DNA from: Haliotis cracherodii
Lineage: Eukaryota
Direction: 5' to 3'
Length of the DNA stretch: 64,000 nt
Assembly: GCF_022045235.1 (NCBI RefSeq)
Contig: NW_027266286.1
Span: 1,191,856-1,255,855, forward strand
The notes beneath the pieces are model-generated. The model was not told where the DNA came from, ran no database searches, and saw nothing but the letters and a program-made list of their open reading frames with translations. The position numbers and the translations under genes are program-made. Of the stretch, positions 1 through 64,000 are shown in pieces. The first letter of the stretch is position 1, and the number at the start of each line of letters is the position of its first letter.

Positions 1-162
1 GTCTCTAGTTTCAGGACATTTTCTGTGGTGGTTTGGGATTTTTCTTTTTTACACAGATCTTCGTCCATGTCTTCATAGGTTACAGTTTCCGGGGTCCAGT
101 CCATATGAGTAGAGGCTTTCAATCGGTCTCGCTTGCGTCTTTTCTTCGATAACTGTTTCTTC
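1..162 (-). CDS. Exon 5 (partial, runs off window), cytoplasmic tail; (R)KKQLSKKRRKRDRLKASTHMDWTPETVTYEDMDEDLCKKEKSQTTTENVLKLET..
   Basis: Acceptor attgtgattgcag|ga at 163-164. A basic stop-transfer cluster directly follows the TM exon in the correct phase, and the frame is open to position 1. An internal ACT|gtaacc could be a donor, so the exon may be shorter. Confidence 0.5.
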
Positions 163-1218
163 CTGCAATCACAATAAATATAATGAACATTATTTCAGTT
201 ATATGTGAGAGAAAAGCCCAAAGTCTTGCAGGTCAAGGTTGTACAAAACAACCTTGACTTGGTCGATGCATGTCATTGTATCCCAATTGGGTGGATCAAT
301 GCTCATGCTGTCAATCACTAGATTTTCTGGTCCAGACTTGATTATTTACAGACCGCTGCCATACAGCTGAATTATTGCTTAGTGCGGCGTTAAACAACAA
401 AGAAATAAACAAATAGCACTGTGACTGTAGTAAGTCTGTGTTAAGGTAGGTAAGTGCTAAGATCGCTTTGTACAACAGCACCCTGGCATTTATGTAAAGG
501 ATAAAACATAACACTGAGGTTTTGCTTGAACATGTAAACCAAAAACATTAGGTTACATTTCAAAACATATCAACATAGATACTCTATTCATATAGTTTAT
601 ATATATGAGAGAGGTGCCATTGCCGCGAGACGATCTATTTATGGAGTCATGTCATGTTGCTTGTGTGTTTTAACGAGTCAGCAAATAGTTTATCTGTTAT
701 AAAATTGGTTTAGCTACACCATCTGTTCAATTTCGGAGCCCAAACAATTCATGGCAAAAGATTGCATCGGTTGAAGTGAGACGACATTTTTGCAACTGTC
801 TACTTGGTCCAAGGGGTGCTACTTTCATGTACAACACGAAGTTCAATGTGATAAGTAGGAGCAGCGATGACTGTAGTGATGATCTTTTGAATGTGTTGTT
901 CATTAGTGATGCTCGAACCTTAATAATTCCACGACACTTGCGCTACGAAGTGATATTCAGTATACTATCTCTATTCCAAACGTATTTGTTCTCGAGTCCT
1001 GTGATAGGCAACTGCAATAACTCACAGACTTGACTTGGCAAGTAAAATAGGTGAATAGTACAGTTTTGAGATGCATGTGTATATGTATCTCTGGTGTTTT
1101 TGTGAAACGTAGTCATGAGGAGACGTTGCCGAGCACAGTGGCACAGTGATACTGACGACCAGGTGCATTAAAAAATAGTTGTGTTTAAAAAAACTGTATT
1201 GTTATTAAATGAGTGGAC

Positions 1219-1514
1219 GGGCTCCGTGGTCTAGTGGTAGAGCATTCACCCAGAGAAGGCAGGGGGTTCGATCCCCGGCAGTGTCATACCAAAAGACGTT
1301 ACAAAATGGTACTTGTTGTTACCCTGTTGGGTGCGTCTGAGTGGGGTATTCATGTTCAACTGCGGCATATTATCTCAATGAACTAGTACTATAAATGGGC
1401 ATCAGTCCGGACTAGTATAAGCAGCCACACACACACACACTCGTGCATGCACTCTGCTATATAAATGCAATAATCTTGACGTGACGTTAAACCCCATTTC
1501 ACCTCACCTCACCT
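1219..1514 (+). mobile_element. SINE family C copy (internally shorter)
   Basis: tRNA-like head gggctccgtggtctagtggtagagc..ggttcgatcccc, then aaaagacgttacaaaatggtacttgttgttaccctgt..tataaatgggcatcagtccggactagta..(ca)n..caataatcttgacg..cacctcacctcacc. Confidence 0.55.
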
Positions 1515-3249
1515 ATTAAATGAATTATCTCCTTACGGGCGAGTAATAAAACAAATTGATAACATGTAAACTATATCTTGTTGGCGTACATGTACTCGCA
1601 AAATATTTTTAAAAAGAATTGTGCATTATAAGTGCCTCTGTAGCCAAGTGATTCACTCAAGGCTACAGACACAAAAGTTACACTTAGATCTCTCTGGAGG
1701 ATGTTAGTCATTTGATATGACGTCATTCGGCCCATGTCCTTAAGTTAGCATTGTAATATATGTCATATAGATTGTGATCAAATGCAAAATAAATCTCTGG
1801 GACAGAATAACTGTCCTTGGGTTATTCTATAGAATTTCTTCGGCAGTCTGGAGATTAAATTATCTTGAGAACAGAAGAAGCTCTAATAAGGATGACATCA
1901 CTTGAGGCTGATATCACTATGGTGAAACCCACGAGCACGGGTATGGTGCTGACAAACTTAGAAACTTAATCAGGACCAATCACAGGTTTCTTACAAATTG
2001 CAGTGACTAGATTCCTCAGGCAGGAGGAGGAGGAGGTGGAGAAGGAGGTTGCATTAGGATTCTATATTACATGAAACATATCACAGAAACTGGAGCCATA
2101 CATTCAGTGACTGTGGTGTGGACAATGCAGAATATTATATGTATGCTTCAGTCAGTCATGACCTGATTGAACGAGGGAATGGATTTCTCTGGTGATTGGA
2201 TAGCAGTTAGCTAGTGTCCCAGATCGGCAATATAACTTGAATAAAACAACAGTATTAGTCATCCAATGAGATTATTTCACATTTAGGTCAGAAAGGTCAA
2301 CAACGGGCGGATTTTCTTTCATAAATCGTAGTAATAGCACTCCCAAATATTGGCATACATTTGTTGGAAATTGATAGCGCAAACACTTCTGGGAAATTTA
2401 TGAGGCAAAGTCGTCAGACTGTTAACAGACTACCACAGACAGAAAAAACACAATATTTTGATGAAATTACAGGCAATGATGTTGCATCAGGACAAACACC
2501 CTTTATATCCCTTTAGCATGTTTTAGCTAAATCGCGTCAAGACTGCGTCATCCCTGAAGATTGGTCAGATTAAACACATTGCCAAATAGTCAAGCTACTG
2601 ATCATTCATTTTCAATATCTGTTTGTGTTTATCTTAAATGATCTTTGACCGAAAGTGATATGGGTAGATTGTGAATCTTTTTATTGTTATTGCCCTGTGT
2701 ATCCATCGAGGCCAAAGGATACAGGGGTCAATAAAAAATACTTTGCGTATGTTCAGCTACTTATTCCTGTGGGTTAATGAAGTTAATATTTAAATCAACC
2801 GAAATTATTAACTGACAATTATGACTGATTGATCGTGATTTTAAAACTAAATATTAATCTCATGCTAGCTACATCTAGACACAGTATTTGTTTTGTGCTT
2901 TTTAGAAAAATCAAAATTCAAATGAGACAAATTTGAATGAATATTCTCTCAAATTGTTTGTTTGTTCTATAAATGAAGGCCAAGGAAGCATGTTAAATGA
3001 GTATGGATAAGGAGAACTTTGTGGTACTAAGCCATTGTAAGTTGACAGATTGTGTGAGTGTTTAACATTTAAATTTAATAGTTGCTATATTCAAATTCTC
3101 AGCTTCTCAACACCTTTGTTTGTTGTGTTTTGCATTATTTCTGTTTCATGTGCAACTTCTGTTTTTAAAAATAATCAGTTATCATGTTGACTTTTGACAT
3201 TTGGGCATTAATTTGGGGCGGGGGCAGATATAGTCAACGCATAGTCTGT

Positions 3250-4075
3250 CTGCCCGTCCGTAATCATTTAGTTTCCAGAGCATAACTCGAAAACCTGTCA
3301 ATATCTTTCAACAAAACTTGGCAGGTATATCAAACAGATCTTGAACTGGTTCCTTTTGCTATTTTTGGACTTTTGGCGTTTTTATTTTCCACGCTTTCCT
3401 TGGAAACAATTTGTATTTAGTCTCTTTAGGGGTAGTTTTCGTTTCCGGAGCATAACCCGAAAACATTTCAATATCCTTCAACAAAACTTGGCAGATATAT
3501 CAAACAGATCCTGAAGTGGTGCCTTTTGCTATTTGCAGATATTTTGCATTTCTATTTTTCTCCATTTCCATGGAAACAATTTTGACTTACTCTCAAAATG
3601 TGGATTTCATTTCTGGAGCACAACTTAAAATCCTTGAAAGACTATACATCCAAACCTGGTACATGTATTAACCAAGGGCTGAAGTGCTGCATCCAAACCT
3701 GGTACATGTATTAACCAAGGGCTGAAGTGCTGCATCCAAACCTGGTACATGTATTAACCAAGGGCTGAAGTGCTGCATCCAAACCTGGTACATGTATTAA
3801 CCAAGGGCTGAAGTGCTGTGTTTTGCTCTATAGGAATTTTTCCAAATTACATTTGTCCCTGTGTCCATGGAAACAAGTTCGACTTAGCTGAAAGGAGGTA
3901 GGTGTTGTTTTCTGAGCAGAGCTAGATAAACTAGTCAACCTTTCTCATCAAAACTTGGTACATGTATTAATCAGGGGCTGAAGTGCTGCCTCTTGCTATT
4001 TAGGAATTTTCTTTTAAATATTTTTTGTCTGTTGTTGTCTGGCAACAAGCTTGATTTGACTCTGTTTCTATGGGT
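3250..4075. repeat. About 175-bp higher-order tandem repeat (about 4.5 units) with an embedded 42-bp sub-array at 3640-3830
   Basis: Recurring ..tcaacaaaacttggYaNRtatatYaaNcagRtc..gctatttNcagRWWttt..ccatggaaacaaKtt.. blocks. Four exact 42-bp copies of atccaaacctggtacatgtattaaccaagggctgaagtgctgc. Confidence 0.7.
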
Positions 4076-4327
4076 GTGTCTGACATAGAAATACAAATTG
4101 CCGAATCCAGATTCCATTCTTGTTTTGATTGCTCAATAACTACTCTGGTACACAGACAGATGAGATCAAAATTCTCTCAATGTAACAGTCAGATGATTTG
4201 TTCTTAGGGGCGGGGGAATTGTCATTCTGATGACTCTTGTCACCCTGTGAAATGCATTGACCATGCATCTATTTATGTTTATTTAATTATATTTCTTTAT
4301 GATGATGATGATGATGATGACAGTTAC

Positions 4328-4412
4328 CTGTAAATCAGCCAGAATGTTACGACAGCTGCTCCCAACACAACGAAAGCAAGACACAACATTATGATCGCAG
4401 CAATCATGGTCC
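4328..4412 (-). CDS. Exon 4, transmembrane helix; (G)TMIAAIIMLCLAFVVLGAAVVTFWLIY(+ag)
   Basis: Acceptor tatatttgcag|gg, donor ACAG|gtaact followed by an (ATC)7 microsatellite. A 25-residue hydrophobic helix in the frame required by exon 3. Confidence 0.65.
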
Positions 4413-4555
4413 CTGCAAATATAAAACACATTAATGAGCCTTTGTAGCTGAAAGATAGGCTTTGTATAGTGACTCTATCTTACTTGAATGTGCATCTCAA
4501 ATTATCAATGCCCACCTTGCCAAATTGACAAAGTATGAAATAGTGTATCAGTTGT

Positions 4556-6630
4556 CCACAATGGCTCCTCAGTCTCAACAAAATCCCTGGGGTACGTTCA
4601 ACAAAGTGATCGCCGCTCTAAGGTGATCGTAACTCCTATACTTTAACATAGACTTCAGACAGTCGTAGCACTAAGGTGATTGTAACTCCCATACTTAAAC
4701 ATAGACTTCAGACAGTCGTAGCACTAAGGTGATCGTAACTCCCATACTTTAACATTGACTTCAGACAGTCGTAGCACTAAGGTGATCGTAACTCCCATAC
4801 TTTAACATTGACTTCAGACAGTCGTAGCACTAAGGTGATCGTAACTCCCATACTTTAACATAGACTTCAGACAGTCGTAGCACTAAGGTGATCGTAACTC
4901 CTATACTTTAACATTGACTTCAGACAGTCGTAGCACTAAGGTGATCGTAACTCCTATACTTTAACATTGACTTCAGACAGTCGTAGCACTAAGGTGATCG
5001 TAACTCCTATACTTTAACATAGACTTACGACAGCCATAGCGCTAAGGTAATCGTAACTCCTATACTTGAATATAGACTTACGACTGTCATAGCACTAAGG
5101 TGATCGTAACTCCTATACTTTAACATAGACTTCAGACATTCGTAGCACTAAGGTGATCGTAACTTTTATACTTGAATATAGACTTACGACTGTCATAGCA
5201 CTAAGGTGATCGTTACTCCTATACATTAACATATACTTCAGACAGTCGTAGCGCTAAGGTGATCGTAACTCCTATACTTTAACATAGACTTCAGACAGTC
5301 GTAGCGCTAAGGTGATCGTAACTCCTATACTTTAACATAGACTTCAGACAGTCGTAGCGCTAAGGTGATCGTAACTCCTATACTTTAACATAGACTTACG
5401 ACAATGGTAGTGCTTAGGCGATCGTAACTCCTATACTTTAACATAGACTTACGACAGTCGTAGCACTAAGGTGATCGTAACTCCTATACTTTAACATAGA
5501 CTTACGACAGCCATAGCGCTAAGGTAATCGTAACTCCTATACTTGAATATAGACTTACGACTGTCATAGCACTAAGGTGATCGTAACTCCTATACTTTAA
5601 CATAGACTTCAGACAGTCGTAGCACTAAGGTGATCGTAACTTTTATACTTGAATATAGACTTAAGACTGTCATAGCACTAAGGTGATCGTAACTCCTATA
5701 CATTAACATATACTTCAGACAGTCGTAGCGCTAAGGTGATCGTAACTCCTATACTTTAACATAGACTTCAGACAGTCGTAGCGCTAAGGTGATCGTAACT
5801 CCTATACTTTAACATAGACTTCAGACAGTCGTAGCGCTAAGGTGATCGTAACTCCTATACTTTAACATAGACTTCAGACAGTCGTAGCGCTAAGGTGATC
5901 GTAACTCCTATACTTTAACATAGACTTCAGACAGTCGTAGCGCTAAGGTGATCGTAACTCCTATACTTTAACATAGACTTACGACAATGGTAGCGCTTAG
6001 GCGATCGTAACTCCTATACTTTAACATAGACTTACGACAGTCGTAGCACTAAGGCGATCGTAACTCCTATACTTTAACATAGACTTACGACAGTCGTAGC
6101 ACTAAGGTGATCGTAACTCCTATACTTTAACATAGACTTACGACAGCCATAGCGCTAAGGTAATCGTAACTCCTATACTTGAATATAGACTTACGACTGT
6201 CATAGCACTAAGGTGATCGTAACTCCTATACTTTAACATAGACTTCAGACAGTCGTAGCACTAAGGTGATCGTAACTTTTATACTTGAATATAGACTTAC
6301 GACTGTCATAGCACTAAGGTGATCGTAACTCCTATACATTAACATATACTTCAGACAGTCGTAGCGCTAAGGTGATCGAAACTCCTATACTTTAACATAG
6401 ACTTCAGACAGTCGTAGCGCTAAGGTGATCGTAACTCCTATACTTTAACATTGACTTCAGACAGTCGTAGCGCTAAGGTGATCGTAACTCCTATACTTTA
6501 ACATAGACTTACGACAATGGTAGCGCTAAGGCGATCGTAACTCCTATACTTTAACATGGACATACGACTGTCGTAGCGCTAAGGTGATCGTAACTCCTAT
6601 ACTTTAACATAGACTTACAACAATGGTAGC
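4556..6630. repeat. About 60-bp tandem array (about 33 units) derived from the core of a palindromic MITE-like element (termini gggtRcgttcaacaaagYga..tcgctttgttgaacgggaccc)
   Basis: Unit tcgtagcRctaaggtgatcgtaactcctatactttaacatagacttcagacag. Solo copies of the palindromic element lie at 47757-47875, 50989-51096 and about 420-495. In intron 3 of the minus-strand gene. Confidence 0.8.
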
Positions 6631-6810
6631 CCTATGTTTGCTTTGGGGAACAGGTCCCAGATACAGTTGTGGTTCACCCCTGCCATGATGCATCTATTCT
6701 TGTCTGTTTTTAAAACTTGGTCCACTGAAACTTGCCTCAGTCATAAAGATGTAACAAATAATGTTTTGGTTGAAAACTTTAGCCAGTTCTAGAGCTGTTC
6801 AATCTGAGCA

Positions 6811-6982
6811 GGGGTGGTCTGGTAGCCTAGTGGTTAAAGCATTTGCTCACCACGCCGAAGACCCGAGTTCGATTCCCGACATCGGTACAATGTGTAAAGT
6901 CTATTTCTGGTGTCCCCCGCCGTAATAATTCTGGAATATTGCTAAAAGCTGCGTAAAATCCTACTCGTTCACTCACTCAATC
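6811..6982 (+). mobile_element. SINE family A copy
   Basis: ggtggtctggtagcctagtggttaaagc..cgagttcgattcccgac..ggtacaatgtgtaaag..ttctggtgtcccccgcc..attgctaaaagctgcgtaaaatcc..actcactcaatc. Confidence 0.6.
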
Positions 6983-7037
6983 TTAGCAGTGTTACTGTCA
7001 TGTTGAAGTGATCTTCTAATTTATGTTACATACTTAC

Positions 7038-7208
7038 CATTTTCTCCATGGGCCATGGATGGGGGGCTGGCGCTGGGGCTGGGGCTGGGGTTGGGGCTGG
7101 GGCTGGGGCTAGGGCTAGGGCTGGCGTTGGTTGTCTGTAAGTTCAGAATGTCGTAGCCCAGGAAAGATTCTTCCTCAGACTTTGACTTACAGGTGAAATT
7201 AATATTAC
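7038..7208 (-). CDS. Exon 3, membrane-proximal stalk; (G)NINFTCKSKSEEESFLGYDILNLQTTNASPSPSPSPSPNPSPSPSASPPSMAHGEN(+g)
   Basis: Acceptor tgtgtttcag|gt at 7208. Canonical donor AATG|gtaagt at 7037. Phase matches exon 2 (end phase 1) and exon 4. Contains a coding (GGGGCT)n run encoding (SP)n. Confidence 0.6.
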
Positions 7209-7319
7209 CTGAAACACATGTACACAGATATAAGAAGAGTGGTGATGTGGCTACATGGACCTCATTGATTTACATTCTTGACTTTAGCCTTCAACCATCC
7301 TGACCCACGTCCAAAATCC

Positions 7320-7610
7320 TAGCAGGACAACTATCTTAGCACATCTACCTTAATCAACATCTGTCTTAGCCAACAACAGTCTTAGCACAACAATTATCTT
7401 AGCACAACAACTATCTTAGCACAACAACAGTCTTAGCACAACAACTATCTTAGCACAACAACTATCTTAGCACAACAGTCTTAGCCAACAACAGTCTTAG
7501 CACAACAACTATCTTAGCACAACTATCTAAGCACAACAACAGTCTTAGCATAACAACAGTCTTAGCCAACAACTATCTTAGCCAACAACTATCTTAGCCA
7601 ACAACTACAG
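7320..7610. repeat. 20-bp minisatellite acaactatcttagcacaaca
   Basis: Visible tandem periodicity in intron 2 of the minus-strand gene. Confidence 0.8.
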
Positions 7611-8060
7611 TTAATCTTAAGAATAACGAGAACGTGAATTAAATGCGAAAAATCTGAGTGGTCTTTGCATTATTGAAACTTCGCATTTATGTCTAAAAAA
7701 TGACTATCAACAATAAGATGGCCTCATTTCATACTTTTAGTAGCGGAAAAACCAACTTGAATATATACACAAACACGGTTTATTGAGCAGCAGTTGTAAC
7801 AAGTATATAACAATGTCATTCAAAGAAAAGGAATTACATAATAGGCATCAAGGGTTGTACCCACTCGTGTCAAACTAATAAGGCCGTCCAGCAGTCCAGA
7901 CAGGCACCACCCACGCAACACTTTGTCAAAGGCGGACACGACCCAACGCGCACCGATAGGCTTCATCACACTCCCCAGATATACAGCCTTTTTGTTGTCA
8001 TCTGCCTTCAATTTTTTTTGAAACCTTATCCGCATACTAATCTGTGAACTGTTGTTGGTT

Positions 8061-8332
8061 GAGTGAGTAAGTGAGTTGGGTTTAATGCCGCTTTTAACAC
8101 TGTGTCAGCTTAATGTGGGAGGAAAGCCAGAAGTGATGCAGGTCTCAGACATTCACCACTTCGGTGAAACCCACGAGCACGGGTATGGTGCTGACAAAAC
8201 TAGAAACGTAATCGGGGCGAACCGGGATTCGAACCCACAATCATAGTTTTCTGGCGTGCCCAAGGGACGCAACTCTGCACAGCGAGTCGCGGCGCCTTAG
8301 AAGAATGGGGCGCCTTAGAAGAATGGGCCACC
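8061..8332 (-). mobile_element. SINE family B (different tRNA-like head ..gcgtcccttgggcacgcc..gggttcgaatcccgg.., body ..gtcagcaccatacccgtgctcgtgggtttcacc.., same 3' tail module as family A)
   Basis: Plus strand shows (gagt)n + gggtttaatgccgcttttaacact (RC of the family-A-like tail), then body and head. Second copy at 40270-40504(-); fragments at about 1898-2000 and 52784-52872. Confidence 0.55.
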
Positions 8333-8518
8333 TGTGCCCCCTTATTGCCTTTGAACTTCCTTAATGCCTGTCAACAGAATAAACGTATAAACTGTGTGTT
8401 GTTTTTAGGAAAGAACTGTTTATTGTTTATATGGAAGTGCTCTTCTCGGCATTTTTGCTAGGGTTCAGCAGTCGTATTAATTTGGAGACGCATTAATTTC
8501 CAGATTTACAGTATCTCA

Positions 8519-9105
8519 GCTCACTCACTCACTCACTCACTCACTCACTCACTCACTCACTCACTCACACACTAAAACTGGTATAAACTGGTATAAACAG
8601 ATGTAGCCATGGTAGAAACAGATGAAGCCATGGTATAAATAGATGGAACTTCAGTATAAATAGATGGAACCTCAGTATAAATAGATGGAACCTCAGTATA
8701 AACAGATGTAGCCATGGTAGAAACAGATGAAGCCATGGTATAAATAGATGGAACCTCAGTATAAATAGATGGAACCTCAATATAACCAGATGGAGCCATG
8801 ATAGAAACAGATGGAGCCATGGTATAAATAGATGGAACCTCAGTATAAACAGATGTAGCCATGGAAGAAACAGATGAAGCCATGGTATAAATAGATGGAA
8901 CCTCAGTATAAACAGATGGAACCTCAATATAACCAGATGGAGCCATGATAGAAAGAGATGGAGCCATGGTATAAATAGATGGAACCTCAGTATAACAGAT
9001 GCCCATTTCAACTGTCCCCTGCCATGCTATTGCTGGAATATTGCTTAAAGCGGTGTAAAACCACACTCACTCACTCACTCACTCACTCACTCACTCACTC
9101 ACTCA
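8519..9105. repeat. 21-bp minisatellite (atagatggaacctcagtataa / acagatgRagccatggtaKaa) bounded on both sides by (CACT)n microsatellites
   Basis: (cactcact)n at 8519-8572 and 9058-9105. Track ORFs 8565..9011 and 8572..9066 are periodic artefacts. Confidence 0.8.
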
Positions 9106-9129
9106 CAGAATCGCTGTAGGGCAAGGCAA

Positions 9130-10735
9130 TGTATATTTGCGTTGATGTTATAGTAATAATAGTGGGATGTTACAGAAGTAATAGTGGGATGTTACAGTAA
9201 AAATAGTGGGATGTAACAGTAGTAATAGTGGGATGTTACAGTAGTAATAGTGGGATGTTACAGTAATAATAGTGGGATGTTACAGTAGTAATAGTGGGAT
9301 GTTACAGTAATAATAGTGGGATGTTACAGTAGTAATAGTGGGATGTTACAGTAATAATAGTGGGATGTTACAGTAGTAATAGTGGGATGTAACAGTAATA
9401 ATAGTGGGATGTTACAGTAATAATAGTGGGATGTTACAGTAGTAATAGTGGGATGTTACAGTAGTAATAGTGGGATGTTACAGTAGTAATAGTGGGATGT
9501 AACAGTAATAATAGTGGGATGTTACAGTAGTAATAGTAGGATGTTACAGTAATGAGTGAGTGAGTTTGGTTTTACGCCGCTTTTAGCAATATTCCAGCAA
9601 ATATCACGGCGGGGGACACCAGAAATGGGTTTCACACATTGTACCCATGTCGGGAATCGAACCCGGGTCTTCGGCGTGACGAGCGAACGCTTTAACCACT
9701 AGGCTACCCGACCGCCCCGGATGTTACAGTAGTAATAGTGGGATGTTACAGTAGTAATAGTAGGATGTTACAGTAATAATAGTGGGATGTTACAGTAGTA
9801 ATAGTGGGATGTTAAAGTAGTAATAGTGGGATGTTACAGTAGTAATAGTAGGTTGTTACAGTAATAACAGTGGGATGTTACAGTAGTAATAGTGGGATGT
9901 TACAGTAAAAATAGTGGGATGTTACAGTAAAAATAGTGGGATGTTACAGTAATAACAGTGGGATGTTACAGTAGTAATAGTGGGATGTTACAGTAGTAAT
10001 AGTAGGATGTAACAGTAATAATAGTGGGATGTTACAGTAGTAATAGTAGGATGTTACAGTAATAACAGTGGGATGTTACAGTAGTAATAGTGGGATGTTA
10101 CAGTAGTAATGGTGGGATGTAACAGTAATAATAGTGGGATGTTACAGTAGTAATAATAGGATGTTACAGTAATAACAGTGGGATGTTACAGTAGTAATAG
10201 TGGGATGTTACAGTAGTAATAGTAGGATGTAACAGTAATAATAGTGGGATGTTACAGTAGTAATAGTAGGATGTTACAGTAGTAATAGATGGATGTTACA
10301 GTAGTAATAGTAGGATGATACAGTAATAATAGTGGGATGTTACAGTAGTAATAGTGGGATATTAAAGTAGTAATAGTGGGATGTTACAGTAGTAATAGTA
10401 GGATGTTACAGTAATAACAGTGGGATGTTACAGTAGTAATAGTGGGATGTTACAGTAGTAATAGTAGGATGTAACAGTAATAATAGTGGGATGTTACAGT
10501 AGTAATAATAGGATGTTACAGTAGTAATAGTGGGATGTTACAGTAGTAATAGTAGGATGATACAGTAATAATAGTGGGATGTTACAGTAGTAATAGTGGG
10601 ATGTTACAGTAGTAATAGTGGGATGTTACAGTAGTAATAGTAGGATGTTACAGTAATAACAGTGGGATGTTACAGTAGTAATAGTGGGATGTTACAGTAG
10701 TAATAGTGGGATGTAACAGTAATAATAGTCAGGTG
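9130..10735. repeat. 22-bp minisatellite agtaatagtgggatgttacagt (about 65 units, interrupted by a SINE at 9554-9718), abutting the exon 2 donor of the minus-strand gene
   Basis: On the minus strand the first unit after GCAG|gtaacacctgactattatt is actgtaacatcccactattact, i.e. a copy of the donor region. Confidence 0.85.
9554..9718 (-). mobile_element. SINE family A copy inserted inside the 22-bp minisatellite
   Basis: Reverse complement of the family-A consensus. Array units flank both sides (..gatgttacagtaat| and |gatgttacagtagtaat). Confidence 0.6.
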
Positions 10736-10739
10736 TTAC

Positions 10740-11174
10740 CTGCACCAAAGACGCTGAGATACAGATGGCCGTTCTGCGTCAAGTTGTGGAACGCCTCCAA
10801 GGTGATAGTTCTTTCTGTTGTGTTCTTCCAGCAGTGCTGTGGTATGATGGATTGTGAGGAGTTTCCCGAATGTATCAAACAGTCAGATCCAGTCAAATTA
10901 TTTTGCATTGTAGGCAGATCTAGACCATACGATATGATGGCAGGCGTATTGTTTTTTGTCATGTCGTATGTCACACCGATAGAGACACTTCCAGGGCCAA
11001 GGTTTTCATTTGTCGGTTTGAACCTCTTTAATGTGACATAGAAGTCCTCTTGTGATTGAAGTTTACAGGAGCAAAGAGGAGCAGTAAATTTCGCTCCCTC
11101 ATCCATGTATAATATCACGGGGGTCTGGGAGCTGTTTGTCTCCTGGTCGGTACACATGGGAATGAGACGAGAGG
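10740..11174 (-). CDS. Exon 2, ectodomain with about 8 N-x-S/T sequons and 5 Cys; ..ASRLIPMCTDQETNSSQTPVILYMDEGAKF..NLTQNGHLYLSVFGA(+g)
   Basis: Non-repetitive 142-aa ORF 10729..11157(-) in the track. Acceptor ttttccag|cc at 11174. Donor GCAG|gtaaca at 10739. No stops for 145 codons and GC-rich codon usage. Confidence 0.7.
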
Positions 11175-11456
11175 CTGGAAAAGGAAGAAAAATACAATTA
11201 GTTGCTGGTTCGGGTCCAAATTGAGATTTAGTGGCAAGCTAGGAACATTTTGTATTTATTAGACAAATGAAGTATTTGTAAATTTCTTTTGCCGGACCTA
11301 CACCTATGTCCTAGCCTCTGACAACTCCAAGGCTATATATACTACAAAGAGTCATAGGTCTTCATAGGGGTTATTTCAACAAAATATTAATTTATGTTAG
11401 ATTTAAATAATGTCTTTGGTATTTATCTTCTCTCTGTGCTGGTAATCTAAATAAAT

Positions 11457-11606
11457 CGGGGCGGTCAGGTAACCTAGTGGTTTAAGCGTTCATTCATCAC
11501 GCCAAGACCCGGGTACGATTCCCATTTCTGGTGTCCCCCCTGCCGTGATATTGCTCGAATATTGCCAAAAGCGTCATAAAACCATATTTACTCACTCACT
11601 CACTCT
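11457..11606 (+). mobile_element. SINE family A copy (internal deletion)
   Basis: gggcggtcaggtaacctagtggtttaagcg..ttctggtgtcccccctgccgtgatattgc..aaaagcgtcataaaacc..(actc)n. Confidence 0.55.
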
Positions 11607-11904
11607 AAGTAAATCATAATGTCCAATATTTGTAGTTATATTTGCAGATAACAGATTAACTTCTACAGCAGCTGCTATGTATTATTATAAATCTTTACAT
11701 GATGATGGGACTCATCAGACTCAGTACTGTCCGCAATTAGTATCATCAGCGTCTTTACTTGTGTCGTTATTTTAAATACAAAAAATAAAGCAATAAAGAA
11801 TTCAATTGACATGCAAACATCAACCTATTTTTCATTCGGGAAATCAAGTCGCAAGCAGAAGCCTGTTGTCTTGCACTTGGAGGTACGCTACTGCATGTAA
11901 TGAT

Positions 11905-12375
11905 TCTTGCTGACAAAGCCAACCACATGTTTATTGCACCTGTGGACATGGATTGACAGGTGTTTATTGCACCTGTGGACATGGATTGACAGGTGTTTAT
12001 TGCACATGTGGACATGGATTGACTGGTGTTTATTGCATCTGTGGACATGGATTGACAGGTGTTTATTGCACATGTGGACATGGATTGACAGGTGTTAATT
12101 GCATCTGTGGACATGGATTGACAGGTGTTTATTGCACATGTGGACATGGATTGACAGGTGTTTATTGCATCTGTGGACATGGATTGACAGGTGTTTATTG
12201 CACATGTGGACATAGATTGACAGGTGTTTATTGCATCTGTGGACATGGATTGACAGGTGTTTATTGCACCTGTGGACATGGATTGACAAGTGTTTATTGC
12301 ATCTGTGGACATAGATTGACAGGTGTTTATTGCATCTGTGGACATGGATTGACAGGTGTTTATGTACCTGTGGAC
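11905..12375. repeat. 33-bp minisatellite ggattgacaggtgtttattgcacMtgtggacat (about 14 units)
   Basis: ORFs on both strands (11767..12345, 11953..12396) have 11-aa periodicity. Confidence 0.8.
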
Positions 12376-12677
12376 ATTCTTCTGATTATAAAGTAATGAC
12401 TCAGAAATACGAGTGATAGCGACATAAAGTAAAAATATGATAGATCTGCTATCTTCAGACCTATTCTCCCCAGGAATCTCAATCGCTTAGTCAATGAAAT
12501 CGATGAACACGGTGTCCCACAACGAGTAGAAACATCCTCTGTAGTTTTATACTAACACCAGCAGGAAGTGTCAACACGCCACACACACCAGGGCCACTGT
12601 GACTGGTCAGTGCTGCTGCTGTTCCTATAGTTTACAGTTTGGCTTACGGGAGGAATGGTACTACATATGTATTGACC

Positions 12678-13212
12678 GCCTGTGTGGTCTAGTGGTAGAG
12701 CGTCCGCCCTGACAGCAGAAGGTCTGGGGTTTGATCCCCGGCTGCGTCATACCATAAGACGTTAAAAGATGGTACTTGTTGTTACCCTGTCTGGGGCTCG
12801 GGAATTAAAGGGCTAAAAACAAGGACTGGTCGGCTCGGAGTCAGTATACTGTGTCTGAGTGGGATATTCATGTTAAACTGTGGCATGGTATCTCAGTGGG
12901 CTAGCACTATAAATCGGCATCAGTCCGGACTAGTACAAGCAGCCACACACACACATACATGCATATCACTATTTAAGTGGGGGCGGTCGGGTAGCCTAGT
13001 GATTAAAGCGTTCGCTCGTCACGCCAATGACCCGGGTTCGATTCCCGACATGGGTACAATGTGTGAAGCCCATTTCTTGTGTCCCCCGCCGTGATATTGC
13101 TGGAATATTGCTAAAAGCCGCGTAAAACCATACTCACTCACTCACTCACTATTTAAGTGCAATAATCTTGGACGCGATGTTTAACCCCACTTCACCTCAC
13201 CTCACTACACAT
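12678..13212 (+). mobile_element. SINE family C (tRNA-derived head ggtctagtggtagagc..ggtttgatcccc, about 300 bp body, (CA)n, 3' cacctcacctcac) with SINE-A nested at 12980-13150
   Basis: Same element occurs at 1219-1514(+) and 32722-33052(-). The tRNA-like acceptor stem does not pair, so this is a SINE and not a tRNA gene. Confidence 0.6.
12980..13150 (+). mobile_element. SINE family A (tRNA-like head gggcggtcgggtagcctagtggttaaagcg..gggttcgattccc; tail ttgctaaaagcggcgtaaaacc + (ACTC)n) with 13-bp TSD cactatttaagtg
   Basis: Direct repeats cactatttaagtg at 12967-12979 and 13147-13159 flank the insert. The interrupted sequence is contiguous in the other SINE-C copy (..tataaatgcaataatcttg..). Confidence 0.7.
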
Positions 13213-13476
13213 GTATCATGAATGGGTTCCTTTGAAAGACCTGGGATGCATCAGCAGGACATGTAATTCATTTGATGATAGTAAATGCATCTGTATGTCC
13301 GTGCTCTGTGCTCACGGGGCCAAGTCATCATCAGCTCAGTCAAGTGGACAGTGTGCATACACATCACATTCGTCACATTACCATCTCATCCTACCGGGTA
13401 CCCATTCACTGCTTGGTGAACAGAGGCATGCCCCTGGCCCCAGATGGAACTCGTGTCAACTCGTCATACCCCAGAC

Positions 13477-13634
13477 GGGCAGTCAGGTAGCCTAGTGGTT
13501 TAAGCGTTCACTCGTCACGCCGAAGACCAGACATGGGTACAATGTGTGAAGCCCATTTCTGGTGTCCCCCATCGGGATATTGCTGGAATATTGCTAAAGG
13601 CAGTGTCAAATCATATTCACTCACTCACTAACTC
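13477..13634 (+). mobile_element. SINE family A copy
   Basis: gggcagtcaggtagcctagtggtttaagcg..ggtacaatgtgtgaagcccatttctggtgtccccc..ttgctaaaggcagtgtcaaatc..cactcactcactaactc. Confidence 0.55.
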
Positions 13635-13639
13635 ATGTG

Positions 13640-14754
13640 TGTCATATCTCATACCTAGATGGAACTCATGTGTCATACCCCAGACCCAGATGGAACTCAT
13701 GTGTCATACCCCAGACCCAGATGGAAGTCATGTGTCATACCTCATAACCAGATGGAACAAGTGTGTCATACCCCAGTCCCAAATGGAGCTCGTGTCATAC
13801 CCCAGACCCAGGTGGGACAAGTGTGAGACTTACCGTGCCCTAGGTGGGACTCGTGTGTCATACCCCCTACCCAGGTGGGACAAGTGTGTCATACCCTCTA
13901 CCCAGGTGGGACAAGTGTGTCATACCCCCTACCCAGGTGGGACAAGTGTGAGACTTACCGTGCCCGAGGTGGGACTCGTGTGTCATACCCTCTACCCAGG
14001 CGGGACAAGTGTGAGACTTACCGTGCCCCAGGCGGGACAAGTGTGAGACTTACTGTGCCCCAGGTGGGACAAGTGTGAGACTTACCTTGTCCCAGGTGGG
14101 ACAAGTGTGAGACTTACCTTGCCCCAGGTGGGACAAGTGTGAGACTTACCGTGCCCCAGGCGGGACTCGTGTGTCATACCCTCTACCCAGGCGGGACAAG
14201 TGTGAGACTTACCGTGCCCCAGGCGGGACAAGTGTGAGACTTACTGTGCCCCAGGCGGGACAAGTGTGAGACTTACTGTGCCCCAGGCGGGACAAGTGTG
14301 TGACTTACTGTGCCCCAGGTGGAACAAGTGTGTGACTTACTGTGCCCCAGGTGGAACAAGTGTGAGACTTACTGTGCCCCAGGCGGGACAAGTGTGAGAC
14401 TTACTGTGCCCCAGACGGGACAAGTGTGAGACTTACTGTGCCCCAGGTGGAACAAGTGTGAGACTTACTGTGCCCCAGGTGGAACAAGTGTGAGACTTAC
14501 TGTGCCCCAGGTGGAACAAGTGTGAGACTTACTGTGCCCCAGGCGGGACAAGTGTGAGACTTACTGTGCCCCAGGCGGGACAAGTGTGAGACTTACCGTG
14601 CCCCAGGTGGGACTCGTGTGTCATACCCTCTACCCAGGTGGGACTCGTGTGTCATACCCTCTACCCAGGCGGGACAAGTGTGAGACTTACCGTGCCCCAG
14701 GCGGGACAAGTGTGAGACTTACCGTGCCCCAGGCGGGACAAGTGTGAGACTTAC
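13640..14754. repeat. 31-32-bp composite minisatellite. Proximal units are copies of the minus-strand exon 1 end plus its GTAAGT donor (minus reading ggggcacg|gtaagtctcacacttgtcccgcct).
   Basis: The array starts exactly at the donor (14754) and runs through intron 1. Distal units shift to tcataccccagacccagatggaactcatgtg. Confidence 0.85.
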
Positions 14755-14806
14755 CGTGCCCCAGAGACGTGACAGCCAGGAGAATGTACAGTGTGTTGGC
14801 CTCCAT
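14755..14806 (-). CDS. Exon 1 (coding part) of a novel type I membrane glycoprotein; signal peptide MEANTLYILLAVTSLGH(+g)
   Basis: ATG with Kozak context (A at -3, G at +4) and a hydrophobic h-region. Canonical donor CACG|gtaagt. The phase-1 end joins exon 2 in frame. Not in the ORF track; the listed ORF 14719..14952 is in another frame. Confidence 0.5.
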
Positions 14807-15439
14807 GCTGCTCGGTGATAGTAGGTCCTTGCGACAAGCTGGTCCACCGACAACACACAGACAAGAAACAAGGAAGTGTAACTAGCCAGCTCTGCCTGCC
14901 AGGATATGACGAGAGGGAGGGTCGGATGTAGATCAGTCATACACAGCGACAAGAACCAAAACCAGTCCTCACTCAGACTGTCTGTTTAGAAGTATTTCCA
15001 TATTTCAAAGAAACATGTTTTTATTTTTAAGTGGTGAAAAGTTTCAATTGTTTATTGTTGTTGTAATGGTTGTCAATATTTGCCATCAGTTTTTTTCAAC
15101 AAATTAGGAAAGTTTTTAGTTGTTTGTTTTATCAGAAAATAATATTAATGTATATATGATGAACATGCATGGAGTGTGTGCTCAACTGTGTAATACTTCC
15201 TATATCACCACATTCACCTGCTTGTTATCCCAGGTGGGACTGTGGTTAGTTATTACACACGTATTCACAATCAGAGCTAACTGAGTTCAGCTGAAGGAGG
15301 CTGTTAAGGGAAGAATTGTGTGAAGAGTGTATTCACAGCAGATATAGGTCATAGTATTATTCTGTATGAATATTTGTCTCTGTCAATACTCAGGTAGTTC
15401 CTGGGTCCCCTGTCCACAATATTGGGGCCGACACGTGAT

Positions 15440-15830
15440 CTGTAGATGTCTATACAACTCACACTGTTGTCAGTTACCTGCAATCAGGACTCACTGTGCG
15501 TTGTGGGCAGCCACCTGCAATCAGGACTCACTGTGTGTTGTGGGCAGCCACCTGCAATCAGGACTCACTGTGCGTTGTGGGCAGCCACCTGCAATCAGGA
15601 CTCACTGTGTGTTGTGGGCAGCCACCTGCAATCAGGACTCACTGTGTGTTGTGGGCAGCCACCTGCAATCAGGACTCACTGTGCATTGTCGGCAGCCACC
15701 TGCAATCAGGACTCACTGTGTGTTGTGGGCAGCCACCTGCAATCACGACTCACTGTGCGTTGTGGGCAGCCACCTGCAATCAGGACTCACTGTGTGTTGT
15801 CGGCAGCCATGCATGACTTGATCGCTCTTC
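15440..15830. repeat. 37-bp minisatellite caatcaggactcactgtgYgttgtgggcagccacctg
   Basis: Three overlapping frames are open (ORFs 15366..15821 etc.). Artefactual ORFs. Confidence 0.8.
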
Positions 15831-15849
15831 AGATTTAAGTCGTACATGC

Positions 15850-17780
15850 AAAGCTGTGTCAGACACTCCCTCACTCACTCCACCACAACAATATGGAGGA
15901 GAGTATGCAATGCTGTGTCAGACACTCACTCACTCAACCACAACAATATAGAGGAGAGTATGCAATGCTGTGTCTGACACTCACTCACTCACTCCACCAC
16001 AACAATATGGAGGAGAGTATGCAATGCTGTGTCAGACGGCACTCTCACTCCACCACAACAATATGGAGGAGAGTATGCAATGCTGTGTCAGACACTCACT
16101 CACTCACTCAACCACAACAATATGGAGGAGAGTATGCAATGCTGTGTCAGACACTCACTCACTCACTCAACCACAACAATATGGAGGAGAGTATGCAATG
16201 CTGTGTCAGACACTCACTCACTCACTCCACAACAACAATATGGAGGAGAGTATGCAATGCTGTGTCAGACACTCACTCACTCACTCCACCACAAAATATA
16301 TGGAGGAGAGTATGCAATACTGTGTCAGACACTCACTCACTCACTCCACCACAACAATATGGAGGAGAGTATGCAATGCTGTGTCAGACGGCACTCTCAC
16401 TCCACCACAACAATATGGAGGAGAGTATGCAATGCTGTGTCAGACACTCACTCACTCACTCAACCACAACAATATGGAGGAGAGTATGCAATGCTGTGTC
16501 AGACACTCACTCACTCACTCAACCACAACAATATGGAGGAGAGTATGCAATGCTGTGTCAGACACTCACTCACTCACTCCACAACAACAATATGGAGGAG
16601 AGTATGCAATGCTGTGTCAGACACTCACTCACTCACTCCACCACAAAATATATGGAGGAGAGTATGCAATACTGTGTCAGACACTCACTCACTCACTCAA
16701 CCACAACAATATGGAGGAGAGTATGCAATGCTGTGTCAGACACTCACTCACTCACTCATGACAATATAGAGGAGAGTATGCAATGCTTTATCAGACACTC
16801 ACTCACTCACTCCACCACAAAATATATGGAGGAGAGTATGCAATACTGTGTCAGACACTCACTCACTCACTCCACCACAACAATATGGAGGAGAGTATGC
16901 AATGCTGTGTCAGACACTCACTCACTCACTCATGACAATATAGAGGAGAGTATGCAATGCTTTATCAGACACTCACTCACTCACTCCACAACAATATGGA
17001 GGAGAGTATGCAATGCTTTATCAGACGCTCACTCACTCATGACAATATAGAGGAGAGTATGCAATGCTTTATCAGACACTCACTCACTCATTCCACAACA
17101 ATATGGAGGAGAGTATGCAATGCTGTGTCAGACACTCACTCACTCACTCATGACAATATAGAGAAGAGTATGCAATGCTTTATCAGACACTCACTCACTC
17201 ACTCCACAACAATATGGAGGAGAGTATGCAATGCTTTATCAGACGCTCACTCACTCATGACAATATAGAGGAGAGTATGCAATGCTTTATCAGACACTCA
17301 CTCACTCACTCCACAACAATATGGAGGAGAGTATGCAATGCTGTGTCAGACACTCACTCACTCATGACAATATGGAGGAGAGTATGCAATGCTTTATCAG
17401 ACACTCACTCACTCATGACAATATGGAGGAGAGTATGCAATGCTTTATCAGACACTCACTCACTCATGACAATATAGAGGAGAGTATGCAATGCTTTATC
17501 AGACACTCACTCACTCATGACAATATAGAGGAGAGTATGCAATGCTTTATCAGACGCTCACTCACTCATGACAATATGGAGAAGAGTATGCAATGCTTTA
17601 TCAGACACTCACTCACTCATGACAATATGGAGAAGAGTATGCAATGCTTTGTCAGACACTCACTCACTCATGACAATATAGAGGAGAGTATGCAATGCTT
17701 TATCAGACACTCACTCACTCATGCCAATATGGAGGAGAGTATGCAATGCTTTGTCAGACACTCACTCACTCATGACAATA
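15850..17780. repeat. About 57-60-bp minisatellite containing the SINE-tail motif (cactcactcac)+ccacaacaatatggaggagagtatgcaatgctgtgtcagacact
   Basis: About 33 units. ORFs 15893..17050 etc. are periodic artefacts. Confidence 0.8.
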
Positions 17781-18999
17781 TGGAGGAAACACTATGTCAT
17801 TCATACACCCAGTCACTCTTTGATACAATCACTCATGCTGTCATTCGTTCATTCACCCGTTCGTTCATGCATTCATTAATTCATTCACATAACCCTTCAC
17901 TCATACTTCAACTTGATCACTCTTTCCCCAAGTCATTGAATCACTGTATTTTGTCACTGACTGAATTGTTTTGAGACAGTGACCGTGGCGTTGTAGTGGA
18001 GGAGATGGTGGTATCAGTGCAGCATGTATGTCTTCCTGATCAGTCGACATCGAGACCGTGGCACCTAACACACAAGGAACAAACAGGGTTGCGGCCTCCT
18101 AACAACCACTGCAGATTGTTGCAAGGCATATTCCGTGTTGACCCAGGAAGTCAATGTCCTTGTGCACAATGGGTTATCATAATAACTACAAACATCCTGA
18201 ACACAATGTGAGTGTTTAGATTGAGGACATGATAAACAACTTTGACAGCTTTCATAGAAAAGGATGATGTTTCTATTGTTGAGTGACGTGATGACATGTT
18301 GTTGCTGCAATGACATCCTCATTAATCCAGGTTGTTATATCTCCACTCAATCTTGATAAAAAAAACCTGGACATTCTCTACCAATACCCAGTTGCCTCTT
18401 ACAACACTGTTTTTTCAATCATTTCTGTGAATTTGAGAAAATTGTGACTATAATGTATTCCTGTGCCACTTCATTGTTGATGTTCATGCTATCAACCACT
18501 GGTTTGTTTACTTCAACCCGGCAAATATTGAACATCAGGGAGTCCTTTCAACTCATGACAAGCTGACAGTTTCCTCCTCACGACAACTTGATAAACAGAC
18601 TTGTTATCTGGGTGGGATGTTCCTGTGATGGCCTTGGTGGCGATTGTGGTAGAAGACGGGCGTATTTCTGTGTTCACCAGGACGTGTATTTATTTGCTCA
18701 CTGAAAATCCTTATGCTGATCATGACCTAACTCCTACAATCATGTTAATTATTTAATCAATTTATTAAAATGTGCATCTGGTGTGCACAATGACTGAACG
18801 CAGAAAAAGAATATGCTGTGTCCTGAGGGACCACAATAATACTCATTGTACCCACAGCGCATGAAGAACAGTTGTTGGTGTCTGTTATTTCATCCCTCAA
18901 TCAATCAATTATCTAAACATACAGCACACTACACCATTTCATTACTTTACAGGACATCCAAATTGCCAACAAGGACCCTTAAAATGAGGGTAGGTGGGG

Positions 19000-19153
19000 T
19001 AGGCTAGTTGTTAAAGTGTTCGCTTATCACGCCGAAGATCCAGGTTCAATTCCCCACATAAATACAATGTTTGAAGCCCATTTCTGGTGTCTCGTGCCAT
19101 GATATTGCTGGAATATTTCTAAAAGGAGCATAAAACAATACTCCCTCACTCAC
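19000..19153 (+). mobile_element. SINE family A copy (diverged) immediately upstream of the 48-bp array
   Basis: ggtaggctagttgttaaagtg..ccaggttcaattcccc..aatgtttgaagcccatttctggtgtc..attgctggaatatttctaaaagga..ctcactcacc. Confidence 0.5.
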
Positions 19154-19214
19154 CCCTACAAATGAATTATTGGATGTACCCTGAACCCCAATTTCTGTAA
19201 GTCTAGGAAAACCC

Positions 19215-20400
19215 CAGCAACAGGCATCCAGATGACGACAATGTCACCTGACACACAAGCTCCTGCATCAGTCATCCAGATGACGACAATGTCACCTGAC
19301 ACACAAGCTCCTGCATCAGTCATCCAGATGAGGACAATGTCACCTGACACACAAGCTCCTGCATCAGTCATCCAGATGACGACAATGTCACCTGACACAC
19401 AAGCTCCTGCAACAGGCATCCAGATGACGACAATGTCACCTGACACACAAGCTCCTGCATCAGTCATCCAGATGAGGACAATGTCACCTGACACACAAGC
19501 TCCTGCAACAGGCATTCAGATGACAATGTCACCTGACACACAAGCTCCTGCATCAGTCATCCAGATGACGACAATGTCACCTGACACACAAGCTCCTGCA
19601 TCAGTCATCCAGATGACGACAATGTCACCTGACACACAAGCTCCTGCAACAGGCATTCAGATGACGACAATGTCACCTGACACACAAGCTCCTGCATCAG
19701 TCATCCAGATGACGACAATGTCACCTGACACACAAGCTCCTGCAACAGGCATCCAGATGACGACAATGTTACCTGACACACAAGCTCCTGCATCAGTCAT
19801 CCAGATGACGACAATGTCACCTGACACACAAACTCCTGCAACAGTCATCCAGATGACGACAATGTCACCTGACACACAAGCTCCTGCATCAGTCATCCAG
19901 ATGAGGACAATGTCACCTGACACACAAGCTCCTGCATCAGTCATCCAGATGACGACAATGTCACCTGACACACAAGCTCCTGCAACAGGCATCCAGATGA
20001 GGACAATGTCACCTGACACACAAGCTCCTGCAACAGGCATCCAGATGACGACAATGTCACCTGACACACAAACTCCTGCATCAGTCATCCAGACGACAAT
20101 GTTACCTGACACACAAGCTCCTGCAACAGTCATCCAGATGACGACAATGTCACCTGACACACAAGCTCCTGCATCAGTCATCCAGATGACGACAATGTTA
20201 CCTGACACACAAGCTCCTTCAACAGGCATCCAGATGACGACAATGTCACCTGACACACAAGCTCCTGCATCAGTCATCCAGATGACGACAATGTCACCTG
20301 ACACACAAGCTCCTGCATCAGTCATCCAGATGACGACAATGTCACCTGACACACAAGCTCCTGCAACAGGCATCCAGATGACTCACACTCACTCACTCAC
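19215..20400. repeat. 48-bp minisatellite atgacgacaatgtcacctgacacacaagctcctgcatcagtcatccag (about 24 units), ending in (CACT)n at 20385-20410
   Basis: A SINE-A copy (19000-19153) lies at the 5' boundary and (cactcact)n at the 3' boundary. The 403-aa ORF 19232..20443 has a 16-aa period. Confidence 0.85.
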
Positions 20401-20739
20401 TCACTCACTGAGTCGTGTCACCAGGAGGAGCCTTCATCAGTGACAACACATGGTCCAGGAAAGAGAATGTAGCAAGTGCACATTTCTTCCTCTTTGCTGC
20501 GGAAGCTGGCTGTCAAGTGGTTATGAAATAAATGGATCTATTTAAGATACCTTTGTGTTTAGTATTCATTTTTATATTTTGATCAAAGGTAATTGAAATC
20601 CAACCAGCAAGTATCTCTCTCAGATGTTTGGCTAGAATAGCTATGAAGAGATGAAATGGTAAATTCTACTTGTTATAATTGGTCAAATAATTTTGGTCTG
20701 TAAGCTAGCCCCATAATGGAGGTGCCAAGCTAGACACAG

Positions 20740-21030
20740 CTTCAGTGGGGATATATGAATGCTATCTAGCCAGACACAGCTTCAGTGGGGATATATGAAT
20801 GATATCTAGCCAGACACAGCTTCAGTGGGGATATATGAATGCTATCTTGCCAGACACAGCTTCAATGGGGATATATGAATGCTATCTAGCCAGACTGAGC
20901 TTCAAGGGGTATATATGAATGCTATCTAGGCAGACACAGCTTCAATGGGGATATATGAATGCTATCTAGCCAGACACAGCTTCAATTGGGATATATGAAT
21001 GCTATCTAGCCAGACACAGCTTCAAGGGGT
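20740..21030. repeat. 40-bp minisatellite gctatctagccagacacagcttcaRtggggatatatgaat (about 7 units)
   Basis: Tandem copies visible. Confidence 0.8.
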
Positions 21031-21499
21031 TTATATCCATGTTATCTAGTTAGACAGCTATACTGGGCATATGGAAACCATGTTATCTAGTTAGACAGCT
21101 TCAGTGGACATAGGGCCATGTTATCTAGTTAGTCACAGCTACACACAGATTCATTGGGTATCTGTCCATGTGTTTGTGTATAAAGAGGTCGACAATCAAG
21201 CAGTATAGCACAGTGTCACATATTTTTTAACAAATGAAACTATTTGATAATTGAGGGGCTGTAGGTTTGGAGAACTGCCATCATCATTGGCCCATCACAC
21301 AACCACCCTCATCTCAGCAACCACCATCATACTATTGGATCATCTCACTGGAGGTGCTGTTTGATGATTATGTGTATTTTTCAACCCGGCATACAACCAT
21401 CATACGATCATCATAAACCATCATATGAATATCATACTTTTGACCTCTGACCTATCCCAAGGCCAGAGGGAAAACACCCCTGTAATGATATCATCATAT

Positions 21500-22335
21500 T
21501 GTCTGTTTTATTGATTGCTGTATGTTGTATTGACTGCTGTATGTTGTATTGACTGCTGTATGTTGTATTGATTGCTGTGTTGTATTGATTGCTGTATGTT
21601 GTATTGATTGCTGTGTTGTATTGATTGCTGTATGTTGTATTGACTGCTGTATGTTGTATTGACTGCTGTATGTTGTATTGATTCCTCTGTTGTATTGATT
21701 GCTGTATGTTGTATTGACTGCTGTATGTTGTATTGATTGCTGTATGTTGTATTGACTGCTGTATGTTGTATTGACTGCTGTATGTTGTATTGATTGCTGT
21801 GTTGTATTGATTCCTCTGTTGTATTGATTGCTGTATGTTGTATTGATTCCTCTGTTGTATTGATTGCTGTATGTTGTATTGATTGCTGTGTTGTATTGAT
21901 TGCTGTATGTTGTATTGACTGCTGTATGTTGTATTGATTGCTGTATGTTGTATTGACTGCTGTATGTTGTATTGATTGCTGTATGTTGTATAGATTACTG
22001 TATGTTGTATTGATTGCTGTGTTGTATTGATTGCTGTATGTTGTATAGATTACTGTATGTTGTATTGACTGCTGTATGTTGTATTGACTGCTGTGTTGTA
22101 TTGACTGCTGTATGTTGTATTGACTGCTGTATGTTGTATTGATTGCTGTGTTGTATTGATTCCTCTGTTGTATTGATTGCTGTATGTTGTATTGATTGCT
22201 GTATGTTGTATTGATTGCTGTATGTTGTATTGATTGCTGTATGTTGTATTGATTGCTGTATGTTGTATTGATTGCTGTATGTTGTATTGATTGCTGTGTT
22301 GTATTGATTGCTGTATGTTATATTGATTGCTGTGT
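21500..22335. repeat. 21-bp minisatellite tgtattgaYtgctgtatgttg (about 40 units), nearly AG-free, ending about 40 bp upstream of the exon A acceptor
   Basis: Unit resembles the acceptor-proximal sequence caatgtatgttgtattgcag. Only rare AG dinucleotides (e.g. tatagattactg variants). Confidence 0.85.
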
Positions 22336-22378
22336 TTTATGCATAATGATGTACTGATCAATGTATGTTGTATTGCAG

Positions 22379-22490
22379 TTACTACAAATTGGACAACACA
22401 GAGCAGGACATCATTAACAAGTATCTGTCTGGCTTGGTAGAGAAGGCACTGATAGAACTCGAGGGTTCTTACTGTCTGCAAGTTGGTGAG
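22379..22490 (+). CDS. SNRNP200: U5 snRNP 200 kDa helicase (Brr2) exon, C-terminal Sec63 region; encodes (t)YYKLDNTEQDIINKYLSGLVEKALIELEGSYCLQVGE
   Basis: Acceptor tgtattgcag|tt, donor GAG|gtgagt. Translation aligns with human SNRNP200 YYNL..[30 protein letters not shown] from memory. Phase links to next exon. Homology recalled, not searched. Confidence 0.75.
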
Positions 22491-23440
22491 GTGAGTGATG
22501 GAACGTGAGGGTTCTTACTGTCTGCAAGTTGGTGAGGTGAGTGATGGAATGTGAGGGTTCTTACTTTCGGCAAATTGGTGAGGTGAGTGATGTAATGTGA
22601 GGGTTCTTACTGTCTGCAAGTTGGTGAGGTGAGCAATGTGAGGGTTCTTACTGTCTGCAAGTTGGTGAGGTGATTGATGGAACGTGAGGGTTCTTACTGT
22701 CTGCAAGTTGGTGAGTTGAGCGATGGAACATGAGAGTTCTTACTGTCTGAAAGTTGGTGAGGTGAGCAATGTGAGGGTTCTTACTGTCTGCAAGTTGGTG
22801 AGTTGAGCGATGGAACATGAGGGTTCTTACTGTCTGCAAGTTGGTGAGGTGAGTGACGGAATGTGAGGGTTCTTACTGTCTGCAAGTTGGTGAGGTGAGT
22901 GATGGAACGCGAGGGTTCTTACTGTCGGCGAGTTGGTGAAGTGAGTGATGTAATGTGAGGGTTCTTACTGTCTGCATGTTGGTGAGTTGAGCGATGGAAC
23001 ATGAGGGTTCTTACTGTCTGCAAGTTGGTGAGGTGAGCAATGTGAGGGTTCTTACTGTCTGCAAGTTGGTGAGGTGATTGATGGAACGTGAGGGTTCTTA
23101 CTGTCTGCAAGTTGGTGAGTTGAGCGATGGAACATGAGAGTTCTTACTGTCTGCAAGTTGGTGAGGTGAGCAATGTGAGGGTTCTTACTGTCTGCAAGTT
23201 GGTGAGTTGAGTGACGGAATGTGAGGGTTCTTACTGTCTGCAAGTTGGTGAGGTGAGTGATGGAACCTCGAGGGTTCTTACTGTCTGCAAGTTGGTGAGG
23301 TGAGTGACGGAATGTGAGGGTTCTTACTGTCTGCAAGTTGGTGAGGTGAGTGATGGAACGCGAGGGTTCTTACTGTCTGCAAGTTGGTGAGGTGAGAGAT
23401 GGATCTTGAAGCTTCCTACTGTTTGCAAGTTGGTGAGAGC
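22461..23440. repeat. 45-46-bp minisatellite (about 21 units), each unit a copy of the SNRNP200 exon A 3' end plus its 5' splice site (gagggttcttactgtctgcaagttggtgag|gtgagtgatggaaYgt)
   Basis: The first unit is the authentic exon end and donor; the rest follow head-to-tail in the intron. Every unit retains GAG|GTGAGY. Confidence 0.9.
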
Positions 23441-23689
23441 CTTAGACAGTAGTATGATTGAAACCCTTGTACTTCTTCGAAACATAAATGGTACATGTTT
23501 TTGTGATGGTCTGAAACATCTCTCCCTCAGAGGATGGAGCAAAGAAGATGCAAATGTGCTTCTTAAATACCAACTTCATTGAACATTGCCCCATTTTAGT
23601 ATTATGTCTCCCCCCTTAACATTTTTATCCGGATGAGAGTTACCCAGCATATGGTATTTATTCTTCTGTGACACGGGGGCAGAATGCTC

Positions 23690-24125
23690 TCCTGTATGTC
23701 CTAGAGATGCTCTCCTGTATGTCCTAGAGATGCTCTCCCATATGTCCTAGAGATGCTCTCCCATACGTCCTAGAGATGCTCTCCTGTATGTCTTAGAGAT
23801 GCTCTCCTGTACGTCCTAGAGATGCGCTCCCATATGTTCTAGAGATGCTTTACTATATGTCTTAGAGATGCTCTCCTGTACGTCCTAGAGATGCTCTCCC
23901 ATATGTTCTAGAGATACTATCCTGTACATCCTAGAGATGCTCTCCTATATGTCCTAGAGATGCTCTGCCATACGTCCTAGAGATACTCTCCTGTACATCC
24001 TAGAGATGCTCTCCTGTATGTCCTAGATATGCTCTCCTGTATGTCCTAGATATGCTCTCCTGTACATCCTAGAGATGCTCTCCTGTATGTCCTAGAGATG
24101 CTCTCCTGTATGTCCTAGATATGTA
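23690..24125. repeat. 23-bp minisatellite ctagagatgctctcctgtatgtc (about 19 units), ending about 60 bp before the exon B acceptor
   Basis: Tandem copies visible. Confidence 0.85.
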
Positions 24126-24187
24126 TGACAGTGATACAGCTATCCACATACTCTGTGTTCATGTTAAGACGATGTGTGTGTTTCCAG

Positions 24188-24322
24188 GACAACCGCAGCA
24201 TCACGCCGCTGACCCTCGGCCGCATCTCCTCCTACTACTACCTCAACCACAACACTGTGCGCATGTTCTGTAACGAACTCAAGGCTGAGTCGACACTGCC
24301 AGAACTCTTGGACATCTTGTCT
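24188..24322 (+). CDS. SNRNP200: SNRNP200 exon; DNRSITPLTLGRISSYYYLNHNTVRMFCNELKAESTLPELLDILS
   Basis: Acceptor tgtgtgtttccag|gac, donor TCT|gtaagt, 45 codons in phase 0. Matches human [43 protein letters not shown]. Confidence 0.88.
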
Positions 24323-25390
24323 GTAAGTCCAGGTCTACACTGAAACCTCCATAATCCACACCTTGTCAGTCCAGACCTTGCTAATCTGGACCTTGCCAGT
24401 ACTTCATACCCATGTTCAGAGATCTTGTACCCGAAACACTGTCACTGGTGCACCGTCATCCTATATTAAACACTCAGTCGATATTTAGAGTGAAATGATT
24501 ATTAAATGGGTTCCCACTCGCTGGCAGTGTGGGTTCGAATCCCGGATGGGACTCAGCCCAAAGAAGCTCTAGAATCTGTACTTTACTAAGAAAGTATATA
24601 ACATTTGTCACATTTGACCACTTTCTAAACCAGGCATTGTGTATCATAATATAAGTCTTGTAAAGAGGCAGCTCCACCCACTGTGATTATATACACATTA
24701 TCATAAATATCAAGGTCAATAGTTGATTACAAGGATTGGGACACAAAGAATATTCACCTTATTTTTATACCCCCGACAAAATGTCGGGGGTATATAGTTA
24801 TACCAAGGTTCCGTCCGTCCGTCTGTCCAAAAACTTTGTCCGCACGATTTCTCTTAAACTGTTCAGGGGATTAATCTCAAACTTAGTACATATAATCTGT
24901 GTCATATGGAGGGGTGCAGCCCAAAGAAAAAAAATTGTTTTTATTAATTTTCCATTTTTTTAAAGAATTTTTCAAACCCCAACAGCCGTCCGAAAACTTT
25001 GTCCTCGCAATTTCTCTTAAACTATTCAGGGGATTCATCTCAAACTTAATACATATAATCTGTGTCATATGAAGGGGTGCAGTCCAAAGAAAAACATTTT
25101 TTTAAATTAATTTTCCATTTTGTTTATGAATTTTTCAAACCCTAGGCTAACCCTATCCTAGCTATTTGATTTGTAACTACTGACACACTAGGCGGGTTGG
25201 GGGTATTAGTGAGCCATGCTCACTTTTGCACTTGTTAGTAGCAGAATTAGCAACAAAGAAAGACTTATATGATCTCACAACTGACTTTGTGACCTTCTTT
25301 AGAATTGCCTCCCTAGATTGGTGCAGCTGGATCAGAATAACATGTTCTTGTTTGGAGCAGTGATGTCCCATTTTTTCTGTTAATTCCCAG

Positions 25391-25446
25391 AATGCCCACG
25401 AGTATGCGGAGCTCCCAGTCCGCCACAATGAGGACCAGATCAACAG
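25391..25446 (+). CDS. SNRNP200: SNRNP200 exon; NAHEYAELPVRHNEDQIN(+ag)
   Basis: Acceptor ttaattcccag|aat, donor ACAG|gtaggt. Matches human [20 protein letters not shown]. Ends in phase 2. Confidence 0.85.
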
Positions 25447-25785
25447 GTAGGTGGCTTGTTTTCAGTCATCTGACATCTTTTTGAAAACTACACGGCCAGT
25501 GGAGCTGAAACGTGAGGCTGTGAAAAGAATGTGAGTTAAGATGTCTTTGACTTTGTTGAACAAGGCCCAGTTCTTCAGGTATGTCAGGAGTGTTGTCAGT
25601 CAGCTCGATGTGCAGGAAGAACCAGGTCTTAGACGTTTGTCACTTGGTGTCACCTGCTGGTATGGTTTTGACGCTGACAAATACAATCATTATCAGGACG
25701 ACTCTGGCACTTAACCCATGATTATCGGACTGCACTGCACAGCAAATGAGGCACTGATTGTTATGTTTGTTATGTTTCCTGGTAG

Positions 25786-25954
25786 CGACCTGGCCCAGAA
25801 GGTCCCCCTGGCGGTGAACCCCCACTCGTACGACTCCGCCCACACCAAAACCCACATCCTGCTGCAGGCTCACTTCTCCCAGATGCAGCTGCCGTCCACC
25901 GACTACTACACCGATACCAAGTCTGTCCTGGACCAGGCTATCAGGATCCTCCAG
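25786..25954 (+). CDS. SNRNP200: SNRNP200 exon; (S)DLAQKVPLAVNPHSYDSAHTKTHILLQAHFSQMQLPSTDYYTDTKSVLDQAIRILQ
   Basis: Acceptor tttcctggtag|c, donor CAG|gtgggt. Strong match to human [54 protein letters not shown]. GC-rich codon usage versus AT-rich flanks. Confidence 0.9.
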
Positions 25955-25959
25955 GTGGG

Positions 25960-28900
25960 TCACCTCAACCTCCCCTCAACCCCATCAAAGCCCTCAACTT
26001 CCCACAACCCCCCTCAACTTCCCACAAACCCCACAACTTCCCACAACTCTCCTCAATCCCCCTCAACCTCCCCTCAACCCCCTTTAACTCCCCTCAATCC
26101 CCCCTCAAGTCCCCTCAACTCCCCATAATTCCCCTCAACTCCTCATAACTCAACTCAACCTCCCCCCCACCCCCGTCAAACCAACACCCCTCAACCCCAC
26201 AACTCCCTTAGTCCCTGAATCCCTGAATCCCCTTCTCAACCAGCTCACACTTCTTACACACAACCTAAAATCCCTCAGACCCTTCAACACCACTCAAACA
26301 CCCTCACACAACCTCAAACAGCTCAAACTCACACCCCACAAGCCCCTACCCCTCACCCATCTCATCTCTCAGTGATGGACCAAGCCACCCTAGCACACCC
26401 TAGCACATCCCAACACACCCCAGCACACCCCAGCACACCCTAGCATGCCCTAGCACATTAGCACACCCTAGCACACCATAGCACACCCCAGTACACCCTA
26501 TCATGCCCTAGCACACCCTAGCACACCCCAGCACACCCTAGCATGCCCTAGCATGCCCTAGTACACCCTAGCACACCCTAGCATGCCCTAGTACACCCTA
26601 GCACACCCTAGCACACCCTAGTACACCCCAGTACACCCTAGCACACCCCAGTACACCCTAGCATGCCCTAGTACACCCTAGCACACCCTAGCACACCCTA
26701 GCACACCCCAGTACACCCTAGCATGCCCTAGTACACCCTAGCACACCCTAGCACACCCTAGCATGCCCTAGCACACCCTAGCACACCCCAGTACACCCTA
26801 GCACACCCTAGCACGCCCTAGCACACCCTAGCATGCCCTAGCACACCCTAGCACACCCCAGTACACCCTAGCATGCCCTAGTACACCCTAGCACACCCTA
26901 GTACACCCTAGCATGCCCTAGCATGCCCTAGCACACCCTAGCATGCCCTAGTACACCCTAGCACACCCTAGTACACCCTAGCATGCCCTAGCACACCCTA
27001 GCACACCCCAGTACACCCTAGCATGCCCTAGCACACTCCAGTACACCCTAGCATGCCCTAGCACACCCCAGCACACCCCAGTACACCCTAGCACACCCTA
27101 GCATGCCCTAGCACACCCCAGTACACCCTAGCATGCCCTAGTACACCCTAGCACACCCTAGCACACCCCAGTACACCCTAGCATGCCCTAGTACACCCTA
27201 GCACACCCTAGCACACCCCAGTACACCCTAGCATGCCCTAGTACACCCTAGCACACCCCAGTACACCCTAGCACACCCCAGTACACCCTAGCATGCCCTA
27301 GTACACCCTAGCACACCCTAGCACACCCTAGTACACCCTAGCACACCCTAGCACACCCTAGCATGCCCTAGTACACCCTAGCACACCCCAGTACACCCTA
27401 GCATGCCCTAGTACACCCTAGCACACCCTAGCACACCCTAGCACACCCTAGTACACCCCAGTACACCCTAGCACACCCCAGTACACCCTAGCATGCCCTA
27501 GTACACCCTAGCACACCCTAGCATGCCCTAGCACACCCTAGCACACCCAGGCACACTCCAGTACACCCTAGCATGCCCTAGTACACCCTAGCACACCCTA
27601 GCACACCCTAGCACACCCTAGTACACCCCAGTACACCCTAGCACACCCCAGTACACCCTAGCATGCCCTAGTACACCCTAGCACACCCTAGCACACCCTA
27701 GCATGCCCTAGCACACCCTAGCACACTCCAGTACACCCTAGCATGCCCTAGCACACCGTAGCACACTCCAGTACACCCTAGCACACCCTAGCACACCCTA
27801 GCATGCCCTAGCACACCCTAGCACACCCCAGTACACCCTAGCACACCCTAGCACGCCCTAGCACACCCTAGCATGCCCTAGCACACCCTAGCACACCCCA
27901 GTACACCCTAGCATGCCCTAGTACACCCTAGCACACCCTAGTACACCCTAGCATGCCCTAGCACACCCTAGCATGCCCTAGTACACCCTAGCACACCCTA
28001 GCACACCCTAGTACACCCTAGCATGCCCTAGCACACCCTAGCACACCCCAGTACACCCTAGCATGCCCTAGCACACTCCAGTACACCCTAGCATGCCCTA
28101 GCACACTCCAGTACACCCTAGCATGCCCTAGCACACCCCAGCACACCCCAGTACACCCTAGCACACCCTAGCATGCCCTAGCACACCCTAGCACACCCCA
28201 GCACACTCCAGCACACCCTAGCACACCCCAGTACACCCTAGCACACCCTAGCACGCCCTAGCACACCCTAGCACACCCCAGTACACCCTAGCATGCCCTA
28301 GCACACCCTAGCACACCCCAGTACACCCTAGCATGCCCTAGCACACCCCAGCACACCCCAGTACACCCTAGCATGCCCTAGCACACCCCAGTACACCCTA
28401 GCATGTCCTAGCACACCCTAGCACACCCCAGCACACCCCAGTACACCCTAGCACACCCCAGTACACCCTAGCATGTCCTAGCACACCCTAGCACACCCCA
28501 GCACACCCCAGTACACCCTAGCACACCCTAGCATGCCCTAGCACACCCTAGCACACCCCAGTACACCCTAGCATGCCCTAGCACACCCTAGCACACCCTA
28601 GCATGCCCTAGCACACCCCAGTACACCCCAGTACACCCTAGCACACCCTAGCATGCCCTAGCACACCCTAGCACACCCCAGTACACCCCAGTACACCCTA
28701 GCATGCCCTAGCACACCCTAGCACACCCCAGTACACCCTAGCACACCCTAGCATGTCCTAGCACACTCTAGCACACCCTAGCACGTCCCAGTACACCCTA
28801 GCACACCCTAGCATGTCCTAGCATGCCCTAGCACACCCTAGCACACCCCAGCACACTCCAGCACGCCCTAGCACACCCTAGCACACCCCAGCACACCCCA

Positions 28901-28990
28901 GCACACCCTAGCACACCCCAGCACACTCCAGCACGCCCTAGCACACCCTAGCACACCCCAGCACACTCCAGTACACCCTAGCAGACTCCA
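25960..28990. repeat. Degenerate (cccctcaaY)n tract, then a 2.6 kb array of 10-bp cctagcacac variants (cctagtacac, cctagcatgc), in the SNRNP200 D-E intron
   Basis: Visible periodicity at 26340-28990. ORFs 25718..26128 and 28868..29101 are artefacts. Confidence 0.85.
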
Positions 28991-29809
28991 GCACGCCCAT
29001 TCCCACTCCACCCACTCTCCACTCCACAACCATTTCTTTCCCTGAGAACCATGTTCAACAAGTGTAGCTCCTTCCAGGCATGTGACACCTTCGGTACACA
29101 CTCGGTATCATCGCTGCCACCAGTGTGGGCGCGGCCATTACAAAAATCTTGAAATTTGGCCTCTAACCCCAAATGTAGTAAAGTTTATACTTTTGTTAAT
29201 GTCTTTGGGAATGCCATCACAGTTAATTTTGAAAAGGTTTACGACTGATCATATTTCCCAGATGAATTTACATTTTTGTTTGATTGATCGGATTGGTTCG
29301 AGATTGCAGACAAACAGAAATTCAACCAACTTCCCCCTTAATATAACAAATGTTATATTTGGGATAACACTTTCTTTGTATAGTACAGATTCTCGTACTT
29401 GTTTAGGTTGAGTTCCACCCACACATGCCAGAGTGAGGCACCTTATCGCCAGCACACAAAGCCACCAATCTAACCCACTCAGCCACCGAGGCTTCCACAA
29501 AATGAAAGTCCAACAACTGGTAGTCTAGATCACGTACTTTGTGTACCCCTCTGAACAAATTTCTGTGCAAATTGGCACAGCTCCCATGGCCGAAAGCTAT
29601 GAATACTCATTGCATTTAGAAAGTGGTCAAATGTACATTCTTATTTTACCAGTTACATGATAGTTGTAATGAAAATAGAAATTCAAACTGGGAAACAAAG
29701 AAAATAATTAAGCTGGGGTAAGAGTATTCAGCGTCACGGCAGTCATCAATTGTTTCTAAACATAACTGTCAGTCGACTGCGAGTTCAACACCAAGCATGG
29801 TTGTAGCCA

Positions 29810-30300
29810 CCTATCGCAGTAGGGAGCTTTGACTGATGGTAGCAATAGTATAGAGAGCACCGCGAACGGGATATATCTGTGAGGAGTTTTGACTGGTGGC
29901 AGCAATAGTATAGAGAGCGCCGCTAAAGGGATATCTGTGAGGAGCTTTGACTGTTGGCAGCAATAGTATAGAGAGCTCCGTGAATGGGATATCTCTGTGA
30001 GGAGCTTTGACTGGTGGCAGCAATAGTATAGAGAGCACAGCGAACGGGATATATCTGTGAGGAGTTTTGACTGGTGGCAGCAATAGTATAGAGAGCGCCG
30101 CGAACGGGATACATCTGTGAGGAGCTTTGACTGGTGGCAGCAATAGTATAGAGAGCTCCGTGAACGGGATATCTCTGTGAGGAGCTTTGACTGGTGGCAG
30201 CAATAGTATAGAGAGCTCCGCGAACGGGATATCTGTGAGGAGCTTTGACTGGTGGCAGCAATAGTATAGAGAGCTCTGTGAATGGGATATCTCTGTGAGG
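29810..30300. repeat. About 59-bp minisatellite gagctttgactggtggcagcaatagtatagagagcNccgYgaacgggatatctctgtgagga (about 8 units)
   Basis: Periodic ORFs on the minus strand (29756..30391 etc.). Confidence 0.8.
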
Positions 30301-30431
30301 AGCTTGCCAGCAAGCAGTCAAAGAGAGACAACTCTTTCAACACTAGGACATGTGCTCCTGTTTTGGTTTGGTTTGGGGTCAGACGCTGCAACAGCTGTAG
30401 TTTCTAATTTGCTTCTAATGTCACCTCACAG

Positions 30432-30583
30432 GCCATGCTGGATGTGTCAGCGGACCAGGGATGGTTGGCGACGTCACTGCGGGTGATTCAACTGATCCAG
30501 ATGGTGGTGCAAGGTCGATGGCTGGAGGACTCGACCCTCCTCACCCTCCCTAACGTCATGCCCTACCATGTGTACTGCTTCAG
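30432..30583 (+). CDS. SNRNP200: SNRNP200 exon; AMLDVSADQGWLATSLRVIQLIQMVVQGRWLEDSTLLTLPNVMPYHVYCF(+ag)
   Basis: Acceptor cacctcacag|gcc, donor CAG|gtacgt. Matches human [50 protein letters not shown]. Phase 0 continuity with the previous exon (..AIRILQ|AM..). Confidence 0.88.
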
Positions 30584-31800
30584 GTACGTAGAGTCCCATC
30601 ATGCACTGCTTCAGGTACGTACAGTCCCATCATGCACTGCTTCAGGTACGTACAGTCCCATCATGCCCTGCTTCAGGTATATACAGTCCCATCATGCACT
30701 GCTTCAGGTACGTACAGTTCCGTCATGCACTGCTTCAGGTATATACAGTCCCATCATGCACTGCTTCAGGTACGTACAGTCCCATCATGCACTGCTTCAG
30801 GTACGTACAGTCCCATCATGCCCTGCGTCAGGTACGTACAGTCCCATCATGCACTGTGTCAGGTATGTATACTCCCATCAGGCACTGTGTCAGTTATGTA
30901 CAGTCCCATCATGCCTAGCGTTAGTTATGTACACTCCCATCATGCACTGTGTCAGTTACATACAGTCCCATCATGCACTGCCTCAGTTATGTACACTCCC
31001 ATCATGCACTGCCTCAGTTATGTACACTCCCATCATGCACTGCCTCAGTTATGTACACTCCCATCATGCACTGCATCAGTTACGTACACTCCCATCATGC
31101 ACTGTGTCAGTTACGTACACTCCCATCATGCACTGCCTCAGTTATGTACACTCCCATCATGCACTGCATCAGTAACGTACACTCCCATCATGCACTGTGT
31201 CAGGTATGTACACTCCCATCATGCCCTGCCTCAGTTATGTACACTCCCATCATGCACTGTGTCAGGTATGTACACTCCTATCATGCACTGCCTCAGTTAT
31301 GTACACTCCCATCATGCACTGCGTCAGTAACGTACACTCCCATCATGCCCTGCCTCAGTTATGTACACTCCCATCATGCACTGCCTCAGTTACGTACAGT
31401 CCCATCATGCTCTGCCTCAGTTATGTACACTCCCATCATGCACTGCGTCAGGTACGTAAGCTCCCATCATGCACTGCCTCAGTTATGTACACTCCCATCA
31501 TGCACTGCCTCAGTTACGTACAGTCCCATCATGCACTGCCTCAGTTATGTACACTCCCATCATGCACTGCCTCAGTTACGTACACTCCCATCATGCACTG
31601 CCTCGGGTACGTACACTCCCATCATGCCCTGCCTCAGTTATGTACACTCCCATCATGCCCTGCCTCAGTTACGTACACTCCCATCATGCACTGCCTCGGG
31701 TACGTACACTCCCATCATGCCCTGCCTCAGTTATGTACACTCCCATCATGCCCTGCCTCAGTTACGTACACTCCCATCATGCACTGCGTCAGGTATGTAC
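30571..31800. repeat. 31-bp minisatellite (about 39 units) derived from the exon E 3' end plus donor (catgcactgcttcag|gtacgtacagtcccat). It fills essentially the whole 1.26 kb E-F intron.
   Basis: Authentic junction is ..tgtactgcttcag|gtacgtagagtcccat. Proximal units keep CAG|GTACGT; most distal units have CAG|TTATGT or CAG|TTACGT (GT lost). Confidence 0.9.
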
Positions 31801-31845
31801 ACTCCTACTGTATAAAGTGACAGACAGGACATGTTGTTTGTTCAG

Positions 31846-31996
31846 GCCCCGAGGTGGAGGCGCCAGGCAGAAAGGTTTCCCAGAGCTGCGAGGACCAATC
31901 GAAACTCTCCCAGAGCTTGTGGCGGTGTGTGAGGGGAAGTTTGAGGCCCTGGCTGCCATGTTGAATGGTGAAATGAACCAGACAGAGATTGATCAG
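31846..31996 (+). CDS. SNRNP200: SNRNP200 exon; (R)PRGGGARQKGFPELRGPIETLPELVAVCEGKFEALAAMLNGEMNQTEIDQ
   Basis: Acceptor tgtttgttcag|g, donor CAG|gtgagg. Starts in phase 1 and ends in phase 0. Corresponds to human ..[32 protein letters not shown]. Confidence 0.8.
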
Positions 31997-32026
31997 GTGA
32001 GGTCTTGTCTTACTCTTGTAGGGGAC

Positions 32027-32150
32027 AGTGAGTGTGTGAGTGAGTGAGTGAGTGAGTGAGTGAGTGAGTGAGCCCAGAAATGGGCTTCACATATTGTACC
32101 CATGTCGGGAATCGAACCCGGGTCTTTGGCATGACGAGCAAACGGTTTAA
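32027..32150 (-). mobile_element. SINE family A copy, 5'-truncated, 30 bp downstream of the SNRNP200 exon F donor
   Basis: (gagt)n tail, then RC of the body (cccagaaatgggcttcacatattgtacccatgtcgggaatcgaacccgggtc..). Lacks the tRNA head. Confidence 0.5.
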
Positions 32151-32341
32151 CTTCTGTGATGTATGTATTAACAGTTGACTTCTTTGATGTATGTATTAAC
32201 AGTTTACTTCTTTGATGTATGTATTAACAGTTTACTTCTTTGATGTATGTATTAACTGTTCACTTCTTTGAAATAAGTGATGATTTTAGAAATCATGTGG
32301 ACAGGTGTTTGTAGCAACAATGGTTATAATTTTCACTTCAG

Positions 32342-32456
32342 GTGTACCTCGTATTGAGTCGTCTGCCACAAATCCAGGTCTCTATCAAGGTCAAGGGATT
32401 CTGGGAAGGGTCAGAGGGGAAGGAGGAGGCGAGAATGGTCAATCTGTCCAACACAG
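32342..32456 (+). CDS. SNRNP200: SNRNP200 exon; VYLVLSRLPQIQVSIKVKGFWEGSEGKEEARMVNLSNT(+g)
   Basis: Acceptor tttcacttcag|gtg, donor ACAG|gtaggg. RLPQIQVSIKV matches human RYPNIELSYEV. The track ORF 32342..32653 reads through into the intronic (GAT)n. Confidence 0.82.
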
Positions 32457-32554
32457 GTAGGGCATGTTTCATTTCGGGGAACTGTTCCATATTCCTTGTT
32501 CCGGTAGCATCCACGCCTACATCCGGATGTCTGGAATTTGTTGATTGTACTACT

Positions 32555-32597
<43 letters not shown>

Positions 32598-32721
32598 TCG
32601 ATGCTGATGATGATGATGTTGATGCTGATGAGGAGGAGGATGAGGAGGAATGAACATAATGGGGATGATGTTGTGACAGTGGCAGTGACGATGTAACTTT
32701 ATGCAGAGATGTTGATAATGA

Positions 32722-33052
32722 GGTGAGGTGAGGTGAAATTGGGTTTACCGTCGTGTCCAAGATTATTGCACTTATATAGCGAGCGTGTGTGCGTGCGTGC
32801 GTGTGGACTGATGCCGATTTATGGGCTATCTCACTGAGATACCATGCAGCAGTTTAACATGAATACCGAACTCTGACACAGTATACTGACTCTGAGCCAA
32901 CCAGTCCTTGTTGTAGCCCCTTAATGCCGAGCGCCAGACAGGGTAACAACAAGTACAATCTTTTAATGTCTTTTGGTATGACATGGCCGGGGATTGAACC
33001 CCGGGTCTTCCGCTCTCCGGACGGACGCTCTACCCGGGAGGCGGTCTCCGTG
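32722..33052 (-). mobile_element. SINE family C copy in the SNRNP200 intron
   Basis: Reverse complement of the family-C consensus. Head lies at 32985-33052, (gt)n at 32783-32806, and 3' end at about 32722. Confidence 0.55.
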
Positions 33053-33316
33053 ATGATGATGGCTTGGTAATGATCACAATGTTGATGACAGTGACATACT
33101 GACAACGATGACAATGTTGATGATGCTGACCATTTTAACGAAGATGACCCTGTTTACGACAGTGATGACCATTTTGACGAAGATGACCCTGTTTACGACA
33201 GTGATGATCATATTAACGATGATGATCATGTTTACGACAGTGATGCCCAACTAACACGAAAATGTTTTAAAAACATCCCTAAAACATTTTACGAAACGTT
33301 TTCTGGGAACATTTGT

Positions 33317-33870
33317 TTATAACATTTCCAGAATGTTTTGAAAACGAACCAGAGTGTTGAAGAATCTCAGCGTGTTGCTGCCAATGTTCACAATGTACAA
33401 CACCAAGTCACTGTTATACAAGATACAAATGATTAGGACAAATAGTCCCAGACTGTACACCCCCCAGGCATGCGCTGCAGAAAACACAATACCAGTGACC
33501 GACATGGTGACCCATGCCAAGGACCGACATGGTGACCCATGCCAAGGACCGACATGGTGACCCATGCCAAGAACCGACATGGTGTCACATGCCAATGACC
33601 GACATGGTAACCCATGCCAATGACCGACATGGTAACCCATGCCAAGGACCGACATGGTGACCCATGCCAAGGACCGACATGGTGACACATGCCAAGGACC
33701 GACATGGTGACACATGCCAATGACCGACATGGTGACCCATGCCAAGGACCGACATGGTGACCCATGCCAAGGACCGACATGGTGACCCATGCCAAGGACC
33801 GACATGGTAACCCACGCCATGGTAACCCAACAAGACAGGCATAAGACGATAGGGCAGGCATACAACACAT
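33317..33870. repeat. 25-bp minisatellite gacatggtgacccatgccaaggacc (about 20 units) inside the GIY-YIG element
   Basis: Periodic 25-aa ORFs on the minus strand (33317..33868 etc.). Confidence 0.8.
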
Positions 33871-33938
33871 ACAGAAATAATTAAGTATTGTAGTGGCAGT
33901 AAAATGTACAATACATATAATTGTATAAAATAATTCAA

Positions 33939-34325
33939 TTATTTCACACCATTTAATTTTGGTTTGAAAGTATTACTAAAATAAATTTCTTTTATCTTTC
34001 TCAGTGCATCATTGTCACATTTGTAAAACGGGAATATCACAAAATGTGGTGTTTTATTCCCGGCACACTGACTGAGTGGGATACACCAACAAGAGAGGTC
34101 CCTTATTTGTTGTCGGTGGACCCTCACTCTCGCTCTTAGGGTGTTCCCTGTCTGTCCAATGTATTCGGCCTTGCATCCAGCACATTGTAGGACATAAATC
34201 AAGTTTTTCGAAGCACAATTCATATTTTCATGGACATAGAAAGTTTTTCCGTCTTTGAATGTAAAAGAACAACATTGTAAAACATGAGGGCAAGTACCAC
34301 GATTTGGTCTGTTACACTTTTGCAC
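33939..34325 (-). pseudogene. GIY-YIG nuclease domain ORF fragment (..CPHVLQCC..KTFYVHENMNCASKNLIYVLQCAGCKAEYIGQTGNTLRARVRVHRQQI..)
   Basis: Conserved spacing of the GIY..YIG..R..H motif, with an upstream Cys cluster as in Penelope-like endonuclease domains. Upstream ORF pieces (34891..35139, 35155..35403) are in different frames. Confidence 0.55.
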
Positions 34326-36619
34326 TGTTTTACATTCTTGTTTTCCATTTGAGAAAGAAGCCCTAGTAAGAATCTGTTTCAGATTTTGACTGTCATTTAC
34401 TTTTAATAAGTTTATTTTGTGATATTTTTTGTTTTAGTTCTTTACACTTATTTAAGGAATACAGTGATTCCCGAACACTTCGAAATATTTTGGGGAGTTT
34501 TGGGGATTAAAGGTTGTAACAAAAGGGAGAACACTCTCGTTAGGTTTATCTTTAGGTTTTAAAAGATCACAACGGTTTTGTGATTTAGCCTTGTTTATTG
34601 CGTCTTCCACTATTTTTCTAGGGTAGTTTCTTTCTAATAGTGATTCCCTCAGTTCATCGAGTTTGTGTTGTGCACTATTGTGCAGATTTTACGTGCTAAT
34701 GAGTAAGGGACATTGTTTATGGTTTGGGCTTCTTTGGCGACCTTGGCCTTGCTGTCTCCCCTGGTTGGAAGATCTGCCTTCAGTGATGTTGATTGTTCAG
34801 GGGGGGTCTTCATCCCCGGGACGTTGTACTTCTTCTGAATGTACAGTTCTGTGTTGGAGGACCTCTGAGAGTCAGTTTCACAGAATGTGATTAGGGTGGT
34901 TTTATTTTTGTCACGTCAGCATAAGATTTCCCCTCAGTTCTTAGATTTTTTAGGAAGTGATTTTCTTCTTTTGAGTTGACGTTTAAGGTATAGATTGTAT
35001 GCCGTTTCTTGTTTTTCTCTAATCGCTTGTTAGATATTTCTTCTTCAATCTGACATACTCTTTCCCATTCTTTCTGCAACAATTCAAGTACTTTTCCCTT
35101 TGTTGTTTTCACAAGTTCTTCAATGATTTCTGCATTCATTTCTTTGAATTTCAGTTAATGGGACTCCACACGCAGTCGTAAAAGTTCAATTACACTTTTC
35201 ATGGAATCTATGGCATGTTTTTCTCTAAGGACACGCTGTGTGTCGGGTTCCCCCTTCATAGGCTTGATTTGGAATTTAGGAGGTATGATCCGTTTTGCCC
35301 CTAAGAGCCATTTTAGATACATGTCTGCTAGATTGGAATTGTTTAAATAACCCCAGTATGCTTGTTTCCATTTCGTTAGAATGGAACTGCGTACTTGATT
35401 CATGGATACTTGTATCTCAGATGCTTTTCTTTCTGTTATTATTTTTACTGAGTCTTCAATAAGGTTTGCTTGAAGAATGGCTTCATTAGCCGAGACATAA
35501 GTGTGAAGCTAATTAAAGGTCTTCATTGATGAAATAATAATAATGTTCTGTACAGTATTCAAATATCAAGTGGTGTGCAAGTCCATGCGCGGCTACATGT
35601 ATTTTCATGGTTGTTTACACGACGGCCTTTATGCACTGTGAACTTCATTTCAATGCAACATTCAATAATGCAACTATTACTAACAATGGATTGCAACGAC
35701 AGATCAAGTTTGAAAAGAGCTTGGTATCAAACAAACTGTGACATTAACATTATGAGGTCGGCCCGCGAGAAACACCTGGTTGTATTCGCCAACTTGAGTA
35801 CAGCAGTGGCCCTCTGTATTTCTACCCAAGATGATCTGCCACAAGCTGACTTCTGGAATACATGTTACGCTCTGCATTCAACACGGGTAAAAGTCATTCG
35901 TTGCTGATGTGAATTTGATGATTGTTCAAGTACTGTACTATTTTCCGCATATGCAGATTGCAGATTGAAGTTATCACTTCGATCACTGCTTCATGTGTAG
36001 GTTGGTGTCTGGTGCAGTTGTTAGGCTTTCGGGAATGTTATCGTCTAACCCCCTCAGCCACTGAGGCTAGTCATGAAAAATAATTAAATGTGAGAGAATG
36101 TGTCTTGTACCATAGATCTATATTTATTCACTTCTCAACGGTCTCTCTCACGCCCCCGCAAAATATGCGCAACAATGTAATATCCTGTGACACTATCTGT
36201 GATCAGCAACAAACAAATCCTGTGAAGTTTTGTCTTACTCATGTCTGCTATATTTTCTTTAGACATTTAGTGTACAGAAAATGTTCTATTACTGCATTAC
36301 CAATCGGGTAACAATTTGAATAATTATAAAACATTTACACCTTATTCGGATGATTTTACATGTGTGGACACAATGTATTTGAAACATGATAACATTTCAT
36401 TAAATATGTTCTGGCAAAACATTTCTGCAACGTGCTGAAAACATTGTAACAACATGTTATGAAATAGTTTTGACTATGTTATAGCATCATGTTCTTCAAC
36501 AACATTTTGAAAATATTTCAATAACATTTTGAATACATTTATAACACATTAATAAAATGTTTTGACAAAAATCGTTTTGAAAAACTACAATGAAACCTTT
36601 TGAAATTGTTTTGAAAATG

Positions 36620-37260
36620 TTATGTGTTAGCTGGGTGATCATGATGATGATGACAATGATGATGTTGACGATGATGACCCTGTTTATGACAGTGATGATC
36701 ATGTTGATGATGATGATGATGATGTTGACGATGATGACCCTGTTTATGACAGTGATGATCATGTTGATGATAATGATCATGATCATGTTGACGATGATGA
36801 CCCTGTTTATGACAGTGATGATCATGTTGATGATGTTGATGATGATCATGTTGACGATAATGACCCTGTTTATGCAAGTGATGATCATGTTGATGATGAT
36901 GATGATGATCATCATGTTGACGATGATGACCCTGTTTATGACAGTGATGATCATGTTGATGATGATGATCATCATCATGTTGACGATGATGACCCTGTTT
37001 ATGACAGTGATCATGTTGATGATGATGATGATGATCATGTTGACGATGATGACCCTGTTTATGACAGTGATGATCATGTTGATGATGATGATCATCATCA
37101 TGTTGACGATGATGACCCTGTTTATGACAGTGATGATCATGTTGATGATGATGATGATGATGATGATGTTGACGATGATGACCCTGTTTATGACAGTGAT
37201 GATCATGTTGATGATGATGACAATAATGATGATGATGATGATGATGATGATGATCTGTTG
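36620..37260. repeat. About 60-bp array of (GAT)n + gttgacgatgatgaccctgtttatgacagtgatgatcatgtt, running to 3 bp before the exon H acceptor
   Basis: Right-hand terminal repeat of the GIY-YIG element. The poly-His minus-strand ORF 36620..37348 is an artefact. Confidence 0.85.
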
Positions 37261-37263
37261 CAG

Positions 37264-37355
37264 GTGGGCGGCGGCGAGATGCGGACTGGATCAAGGTCCA
37301 TGCTGACCAGGAGTATGTGCTGCAGGTCGACCTGGCCCGAGTTAACAAGACCCGG
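37264..37355 (+). CDS. SNRNP200: SNRNP200 exon; (G)GRRRDADWIKVHADQEYVLQVDLARVNKTR
   Basis: Acceptor ctgttgcag|gt lies directly after an intronic (GAT)n array with a weak pyrimidine tract. Donor CGG|gtgagt. Phase is consistent with both flanking exons. Corresponds to human GGPVVVLVQLEREEEV. Confidence 0.75.
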
Positions 37356-38195
37356 GTGAGTCCTGTACTACATCAAGTAGCCCAGTGGCGTAGACGTCCA
37401 TTATGGAGCAGATGAAGATGTCAAATACATCGTCATGAACATGCTTTTGTCAGCATCAGCCTGTTCATTGAGACATGTTCATTGAGACATGTTCATTGAG
37501 ACACTGGGAGAAGCTGCCTCCACAGGGTTCCTTGTCAAAATCTGTTATTCCAACAGATGCTGTAAATCTTGAAATTATTGCATCTCCAAATTAATACGAC
37601 TGCTGACCCCTAGCAAAAAATGCGACTCTAAATCAATGCGACTCCTCCAACCCCATTCCCATGATACATACATATTTACCTTAATCCAATCAAACGGCAA
37701 ACAGCAAACAGCACTGTATAGAGCACTTCCATAAAACAATAAACACTGTTTTCCTAAAAACAACACACAGTTTATATGTTTACTCTGTTGACTGGCATTA
37801 AAGAAGTTCAAAGGCCATAAAATAATTGAACCAACAGTTCACTGATTGATATGCGGAGACGGTGTTAATCAGCTTGACACGAGTGGATACAACTCTTGAC
37901 CCCAGCACTGATAACTCACCAGATGCCTGTTGTTTAATTCCTATTCTTTGAATGACATTGTTTGGACTTGTTACAACTGCTGCTCAATAAACAGTGTTTG
38001 CGTATATATTCAAGTCGGAATTTCCACTATCCAAATTAACTATGCGAAGTTAATTAATGGGAGCAAAAACCACATTTTTTTAAAATTAATTCACGCTCGC
38101 GTTAATTTCAAGATTTACAGTAACTGATAATGTTGGACAGCGTAAAACCCAACTAACTCACTCTCTCATTAAAAGCCAATAATTTGTTACTTCAG

Positions 38196-38519
38196 AAATA
38201 CGACACCAAGGCCCACAGTCCACGGTTCCCGAAGCCGAAGGACGAAGGCTGGATGCTGGTTGTGGGCGAGGTGGAGACCAAGGAACTCATCGCCCTCAAG
38301 CGGATGGGGTACGTGCGGAGTCGCTCCAAGGCCCAGCTCGCTCTGTACACCCCGGAGACGGTGGGGCGTGTCATCTACACCCTCTACCTGATGAGCGACG
38401 CCTACCTTGGTCTTGACCAGCAATACGACATCTGTCTGGACGTTGTGCCATCCAGCATCGAGACACAGGTCAACACGGAGCTCAAGGAGGAACTAGATGG
38501 GCTTGATTTTGATAGCTGA
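38196..38519 (+). CDS. SNRNP200: SNRNP200 terminal coding exon; KYDTKAHSPRFPKPKDEGWMLVVGEVETKELIALKRMGYVRSRSKAQLALYTPETVGRVIYTLYLMSDAYLGLDQQYDICLDVVPSSIETQVNTELKEELDGLDFDS*
   Basis: Acceptor ttgttacttcag|aaa; TGA stop at 38517-38519. Matches the human C-terminus [51 protein letters not shown]. 3'UTR follows; a candidate AATAAA sits at 39038-39043 (low confidence). Confidence 0.9.
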   Translation, partial: KYDTKAHSPRFPKPKDEGWMLVVGEVETKELIALKRMGYVRSRSKAQLALYTPETVGRVIYTLYLMSDAYLGLDQQYDICLDVVPSSIETQVNTELKEELDGLDFDS

Positions 38520-40269
38520 AAATATCTGGTATGATTGGATGAACATGAAGTTGGCTTCAGGAGAAAGAGTGTGCAACAATGTTGAATGGACTTGAATGTT
38601 GCCGGGAAACTGATGTGTCTTCTGTGAACATTCCACTCTGCTAACTTCCTCGACCGACATTTCTCGGAAGGCTTTATGTCTGGTTGAGTGAGTCCTGCAA
38701 GTCACCACGTTGCACCACACGTAGATGTTTACAGCAAAACCTCGCCAGTTCAGAGCTCATCGTCCGGAAACCTTTGGATGAATATTTTCCTTTTCTCTTT
38801 TTTTTTCTCTAGCATAAACATATTTATTTAATTTCTATTCAAACTACATGGGTTTTTTACACCTTTGTGACAGAGATATTATAGTGAGTTGTACACCTCT
38901 GATTCAGCCAAGTTCAATCAGGTCATGTTGTGTCGTGTGTGGGGGGGTTGAGGGAACATGTTTACATGTATACATGTCCATCATCTCACTGGGGTATTGT
39001 GCTGCTGAATCTCGGATCTATACAAGGCTTAAGATAAAATAAAAGAATCTGTTCTCAGTCAATGACTTTTGAAAATATAGTGCGGCGGGCGGATGGTTGG
39101 GCGTTTTTTTTGGTTTTTTTCGCTTGTTCAAACTAGTATGTAACCAAATAAACAGTTGTGTACCATCAACCTGGGAAAGAGCCTCCCAACATAAACAAAC
39201 ATACAAACTCCTATGGCCGCCATGACCAGTAAAGCAGTGCACATGTAAAGGGAAGTAACTGTGTGCTATATTAGATCGCATTGTGTTTAAGTAATAGGAT
39301 TTTTTGAAAATTGAAATAAAAACGAAACATGTGGCGGACTTCATGTGGGTGTGGGCTTTGCCTGAGAACCAAGACTATTATTTTTTTTAGCCCAATGTCC
39401 ATAGTTCAAATCCCATGAGGCGTGTGAGAAATGCTCTGGCCGTAGTACATCATAATATTTGATGTCTGATTTCACACTTGTCATCATGTATTATGTGATA
39501 TTTCTCTAGATGTTATGATGTGATTTCAACATTGAAATGCAAAGTGTTAACCCAGAAATGGGAACATACAGAACGAAAGTGTGAAATCAGTCAATGCTCA
39601 CACAAAATCAATGACCAATCAACAAGTTATATGGAAACACCCAACTTTAGGTTTAGAATCCACAAGGTGATACAAGAGGCAGGAGCAATGGGGGACAGGC
39701 CCTAGAATTAATGTCAGTGCACTCACAGATTATCAGAATATTGTCACCAGACCCTATGGCAGCCATGCCCGTTTGAGTGGCACAAGAGCCTAAAGTAACG
39801 TTTACAAATTTGGTTAGATCCACAATCTGCTGATTTACCAAGGATCATAATAATAGGTAATGAGATTTAAACAATAGGATCCTGCATGCCCAAGGGATGC
39901 AACTCTGCATATTGTCATGTCACTTTATCGTAGGGTAGCACAATACATGTTGTATCTTGGGGATGACATAGTGCTATTGCCACCCTCGATATCATTGCAG
40001 CCCTGACGTGGTGACAATCGATATTCTAGGATATCACATCGAGAAACTAAGAGATTCAATGATTCAACTGTTACAATATATATGATCAGTGATTCAATTG
40101 TTTGAGTGTACATGATCACTGATTCAACAATTCAATGTTTGAGTGGAAATAATGAGTCTATGGTTAGCATGTGATTGAGAGCTGTACAAATGTTTTATAA
40201 ATGTACATTTTGTAAAACATGCAATAAAATGTATTTAAAAAGAAACATCCTTTTTAACTTGTTTTGTAG

Positions 40270-40504
40270 TGAATGGGTGAGACGGTTTAACGCCACTTTG
40301 AACAGTATTTCAGTTATATCAAAGACCGAAGTGATGCAGGTCTCGGACGTTTGAAAAACCCATGAGCACAGGTATGGTGCTGACAAACCTAGCAACAAAT
40401 TCGGGCCAAACCGGGATTCGAACCCACAATCATAGGTTTCTGGCGTGCCTAAGGGACACAACTCTGCCCAGCGTATTGCGGCGTCTTAGATGACTGGGCC
40501 ACCT
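40270..40504 (-). mobile_element. SINE family B copy in the SNRNP200 3' flank
   Basis: Collinear with 8061-8332 (..gaaaaacccatgagcacaggtatggtgctgacaaacctagcaac..cgggattcgaacccacaatcataggtttctggcgtgcctaagggacacaactctgc..). Confidence 0.55.
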
Positions 40505-40685
40505 TTCTGGTCCTGGAGCCAAGATTAGACTGTGAGGAGGGTGAAGGAGTTAGTCAGTCCAGTGATCAACCGTCCACGTTGATGGGGTACAATGGCGCAA
40601 TCAAGCAAGTCACCATGTCTGACCACCATTTGGGTGCCTCTTACGACCGTCATAGGTTGCTGGGGACCAATTCTAACCCGGAATC

Positions 40686-40830
40686 GGGGCGGTGGGGTAG
40701 TCTAGTATTTAAAGCATTCACTCGTCACGCCAAAGACCTGGGTTCTGTTCCCCACATGGGTACAATGTGTGAAGCCCATTTCTGGTGTCCCCCACCATGA
40801 CATTGCTAAAAGCGGCATAAAATCAGACTC
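40686..40830 (+). mobile_element. SINE family A copy immediately 5' of the 24-bp mega-array
   Basis: cggggcggtggggtagtctagtatttaaagc..ctgggttctgttcccc..ggtacaatgtgtgaagcccatttctggtgtccccc..attgctaaaagcggcataaaatc. Confidence 0.55.
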
Positions 40831-40894
40831 GCTATATGACAAACCTGGAATATATCCATTTCATGAGTTTACTGAGGCACTCAAAAGCATATTT

Positions 40895-43800
40895 AAGTAT
40901 CCCCTCTACAATTAAGTGTGCCCACAAGCCTACAATTAACTGTGCCCACAAGACTACAATTAAGTGTGCCCACAAGACTACAATTAAGTGTGCCCACAAG
41001 CCTACAATTAAGTGTGCCCACAAGCCTACAATTAAGTGTGCCCACAAGCCAACAATTAAGTGTGCCCACAAGACTACAATTAAGTGTGCCCACAAGCCAA
41101 CAATTAAGTGTGCCCACAAGCCAACAATTAAGTGTGCCCACAAGACTACAATTAAGTGTGCCCACAAGCCAACAATTAAGTGTGCCCACAAGCCAACAAT
41201 TAAGTGTGCCCACAAGCCAACAATTAAGTGTGCCCACAAGCCTACAATTAAGTGTGACCACAAGACTACAATTAAGTGTGCCCACAAGACTACAATTAAG
41301 TGTGCCCACAAGACTACAATTAAGTGTGCCCACAAGCCTACACTTAAGTGTGCCCACAAGCCTACAATTAAGTGTGCCCACAAGCCAACAATTAAGTGTG
41401 CCCACAAGCAAACAATTAAGTGTGCCCACAAGCCAACAATTAAGTGTGCCCACAAGCCAACAATTAAGTGTGCCCACAAGACTACAATTAAGTGTGCCCA
41501 CAAGCCTACAATTAAGTGTGCCCACAAGCCAACAATTAAGTGTGCCCACAAGACTACAATTAAGTGTGCCCACAAGCCAACAATTAAGTGTGCCCACAAG
41601 CCAACAATTAAGTGTGCCCACAAGCCTACAATTAAGTGTGCCCACAAGCCTACAATTAAGTGTGCCCACAAGACTACAATTAAGTGTGCCCACAAGCCTA
41701 CAATTAAGTGTGCCCACAAGCCTACAATTAAGTGTGCCCACAAGCCTACACTTAAGTGTGCCCACAAGACTACAATTAAGTGTGCCCACAAGCCAACAAT
41801 TAAGTGTGCCCACAAGCCAACAATTAAGTGTGCCCACAAGCCAACAATTAAGTGTGCCCACAAGACTACAATTAAGTGTGCCCACAAGCCAACAATTAAG
41901 TGTGCCCACAAGCCAACAATTAAGTGTGCCCACAAGACTACAATTAAGTGTGCCCACAAGCCAACAATTAAGTGTGCCCACAAGCCAACAATTAAGTGTG
42001 CCCACAAGCCAACAATTAAGTGTGCCCACAAGCCTACAATTAAGTGTGCCCACAAGCCTACAATTAAGTGTGCCCACAAGCCAACAATTAAGTGTGCCCA
42101 CAAGACTACAATTAAGTGTGCCCACAAGACTATGATTAAGTGTGCCCACAAGCCTACAATTAAGTGTGCCCACAAGCCTACAATTAAGTGTGCCCACAAG
42201 CCTACAATTAAGTGTGCCCACAAGACTACAATTAAGTGTGCCCACAAGCCTTCAATTAAGTGTGCCCACAAGCCTACAATTAAGTGTGCCCACAAGACTA
42301 CAATTAAGTGTGCCCACAAGACTACAATTAAGTGTGCCCACAAGCCTACACTTAAGTGTGCCTACAAGCCTACAATTAAGTGTGCCCACAAGCCTACAAT
42401 TAAGTGTGCCCACAAGCCTACAATTAAGTGTGCCCACAAGCCTTCAATTAAGTGTGCCCACAAGCCTACAATTAAGTGTGCCCACAAGACTACAATTAAG
42501 TGTGCCCACAAGACTACAATTAAGTGTGCCCACAAGCCTACAATTAAGTGTGCCCACAAGGCTACAATTAAGTGTGCCAACAAGACTATGATTAAGTGTG
42601 CCCACAAGACTACAATTAAGTGTGCCCTCTACAATTAAGTGTGCCCACAAGACTACAATTAAGTGTGCCCACAAGACTACAATTAAGTGTGCCCACAAGA
42701 CTACAATTAAGTGTGCCCACAAGACTACAATTAAGTGTGCCCACAAGCCTACAATTACGTGTGCCCACAAGACTACAATTAAGTGTGCCCACAAGCCAAC
42801 AATTAAGTGTGCCCACAAGCCTACAATTAAGTGTGCCCACAAGCCTACAATTAAGTGTGCCCACAAGACTACAATTAAGTGTGCCCACAAGACTACAATT
42901 AAGTGTGCCCACAAGACTATGATTAAGTGTGCCCACAAGACTATGATTAAGTGTGCCCACAAGCCTACAATTAGGTGTGCCCACAAGACTACAATTAAGT
43001 GTGCCCACAAGACTATGATTAAGTGTGCCCACAAGCCTACAATTAAGTGTGCCCACAAGACTACAATTAAGTGTGCCCACAAGACTATGATTAAGTGTGC
43101 CCACAAGACTACAATTAAGTGTGCCCACAAGCTTACAATTAAGTGTGCCCACAAGCCTACAATTAAGTGTGCCCACAAGCCAACAATTAAGTGTGCCCAC
43201 AAGCCAACAATTAAGTGTGCCAACAAGCCTACAATTAAGTGTGCCCACAAGCCAACAATTAAGTGTGCCCACAAGACTACAATTAAGTGTGCCCACAAGC
43301 CAACAATTAAGTGTGCCCACAAGCCAACAATTAAGTGTGCCCACAAGCCAACAATTAAGTGTGCCCACAAGATTATGATTAAGTGTGCCCACAAGCCAAC
43401 AATTAAGTGTGACCACAAGACTACAATTAAGTGTGCCCACAAGCCAACAATTAAGTGTGACCACAAGACTACAATTAAGTGTGCCCACAAGCCAACAATT
43501 AAGTGTGACCACAAGACTACAATTAAGTGTGCCCACAAGCCAACAATTAAGTGTGCCCACAAGCCTACAATTAAGTGTGCCCACAAGCCTACAATTAAGT
43601 GTGCCCACAAGCCTACAATTAAGTGTGCCCACAAGCCAACAATTAAGTGTGACCACAAGACTACAATTAAGTGTGCCCACAAGACTACAATTAAGTGTGC
43701 CCACAAGACTATGATTAAGTGTGCCCACAAGACTATGATTAAGTGTGCCCACAAGCCTACAATTAAGTGTGCCCACAAGACTACAATTAAGTGTGCCCAC

Positions 43801-45810
43801 AAGCCAACAATTAAGTGTGCCCACAAGACTACAATTAAGTGTGCCCACAAGCCTACAATTAAGTGTGCCCACAAGCCTACAATTAAGTGTGCCCACAAGC
43901 CTACAATTAAGTGTGCCCACAAGCCAACAATTAAGTGTGCCCACAAGACTACGATTAAGTGTGCCCACAAGCCTACAATTAAGTGTGCCCACAAGACTAC
44001 AATTAAGTGTGCCCACAAGCCAACAATTAAGTGTGACCACAAGACTACAATTAAGTGTGCCCACAAGCCAACAATTAAGTGTGACCACAAGACTACAATT
44101 AAGTGTGCCCACAAGCCAACAATTAAGTGTGCCCACAAGACTATGATTAAGTGTGCCCACAAGCCTACAATTAAGTGTGCCCACAAGACTACAATTAAGT
44201 GTGCCCACAAGCCAACAATTAAGTGTGACCACAAGACTACAATTAAGTGTGCCCACAAGCCTACAATTAAGTGTGACCACAAGACTACAATTAAGTGTGC
44301 CCACAAGCCAACAATTAAGTGTGCCCACAAGCCTACAATTAAGTGTGCCCACAAGACTACAATTAAGTGTGCCCACAAGCCTACAATTAAGTGTGCCCAC
44401 AAGACTACAATTAAGTGTGCCCACAAGACTATGATTAAGTGTGCCCACAAGACTATGATTAAGTGTGCCCACAAGCCTACAATTAAGTGTGCCCACAAGA
44501 CTACAATTAAGTGTGCCCACAAGCCAACAATTAAGTGTGCCCACAAGACTACAATTAAGTGTGCCCACAAGCCTACAATTAAGTGTGCCCACAAGACTAC
44601 AATTAAGTGTGCCCACAAGACTATGATTAAGTGTGCCCACAAGACTACAATTAAGTGTGCCCACAAGCCTACAATTAAGTGTGCCCACAAGACTACAATT
44701 AAGTGTGCCCACAAGCCAACAATTAAGTGTGCCCACAAGCCAACAATTAAGTGTGCCCACAAGACTATGATTAAGTGTGCCCACAAGCCTACAATTAAGT
44801 GTGCCCACAAGCCAACAATTAAGTGTGCCCACAAGACTATGATTAAGTGTGCCCACAAGCCAACAATTAAGTGTGCCCACAAGCCAACAATTAAGTGTGC
44901 CCACAAGACTACGATTAAGTGTGCCCACAAGCCTACAATTAAGTGTGCCCACAAGACTACAATTAAGTGTGCCCACAAGCCAACAATTAAGTGTGACCAC
45001 AAGACTACAATTAAGTGTGCCCACAAGCCAACAATTAAGTGTGACCACAAGACTACAATTAAGTGTGCCCACAAGCCAACAATTAAGTGTGCCCACAAGA
45101 CTATGATTAAGTGTGCCCACAAGCCTACAATTAAGTGTGCCCACAAGACTACAATTAAGTGTGCCCACAAGCCAACAATTAAGTGTGCCCACAAGCCAAC
45201 AATTAAATGTGCCCACAAGACTATGATTAAGTGTGCCCACAAGCCAACAATTAAGTGTGCCCACAAGACTATGATTAAGTGTGCCCACAAGCCTACAATT
45301 AAGTGTGCCCACAAGACTACAATTAAGTGTGCCCACAAGCCTACAATTAAGTGTGCCCACAAGACTACAATTAAGTGTGCCCACAAGACTACAATTAAGT
45401 GTGCCCTCTACAATTAAGTGTGCCCACAAGACTACAATTAAGTGTGCCCACAAGCCTACAATTAAGTGTGCCCACAAGACTATGATTAAGTGTGCCCACA
45501 AGCCAACAATTAAGTGTGCCCACAAGACTACAATTAAGCGTGCCCACAAGCCTACAATTAAGTGTGCCCTCTACAATTAAGTGTGCCCACAAGCCTACAA
45601 TTAAGTGTGCCCACAAGCCTACAATTAAGTGTGCCCACAAGACTATGATTAAGTGTGCCCACAAGCCAACAATTAAGTGTGCCCACAAGCCAACAATTAA
45701 GCGTGCCCACAAGCCTACAATTAAGTGTGCCCTCTACAATTAAGTGTGCCCACAAGCCTACAATTAAGCGTGCCCACAAGCCTACAATTAAGTGTGCCCA
45801 CAAGAAGAAT
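40895..45810. repeat. 24-bp minisatellite acaattaagtgtgcccacaagMMt (about 200 units, 4.9 kb) with higher-order punctuation by gtgccctctacaattaag
   Basis: Punctuation units at about 40895, 42625, 45404, 45567 and 45731. Flanked by SINE-A (5') and SINE-D (3'). All six frames are open (900+ aa artefactual ORFs on both strands). Confidence 0.9.
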
Positions 45811-45892
45811 TTTGGATCCATTGCAAACTCTATGAATGCCTTTTCCCCATAAAGATTAGCTGTTATTGACCCAGACAAGGGACTGAACTTTA

Positions 45893-45995
45893 CTTGCTTG
45901 TTTGTTGTTTAACACCGCACTCGGCAATATTCCAGCTATATGACGGTGGTCTGTAAATAATCGAGTCTGGGCCAGACAATCCAGTGATTGACTAC
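45893..45995 (-). mobile_element. SINE-like family D (core ..gcggacttgtagtcaatcactggattgtctggcccagactcgattatttacagaccaccgtcatat.. + shared tail module)
   Basis: Copies at about 290-415(+) and 46760-46880(-); the last is continuous with the 54-bp array. Shares the ..ctggaatattgcYaaRagcggYgttaaac tail with families A and B. Confidence 0.4.
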
Positions 45996-46435
45996 AAGTC
46001 CGCTTGAAAACATCACTACTTCAAAGTCAATACTCATTAAAGAAAACCATATTTGAAAAGATTACTTTTATTCTATTAAATATCCAAAAAGTTAAAAAAA
46101 TATAATTAGCTAAACATGAAATATCTAGATAAATAACTGATTCAAACAGTAGAACATCACAGTGAATATTATCTAACACATTCATCAAACAATGCTGGCC
46201 TCACTCACATTCAGGTAGCAGCCACAAGTTGTCACAAAATTGAAAAAACAAAACAGGACTACAAAAACAACATATATCTGTATTGTCTACAAGTAACAAA
46301 AGCACTACAAAATGTTCACTCATCAGGAACGCTGTGAAGTGTCATCCATCTAGAAATCGTCACACTTGAGTTCAACTGACATCGCAAATAAACAGAATTT
46401 TTTTGTGAATGTTTTTTTCTCTTCCCTTCAATTTT

Positions 46436-46590
46436 AGGGTTGGTTGGGTAGCCTAGTGGTTAAAGCGTTCGCTCGTTGGTTCGATTCCTGACATGGGTAC
46501 AATGTGTGAAGCCCATTTCTGGTGTCCCCTGCCATGATATTGCTGGAATATTGCTAAAAGCGGCGTAAAACCATACTCACTCCCTCACTC
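46436..46590 (+). mobile_element. SINE family A copy (internal deletion)
   Basis: gggttggttgggtagcctagtggttaaagcgttcgctcgttggttcgattcctgacatgggtacaatgtgtgaagcc..ttgctaaaagcggcgtaaaaccatactcactccctcactc. Confidence 0.55.
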
Positions 46591-46874
46591 TTCAAATTTA
46601 CCGTCTTTTCTGTCGCCTGCCTTCTATTGGAAGTCGGCCATCACTTGTCCTTACTGCAACAATTACTGCAGTTAGATATCTTAACATGTACTGTCCATTC
46701 TCTTTATGACTGACTGAAATAGTTCTGTGGAAAATTATTTGACCATTATGACACTAGTTGTTTGTTTGCTGTTTAACTTTCCAATATTCAAGCTACATGA
46801 TGGTGGTCTGTAAGCAGCTGAGTCTGGACCAGACAATCCAGTGATTGATATTGTGATCAACATCCCACAATGAC

Positions 46875-47450
46875 TTGACCTCCCGATCCGCTATGTCATC
46901 TCTAACGCCCAGTGTAGGTTGCTGTGACCTGACAACCCGATCCACTAAGTCGTCTCTAACGCCCAGCGTAGGTTGCTGTGACTTGACAACCCGATCCACT
47001 AAGTCGTCTCTTACACTCAGCGTAGGTTGCTGTGACCTGACAACCCGATCCACTAAGTCGTCTTTTATGCCCAGCGTAGGTTGCTGTGACCTGACAACCC
47101 GATCCACTAAGTCGTCTCTTATGCCCAGCGTAGGTTGCTGTGACCTGACAACCCGATCCACTAAGTCGTCTCTTACGCCAAGCGTAGGTTGCTGTGACCT
47201 GACAACCCAATCCACTAAGTCGTCTCTTACACCCAGCGTAGGTTGCTGTGACTTGACAACCCGATCCACTAAGTCGTCTCTTACACCCAGCGTAGGTTGC
47301 TGTGACCTAACAACCCGATCCACTAAGTCGTCTCTAACGCCCAGCGTAGGTTGCTGTGACCTGACAACCTGACAACCCGATCCACTAAGTCGTCTCTTAC
47401 ACCCAGCGTAGGTTGCTGGGACCTGACAACCCGATCCACTAAGTCGTTGC
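46875..47450. repeat. 54-bp minisatellite continuous with the 3' portion of a SINE-D copy
   Basis: Unit ..cccagcgtaggttgctgtgacctgacaacccgatccactaagtcgtctcttaca. The first unit is part of the SINE at 46760-46880. Confidence 0.8.
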
Positions 47451-49214
47451 TAAGGGGAAAATTTACAGGGGGAAACAAGCCATGACATTTGCTCTCTTAG
47501 ACTTTGTTCAGGTGAGCTATAATACCACCTGTTGTACATACTGAAAACAATCAAAGCATCTATGGTAAAAATTATCTATGAATAAAATGAAAGACATCAA
47601 TAATAACAGATGAAAATAACAAAAAAATGTCTGAAAAAAACCTGCATACACAAAATATTAAACTCATTTACTGCTCTACAGGACTTTCTACTCAACACCC
47701 TGAACGCCATCATTTCTATGTCATGGATAAACAGACACATTCATATACTTGTTCAGGGCCCCGTTGCAACAAAGCGACCTTAGCGCTACGACTGTCGTAA
47801 GTCTATGTTAAGGTATGGGAGTTACAATCACCTTAGCTTAGATAGCTTTGTGCAACAGGGCACAGGAGACCAACAGTACAAAGACTTTGTAATAATTTCT
47901 TTTATTTGGTCTTCAAATAAGAAGGATGCAACATTTCTGTAAGTGTTGACTCCGGACAAACTTACTACGCGCAATTTCTAATGTTTTCAGTTATAACATA
48001 AATTACTTAATCTCTGTGTATAAAAGAAATATTGGCCCAGAAAATACCACTGATTTGTAAATCATCATGTCTAGAAATCTTCATCACAAAATTCACATTT
48101 AAATTGACCAAGTTTGTTCCTGTGCATTCAACGGAAGCAATACAAAGTACATAGTTTAATCCTGAAACTTGTACAGAAGATCGGAGGGTGCACATTACAT
48201 CAATCTCAATAAAATCAGATATTGGTGCTCGCTCCTGCTAAACAAAGATCTGAGTACATTCTATTACAGGTCACGTCAGAATGACTTTTCGCAAACTTTC
48301 ACCGACCAATGAAATGACAAACACGATGTCGACATTAGCCAATCTGAGAGCAGCTTTCTCGAGCTTAGTGGCAGTATAGCTTCTTACTGGCAACGTCAAT
48401 GCGAAACTACGCTTTGAAAAATATTGATTCAAATTTGAAAACTGAACAAATGAAAATTCAGGAATGTTTTAACAGATGGCTGCAATTGAATGGTAGTAAT
48501 TCCGATGGATTTTGGAAAGTCTCTCCCGTTTCAAATGTTTATCCCATTGAAGCAAGAGCAAGACGATGCTTTTGACGCTATCAGTCGTACAGCCCTTCAT
48601 TGTTGTTGGGAATAAACTGTGTTAAGATTTTGAGGTTGCATGATGAGAAAACACATTTCAACTGATACTTTCCCGATCTAGTAAGCGATGCGCTGATTGG
48701 TTGGATGAAAGGTCGTTCTGACGTTTACCCGTAATCCTCACATCTTCATATTCTAATGAGGTTGGCATTACACTCATGTGTGCATCACAAACAAGTCAAT
48801 ATGCTGCTTTAAAGGATGGATCGTGTCAGAAAATGTAACAATTATTTTCCCATAATCAGAAACTGTTATACCTTTATTACTGACTTCTCAAACACATTGT
48901 TGTGAAACAACTCATTTTTTCACAGTACAAAAATAACTTTGTCAGTGATCCTCCTTCAGCAATCAACTGGTCCGCCAGCATGATCATTTGCCCTTGATCA
49001 AAGGGAAGCTACTGAAGTCGGTCAGCGTCACGTCACGTTGTGTTGTATCTGCTTGTCTGTTCAGTCCTTACAATGTCATAACATTACAAAATCAAGTCTG
49101 ATGTCGCACATAGGGAAAAAATAAAACAAAGTAACATTAATGATATATTTCAACCAACTACAACCGTATAAACTTCAGGAAAAGACCCCCAGCAGTGGAG
49201 GCTGACAAGCAGAA

Positions 49215-50040
49215 ACAGAAACGTTCCCCTCATGTTCCTGGATGCTGCACCAGTATATACAATGTTGCCAACACCTGTAAAAGTCGGCAGGAACGTCCCT
49301 GGATGCTGCACCAGTATATACAATGTTGCCAACACCTGTAAAAGTCGGCAGGAACGTCCCTGGATGCTGCACCAGTATATACAATGTTGCCAACACCTGT
49401 AAAAGGCGGCAGGAACGTCCCTGGATGCTGCACCAGTATATACAATGTTGCCAACACCTGTAAAAGTCGGCAGGAATGTCCCTGGATGCTGCACCAGTAT
49501 ATACAATGTTGCCAACACCTGTAAAAGTCGGCAGGAACGTCCCTGGATGCTGCACCAGTATATACAATGTTGCCAACACCTGTAAAAGGCGGCAGGAACG
49601 TCCCTGGATGCTGCACCAGTATATACAATGTTGCCAACACCTGTAAAAGGCGGCAGGAACGTCCCTGGATGCTGCACCAGTATATACAATGTTGCCAACA
49701 CCTGTAAAAGGCTGCAGGAACGTCCCTGGATGCTGCACCAGTATATACAATGTTGCCAACACCTGTAAAAGGCGGCAGGAACGTCCCTGGATGCTGCACC
49801 AGTATATACAATGTTGCCAACACCTGTAAAAGGCTGCAGGAACGTCCCTGGATGCTGCACCAGTATATACAATGTTGCCAACACCTGTAAAAGGCTGCAG
49901 GAACGTCCCTGGATGCTGCACCAGTATATACAATGTTGCCAACACCTGTAAAAGTCGGCAGGAATGTCCCTGGATGCTGCACCAGTATATACAATGTTGC
50001 CAACACCTGTAAAAGTCGGCAGGAACGTCCCTGGATGCTG
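49215..50040. repeat. 61-bp minisatellite gcaggaacgtccctggatgctgcaccagtatatacaatgttgccaacacctgtaaaagKcg (about 13 units)
   Basis: 61-aa periodic ORFs in all three minus frames. Confidence 0.85.
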
Positions 50041-50148
50041 ATTCTGTTATGTAATTAGGTTGGCTAAAAAATCCAATGTTGGCTCCCAGATTGCATTAAG
50101 GAAATACAGTGACATAGAAATCATGCTGAAAACCAACTAACACATCCA

Positions 50149-50577
50149 TTAATTCAAGACAACATGACACTGCATTATGACTTCTGTCTGTACAATGCCC
50201 AAATCATTCAGTATGCGTTGTAAAGTTTTCATTCCTGAGATAGCCATGGTCCTCTTGGTCTCTTTCTGAACCCCGAGCAGCTGGGCTGCGACCGACACCC
50301 AGTCAGAGCCGAGTTCCAGAGTCCCACAGACAAGTGGATGTTTTCTGTCCGTGTCCCGGCAGATGCTAAACCCCCGACTCAGCGATTCATACAGTGTTGG
50401 GGGCATCAAATTATCTCTCAATTTTGGGGGGGTCTTCAGAATTTTATCTTTTTGAGAAGAAACATTGGGCAGGCTGTTAAAGGACAAGGGGAATAACTCT
50501 GGACTGAGAGCCTCTAAGATGCTGAGGATGACGAGGAGCGTGGCCAACAGGTGGAGCATCTCATCAGTCACTGTCAT
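50149..50577 (-). CDS. Candidate secreted protein (142 aa) with N-terminal signal-peptide-like segment MTVTDEMLHLLATLLVILSILEALS; function unknown
   Basis: Non-repetitive ORF lying between arrays, with exon-like codon composition. ttgcag|gtATG lies directly upstream, so the ATG may follow a 3' splice site. A KR dibasic site is present. No homologue recognised. Confidence 0.3.
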   Translation of the reverse strand: MTVTDEMLHLLATLLVILSILEALSPELFPLSFNSLPNVSSQKDKILKTPPKLRDNLMPPTLYESLSRGFSICRDTDRKHPLVCGTLELGSDWVSVAAQLLGVQKETKRTMAISGMKTLQRILNDLGIVQTEVIMQCHVVLN

Positions 50578-50599
50578 ACCTGCAACAGGACACGGTGAT

Positions 50600-50950
50600 C
50601 ACAGATATAAACATAGATAGATCATTAAGATTGTTGCCATGGATAGAAACAGAGATACAGGATGAAGATTGTTGCCATGGATACAAATACAGGATTCAGA
50701 TTGTTGCCATGGATACAAACATATATACAGGATGAAGATTGTTGCCATGGATACAAACATAGATAGATGATTAAGATTGATGCCATGGATAAAAACATAG
50801 ATACAGGATGAAGATTGTTGCCATGGATTCAAACACAGGATTCAGATTGTTGCCATGGATACAAACATATATACAGGATGAAGATTGTTGCCATGGATAC
50901 AAACATAAATTCAGGATGAAGATTGTTGCCATAGATACAAACATAAATAC
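50600..50950. repeat. Irregular 35-40-bp repeats (..gattgttgccatggatacaaacatagatacaggatgaa..)
   Basis: Tandem copies visible. Confidence 0.7.
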
Positions 50951-51349
50951 TGGATTCAAGGTCAAAACTGCTTTAACCACCAGGCTGACCACTCAGGGCC
51001 GTGTTCTAGGACGTGACTTTAGCACTAAGATGATCATAACTTCACACTTTAACACAGACTTACGACAGTCTACCGCTTCCATCGCTTTGTTGAACGGGAC
51101 CCTGGTAAGTAATACTTTAAAGTTTGTAAGACATTCTCACCCAGTGACTTAAGGCCAGCTTCAAATAAACTATTCATGCAGATGTCGCTGTTGATGCCGA
51201 GTAACTGGTCAAGGTCACTACAGAACTCCCAGAATCCATCCTGTGATAAACATAAAAAGGATAATTCTTCTCTCCTCAGACTGAATGAGAAGAATGTCAT
51301 GGGCACAGGAAGCATTGGATAACTGAAGGAAACACAAACTAGAAGGGGT

Positions 51350-52550
51350 GAGCTGACCCAGACCACACCACTCGAAGATCGTAAAGGGGTGAGCTGACTA
51401 ACCCAGACCTCACCACCCGAAGATCGTAAAGGGGTGAGCTAACTAACCCAAACCTCACCACCCGTAGATTGTAAAGGTGTGAGCTAACTAACCCAAACCT
51501 CACCACCCGAAGATTGTAAAGGTGTGAGCTAACTAACCCAGACCTCACCACCTGAAGATCGTAAAGGGGTGAGCTAACTAACCAAAACCTCACCACCCGA
51601 AGATTGTAAAGGTGTGAGCTAACTAACCCAAACCTCACCACTCGAAGATCGTTAAGGGGTGAGCTAACTAACCCAAACCTCACCACCTGAAGATCGTAAA
51701 GGGGTGAGCTGACTAACCCAAACCTCACCACCTGAAGATCGTAAAGGGGTGAGCTGACTAACCCAAACCTCACCACCTGAAGATTGTAAAGGGGTGAGCT
51801 GACTAACCCAAACCTCACCACCCGAAGATCGTAAAGGGGTGAGCTAACTAACCCAAACCTCACCACCTGTAGATTGTAAAGGTGTGAGCTAACTAACCCA
51901 AACCTCACCACCCGAAGATTGTAAAGGTGTGAGCTAACTAACCCAGACCTCACCACCTGAAGATCGTAAAGGGGTGAGCCAACTAACCAAAACCTCACCA
52001 CCCGAAGATTGTAAAGGTGTGAGCTAACTAACCCAAACCTCACCACTCGAAGATCGTTAAGGGGTGAGCTAACTAACCCAAACCTCACCACCTGAAGATC
52101 GTAAAGGGGTGAGCTGACTAACCCAAACCTCACCACCTGAAGATCGTAAAGGGGTGAGCTGACTAACCCAAACCTCACCACCTGAAGATCGTAAAGGGGT
52201 GAGCTGACTAACCCAAACCTCACCACCTGAAGATCGTAAAGGGGTGAGCTGACTAACCCAAACCTCACCACCTGAAGATCGTAAAGGGGTGAGCTGACTA
52301 ACCCAAACCTCACCACCTGAAGATAGTAAAGGTGTGAGCTGACTAACCCAAACCTCACCACCTGAAGATCGTAAAGGGGTGAGCTAACTAACCCAAACCT
52401 CACCACCTGAAGATCGTAAAGGGGTGAGCTAACTAAGCCAAACCTCACCACCTGAAGATCGTAAAGGGGTGAGCTGACTAACCCAAACCTCACCACCTGA
52501 AGATCGTAAAGGGGTGAGCTGACTAACCCAAACCTCTCCACCTGAAGATA
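51350..52550. repeat. 45-bp minisatellite cctcaccacctgaagatcgtaaaggggtgagctRactaacccaaa (about 26 units)
   Basis: 15-aa periodic ORF 51339..52541(-). Confidence 0.85.
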
Positions 52551-53089
52551 GTAAAGGAGTGCTTGATCCTTAAGGGGTACTCAGAGGGTACCCTAACAAA
52601 CATCAATCGGAGTTTGATCAGAAAGGGGTGCTTAATATTTGCAGATGGGCTTAGGTAAACAACAGCCTTATTGCATAAAGCAGTCAGTGGAAAGACTCAT
52701 CTGAACTCGAGACAAAACCCATTACTCCAGAGGTACACAACAACTTTCAGTTGGCCATATTTACCTACAAATACATCTACAGTGAGTGGGTGACTGGGTG
52801 AGTGAGTTGGATATAAGGCAGCTTTTAACAGTATTCCAGTCATATCACGGCGTGTCAGCTTAATGGAACCTTTCGCAAGATAAAATTTTGATCTTTACAA
52901 ACATGTAAAATTACATGTACAGCCAAGGGCATAGAAACCTAAAAGTAATTACTAGTCTACATAATTATATTACCATATATATGTGGAAATTAATGCATCT
53001 CCAAATTAATATGACTGCTGCCCAAAGACAAAAATATGCTCAATAAAATGACTCCCCCCACTCCAACCCTAGTGGACTGATACATATCC

Positions 53090-53720
53090 TTACCTTACTC
53101 TAACCCTACCTTACTCTAACCTCACCTTACTCTAACCTTACCTTACTCTAACCCTACCTTACTCTAACCTCACCTTACTCTAACCTTACCTTACTCTAAC
53201 CTTACCTTACTCTAACCCTACCTTACTCTAACCTTACCTTACTCTAACCCTACCTTACTCTAACCCTACCTTACTCTAACCTCACCTTACTCTAACCCTA
53301 CCTTACTCTAACCCTACCTTACTCTAACCCTACCTTACTCTAACCTCACCTTACTCTAACCCTACCTTACTCTAACCCTACCTTACTCTAACCTTACCTT
53401 ACTCTAACCTTACCTTACCTTACCTTACTCTAACCTTACCTTACTCTAACCCTACCTTACTCTAACCTTACCTTACTCTAACCTTACCTTACTCTAACCC
53501 TACCTTACTCTAACCTTACCTTACACTAACCTTACCTTACTCTAACCTTACCTTACTCTAACCCTACCTTACTCTAACCTTACCTTACTCTAACCTTACC
53601 TTACTCTAACCCTACCTTACTCTAACCCTACCTTACTCTAACCTTACCTTACACTAACCTTACCTTACACTAACCTTACCTTGCTCTAACCTTACCTTAC
53701 TCTAACCCTACCTTAATTGA
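53090..53720. repeat. 16-bp minisatellite taccttactctaaccY
   Basis: Tandem copies visible. Confidence 0.85.
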
Positions 53721-54129
53721 ATCAAACAGCAAATATAACCCCTTATTAGCACTGAATAGAGCACTTCCATAAAAACAACACACAGTTTATATGTTTACTC
53801 TGTTGATCTGCATTAAGGAAGTTTAAAGGCAATAAAATAACTAAATCAACAACAGTTCACTGATTGATATCCGGAGCTTGACACGAGTGGGTACAATTCT
53901 TGACCCCAGCACTGATAACTCACTGGATGCCTGTTGTGTTATTCCTATTCTTTGAATGACATTGTTATATACTTGTTACAACTGCTGCTCAATAAACAGT
54001 GTTTGTGTTTATATTCAAGTAGGTATTTCCGCTGTCAGAAGTGTGCAGTGAGGCTGTCTTATTGTTGCCAGTTCTTTGGAGACATAAGTGTGAAGCTAAT
54101 TAAAGCAAGCAAAGACCACTCACATAATT

Positions 54130-54792
54130 TCAACATCTACAGTATGCCTGCCAAAAAGCCAGTTCACCTACCTTTCGCTGCAGCATGAGAAGCAGGTCAA
54201 TATCAGCAGCAGTGATGTTCCCCCTGCCCTCCCGGAGACAGGGCACCGGCACTTCGGGACCAATCTTCGTCACCATCGTCGTCAGTTCCATCGCTCCACT
54301 TGGACTCCCTTCACTCACAGCGCAGGAGGACAGTGTTTCATACACGTCTATATGTTCAAATTCAGGAAGTTTCCCTTCTAGACTTGCTTTTTTGCATTTT
54401 TTTTTTCTACGATAGGCTGCCATCGATTCCTCAGATATGTCAAGATAGGTGGCCTTCTTGAAAAGCGCAGCTGGTGCAGAATCTTCTTGTATTTCAAGTT
54501 GACGGACAGTTACTTTCTTCTTCAGGGCTGCCCTAATCATCATTGGCGTCGGAGCCTTGTCAAATCGGAGTGAGAATTTTTCGTTTGATTGCTGCACTGC
54601 TGGGGTCAAATCTCTGTCCGGAGACACCCTCGTGTCAGCAGAACGATACCTACTGTGGAATGATAAGGAATGTGAACTAATATAAGGAATGTAAGGAACA
54701 CCAGAAGCCTGGAACACCATATCAGACCAGAAAGGGCAGTGAAGACAAATGAAACAACAGAAGACTAAACAGACATGCTGGGTGGGTGTCAA
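54130..54792 (-). CDS. Coding-like ORF (220 aa) of unknown function; its 5' 220 bp is duplicated at 56085-56317
   Basis: Non-periodic open frame (..KKATYLDISEESMAAYRRKKKCKK..GNITAADIDLLLMLQRK..). May be an exon or a TE ORF. No splice sites resolved. Confidence 0.2.
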   Translation of the reverse strand: MTPTQHVCLVFCCFICLHCPFWSDMVFQASGVPYIPYISSHSLSFHSRYRSADTRVSPDRDLTPAVQQSNEKFSLRFDKAPTPMMIRAALKKKVTVRQLEIQEDSAPAALFKKATYLDISEESMAAYRRKKKCKKASLEGKLPEFEHIDVYETLSSCAVSEGSPSGAMELTTMVTKIGPEVPVPCLREGRGNITAADIDLLLMLQRKVGELAFWQAYCRC

Positions 54793-54829
54793 TGAGGGGT
54801 GGGGATGTACCTGAGGGGTGTACCTGGGG

Positions 54830-55960
54830 GGTGTACCTGGGGGGTGTACCTGGGTGTGTACCTAGGGGATGTCAGTGTGTACCTGGGGGGTGTACCTGGG
54901 TGTGTACCTAGGGGATGTCAGTGTGTACCTGCGGGATGTCATTGTGTACCTGGGGGGTGTATCTGCGGGATGTCAGTGTGTACCTCGGGGATGTCAGTGT
55001 GTACCTGGGGGATGTCAGTGTGTACCTGGGGGATGTCAGTGTGTACCTGGGGGATGTCAGTGTGTACCTGGGGGATGTCAGTGTGTACCTGGGGGATGTC
55101 AGTGTGTACCTGGGGGATGTCAATGTGTACCTGGGGGATGTCAGTGTGTACCTGGGGGATGTCAGTGTGTACCTGGGGGATGTCAGTGTGTACCTGGGGG
55201 ATGTCAGTGTGTACCTGGAGGATGTCAGTGTGTACCTGGGGGATGTCAGTGTGTACCTCGGGGATGTCAGTGTGTACCTGGGGGATGTCAGTGTGTACCT
55301 GGGGGATGTCAGTGTGTACCTGGGGGATGTCAGTGTGTACCTCGGGGATGTCAGTGTGTACCTGCGGGATGTCAGTGTGTACCTGGGGGATGTCAGTGTG
55401 TACCTGGGGGATGTCAGTGTGTACCTCGGGGATGTCAGTGTGTACCTGGGGGATGTCAGTGTGTACCTGGGGGATGTCAGTGTGTACTTGGGGGATGTCA
55501 GTGTGTACCTGGGGGATGTCAGTGTGTACCTAGGGGATGTCGGTGTGTACCTGGGGGATGTCAGTGTGTACCTGGGAGATGTCTTGTCAGTGTGTACCTG
55601 GGGGATATCAGTGTGTACCTGGGGGATGTCAGTGTGTACCTGGGGGATGTCAGTGTGTACCTGGGGGTTGTCAGTGTGTACCTGGGGGTTGTCAGTGTGT
55701 ACCTGGGGGGTGTACCTGGGGGATGTCAGTGTGTACCTGGGGGATGTCAGTGTGTACCTGCGGGATGTCAGTGTGTACCTGGGGGATGTCAGTGTGTACC
55801 TGGGGGATGTCAGTGTGTACCTGGGGGATGTCAGTGTGTACCTGGGGGATGTCAGTGTGTACCTGCGGGATGTCAGTGTGTACCTGGGGGATGTCAGTGT
55901 GTACCTGCGGGATGTCAGTGTGTACCTGGGGGATGTCAGTGTGTACCTGGTACGTTCTGT
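54830..55960. repeat. 21-bp minisatellite gggggatgtcagtgtgtacct (about 52 units), sitting between two copies of a duplicated about 220-bp segment (54575-54792 and 56085-56317)
   Basis: Flank cgtttgattgctgcactRctggggtcaaatctctgtccggagacaccctcgtgtcagcagaacgatacctactgtggaatgataaggaatgtgaa.. is present on both sides. Confidence 0.85.
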
Positions 55961-56489
55961 TTCTTTCTTCTTCGGGGCAACCTTGCATTGGAATCCACGT
56001 GGGCTTGAAGCCTGTCTCCTAATCACTGGCTCCCTAGCCTTGTCATATCGGACTCCTCTCCATCCTCCTTTCGGAACCGAGGCTTTTTCGTTTGATTGCT
56101 GCACTACTGGGGTCAAATCTCTGTCCGGAGACACCCTCGTGTCAGCAGAACGATACCTACTGTGGAATGATAAGGAATGTGAAGTAATATAAGGAATGTA
56201 AGGAAAACCAGAAGCCTGGAACACCATATCAGACCAGAAAGGGCAGTGAAGACAAATGAAACAACAGAAGACTAAACAGACCTGCTGACAGTTCATTACA
56301 TATATACTGAACAACAAAAATTACTGTGACATTTAACAAGATTTATTGCAAAGTTATGTTTTTTACCAAATCTGAAACAATTAGGGTTTGCAACAGATAA
56401 AAGACTCCTGTAAGTGTTCAAATGGTTTAATTTGCCATACTGACTTCAGAAAATGTGTGATTTCATGAAAAATACATGAACATGGCAAA

Positions 56490-57100
56490 ATGTCAATTTA
56501 CAAATCAATAGCGTGTGTGTCCACCTCTGGTTGCGATGCAAGCAACACATCTTCGTCTCATGGAATGGACCAGGTGTCGCACAAAGTCCTGTGGGATATC
56601 TGTCTATATCTGCTGGAGCATGTTTAGAAGTTTCTGGAGTGTCTGTGGAACACGTGGTTGACGTTGAAGGCGCTGATCCATCTCATCCCACACGTGCTCG
56701 ATTGATCAGAGATCAGGGGAGTGAGCTGGCCAGGGGATGACATTCACACATTGTTTTGTTGAAGAGAATCCTGAACAAGTCGAGTAATATGAGGCCAGGC
56801 GTTGTCGTGTTGAAAGGTAATGCCTGGGCCATGACGATGCAAAAACGGTAGAACAACAGGGCTGATGATCTTGTCCCGGTAGTGCTGTCCATTGAGATTT
56901 CCCTCTACCACAATCAAATGGGTCCTCTATCTTGCTGTAATCCCACCGCATACCTTAACGCTGCCGCCCCCGAACCGATCTTCTTCCATGACACAAAGAT
57001 TTATGTAACGTTCACATCGAAGTAGGTACACTCAAATCCGTCCATTGCTGTGGCTGAGGTGAAAACGAGACTCGTCAGTGAATAGAACTTCTCCCATAAC
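56490..57100 (-). pseudogene. Tc1/mariner-family transposase catalytic (DDE) region remnant with stops and frameshifts
   Basis: Minus-strand translation gives ..EVLFTDESRFHLSHSNGRIWV..DRFGGGSVKVCGGI..EGNLNGQHYRDKIISPVVLPFL..ITFQHDNAWPHITRLVQDSL..VIPWPAHSPDL.. across two frames. These are the hallmark Tc1 motifs FSDESRF, QQDNAPxH and WPxxSPDLNPIE. Confidence 0.75.
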
Positions 57101-60100
57101 AGGGCTTGATCTTCAATCGTCAGCAATGGTGTCTTCGCAGTGGTATATTTTTTTCACCCAATCTGATTGGCTGGCTGAGAGTGGAAAGTTGTGTCATCAC
57201 GTTTTGATTGGCTGGCTAAAAATAATTGACGGCACTTTTTTCGGATGGGGATACCCGAGGTCGTCTAGTACAGGAAATCCCCAGCTGGCAAAACATTACC
57301 GTAGTGACGATGTTTCCACTGCCGAAAGTTGGTGACCGAGAGAAAATTTGTGGAATTTCGGCTTCCCAATGTACCAGATTCAGTTGCAGAATGAGAAGAC
57401 GGTAACCGAAGCGAGATACCGCATTGATATCACGGGACCAGGGGAGCAACTCCGGTACATTCTTTACTGGGCGTTTTCAAGGCTAATAACAAAGCTAATG
57501 AAACAGTTAATTAATTCATGTAAAAATACCGATGAAATAGTGAAAATAACCATATTGTTTGGTATTTTTTTTTAAAATAACTATCAACCACATAAGAAAT
57601 GTCACGTTATAACGAAGTGTTGATCTAGAGCCGATCAATCAAAAACATATGTCATAGTTATATTAAAATAATCGAGACTTAAATTTCATATTTTGAGAAA
57701 ATAAACACTCAGATAATTTGGTTCTGAAGCAATACTCAATTTTAAAGCAGCAAACGATCAATCTTTGTCGGACGGTCCATACATCTCACGACCAAGATGT
57801 TTTGCAACCACAGCAGTTGTTTCCCCTTTCAACAGGTGGAGTTTATCCAGATCAATATAATTAATGTATTTTGGCCTATAATAACTTGGTGTTTTTTAAA
57901 CATGAAGACTTCAATTATTTAAACATACTATCTCAGGACAATTAAGAAACTCATAATGAAAAAAACATTACCCAGTTTAACGTTGAACGATTAAGTCATA
58001 CCTAAATCTATATAAACAAAGTAATATATGTATTTATATTTTTTCTTAACTATTTTGATTTCTGGTAGGGAGCAGACAAAATGATGAAGATAAGATGGTG
58101 GGCGTCAATCAACCTTATCAGGTATTTTTTTCAAAAACAGTAATTTGTTTTAAAAACAATGATGTACATTTATGCATCTTAAAATATAATTTGTATTTTA
58201 GATAGGATGAAATAATCTCAAAATTAATTTCATATTATTAGTTTTAGGTAGAAACTCAATATCACAGTTAATTACAGTCATGCCCCGCTTCTACGGACTT
58301 CAAATATCCGAAAACCTCGGTTCCCGGACGATTTTCATTCAAAACGAAATATTTACTATATAAATTTACCCGTATATTCAGTTTCCGGAACCGGATGGTC
58401 ATTTTCATACACAAAACACTGAAATGCACACAAAATTGTCTCACTTACCCGGGCAATACACTTCCGCTGGTGGTAATCCTTTGATTCGTGAGAAGTCAAT
58501 TAACCAAGTGACAATGAGTTATGTTTGAGACGAGCTTGTTTATTGTACATGTAATCCCATTTGATAGCTTGTGCTTGTATAGAGACCTTGATTACAGGAG
58601 ATCTGGACAATTTGGAATTATTGTTTAAAATTCAAACCTCAAAATGTGGTAAAGTTCAAACTTCCATGACAGACTTTTTGAAACGTGTATGTCTTGAATA
58701 AAGATTGAGTGGATGTATCTGTTTGCTCTGTCATCTGTCATGAGTTGCATAATTGAAGGGAAGTAACTCTTCCAGTAAGAATCTGGTTTCAGTTATACGG
58801 AAATCCGTTTATACGGACGAATTGTGAAATGACGCAAGTGTCTGTATAAACGAGGCACAACTGTATTTTCAGAGTTAACAGACAATACAGGGTTATGTTG
58901 ATTGGGTGTCCACAATGATAACTGACCATTGATGGTATCCCTAACAGAAGCACAGACTTTGTGTCACAATACCCAACAACAAAGCTCACATCATTAACAC
59001 ATGTAGAATTATGTTTGTCTCAAGTATATTCTTCAAACCAAAGATTTATTATTTACCATGTTTACTGGAAAAAAAACACTTCTTTAATAATGCAATTGTT
59101 ATATTATCATAGCAGATAAAGAGCCCCAATATGCAAAGCTAGCTTGATTTTAATGATAATTATTTAGCATTTCTTGGGATGATAAACTGGACATATGACA
59201 AAATAAGAAATGTATTTTTATTTAATATTCTCCCATTACAAAGTTTACAGTGGTTTATTTTTTTCACATAATCTAATTAGCTGCCTGGGAGTGGAAAGCT
59301 GTGTCGCTATTTTAATCAGAGACCTTAAATTATTCTAATGTGTAAATTTTCAGAACATGGTAAGGAAAGAAAAACTGAAATTTATGGGTGATGAAGAAAT
59401 GACGAACAAGAGGTCGTCTTATAACATTTTACCATAAACCTCATTTCTCTACATTAGCAATGTCTGATTTTAATTTTAATACTTTTTACCAAAACAAATC
59501 ACATATGAACAGGTCACTAACATACATATTTTTTATTATGTCTTGTCATGAAGACAAAAGGAAGAAAATGTTAATTTTAAATTACCTATTATCAGTAAGT
59601 CTTAACTTCTAATCTGATTATAAAAAAAAAGAATAAAGTTTGGAGGTAAATTTTGCAGTAAAATAATAATGTAAATTACAAGGGTATTAAAATGCAAATA
59701 TTTGTAGAACTACTGAAATGATAATTTATTGTTTACATATAGTCTATCCTATGTATTTATGTATAAATTCACATTGTTTCTTGTCATTCACAAATATGGG
59801 GAAATTAGATGACTCATTTAGTAACATTTTTGGTGTCATGATGTTAAATATTATGTTCAAAAGAAAAATTGTCCATTGAATAAGTTTGTTTTGTTATACA
59901 TGCTCATCATGTTCAGGAACCAAAAAAAATAGAAGATGACATGAAATAATCATCATTTTACATATTAAATTATTCACTAAGTTTTAAAGAGGAAAATTCA
60001 TCCAAAAATATTACAATCCATTGATGGATTTGAGAAGATTTAATTAGCTGGTCTGTTGCCCCAGTTGGTATTTACAGAATCTTGCCTGATCAATCCTGCT

Positions 60101-61093
60101 GACAGTTGCTTGGGCCCTTGTTTTTCGTTAACAATATTTCACAATATTTAAGACAATATATAATTTCCCCTTAATTGGGTTTATAACATTTGTTTCTAAC
60201 AAACAAATAAATGAATAACGTATTTACTACACTAAAAAGGTGGGCCTATTTAGTGTTGCGCATTGAGAATTATAGTCACGGCGAGACGAATGCAAATAAA
60301 GTTAGGGGCCATTTAATCCAAAATCTTTAACAACTAGAAAGTGTTTTTACTCGTAAAAACATATGTCTCCCCCCACTCCCCTAACCCCCATTCATTCGTT
60401 TACTTAACGTTAAACCCCATCTCTTCATTCCCACCCTCCATTACTAAATAACAGAGACAAAAACAGAACTCCTAGAAATTTCAAACAACTAATGGGCACC
60501 ACTTCAGTGCTGGGTTAATGTGTATACAAAGTTTCGCGAAAAAATATTAAACGGTTTCTGAGTTATGGTCAGGGAACAAAGCTTACCCCCATTCAGAGCC
60601 TCTGTTCAACTTATCTCCATGGAAACGAGAAAAAATAAAAATGTCAAAAATCTCTATATAGCAAAAGGCACCACTTCAGTGCTGGGTTAATGTGTATACA
60701 AAGTTTCGCGAAAAAATATTAAACGGTTATGGTCCGGAAACGGTGGGAACGCCGACGCCGACGCTGACGCCGACGGGAACCGTGCCAAAAACAATATGTC
60801 TCCCTCCATTCTGGGAGAGACATAAATATCAAATCACATTACGAATTCTCAAAACATTACTCCCATCAGCTTTTAATAGTTAACAAAAAATATAACATGA
60901 ATGCTATCAAGTGGCTTGCCTGTCACGGAAAACTTGTGTGAGTTGTCTTCGCTAGATCCTTTTTACCTGTTTATGGTGCAGTTGTCTTAGTGAGCATAGT
61001 CGAAAACGAGGCTGGGGGGAATCCCAAGTGGTTACTAAACACAGGAAATCTTCAACAAAGCTCGACTTTTTTTGGCGTATTGTTATGGGAGAA

Positions 61094-61224
61094 AAAGGAT
61101 TAACCAGTGTGTTCGGTTGTTACCGAAAAATCTACACACTCGGCAAAGCCTCGTTCTAATCATGACAGATCAATCACTCGTGTGTAGATTTTTCGGTAAC
61201 AACCGAACACCGTGGTTAATCCTC
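61094..61224. repeat. Perfect 43-bp inverted repeat (ggattaaccagtgtgttcggttgttaccgaaaaatctacacac / RC) around a 45-bp loop, at the 3' edge of the Tc1 N-terminal fragment
   Basis: 61094-61136 is the exact reverse complement of 61182-61224. Confidence 0.8.
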
Positions 61225-61602
61225 TATTTGTCCCCACTGCATGGCTGTCCAGCATAGACGCTGTCTGCACCACTGTAGACGTGCTTGACGGTGGTTTCCT
61301 GTCAAAATGGGACATCTGGCGGGTCTTCTGGCGACAATCCCTGCATGTCTGAGGCGACGATGTACGGTTCGGAATCGATTTCGTAGGTGAATTGTTCGAA
61401 TCCAGTTGTTTTGTCGATTATGGGTTATGCGTGGCCTGCCACTCCGAGGATGGGCTCTGACTGCATTCGTCTGTTGCCAACATTGCCATAAACACCAAAT
61501 GGTGTTTCTGTGGATGTTAAATTGTCTTGCAACATCACGTTGACTCGATCCTGCTTCAAGCATACCAATGGCTTGCAGACACTCATTTGACAGGCGTGGC
61601 AT
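61216..61602 (-). pseudogene. Tc1-like transposase N-terminal paired-like HTH DNA-binding region (MPRLSNECLQAIGMLEAGSSQRDVARQFNIHRNTIW..RSGRPRITHNRQNNWI..RQARLQWCRQRLCWTAMQW)
   Basis: Characteristic Tc1 N-terminus (MPR.., RSGRPR, ..WTxxQW). Ends exactly where the 56490-57100 fragment begins (QWGQ versus MGEVLFTDESRF). Confidence 0.65.
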
Positions 61603-61829
61603 TTCGTAATGTTGAATAATTGCGTAATTTTGTTGTTTTTCTGAGTGGTTGTTGTCAGCAAGATGCTAAACAATGCATATGGAATCCCGTTAACACACAT
61701 GTTTTTATACCCATACTTTACTTGTTTGAAAAATACACTAAAATACTGGTGTCACAGAAACTTTTGTTGTTGAGTATATGTACAGACTGCAGGACAAGGT
61801 GTGGCAGACATCACAATACACACAAATAT

Positions 61830-62300
61830 CGGCAAGGGGTGGGTGGGTGTCTGCAAGGGTAGGGTGTCACCGAGGGGTGGGTATCGGCAAGGGGTGGGTG
61901 GGTGTCTGCAAGGGTAGGGTGTCACCGAGGGGTGGGTATCGGCAAAGGGGTGGGTGGGTGTCTGCATGGGGTGGGTGATGTCGGTGAGCAGCATGGGGAA
62001 TTACCCTTCTGGTCTTGGTGAGTAGCCCAGTGATGTCTGTGAGTAGCTTGGTGCGGTCTGTGAGTAGCTAGGGGATGTCGGTGAGTAGCCTGGTGCTGTC
62101 GGTGAGTAGCCTGGTGCTGTCTGTGAGTAGCCTGGTGCTGTCTGTGAGTAGCTAGGGGATGTCGGTGAGTAGCCTGGTGCTGTCGGTGAGTAGCCTGGTG
62201 CTGTCGGTGAGTAGCCTGGTGCTGTCGGTGAGTAGCTAGGGGATGTCGGTGAGTAGCCTGGTGCTGTCTGTGAGTAGCCTGGTGCTGTCGGTGAGTACCT
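61830..62300. repeat. About 60-bp repeat (ggcaaggggtgggtgggtgtctgcaagggtagggtgtcaccgaggggtgggtatc, x2.5), then a 21-bp minisatellite gtgagtagcctggtgctgtcg (about 13 units)
   Basis: Tandem copies visible. Confidence 0.8.
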
Positions 62301-62739
62301 GGCTGATGATTCATACAGGATGCAGCCAGGTGATCTTGCCTCATCTGATAAAGCAGGCGTCAGGATCTCTGAAAAATAGCACAGCACAATCTTGAATCAA
62401 CATTTAAATGAGATCATTAAACTATTAGTCTGTTGCTGTATGCAGCAGTTAATTAATAGTCACATGACACTGGAGCTCACCTGGATATGTAGACTTTCAA
62501 CAAACACAACCACACATTACATTATCTCTGCACAGACAGCGGAGACTTTACGGATCGTGTAATCATTAACTAATAGACTGGTTCCTGACAGCATTTGCTT
62601 GGCATCATCTTAGCGATTTGAAAAGATAGGTTGAGTGTTGTTTAATCACCTCTGCTTGGGACTGCTCCGTGGTAAAATGCCTCACATGTTGATTTTGTCG
62701 AGATTGATAATGAACTATCTTCTGCATAAACATCTACAG

Positions 62740-63200
62740 CTGTCAGGAGTACCCGGTAGTTCTACAGCCGTCAAGTGTACCCGGTAGTTCTACAGCCGTC
62801 AAGTGTACCCGGTAGTTCTACAGCCGTCAGGTGTACACGGTAGTTCTACAGCCATCAGGTGTACCCGGTAGTTCTACAGCCGTCAGGTGTACCCAGTAGT
62901 TCTACAGCCATCAGGTGTACCCGGTAGTTCTACAGCCGTCAGGTGTACCCGGTAGTTCTACAGCCGTCAGGTGTACCCGGTAGTTCTACAGCCGTCAGGT
63001 GTACCCGGTAGTTCTACAGCCGTCAGGTGTACCCGGTAGTTCTACAGCCGTCAGGTGTACCCGGTAGTTCTACAGCCGTCAGGTGAACCCTGTAGTTCTA
63101 CAGCCGTCAAGGGGTACCCGGTAGTTCTACAGCCGTCAGGTGTACCCGGTAGTTCTACAGCCGTCAGGTGTACCCGGTAGTTCTACAGCCGTCAAGGGGT
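62740..63200. repeat. 28-bp minisatellite gtacccggtagttctacagccgtcaggt (about 16 units)
   Basis: Tandem copies visible. Confidence 0.85.
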
Positions 63201-63689
63201 ACCCGGTAGTTCCTGAACAACGTGAACGGTGCAGTGGCATGACTTTTGTGACAATGATGCTCCCTTGTGTCAAGAAACGCTTAACCTTTGACCTCTATTA
63301 AAACTGCAATGTGTCGGTGATTATGACAATGTCATACCAGACATTGGCAACTAGGACATGAACGCCATACAATGTTCATTATATCCTCCACTACAGGAAG
63401 AGACAGGGACACTAGCTAGTTGCTGCTTACAGTAGGGCGTAGGTAGAGTTGGGAGAACACCATACAATGTCCATTATAACCTCTACTACAAGAAGAGATG
63501 GGGACACTAGCTAGTTGCTGTTCGCAGTTCTTTCTGACTACTACGCCTGTTACTTCTGAATTTTATATGTTTGAATAAAAACAACTTTCGTCAACTTCAG
63601 TGTATGCACCAGATCGTTTTATAGCTGTAACTAAACATAGGTCAAACTTTTCTCAATTGGTCAGTTTGTACCTTCCTCTTGAGAGGTAT

Positions 63690-64000
63690 TCGGGTAGGGT
63701 CGGGGAGGGGAGGGGTGGGTACCCAGGTAGGGTCGGGTCGGGGATTGGAGGGGTGGGTACCCGGGTAGGGTCGGGTCGGGGAGTGGAGGGGTGGGTACCC
63801 AGGTAGGGTATGGTCGGGGAGTGGAGGGGTGGGTACCCGGGTAGGGTCGGGGATTGGAGGGGTGGGTTCCCGGGTAGGGTCGGGTCGGGGAGTGGACGGG
63901 TGGGTACCCGGGTATGGTCGGGGAGTGGAGGGGTGGGTACCCGGGTATGGTCGGGGAGTGGAGGGGTGGGTACCCAGGTAGGGTCGGGGATTGGAGGGGT
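63690..64000. repeat. 33-39-bp G-rich minisatellite gggtagggtcggggaKtggaggggtgggtaccc; may continue past the window end
   Basis: Tandem copies visible. Confidence 0.8.

Follow-up and report, generated by a model that had tools for sequence, protein, structure and literature searches.

What kind of sequence is a 4.9-kb run of 24-bp units lying downstream of a gene, and how could it have arisen? We examined such an array in a 64-kb window, by which we mean the whole stretch of DNA that was analysed; the host is a lophotrochozoan and probably a mollusc. The array is very probably a neutral, non-coding and locus-specific minisatellite in intergenic sequence 3′ of the ASCC3 orthologue, where 'locus-specific' refers to the 64-kb window and to DNA collections that hold few eukaryotic genomes.

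To define the array, we combined TRF, a parse of the sequence into units and a comparison of core matches with shuffled sequence, which gave one feature; local alignment added a possible extension at its left edge:

40905–45804, + strand: 24-bp minisatellite array, consensus unit CCTACAATTAAGTGTGCCCACAAG
40882–40904, + strand: possible degenerate edge unit, CAAAAGCATATTTAAGTATCCCC

TRF reported a single array at 40906–45804 with a period of 24, 205.0 copies, 92% matches and a score of 8160. The unit parse resolved its 4900 bp into 201 units of 24 bp and four truncated units of 19 bp, arranged head to tail without any foreign insert and with clean boundaries to unique flanks. A 21-nt core, ACAATTAAGTGTGCCCACAAG, had 205 matches in the window when up to three mismatches were allowed, whereas dinucleotide shuffles had none; among the matches listed, all were on the + strand and within the array. 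These three approaches agree with the count of about 200 units made in a first-pass annotation of the locus. The array has a GC content of 43.9% (window, 43.5%), an A+T content of 56% that equals the window background, and a GC skew of −0.22. Its − strand carries one GGG per unit, so canonical quadruplex potential is absent from the sequence, and folding of four-unit stretches of both strands revealed nothing unusual (z-scores of −0.6 to −1.7). The left-edge sequence aligned to the unit with a local score of 10, which 57 of 500 shuffles matched, and lies in register with a 19-bp-type unit. It leads into a junction between CCC and TCTACAATT identical to that at the internal truncated units, and the short motif CCCTCTACAATTAAG is present at 40902. 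Because it is in register at the boundary, this sequence may be a degenerate unit, a reading that is suggestive only; at the right edge, an alignment search beyond the end of the array found no degenerate units.

The gene upstream of the array ends in the following segment:

38157–38519, + strand: open segment with the last coding exon of the ASCC3 orthologue, stop codon TGA at 38517–38519

This neighbour had initially been named SNRNP200. Its C-terminal Sec63 cassette matched human ASCC3 (8alz_B) with 361 bits (E = 3e-107) and SNRNP200 with 186 bits (E = 8e-54), and its matches in the protein database are named ASCC3, with best identities of 57–77%. By these comparisons the gene is the ASCC3 orthologue and not its paralogue SNRNP200. 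The array begins 2.4 kb downstream of the gene's end, and the four AATAAA hexamers between the stop codon and the array (39038, 39147, 39315 and 40223) count in favour of an intergenic minisatellite.

Long open reading frames cross the array, and we therefore considered whether it encodes an octapeptide-repeat protein, (KCAHKPTI)n, perhaps folded as a β-solenoid. As the first-pass annotation had noted, both strands are open for more than 900 codons; the ORFs measure 600 and 939 aa (+ strand) and 980 and 977 aa (− strand). These arise because the unit length is a multiple of three and the unit is free of stops in four of the six frames; the proportion of arrays in the window with a period divisible by three (10 of 28) is that expected by chance. 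At each 19-bp unit the frame moves by +1 and the + strand ORFs stop, the + ORF ending in CALYN, so that no single frame spans the array. In Pfam searches, array peptides matched Gp5_trimer_C (98 bits, E = 4e-28) and Bflower_2 (57 bits), scores that would ordinarily favour a coding function, but four column-permuted control peptides scored up to 108 and 107 bits, respectively, against the same families. Because the controls equal or beat the real scores, the matches reflect an 8-residue periodicity rather than homology; periodicity alone can give a periodic ORF a strong Pfam E-value. One of the two − strand ORFs scanned matched a further family, DUF5862. A search of the four open frames, as one chimeric query, against 5.8 billion proteins yielded no homologue at E ≤ 0.01 among 8000 word-sharing candidates. 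Only one of the four common variant changes, read from the sequence, is synonymous in the KCAHKPTI frame, and the sole upstream ATG sits in the unique flank just beyond the end of a SINE. We give the coding reading next to no chance. The non-coding reading follows from the four open frames, the frame-shifting 19-bp units, the lack of a protein match and the reproduction of the Pfam matches by controls, and it upholds the earlier opinion that coding was unlikely.

Variation among the units is concentrated at five positions, namely 1, 3, 5/6 and 17. It comprises the CCT/CCA/ACT and ACA/ATG/ACACTT alternatives that had been recognized at first reading, to which we add a GCC to GAC change. At the other positions at most 3 of 200 units vary; 12 positions are invariant, and 19 of 24 are nearly so. 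The array contains 26 unit types, five of them common, in an aperiodic map. The variants are interspersed in a non-random order, as had been proposed: neighbouring units are associated (chi-square p = 3e-5), composition differs among the quartiles of the array (p = 6.5e-5), with the right half and right end more varied, and the longest repeated run of units, 12, exceeds the maximum of 8 found in 300 zero-order shuffles. The unit following a GAC-variant unit was an ACT unit in 11 of 11 cases, and the resulting dimer is itself repeated:

43399–43542, + strand: 48-bp dimer in three copies, a GAC-variant unit and then an ACT unit (unit parse)

The dimer occurs again at units 114, 130–133, 138–141 and 170–173. 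Lag autocorrelation revealed no array-wide higher-order period; its peaks, at 8, 15, 17, 32, 34 and 40 units, are weak, and none dominates.

Larger blocks of units have also been duplicated within the array, as suspected from the outset, and are listed here together with the first of the truncated units:

42609–42627, + strand: truncated 19-bp unit number 1, ACTACAATTAAGTGTGCCC, which lacks ACAAG; the next unit begins TCT
43903–44227, + strand: copy 1 of an exact 325-bp internal duplication, containing the 12-unit block CKBAEAEACDBA
44863–45187, + strand: copy 2 of the same duplication, 960 bp (40 units) downstream of copy 1
45388–45804, + strand: right-end higher-order repeat of about 2.55 copies (45388–45550, 45551–45713 and 45714–45804)

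The best self-alignment of the unit map scored 24, whereas zero-order shuffles reached at most 17 and first-order Markov shuffles at most 23, and a further block pair matches 19 units with 17. The right-end repeat is seven units long (6 × 24 + 19 = 163 bp); a 19-bp unit opens each copy, and the copies are 98.2% and 98.9% identical (unit map JFABDCW / LFBBDCX / LFY.). These results refine what the first-pass annotation had called higher-order punctuation, in which a distinct unit recurred near 40895, 42625 and 45404 and then three times at a spacing of about 164 bp. The exact motif GTGCCCTCTACAATTAAG occurs at four sites, 42622, 45401, 45564 and 45727, while the sequence near 40895, GTATCCCCTCTACAATTAAG, is only a degenerate version of it. 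The three evenly spaced right-end copies are real, at a spacing of 163 bp, and the copy near 45404 is one of the three. All four 19-bp units represent one variant with a 5-bp deletion, which block duplication carried to these sites. No array-wide period exists, and the term punctuation overstates what the array contains.

How might such a structure have formed? We suggest that the array grew, and continues to turn over, by replication slippage and misaligned intra-allelic exchange. Either unequal sister-chromatid exchange or gene conversion by synthesis-dependent strand annealing could be responsible, with between 1 and about 40 units duplicated or deleted as a block. New unit types would then come from point mutation, for example along a likely path from ACA through ACG to ATG, the second step of which would be a CpG deamination. 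The exact 325-bp duplicate and the 98–99% identical 163-bp repeats point to recent turnover and to nothing more. They are also features that mis-assembly could produce, and 4.9 kb of 92%-identical 24-bp units is difficult to assemble; copy number or internal order might therefore be partly an artefact of expansion, collapse or mis-joining. We consider this quite improbable, as the unit map, made up of 26 unit types, lacks periodicity and changes in composition from region to region instead of reiterating one consensus, the array meets its unique flanks at clean boundaries, and 27 other arrays in the window have similar properties. Taking the array as a genuine minisatellite, hypervariability in copy number is plausible for 205 homogeneous copies, and the locus could provide a polymorphic marker for its species. 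If it does vary, the variant-repeat map would allow a fine analysis of mutation mechanism, as in human minisatellites.

Both flanks of the array contain a SINE:

40690–40836, + strand: tRNA-related SINE copy in the left flank (aligned with the copy at 46438–46595)
46438–46595, + strand: SINE copy of the same family and orientation in the right flank (BLAST and alignment)

The SINE flanks that had been taken as a hint of hypervariability are thus present, but they are uninformative on variability, as BLAST matches to the family occur at about ten places in the window. Rfam recognized tRNA heads at two of these, and the Rfam and tRNA scans gave nothing else than two weak tRNA-like heads of SINEs, both distant from the array. 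The left copy stops 68 bp short of the array, which is therefore not an expanded SINE tail.

A rival view takes the array for the tandem-repeat core of a non-autonomous mobile element of the Helentron/Helitron type, or as one locus of a dispersed satellite family. Tandem repeats of molluscs often reside on Helentron/Helitron elements, which scatter them as short arrays (PMC7492417, PMC8268682). The array resembles the oyster arrays of this type (Cg_HINE; PMC7492417, PMC8268682) in lying in gene-rich, non-heterochromatic DNA beside genes and transposable elements, and in a genome, probably molluscan, with an unusual wealth of such arrays; unlike them, it has no element-like flanks, terminal repeats or further copies in the 64-kb window. 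Its flanks are rich in transposable elements, and the neighbouring 54-bp array at 46871–47447 is derived from an interspersed SINE-like element. By contrast, the 24-bp unit derives from neither flanking SINE family. Oyster central-repeat modules look unlike 205 copies of a 24-bp unit. Comparison of the unique flanks (68 bp on the left, 75 bp on the right) revealed no significant inverted repeat (score 10, equalled in 265 of 1000 shuffles) or direct repeat (score 8, equalled in 744 of 1000), and the window showed neither a terminal inverted repeat nor a target-site duplication. Once the array had been masked, BLAST of the window with the consensus unit gave no match longer than 10 bp, and exact scans for the unit in metagenome, prokaryote-genome and viral contig collections gave no copy. 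Neither the unit nor the SINE sequences turned up in a full-text search of papers, and a search of the literature on tandem-repeat-rich mollusc genomes found no directly relevant paper. From the window and these collections, we regard a mobile or dispersed origin as quite unlikely. The designation satellite-like is not borne out by what was seen, a single locus whose unit occurred nowhere else in the window and in none of the three DNA collections.

We also weighed a functional, non-coding role, in which the array would act as a dense set of transcription-factor sites, as an ASCC3 3′-end boundary element or as a source of small RNAs. Each unit contains the sequence TTAAGTG, which presumably fits the NK2-class homeodomain core TNAAGTG, as well as a near-palindrome, ACAATTAAGTGT, and the near invariance of 19 of the 24 positions could be read as constraint. 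Array turnover, however, yields homogeneity without selection, and some factor motif matches any 24-mer. The single-strand folds are ordinary, as their z-scores indicate, and the 27 unrelated arrays nearby suggest that a neutral process acts across the region. Neither of two orthologous ASCC3 3′ flanks from other species (L001, and L002 from Patella vulgata) contains the unit, but both species are too distant for this to be decisive; these flanks have the last exon or nothing in common with the present one. We infer, from an absence of evidence, that the array has no sequence-specific function, and the functional reading seems to us extremely unlikely. A lineage-specific element at the 3′ end of ASCC3, for example about 200 phased putative homeodomain-type sites, with each TTAAGTG inside a near-palindrome, serving as a boundary or factor sink, or a transcribed small-RNA source, is very improbable; were a functional reading true, the internal block structure would reflect selection on copy number.

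The minisatellite reading can be compared with well-studied loci. Minisatellites are defined by a repeat unit of about 9–100 bp (PMC2599865), and here the unit is 24 bp, the array of 205 copies is uninterrupted and the variant repeats are interspersed. The human Y-chromosomal minisatellite MSY1 (DYF155S1) has a unit of about 25 bp in tens to more than about 100 copies, and is not GC-rich (75% A+T). Its alleles are told apart by a few variants of one unit that differ in base substitutions and lie in a few simple blocks; its mutation has been attributed to intra-allelic misalignment of sister chromatids and to synthesis-dependent strand annealing (PMC2599865). The present array is like MSY1 in its short unit, its lack of GC richness, its few substitution variants and the mechanism we propose. 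It differs in its 56% A+T, in variants that are interspersed with duplicated multi-unit blocks, in its four 19-bp length-variant units and in its ordinary folding. Classical hypervariable human loci of the MS32 and CEB1 type have a high GC content, with one strand rich in G, and inter-allelic conversion beside meiotic hotspots drives their mutation. The array shares with them a unit within 9–100 bp, a length of kilobases and highly interspersed variant repeats that can be written as a minisatellite variant-repeat map, and its more varied right half and end resemble their polarity; at 44% GC it falls outside the GC-rich, strand-asymmetric subclass. Its multi-unit blocks, the 163-bp repeat and the 48-bp dimers, were duplicated as units, as in primate alpha satellite. 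Alpha satellite extends over hundreds of kilobases, whereas the array is 4.9 kb long, has no array-wide period and gives no indication of a centromeric setting. This is another minisatellite locus, and an ordinary one in kind.

The window contains 28 unrelated arrays of 300 bp or more, many of them in ASCC3 introns, and the present one is just the largest, which makes it less distinctive. No motif or consistent skew was found in common between it and the other 27, so that array formation is a general property of the region. Together, tandem repeats make up 47% of the 64-kb window, and the notable feature is therefore regional: nearly half of a genic window, and not one array, is minisatellite.

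Tandem Repeats Finder reported a single array at 40906-45804 with a period of 24 bp, 205.0 copies, 92% matches, no indels and a score of 8160. The 21-nt invariant core ACAATTAAGTGTGCCCACAAG, searched with up to three mismatches, likewise matched 205 times; every match listed is a + strand one within the array. Shuffling the window with dinucleotide content preserved left no match. Parsed in the phase MMT-ACAATTAAGTGTGCCCACAAG, the array (40905-45804) resolves into 205 units, 201 of them 24 bp and four 19 bp long, which sum to exactly 4900 bp. The three approaches thus bear out the 24-bp array described in the first-pass annotation. Variation between units is concentrated at five positions, 1 (C or A), 3 (T or A), 5 and 6 (CA or TG) and 17 (C or A), and each of the other 19 positions varies in no more than 3 of 200 units, with 12 invariant. 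Five unit types account for 174 of the 205 units.

Principal unit types of the 24-bp array
Type A, ACT, 57 units
Type B, CCT, 46 units
Type C, CCA, 43 units
Type D, ACT with ATG, 19 units
Type E, CCA with GAC, 9 units

The variants are arranged non-randomly, as had been proposed from inspection: successive units are not independent of each other (chi-square 49.2, 16 d.f., p = 3e-5) and the composition of the array differs between quartiles (p = 6.5e-5). The first quarter holds only types A, B and C, ATG units appear first at unit 51, GAC/ACT dimers occur between units 104 and 173, and truncated units cluster at the right end. All 11 GAC-variant units are followed by an ACT unit, forming 48-bp dimers that occur two or three in a row. 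The longest exactly repeated run of units is 12 (CKBAEAEACDBA, each letter a variant type), a length that exceeds the maximum of 8 seen in 300 zero-order shuffles and that was reached in only 1 of 300 first-order Markov simulations. In nucleotides, the run corresponds to two identical 325-bp segments, 43903-44227 and 44863-45187, offset by 960 bp. This duplication can be extended, with differences, to about 21 units; together with a second duplicated block, of 19 versus 17 units, it shows that the earlier reading of block duplications within the array was correct.

The same annotation had described a higher-order punctuation by a distinct recurring unit, and this was only partly upheld. The 19-bp unit, which lacks ACAAG and is followed by a unit beginning TCT, carries the exact motif GTGCCCTCTACAATTAAG at 42622, 45401, 45564 and 45727. 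The last three sites are spaced by 163 bp (6 x 24 + 19), each heading a 7-unit higher-order repeat present in about 2.55 copies that are 98.2% and 98.9% identical. The left array boundary, GTATCCCC|TCTACAATTAAG, is only a degenerate form of the 19-bp-unit junction; an in-register degenerate unit may occupy 40882-40904, where the alignment score alone is not significant, being equalled in 57 of 500 shuffles. The right boundary is abrupt. Lag autocorrelation of the unit map gave modest peaks only, at lags of 8, 15, 17, 32, 34 and 40 units, and no higher-order period spanning the entire array, which is not a higher-order-repeat satellite. A single deletion variant, spread by block duplication, describes the punctuation better.

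The array fits the structural definition of a minisatellite in the size of its unit, its overall size and its variant-repeat map, and its anatomy matches the minisatellite pattern: a highly homogeneous unit with a few variants at high frequency, recurring rare variants, some of which sit in copied blocks, nested duplications of 2 to about 40 units, and greater variety at the right end. With 43.9% GC, in line with the 43.5% background of the window, it falls outside the classical GC-rich subclass. In this respect it resembles the human minisatellite MSY1, which has a 25-bp, non-GC-rich unit and exemplifies the turnover documented at human loci, namely intra-allelic misalignment, through unequal sister-chromatid exchange or synthesis-dependent strand annealing, together with slippage (PMC2599865). 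The same combination of misalignment and slippage would account for turnover of the 24-bp array. The rare ACG units, two copies that both lie within the duplicated block, could represent an intermediate in a path ACA -> ACG -> ATG, the second step of which would be CpG deamination. Hairpins and quadruplexes need not be invoked, since single-strand folds of the array are ordinary (z-scores -0.6 to -1.7) and each unit has only one G-triplet. Within the window, the array lacks the features of Helentron/Helitron-borne arrays of oysters (PMC7492417, PMC8268682). No relatives were detected in protein, metagenome, prokaryote-genome or viral contig collections, or by full-text literature search. The array is a genuine but ordinary non-coding minisatellite of a well-known kind.

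Both flanks are mosaics of interspersed elements. Copies of a tRNA-related SINE family lie at 40690-40836 and 46438-46595 in the same orientation and are about 89% identical; BLAST with one of them found about ten matching places on both strands of the window (for example, 13035-13147 and 9553-9713), and the heads of two copies reach the Rfam tRNA gathering score. The aligned copy terminates in an ACTC-rich tail, and ACTC-type microsatellites adjoin other copies. Expansion of such a tail was considered as an origin for the array and rejected, because the left SINE stops 68 bp short of the array start. The unit has no match longer than 10 bp elsewhere in the window, and comparison of the unique flanks with each other showed no significant repeat, inverted or direct. 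A neighbouring array of 54 bp x 10.5 (46871-47447) begins within a SINE-like element (region 46770-47447; other fragments at 45900-46000 and 40560-40680) and so, unlike the 24-bp array, is an expansion of an internal transposable-element segment.

The gene upstream had been labelled SNRNP200. Its C-terminal exons lie in five open segments.

C-terminal exons of the upstream gene
24119-24340, + strand, open segment
25718-26128, + strand, open segment
30435-31175, + strand, open segment
31469-32047, + strand, open segment
38157-38519, + strand, open segment ending in the stop codon (38517-38519)

Concatenated, these exons matched human ASCC3 (8alz_B) with 361 bits (E = 3e-107) and SNRNP200 with only 186 bits (E = 8e-54), and the database relatives in molluscs, Lingula and annelids carry the name ASCC3. 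At 57-77% identity, these do not include the species itself; the host is a lophotrochozoan and probably a mollusc. The label SNRNP200 is therefore replaced: the gene (24119-38519, +) is the ASCC3 orthologue. Four AATAAA hexamers (39038, 39147, 39315 and 40223) separate its stop codon from the array, which, 2.4 kb past that stop, is thus probably intergenic. A 128-aa ORF in an ASCC3 intron (33939-34325, -) shows weak similarity to GIY-YIG nucleases (21.8 bits; cut-off 22.6) and may derive from a Penelope-like retroelement, as a remnant.

The unit is open in four of six frames, giving the long ORFs noticed earlier on both strands (600 and 939 aa, +; 980 and 977 aa, -). The view that coding is unlikely gained support. 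In the second + frame the ATG variant introduces TGA, and each 19-bp unit shifts the frame, so that the KCAHKPTI frame terminates as ...CALYN* at each. The four open frames were also joined into one chimeric query; of the 8000 candidate proteins that share words with it, drawn from 5.8 billion sequences, none matched at E <= 0.01. Pfam matched a + strand frame (scan of 40836-42635) to Gp5_trimer_C (98 bits, E = 4e-28) and Bflower_2 (57 bits), and one - strand frame to DUF5862. Four control peptides in which the eight columns of the octapeptide were permuted matched the same families equally well or better (Gp5_trimer_C up to 108 bits, Bflower_2 up to 107), which indicates that the matches reflect 8-residue periodicity rather than homology. 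Long, perfectly periodic octapeptide ORFs, even permuted, thus far exceed the gathering thresholds of these beta-helix families, which makes Pfam matches of this kind unreliable for translated tandem repeats. The long ORFs are a by-product of the unit; periods divisible by three occur in 10 of the 28 arrays in the window, the chance proportion.

The main point missed at first reading, and one more notable than the 24-bp array, is the regional repeat density. TRF assigns 30,055 bp of the window (47%) to tandem repeats. Separate arrays of 300 bp or longer number 28, most of them with periods between 16 and 61 bp, and many lie inside ASCC3 introns. None is larger than the 24-bp array, which is about twice as large as the second in rank.

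Examples of the other arrays in the window
53 bp x 38, at 4618
22 bp x 72, at 9144
59 bp x 35, at 15846
2.6-kb CACCCTAGCA, at 26386
31 bp x 40, at 30574
45 bp x 27, at 51356

No motif common to the consensus units of the 28 arrays was found, and their GC and AT skews have no consistent direction. By comparison, tandem repeats make up only 14% of the ASCC3 3' region in one other species (L001, an ENA assembly) and 17% in another (L002, Patella vulgata). Both the 24-bp unit and the SINE are absent from these two regions, which at such evolutionary distance shows only that the array is lineage-specific.

Two further ORFs (54130-54792 and 54908-56317, both -) flank or overlap a 21-bp array at 54957-55950, around which a local segmental duplication is suggested by their near-identical N-terminal stretches of about 70 aa (LVFCCFICLHCPFWSDMVFQASG...); the first ORF matched no Pfam family. 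The ORF at 61216-61602 (-) matches HTH_Tnp_Tc3_2 (E = 5e-9), the helix-turn-helix domain of Tc1/mariner-type transposases, and is a DNA-transposon remnant.
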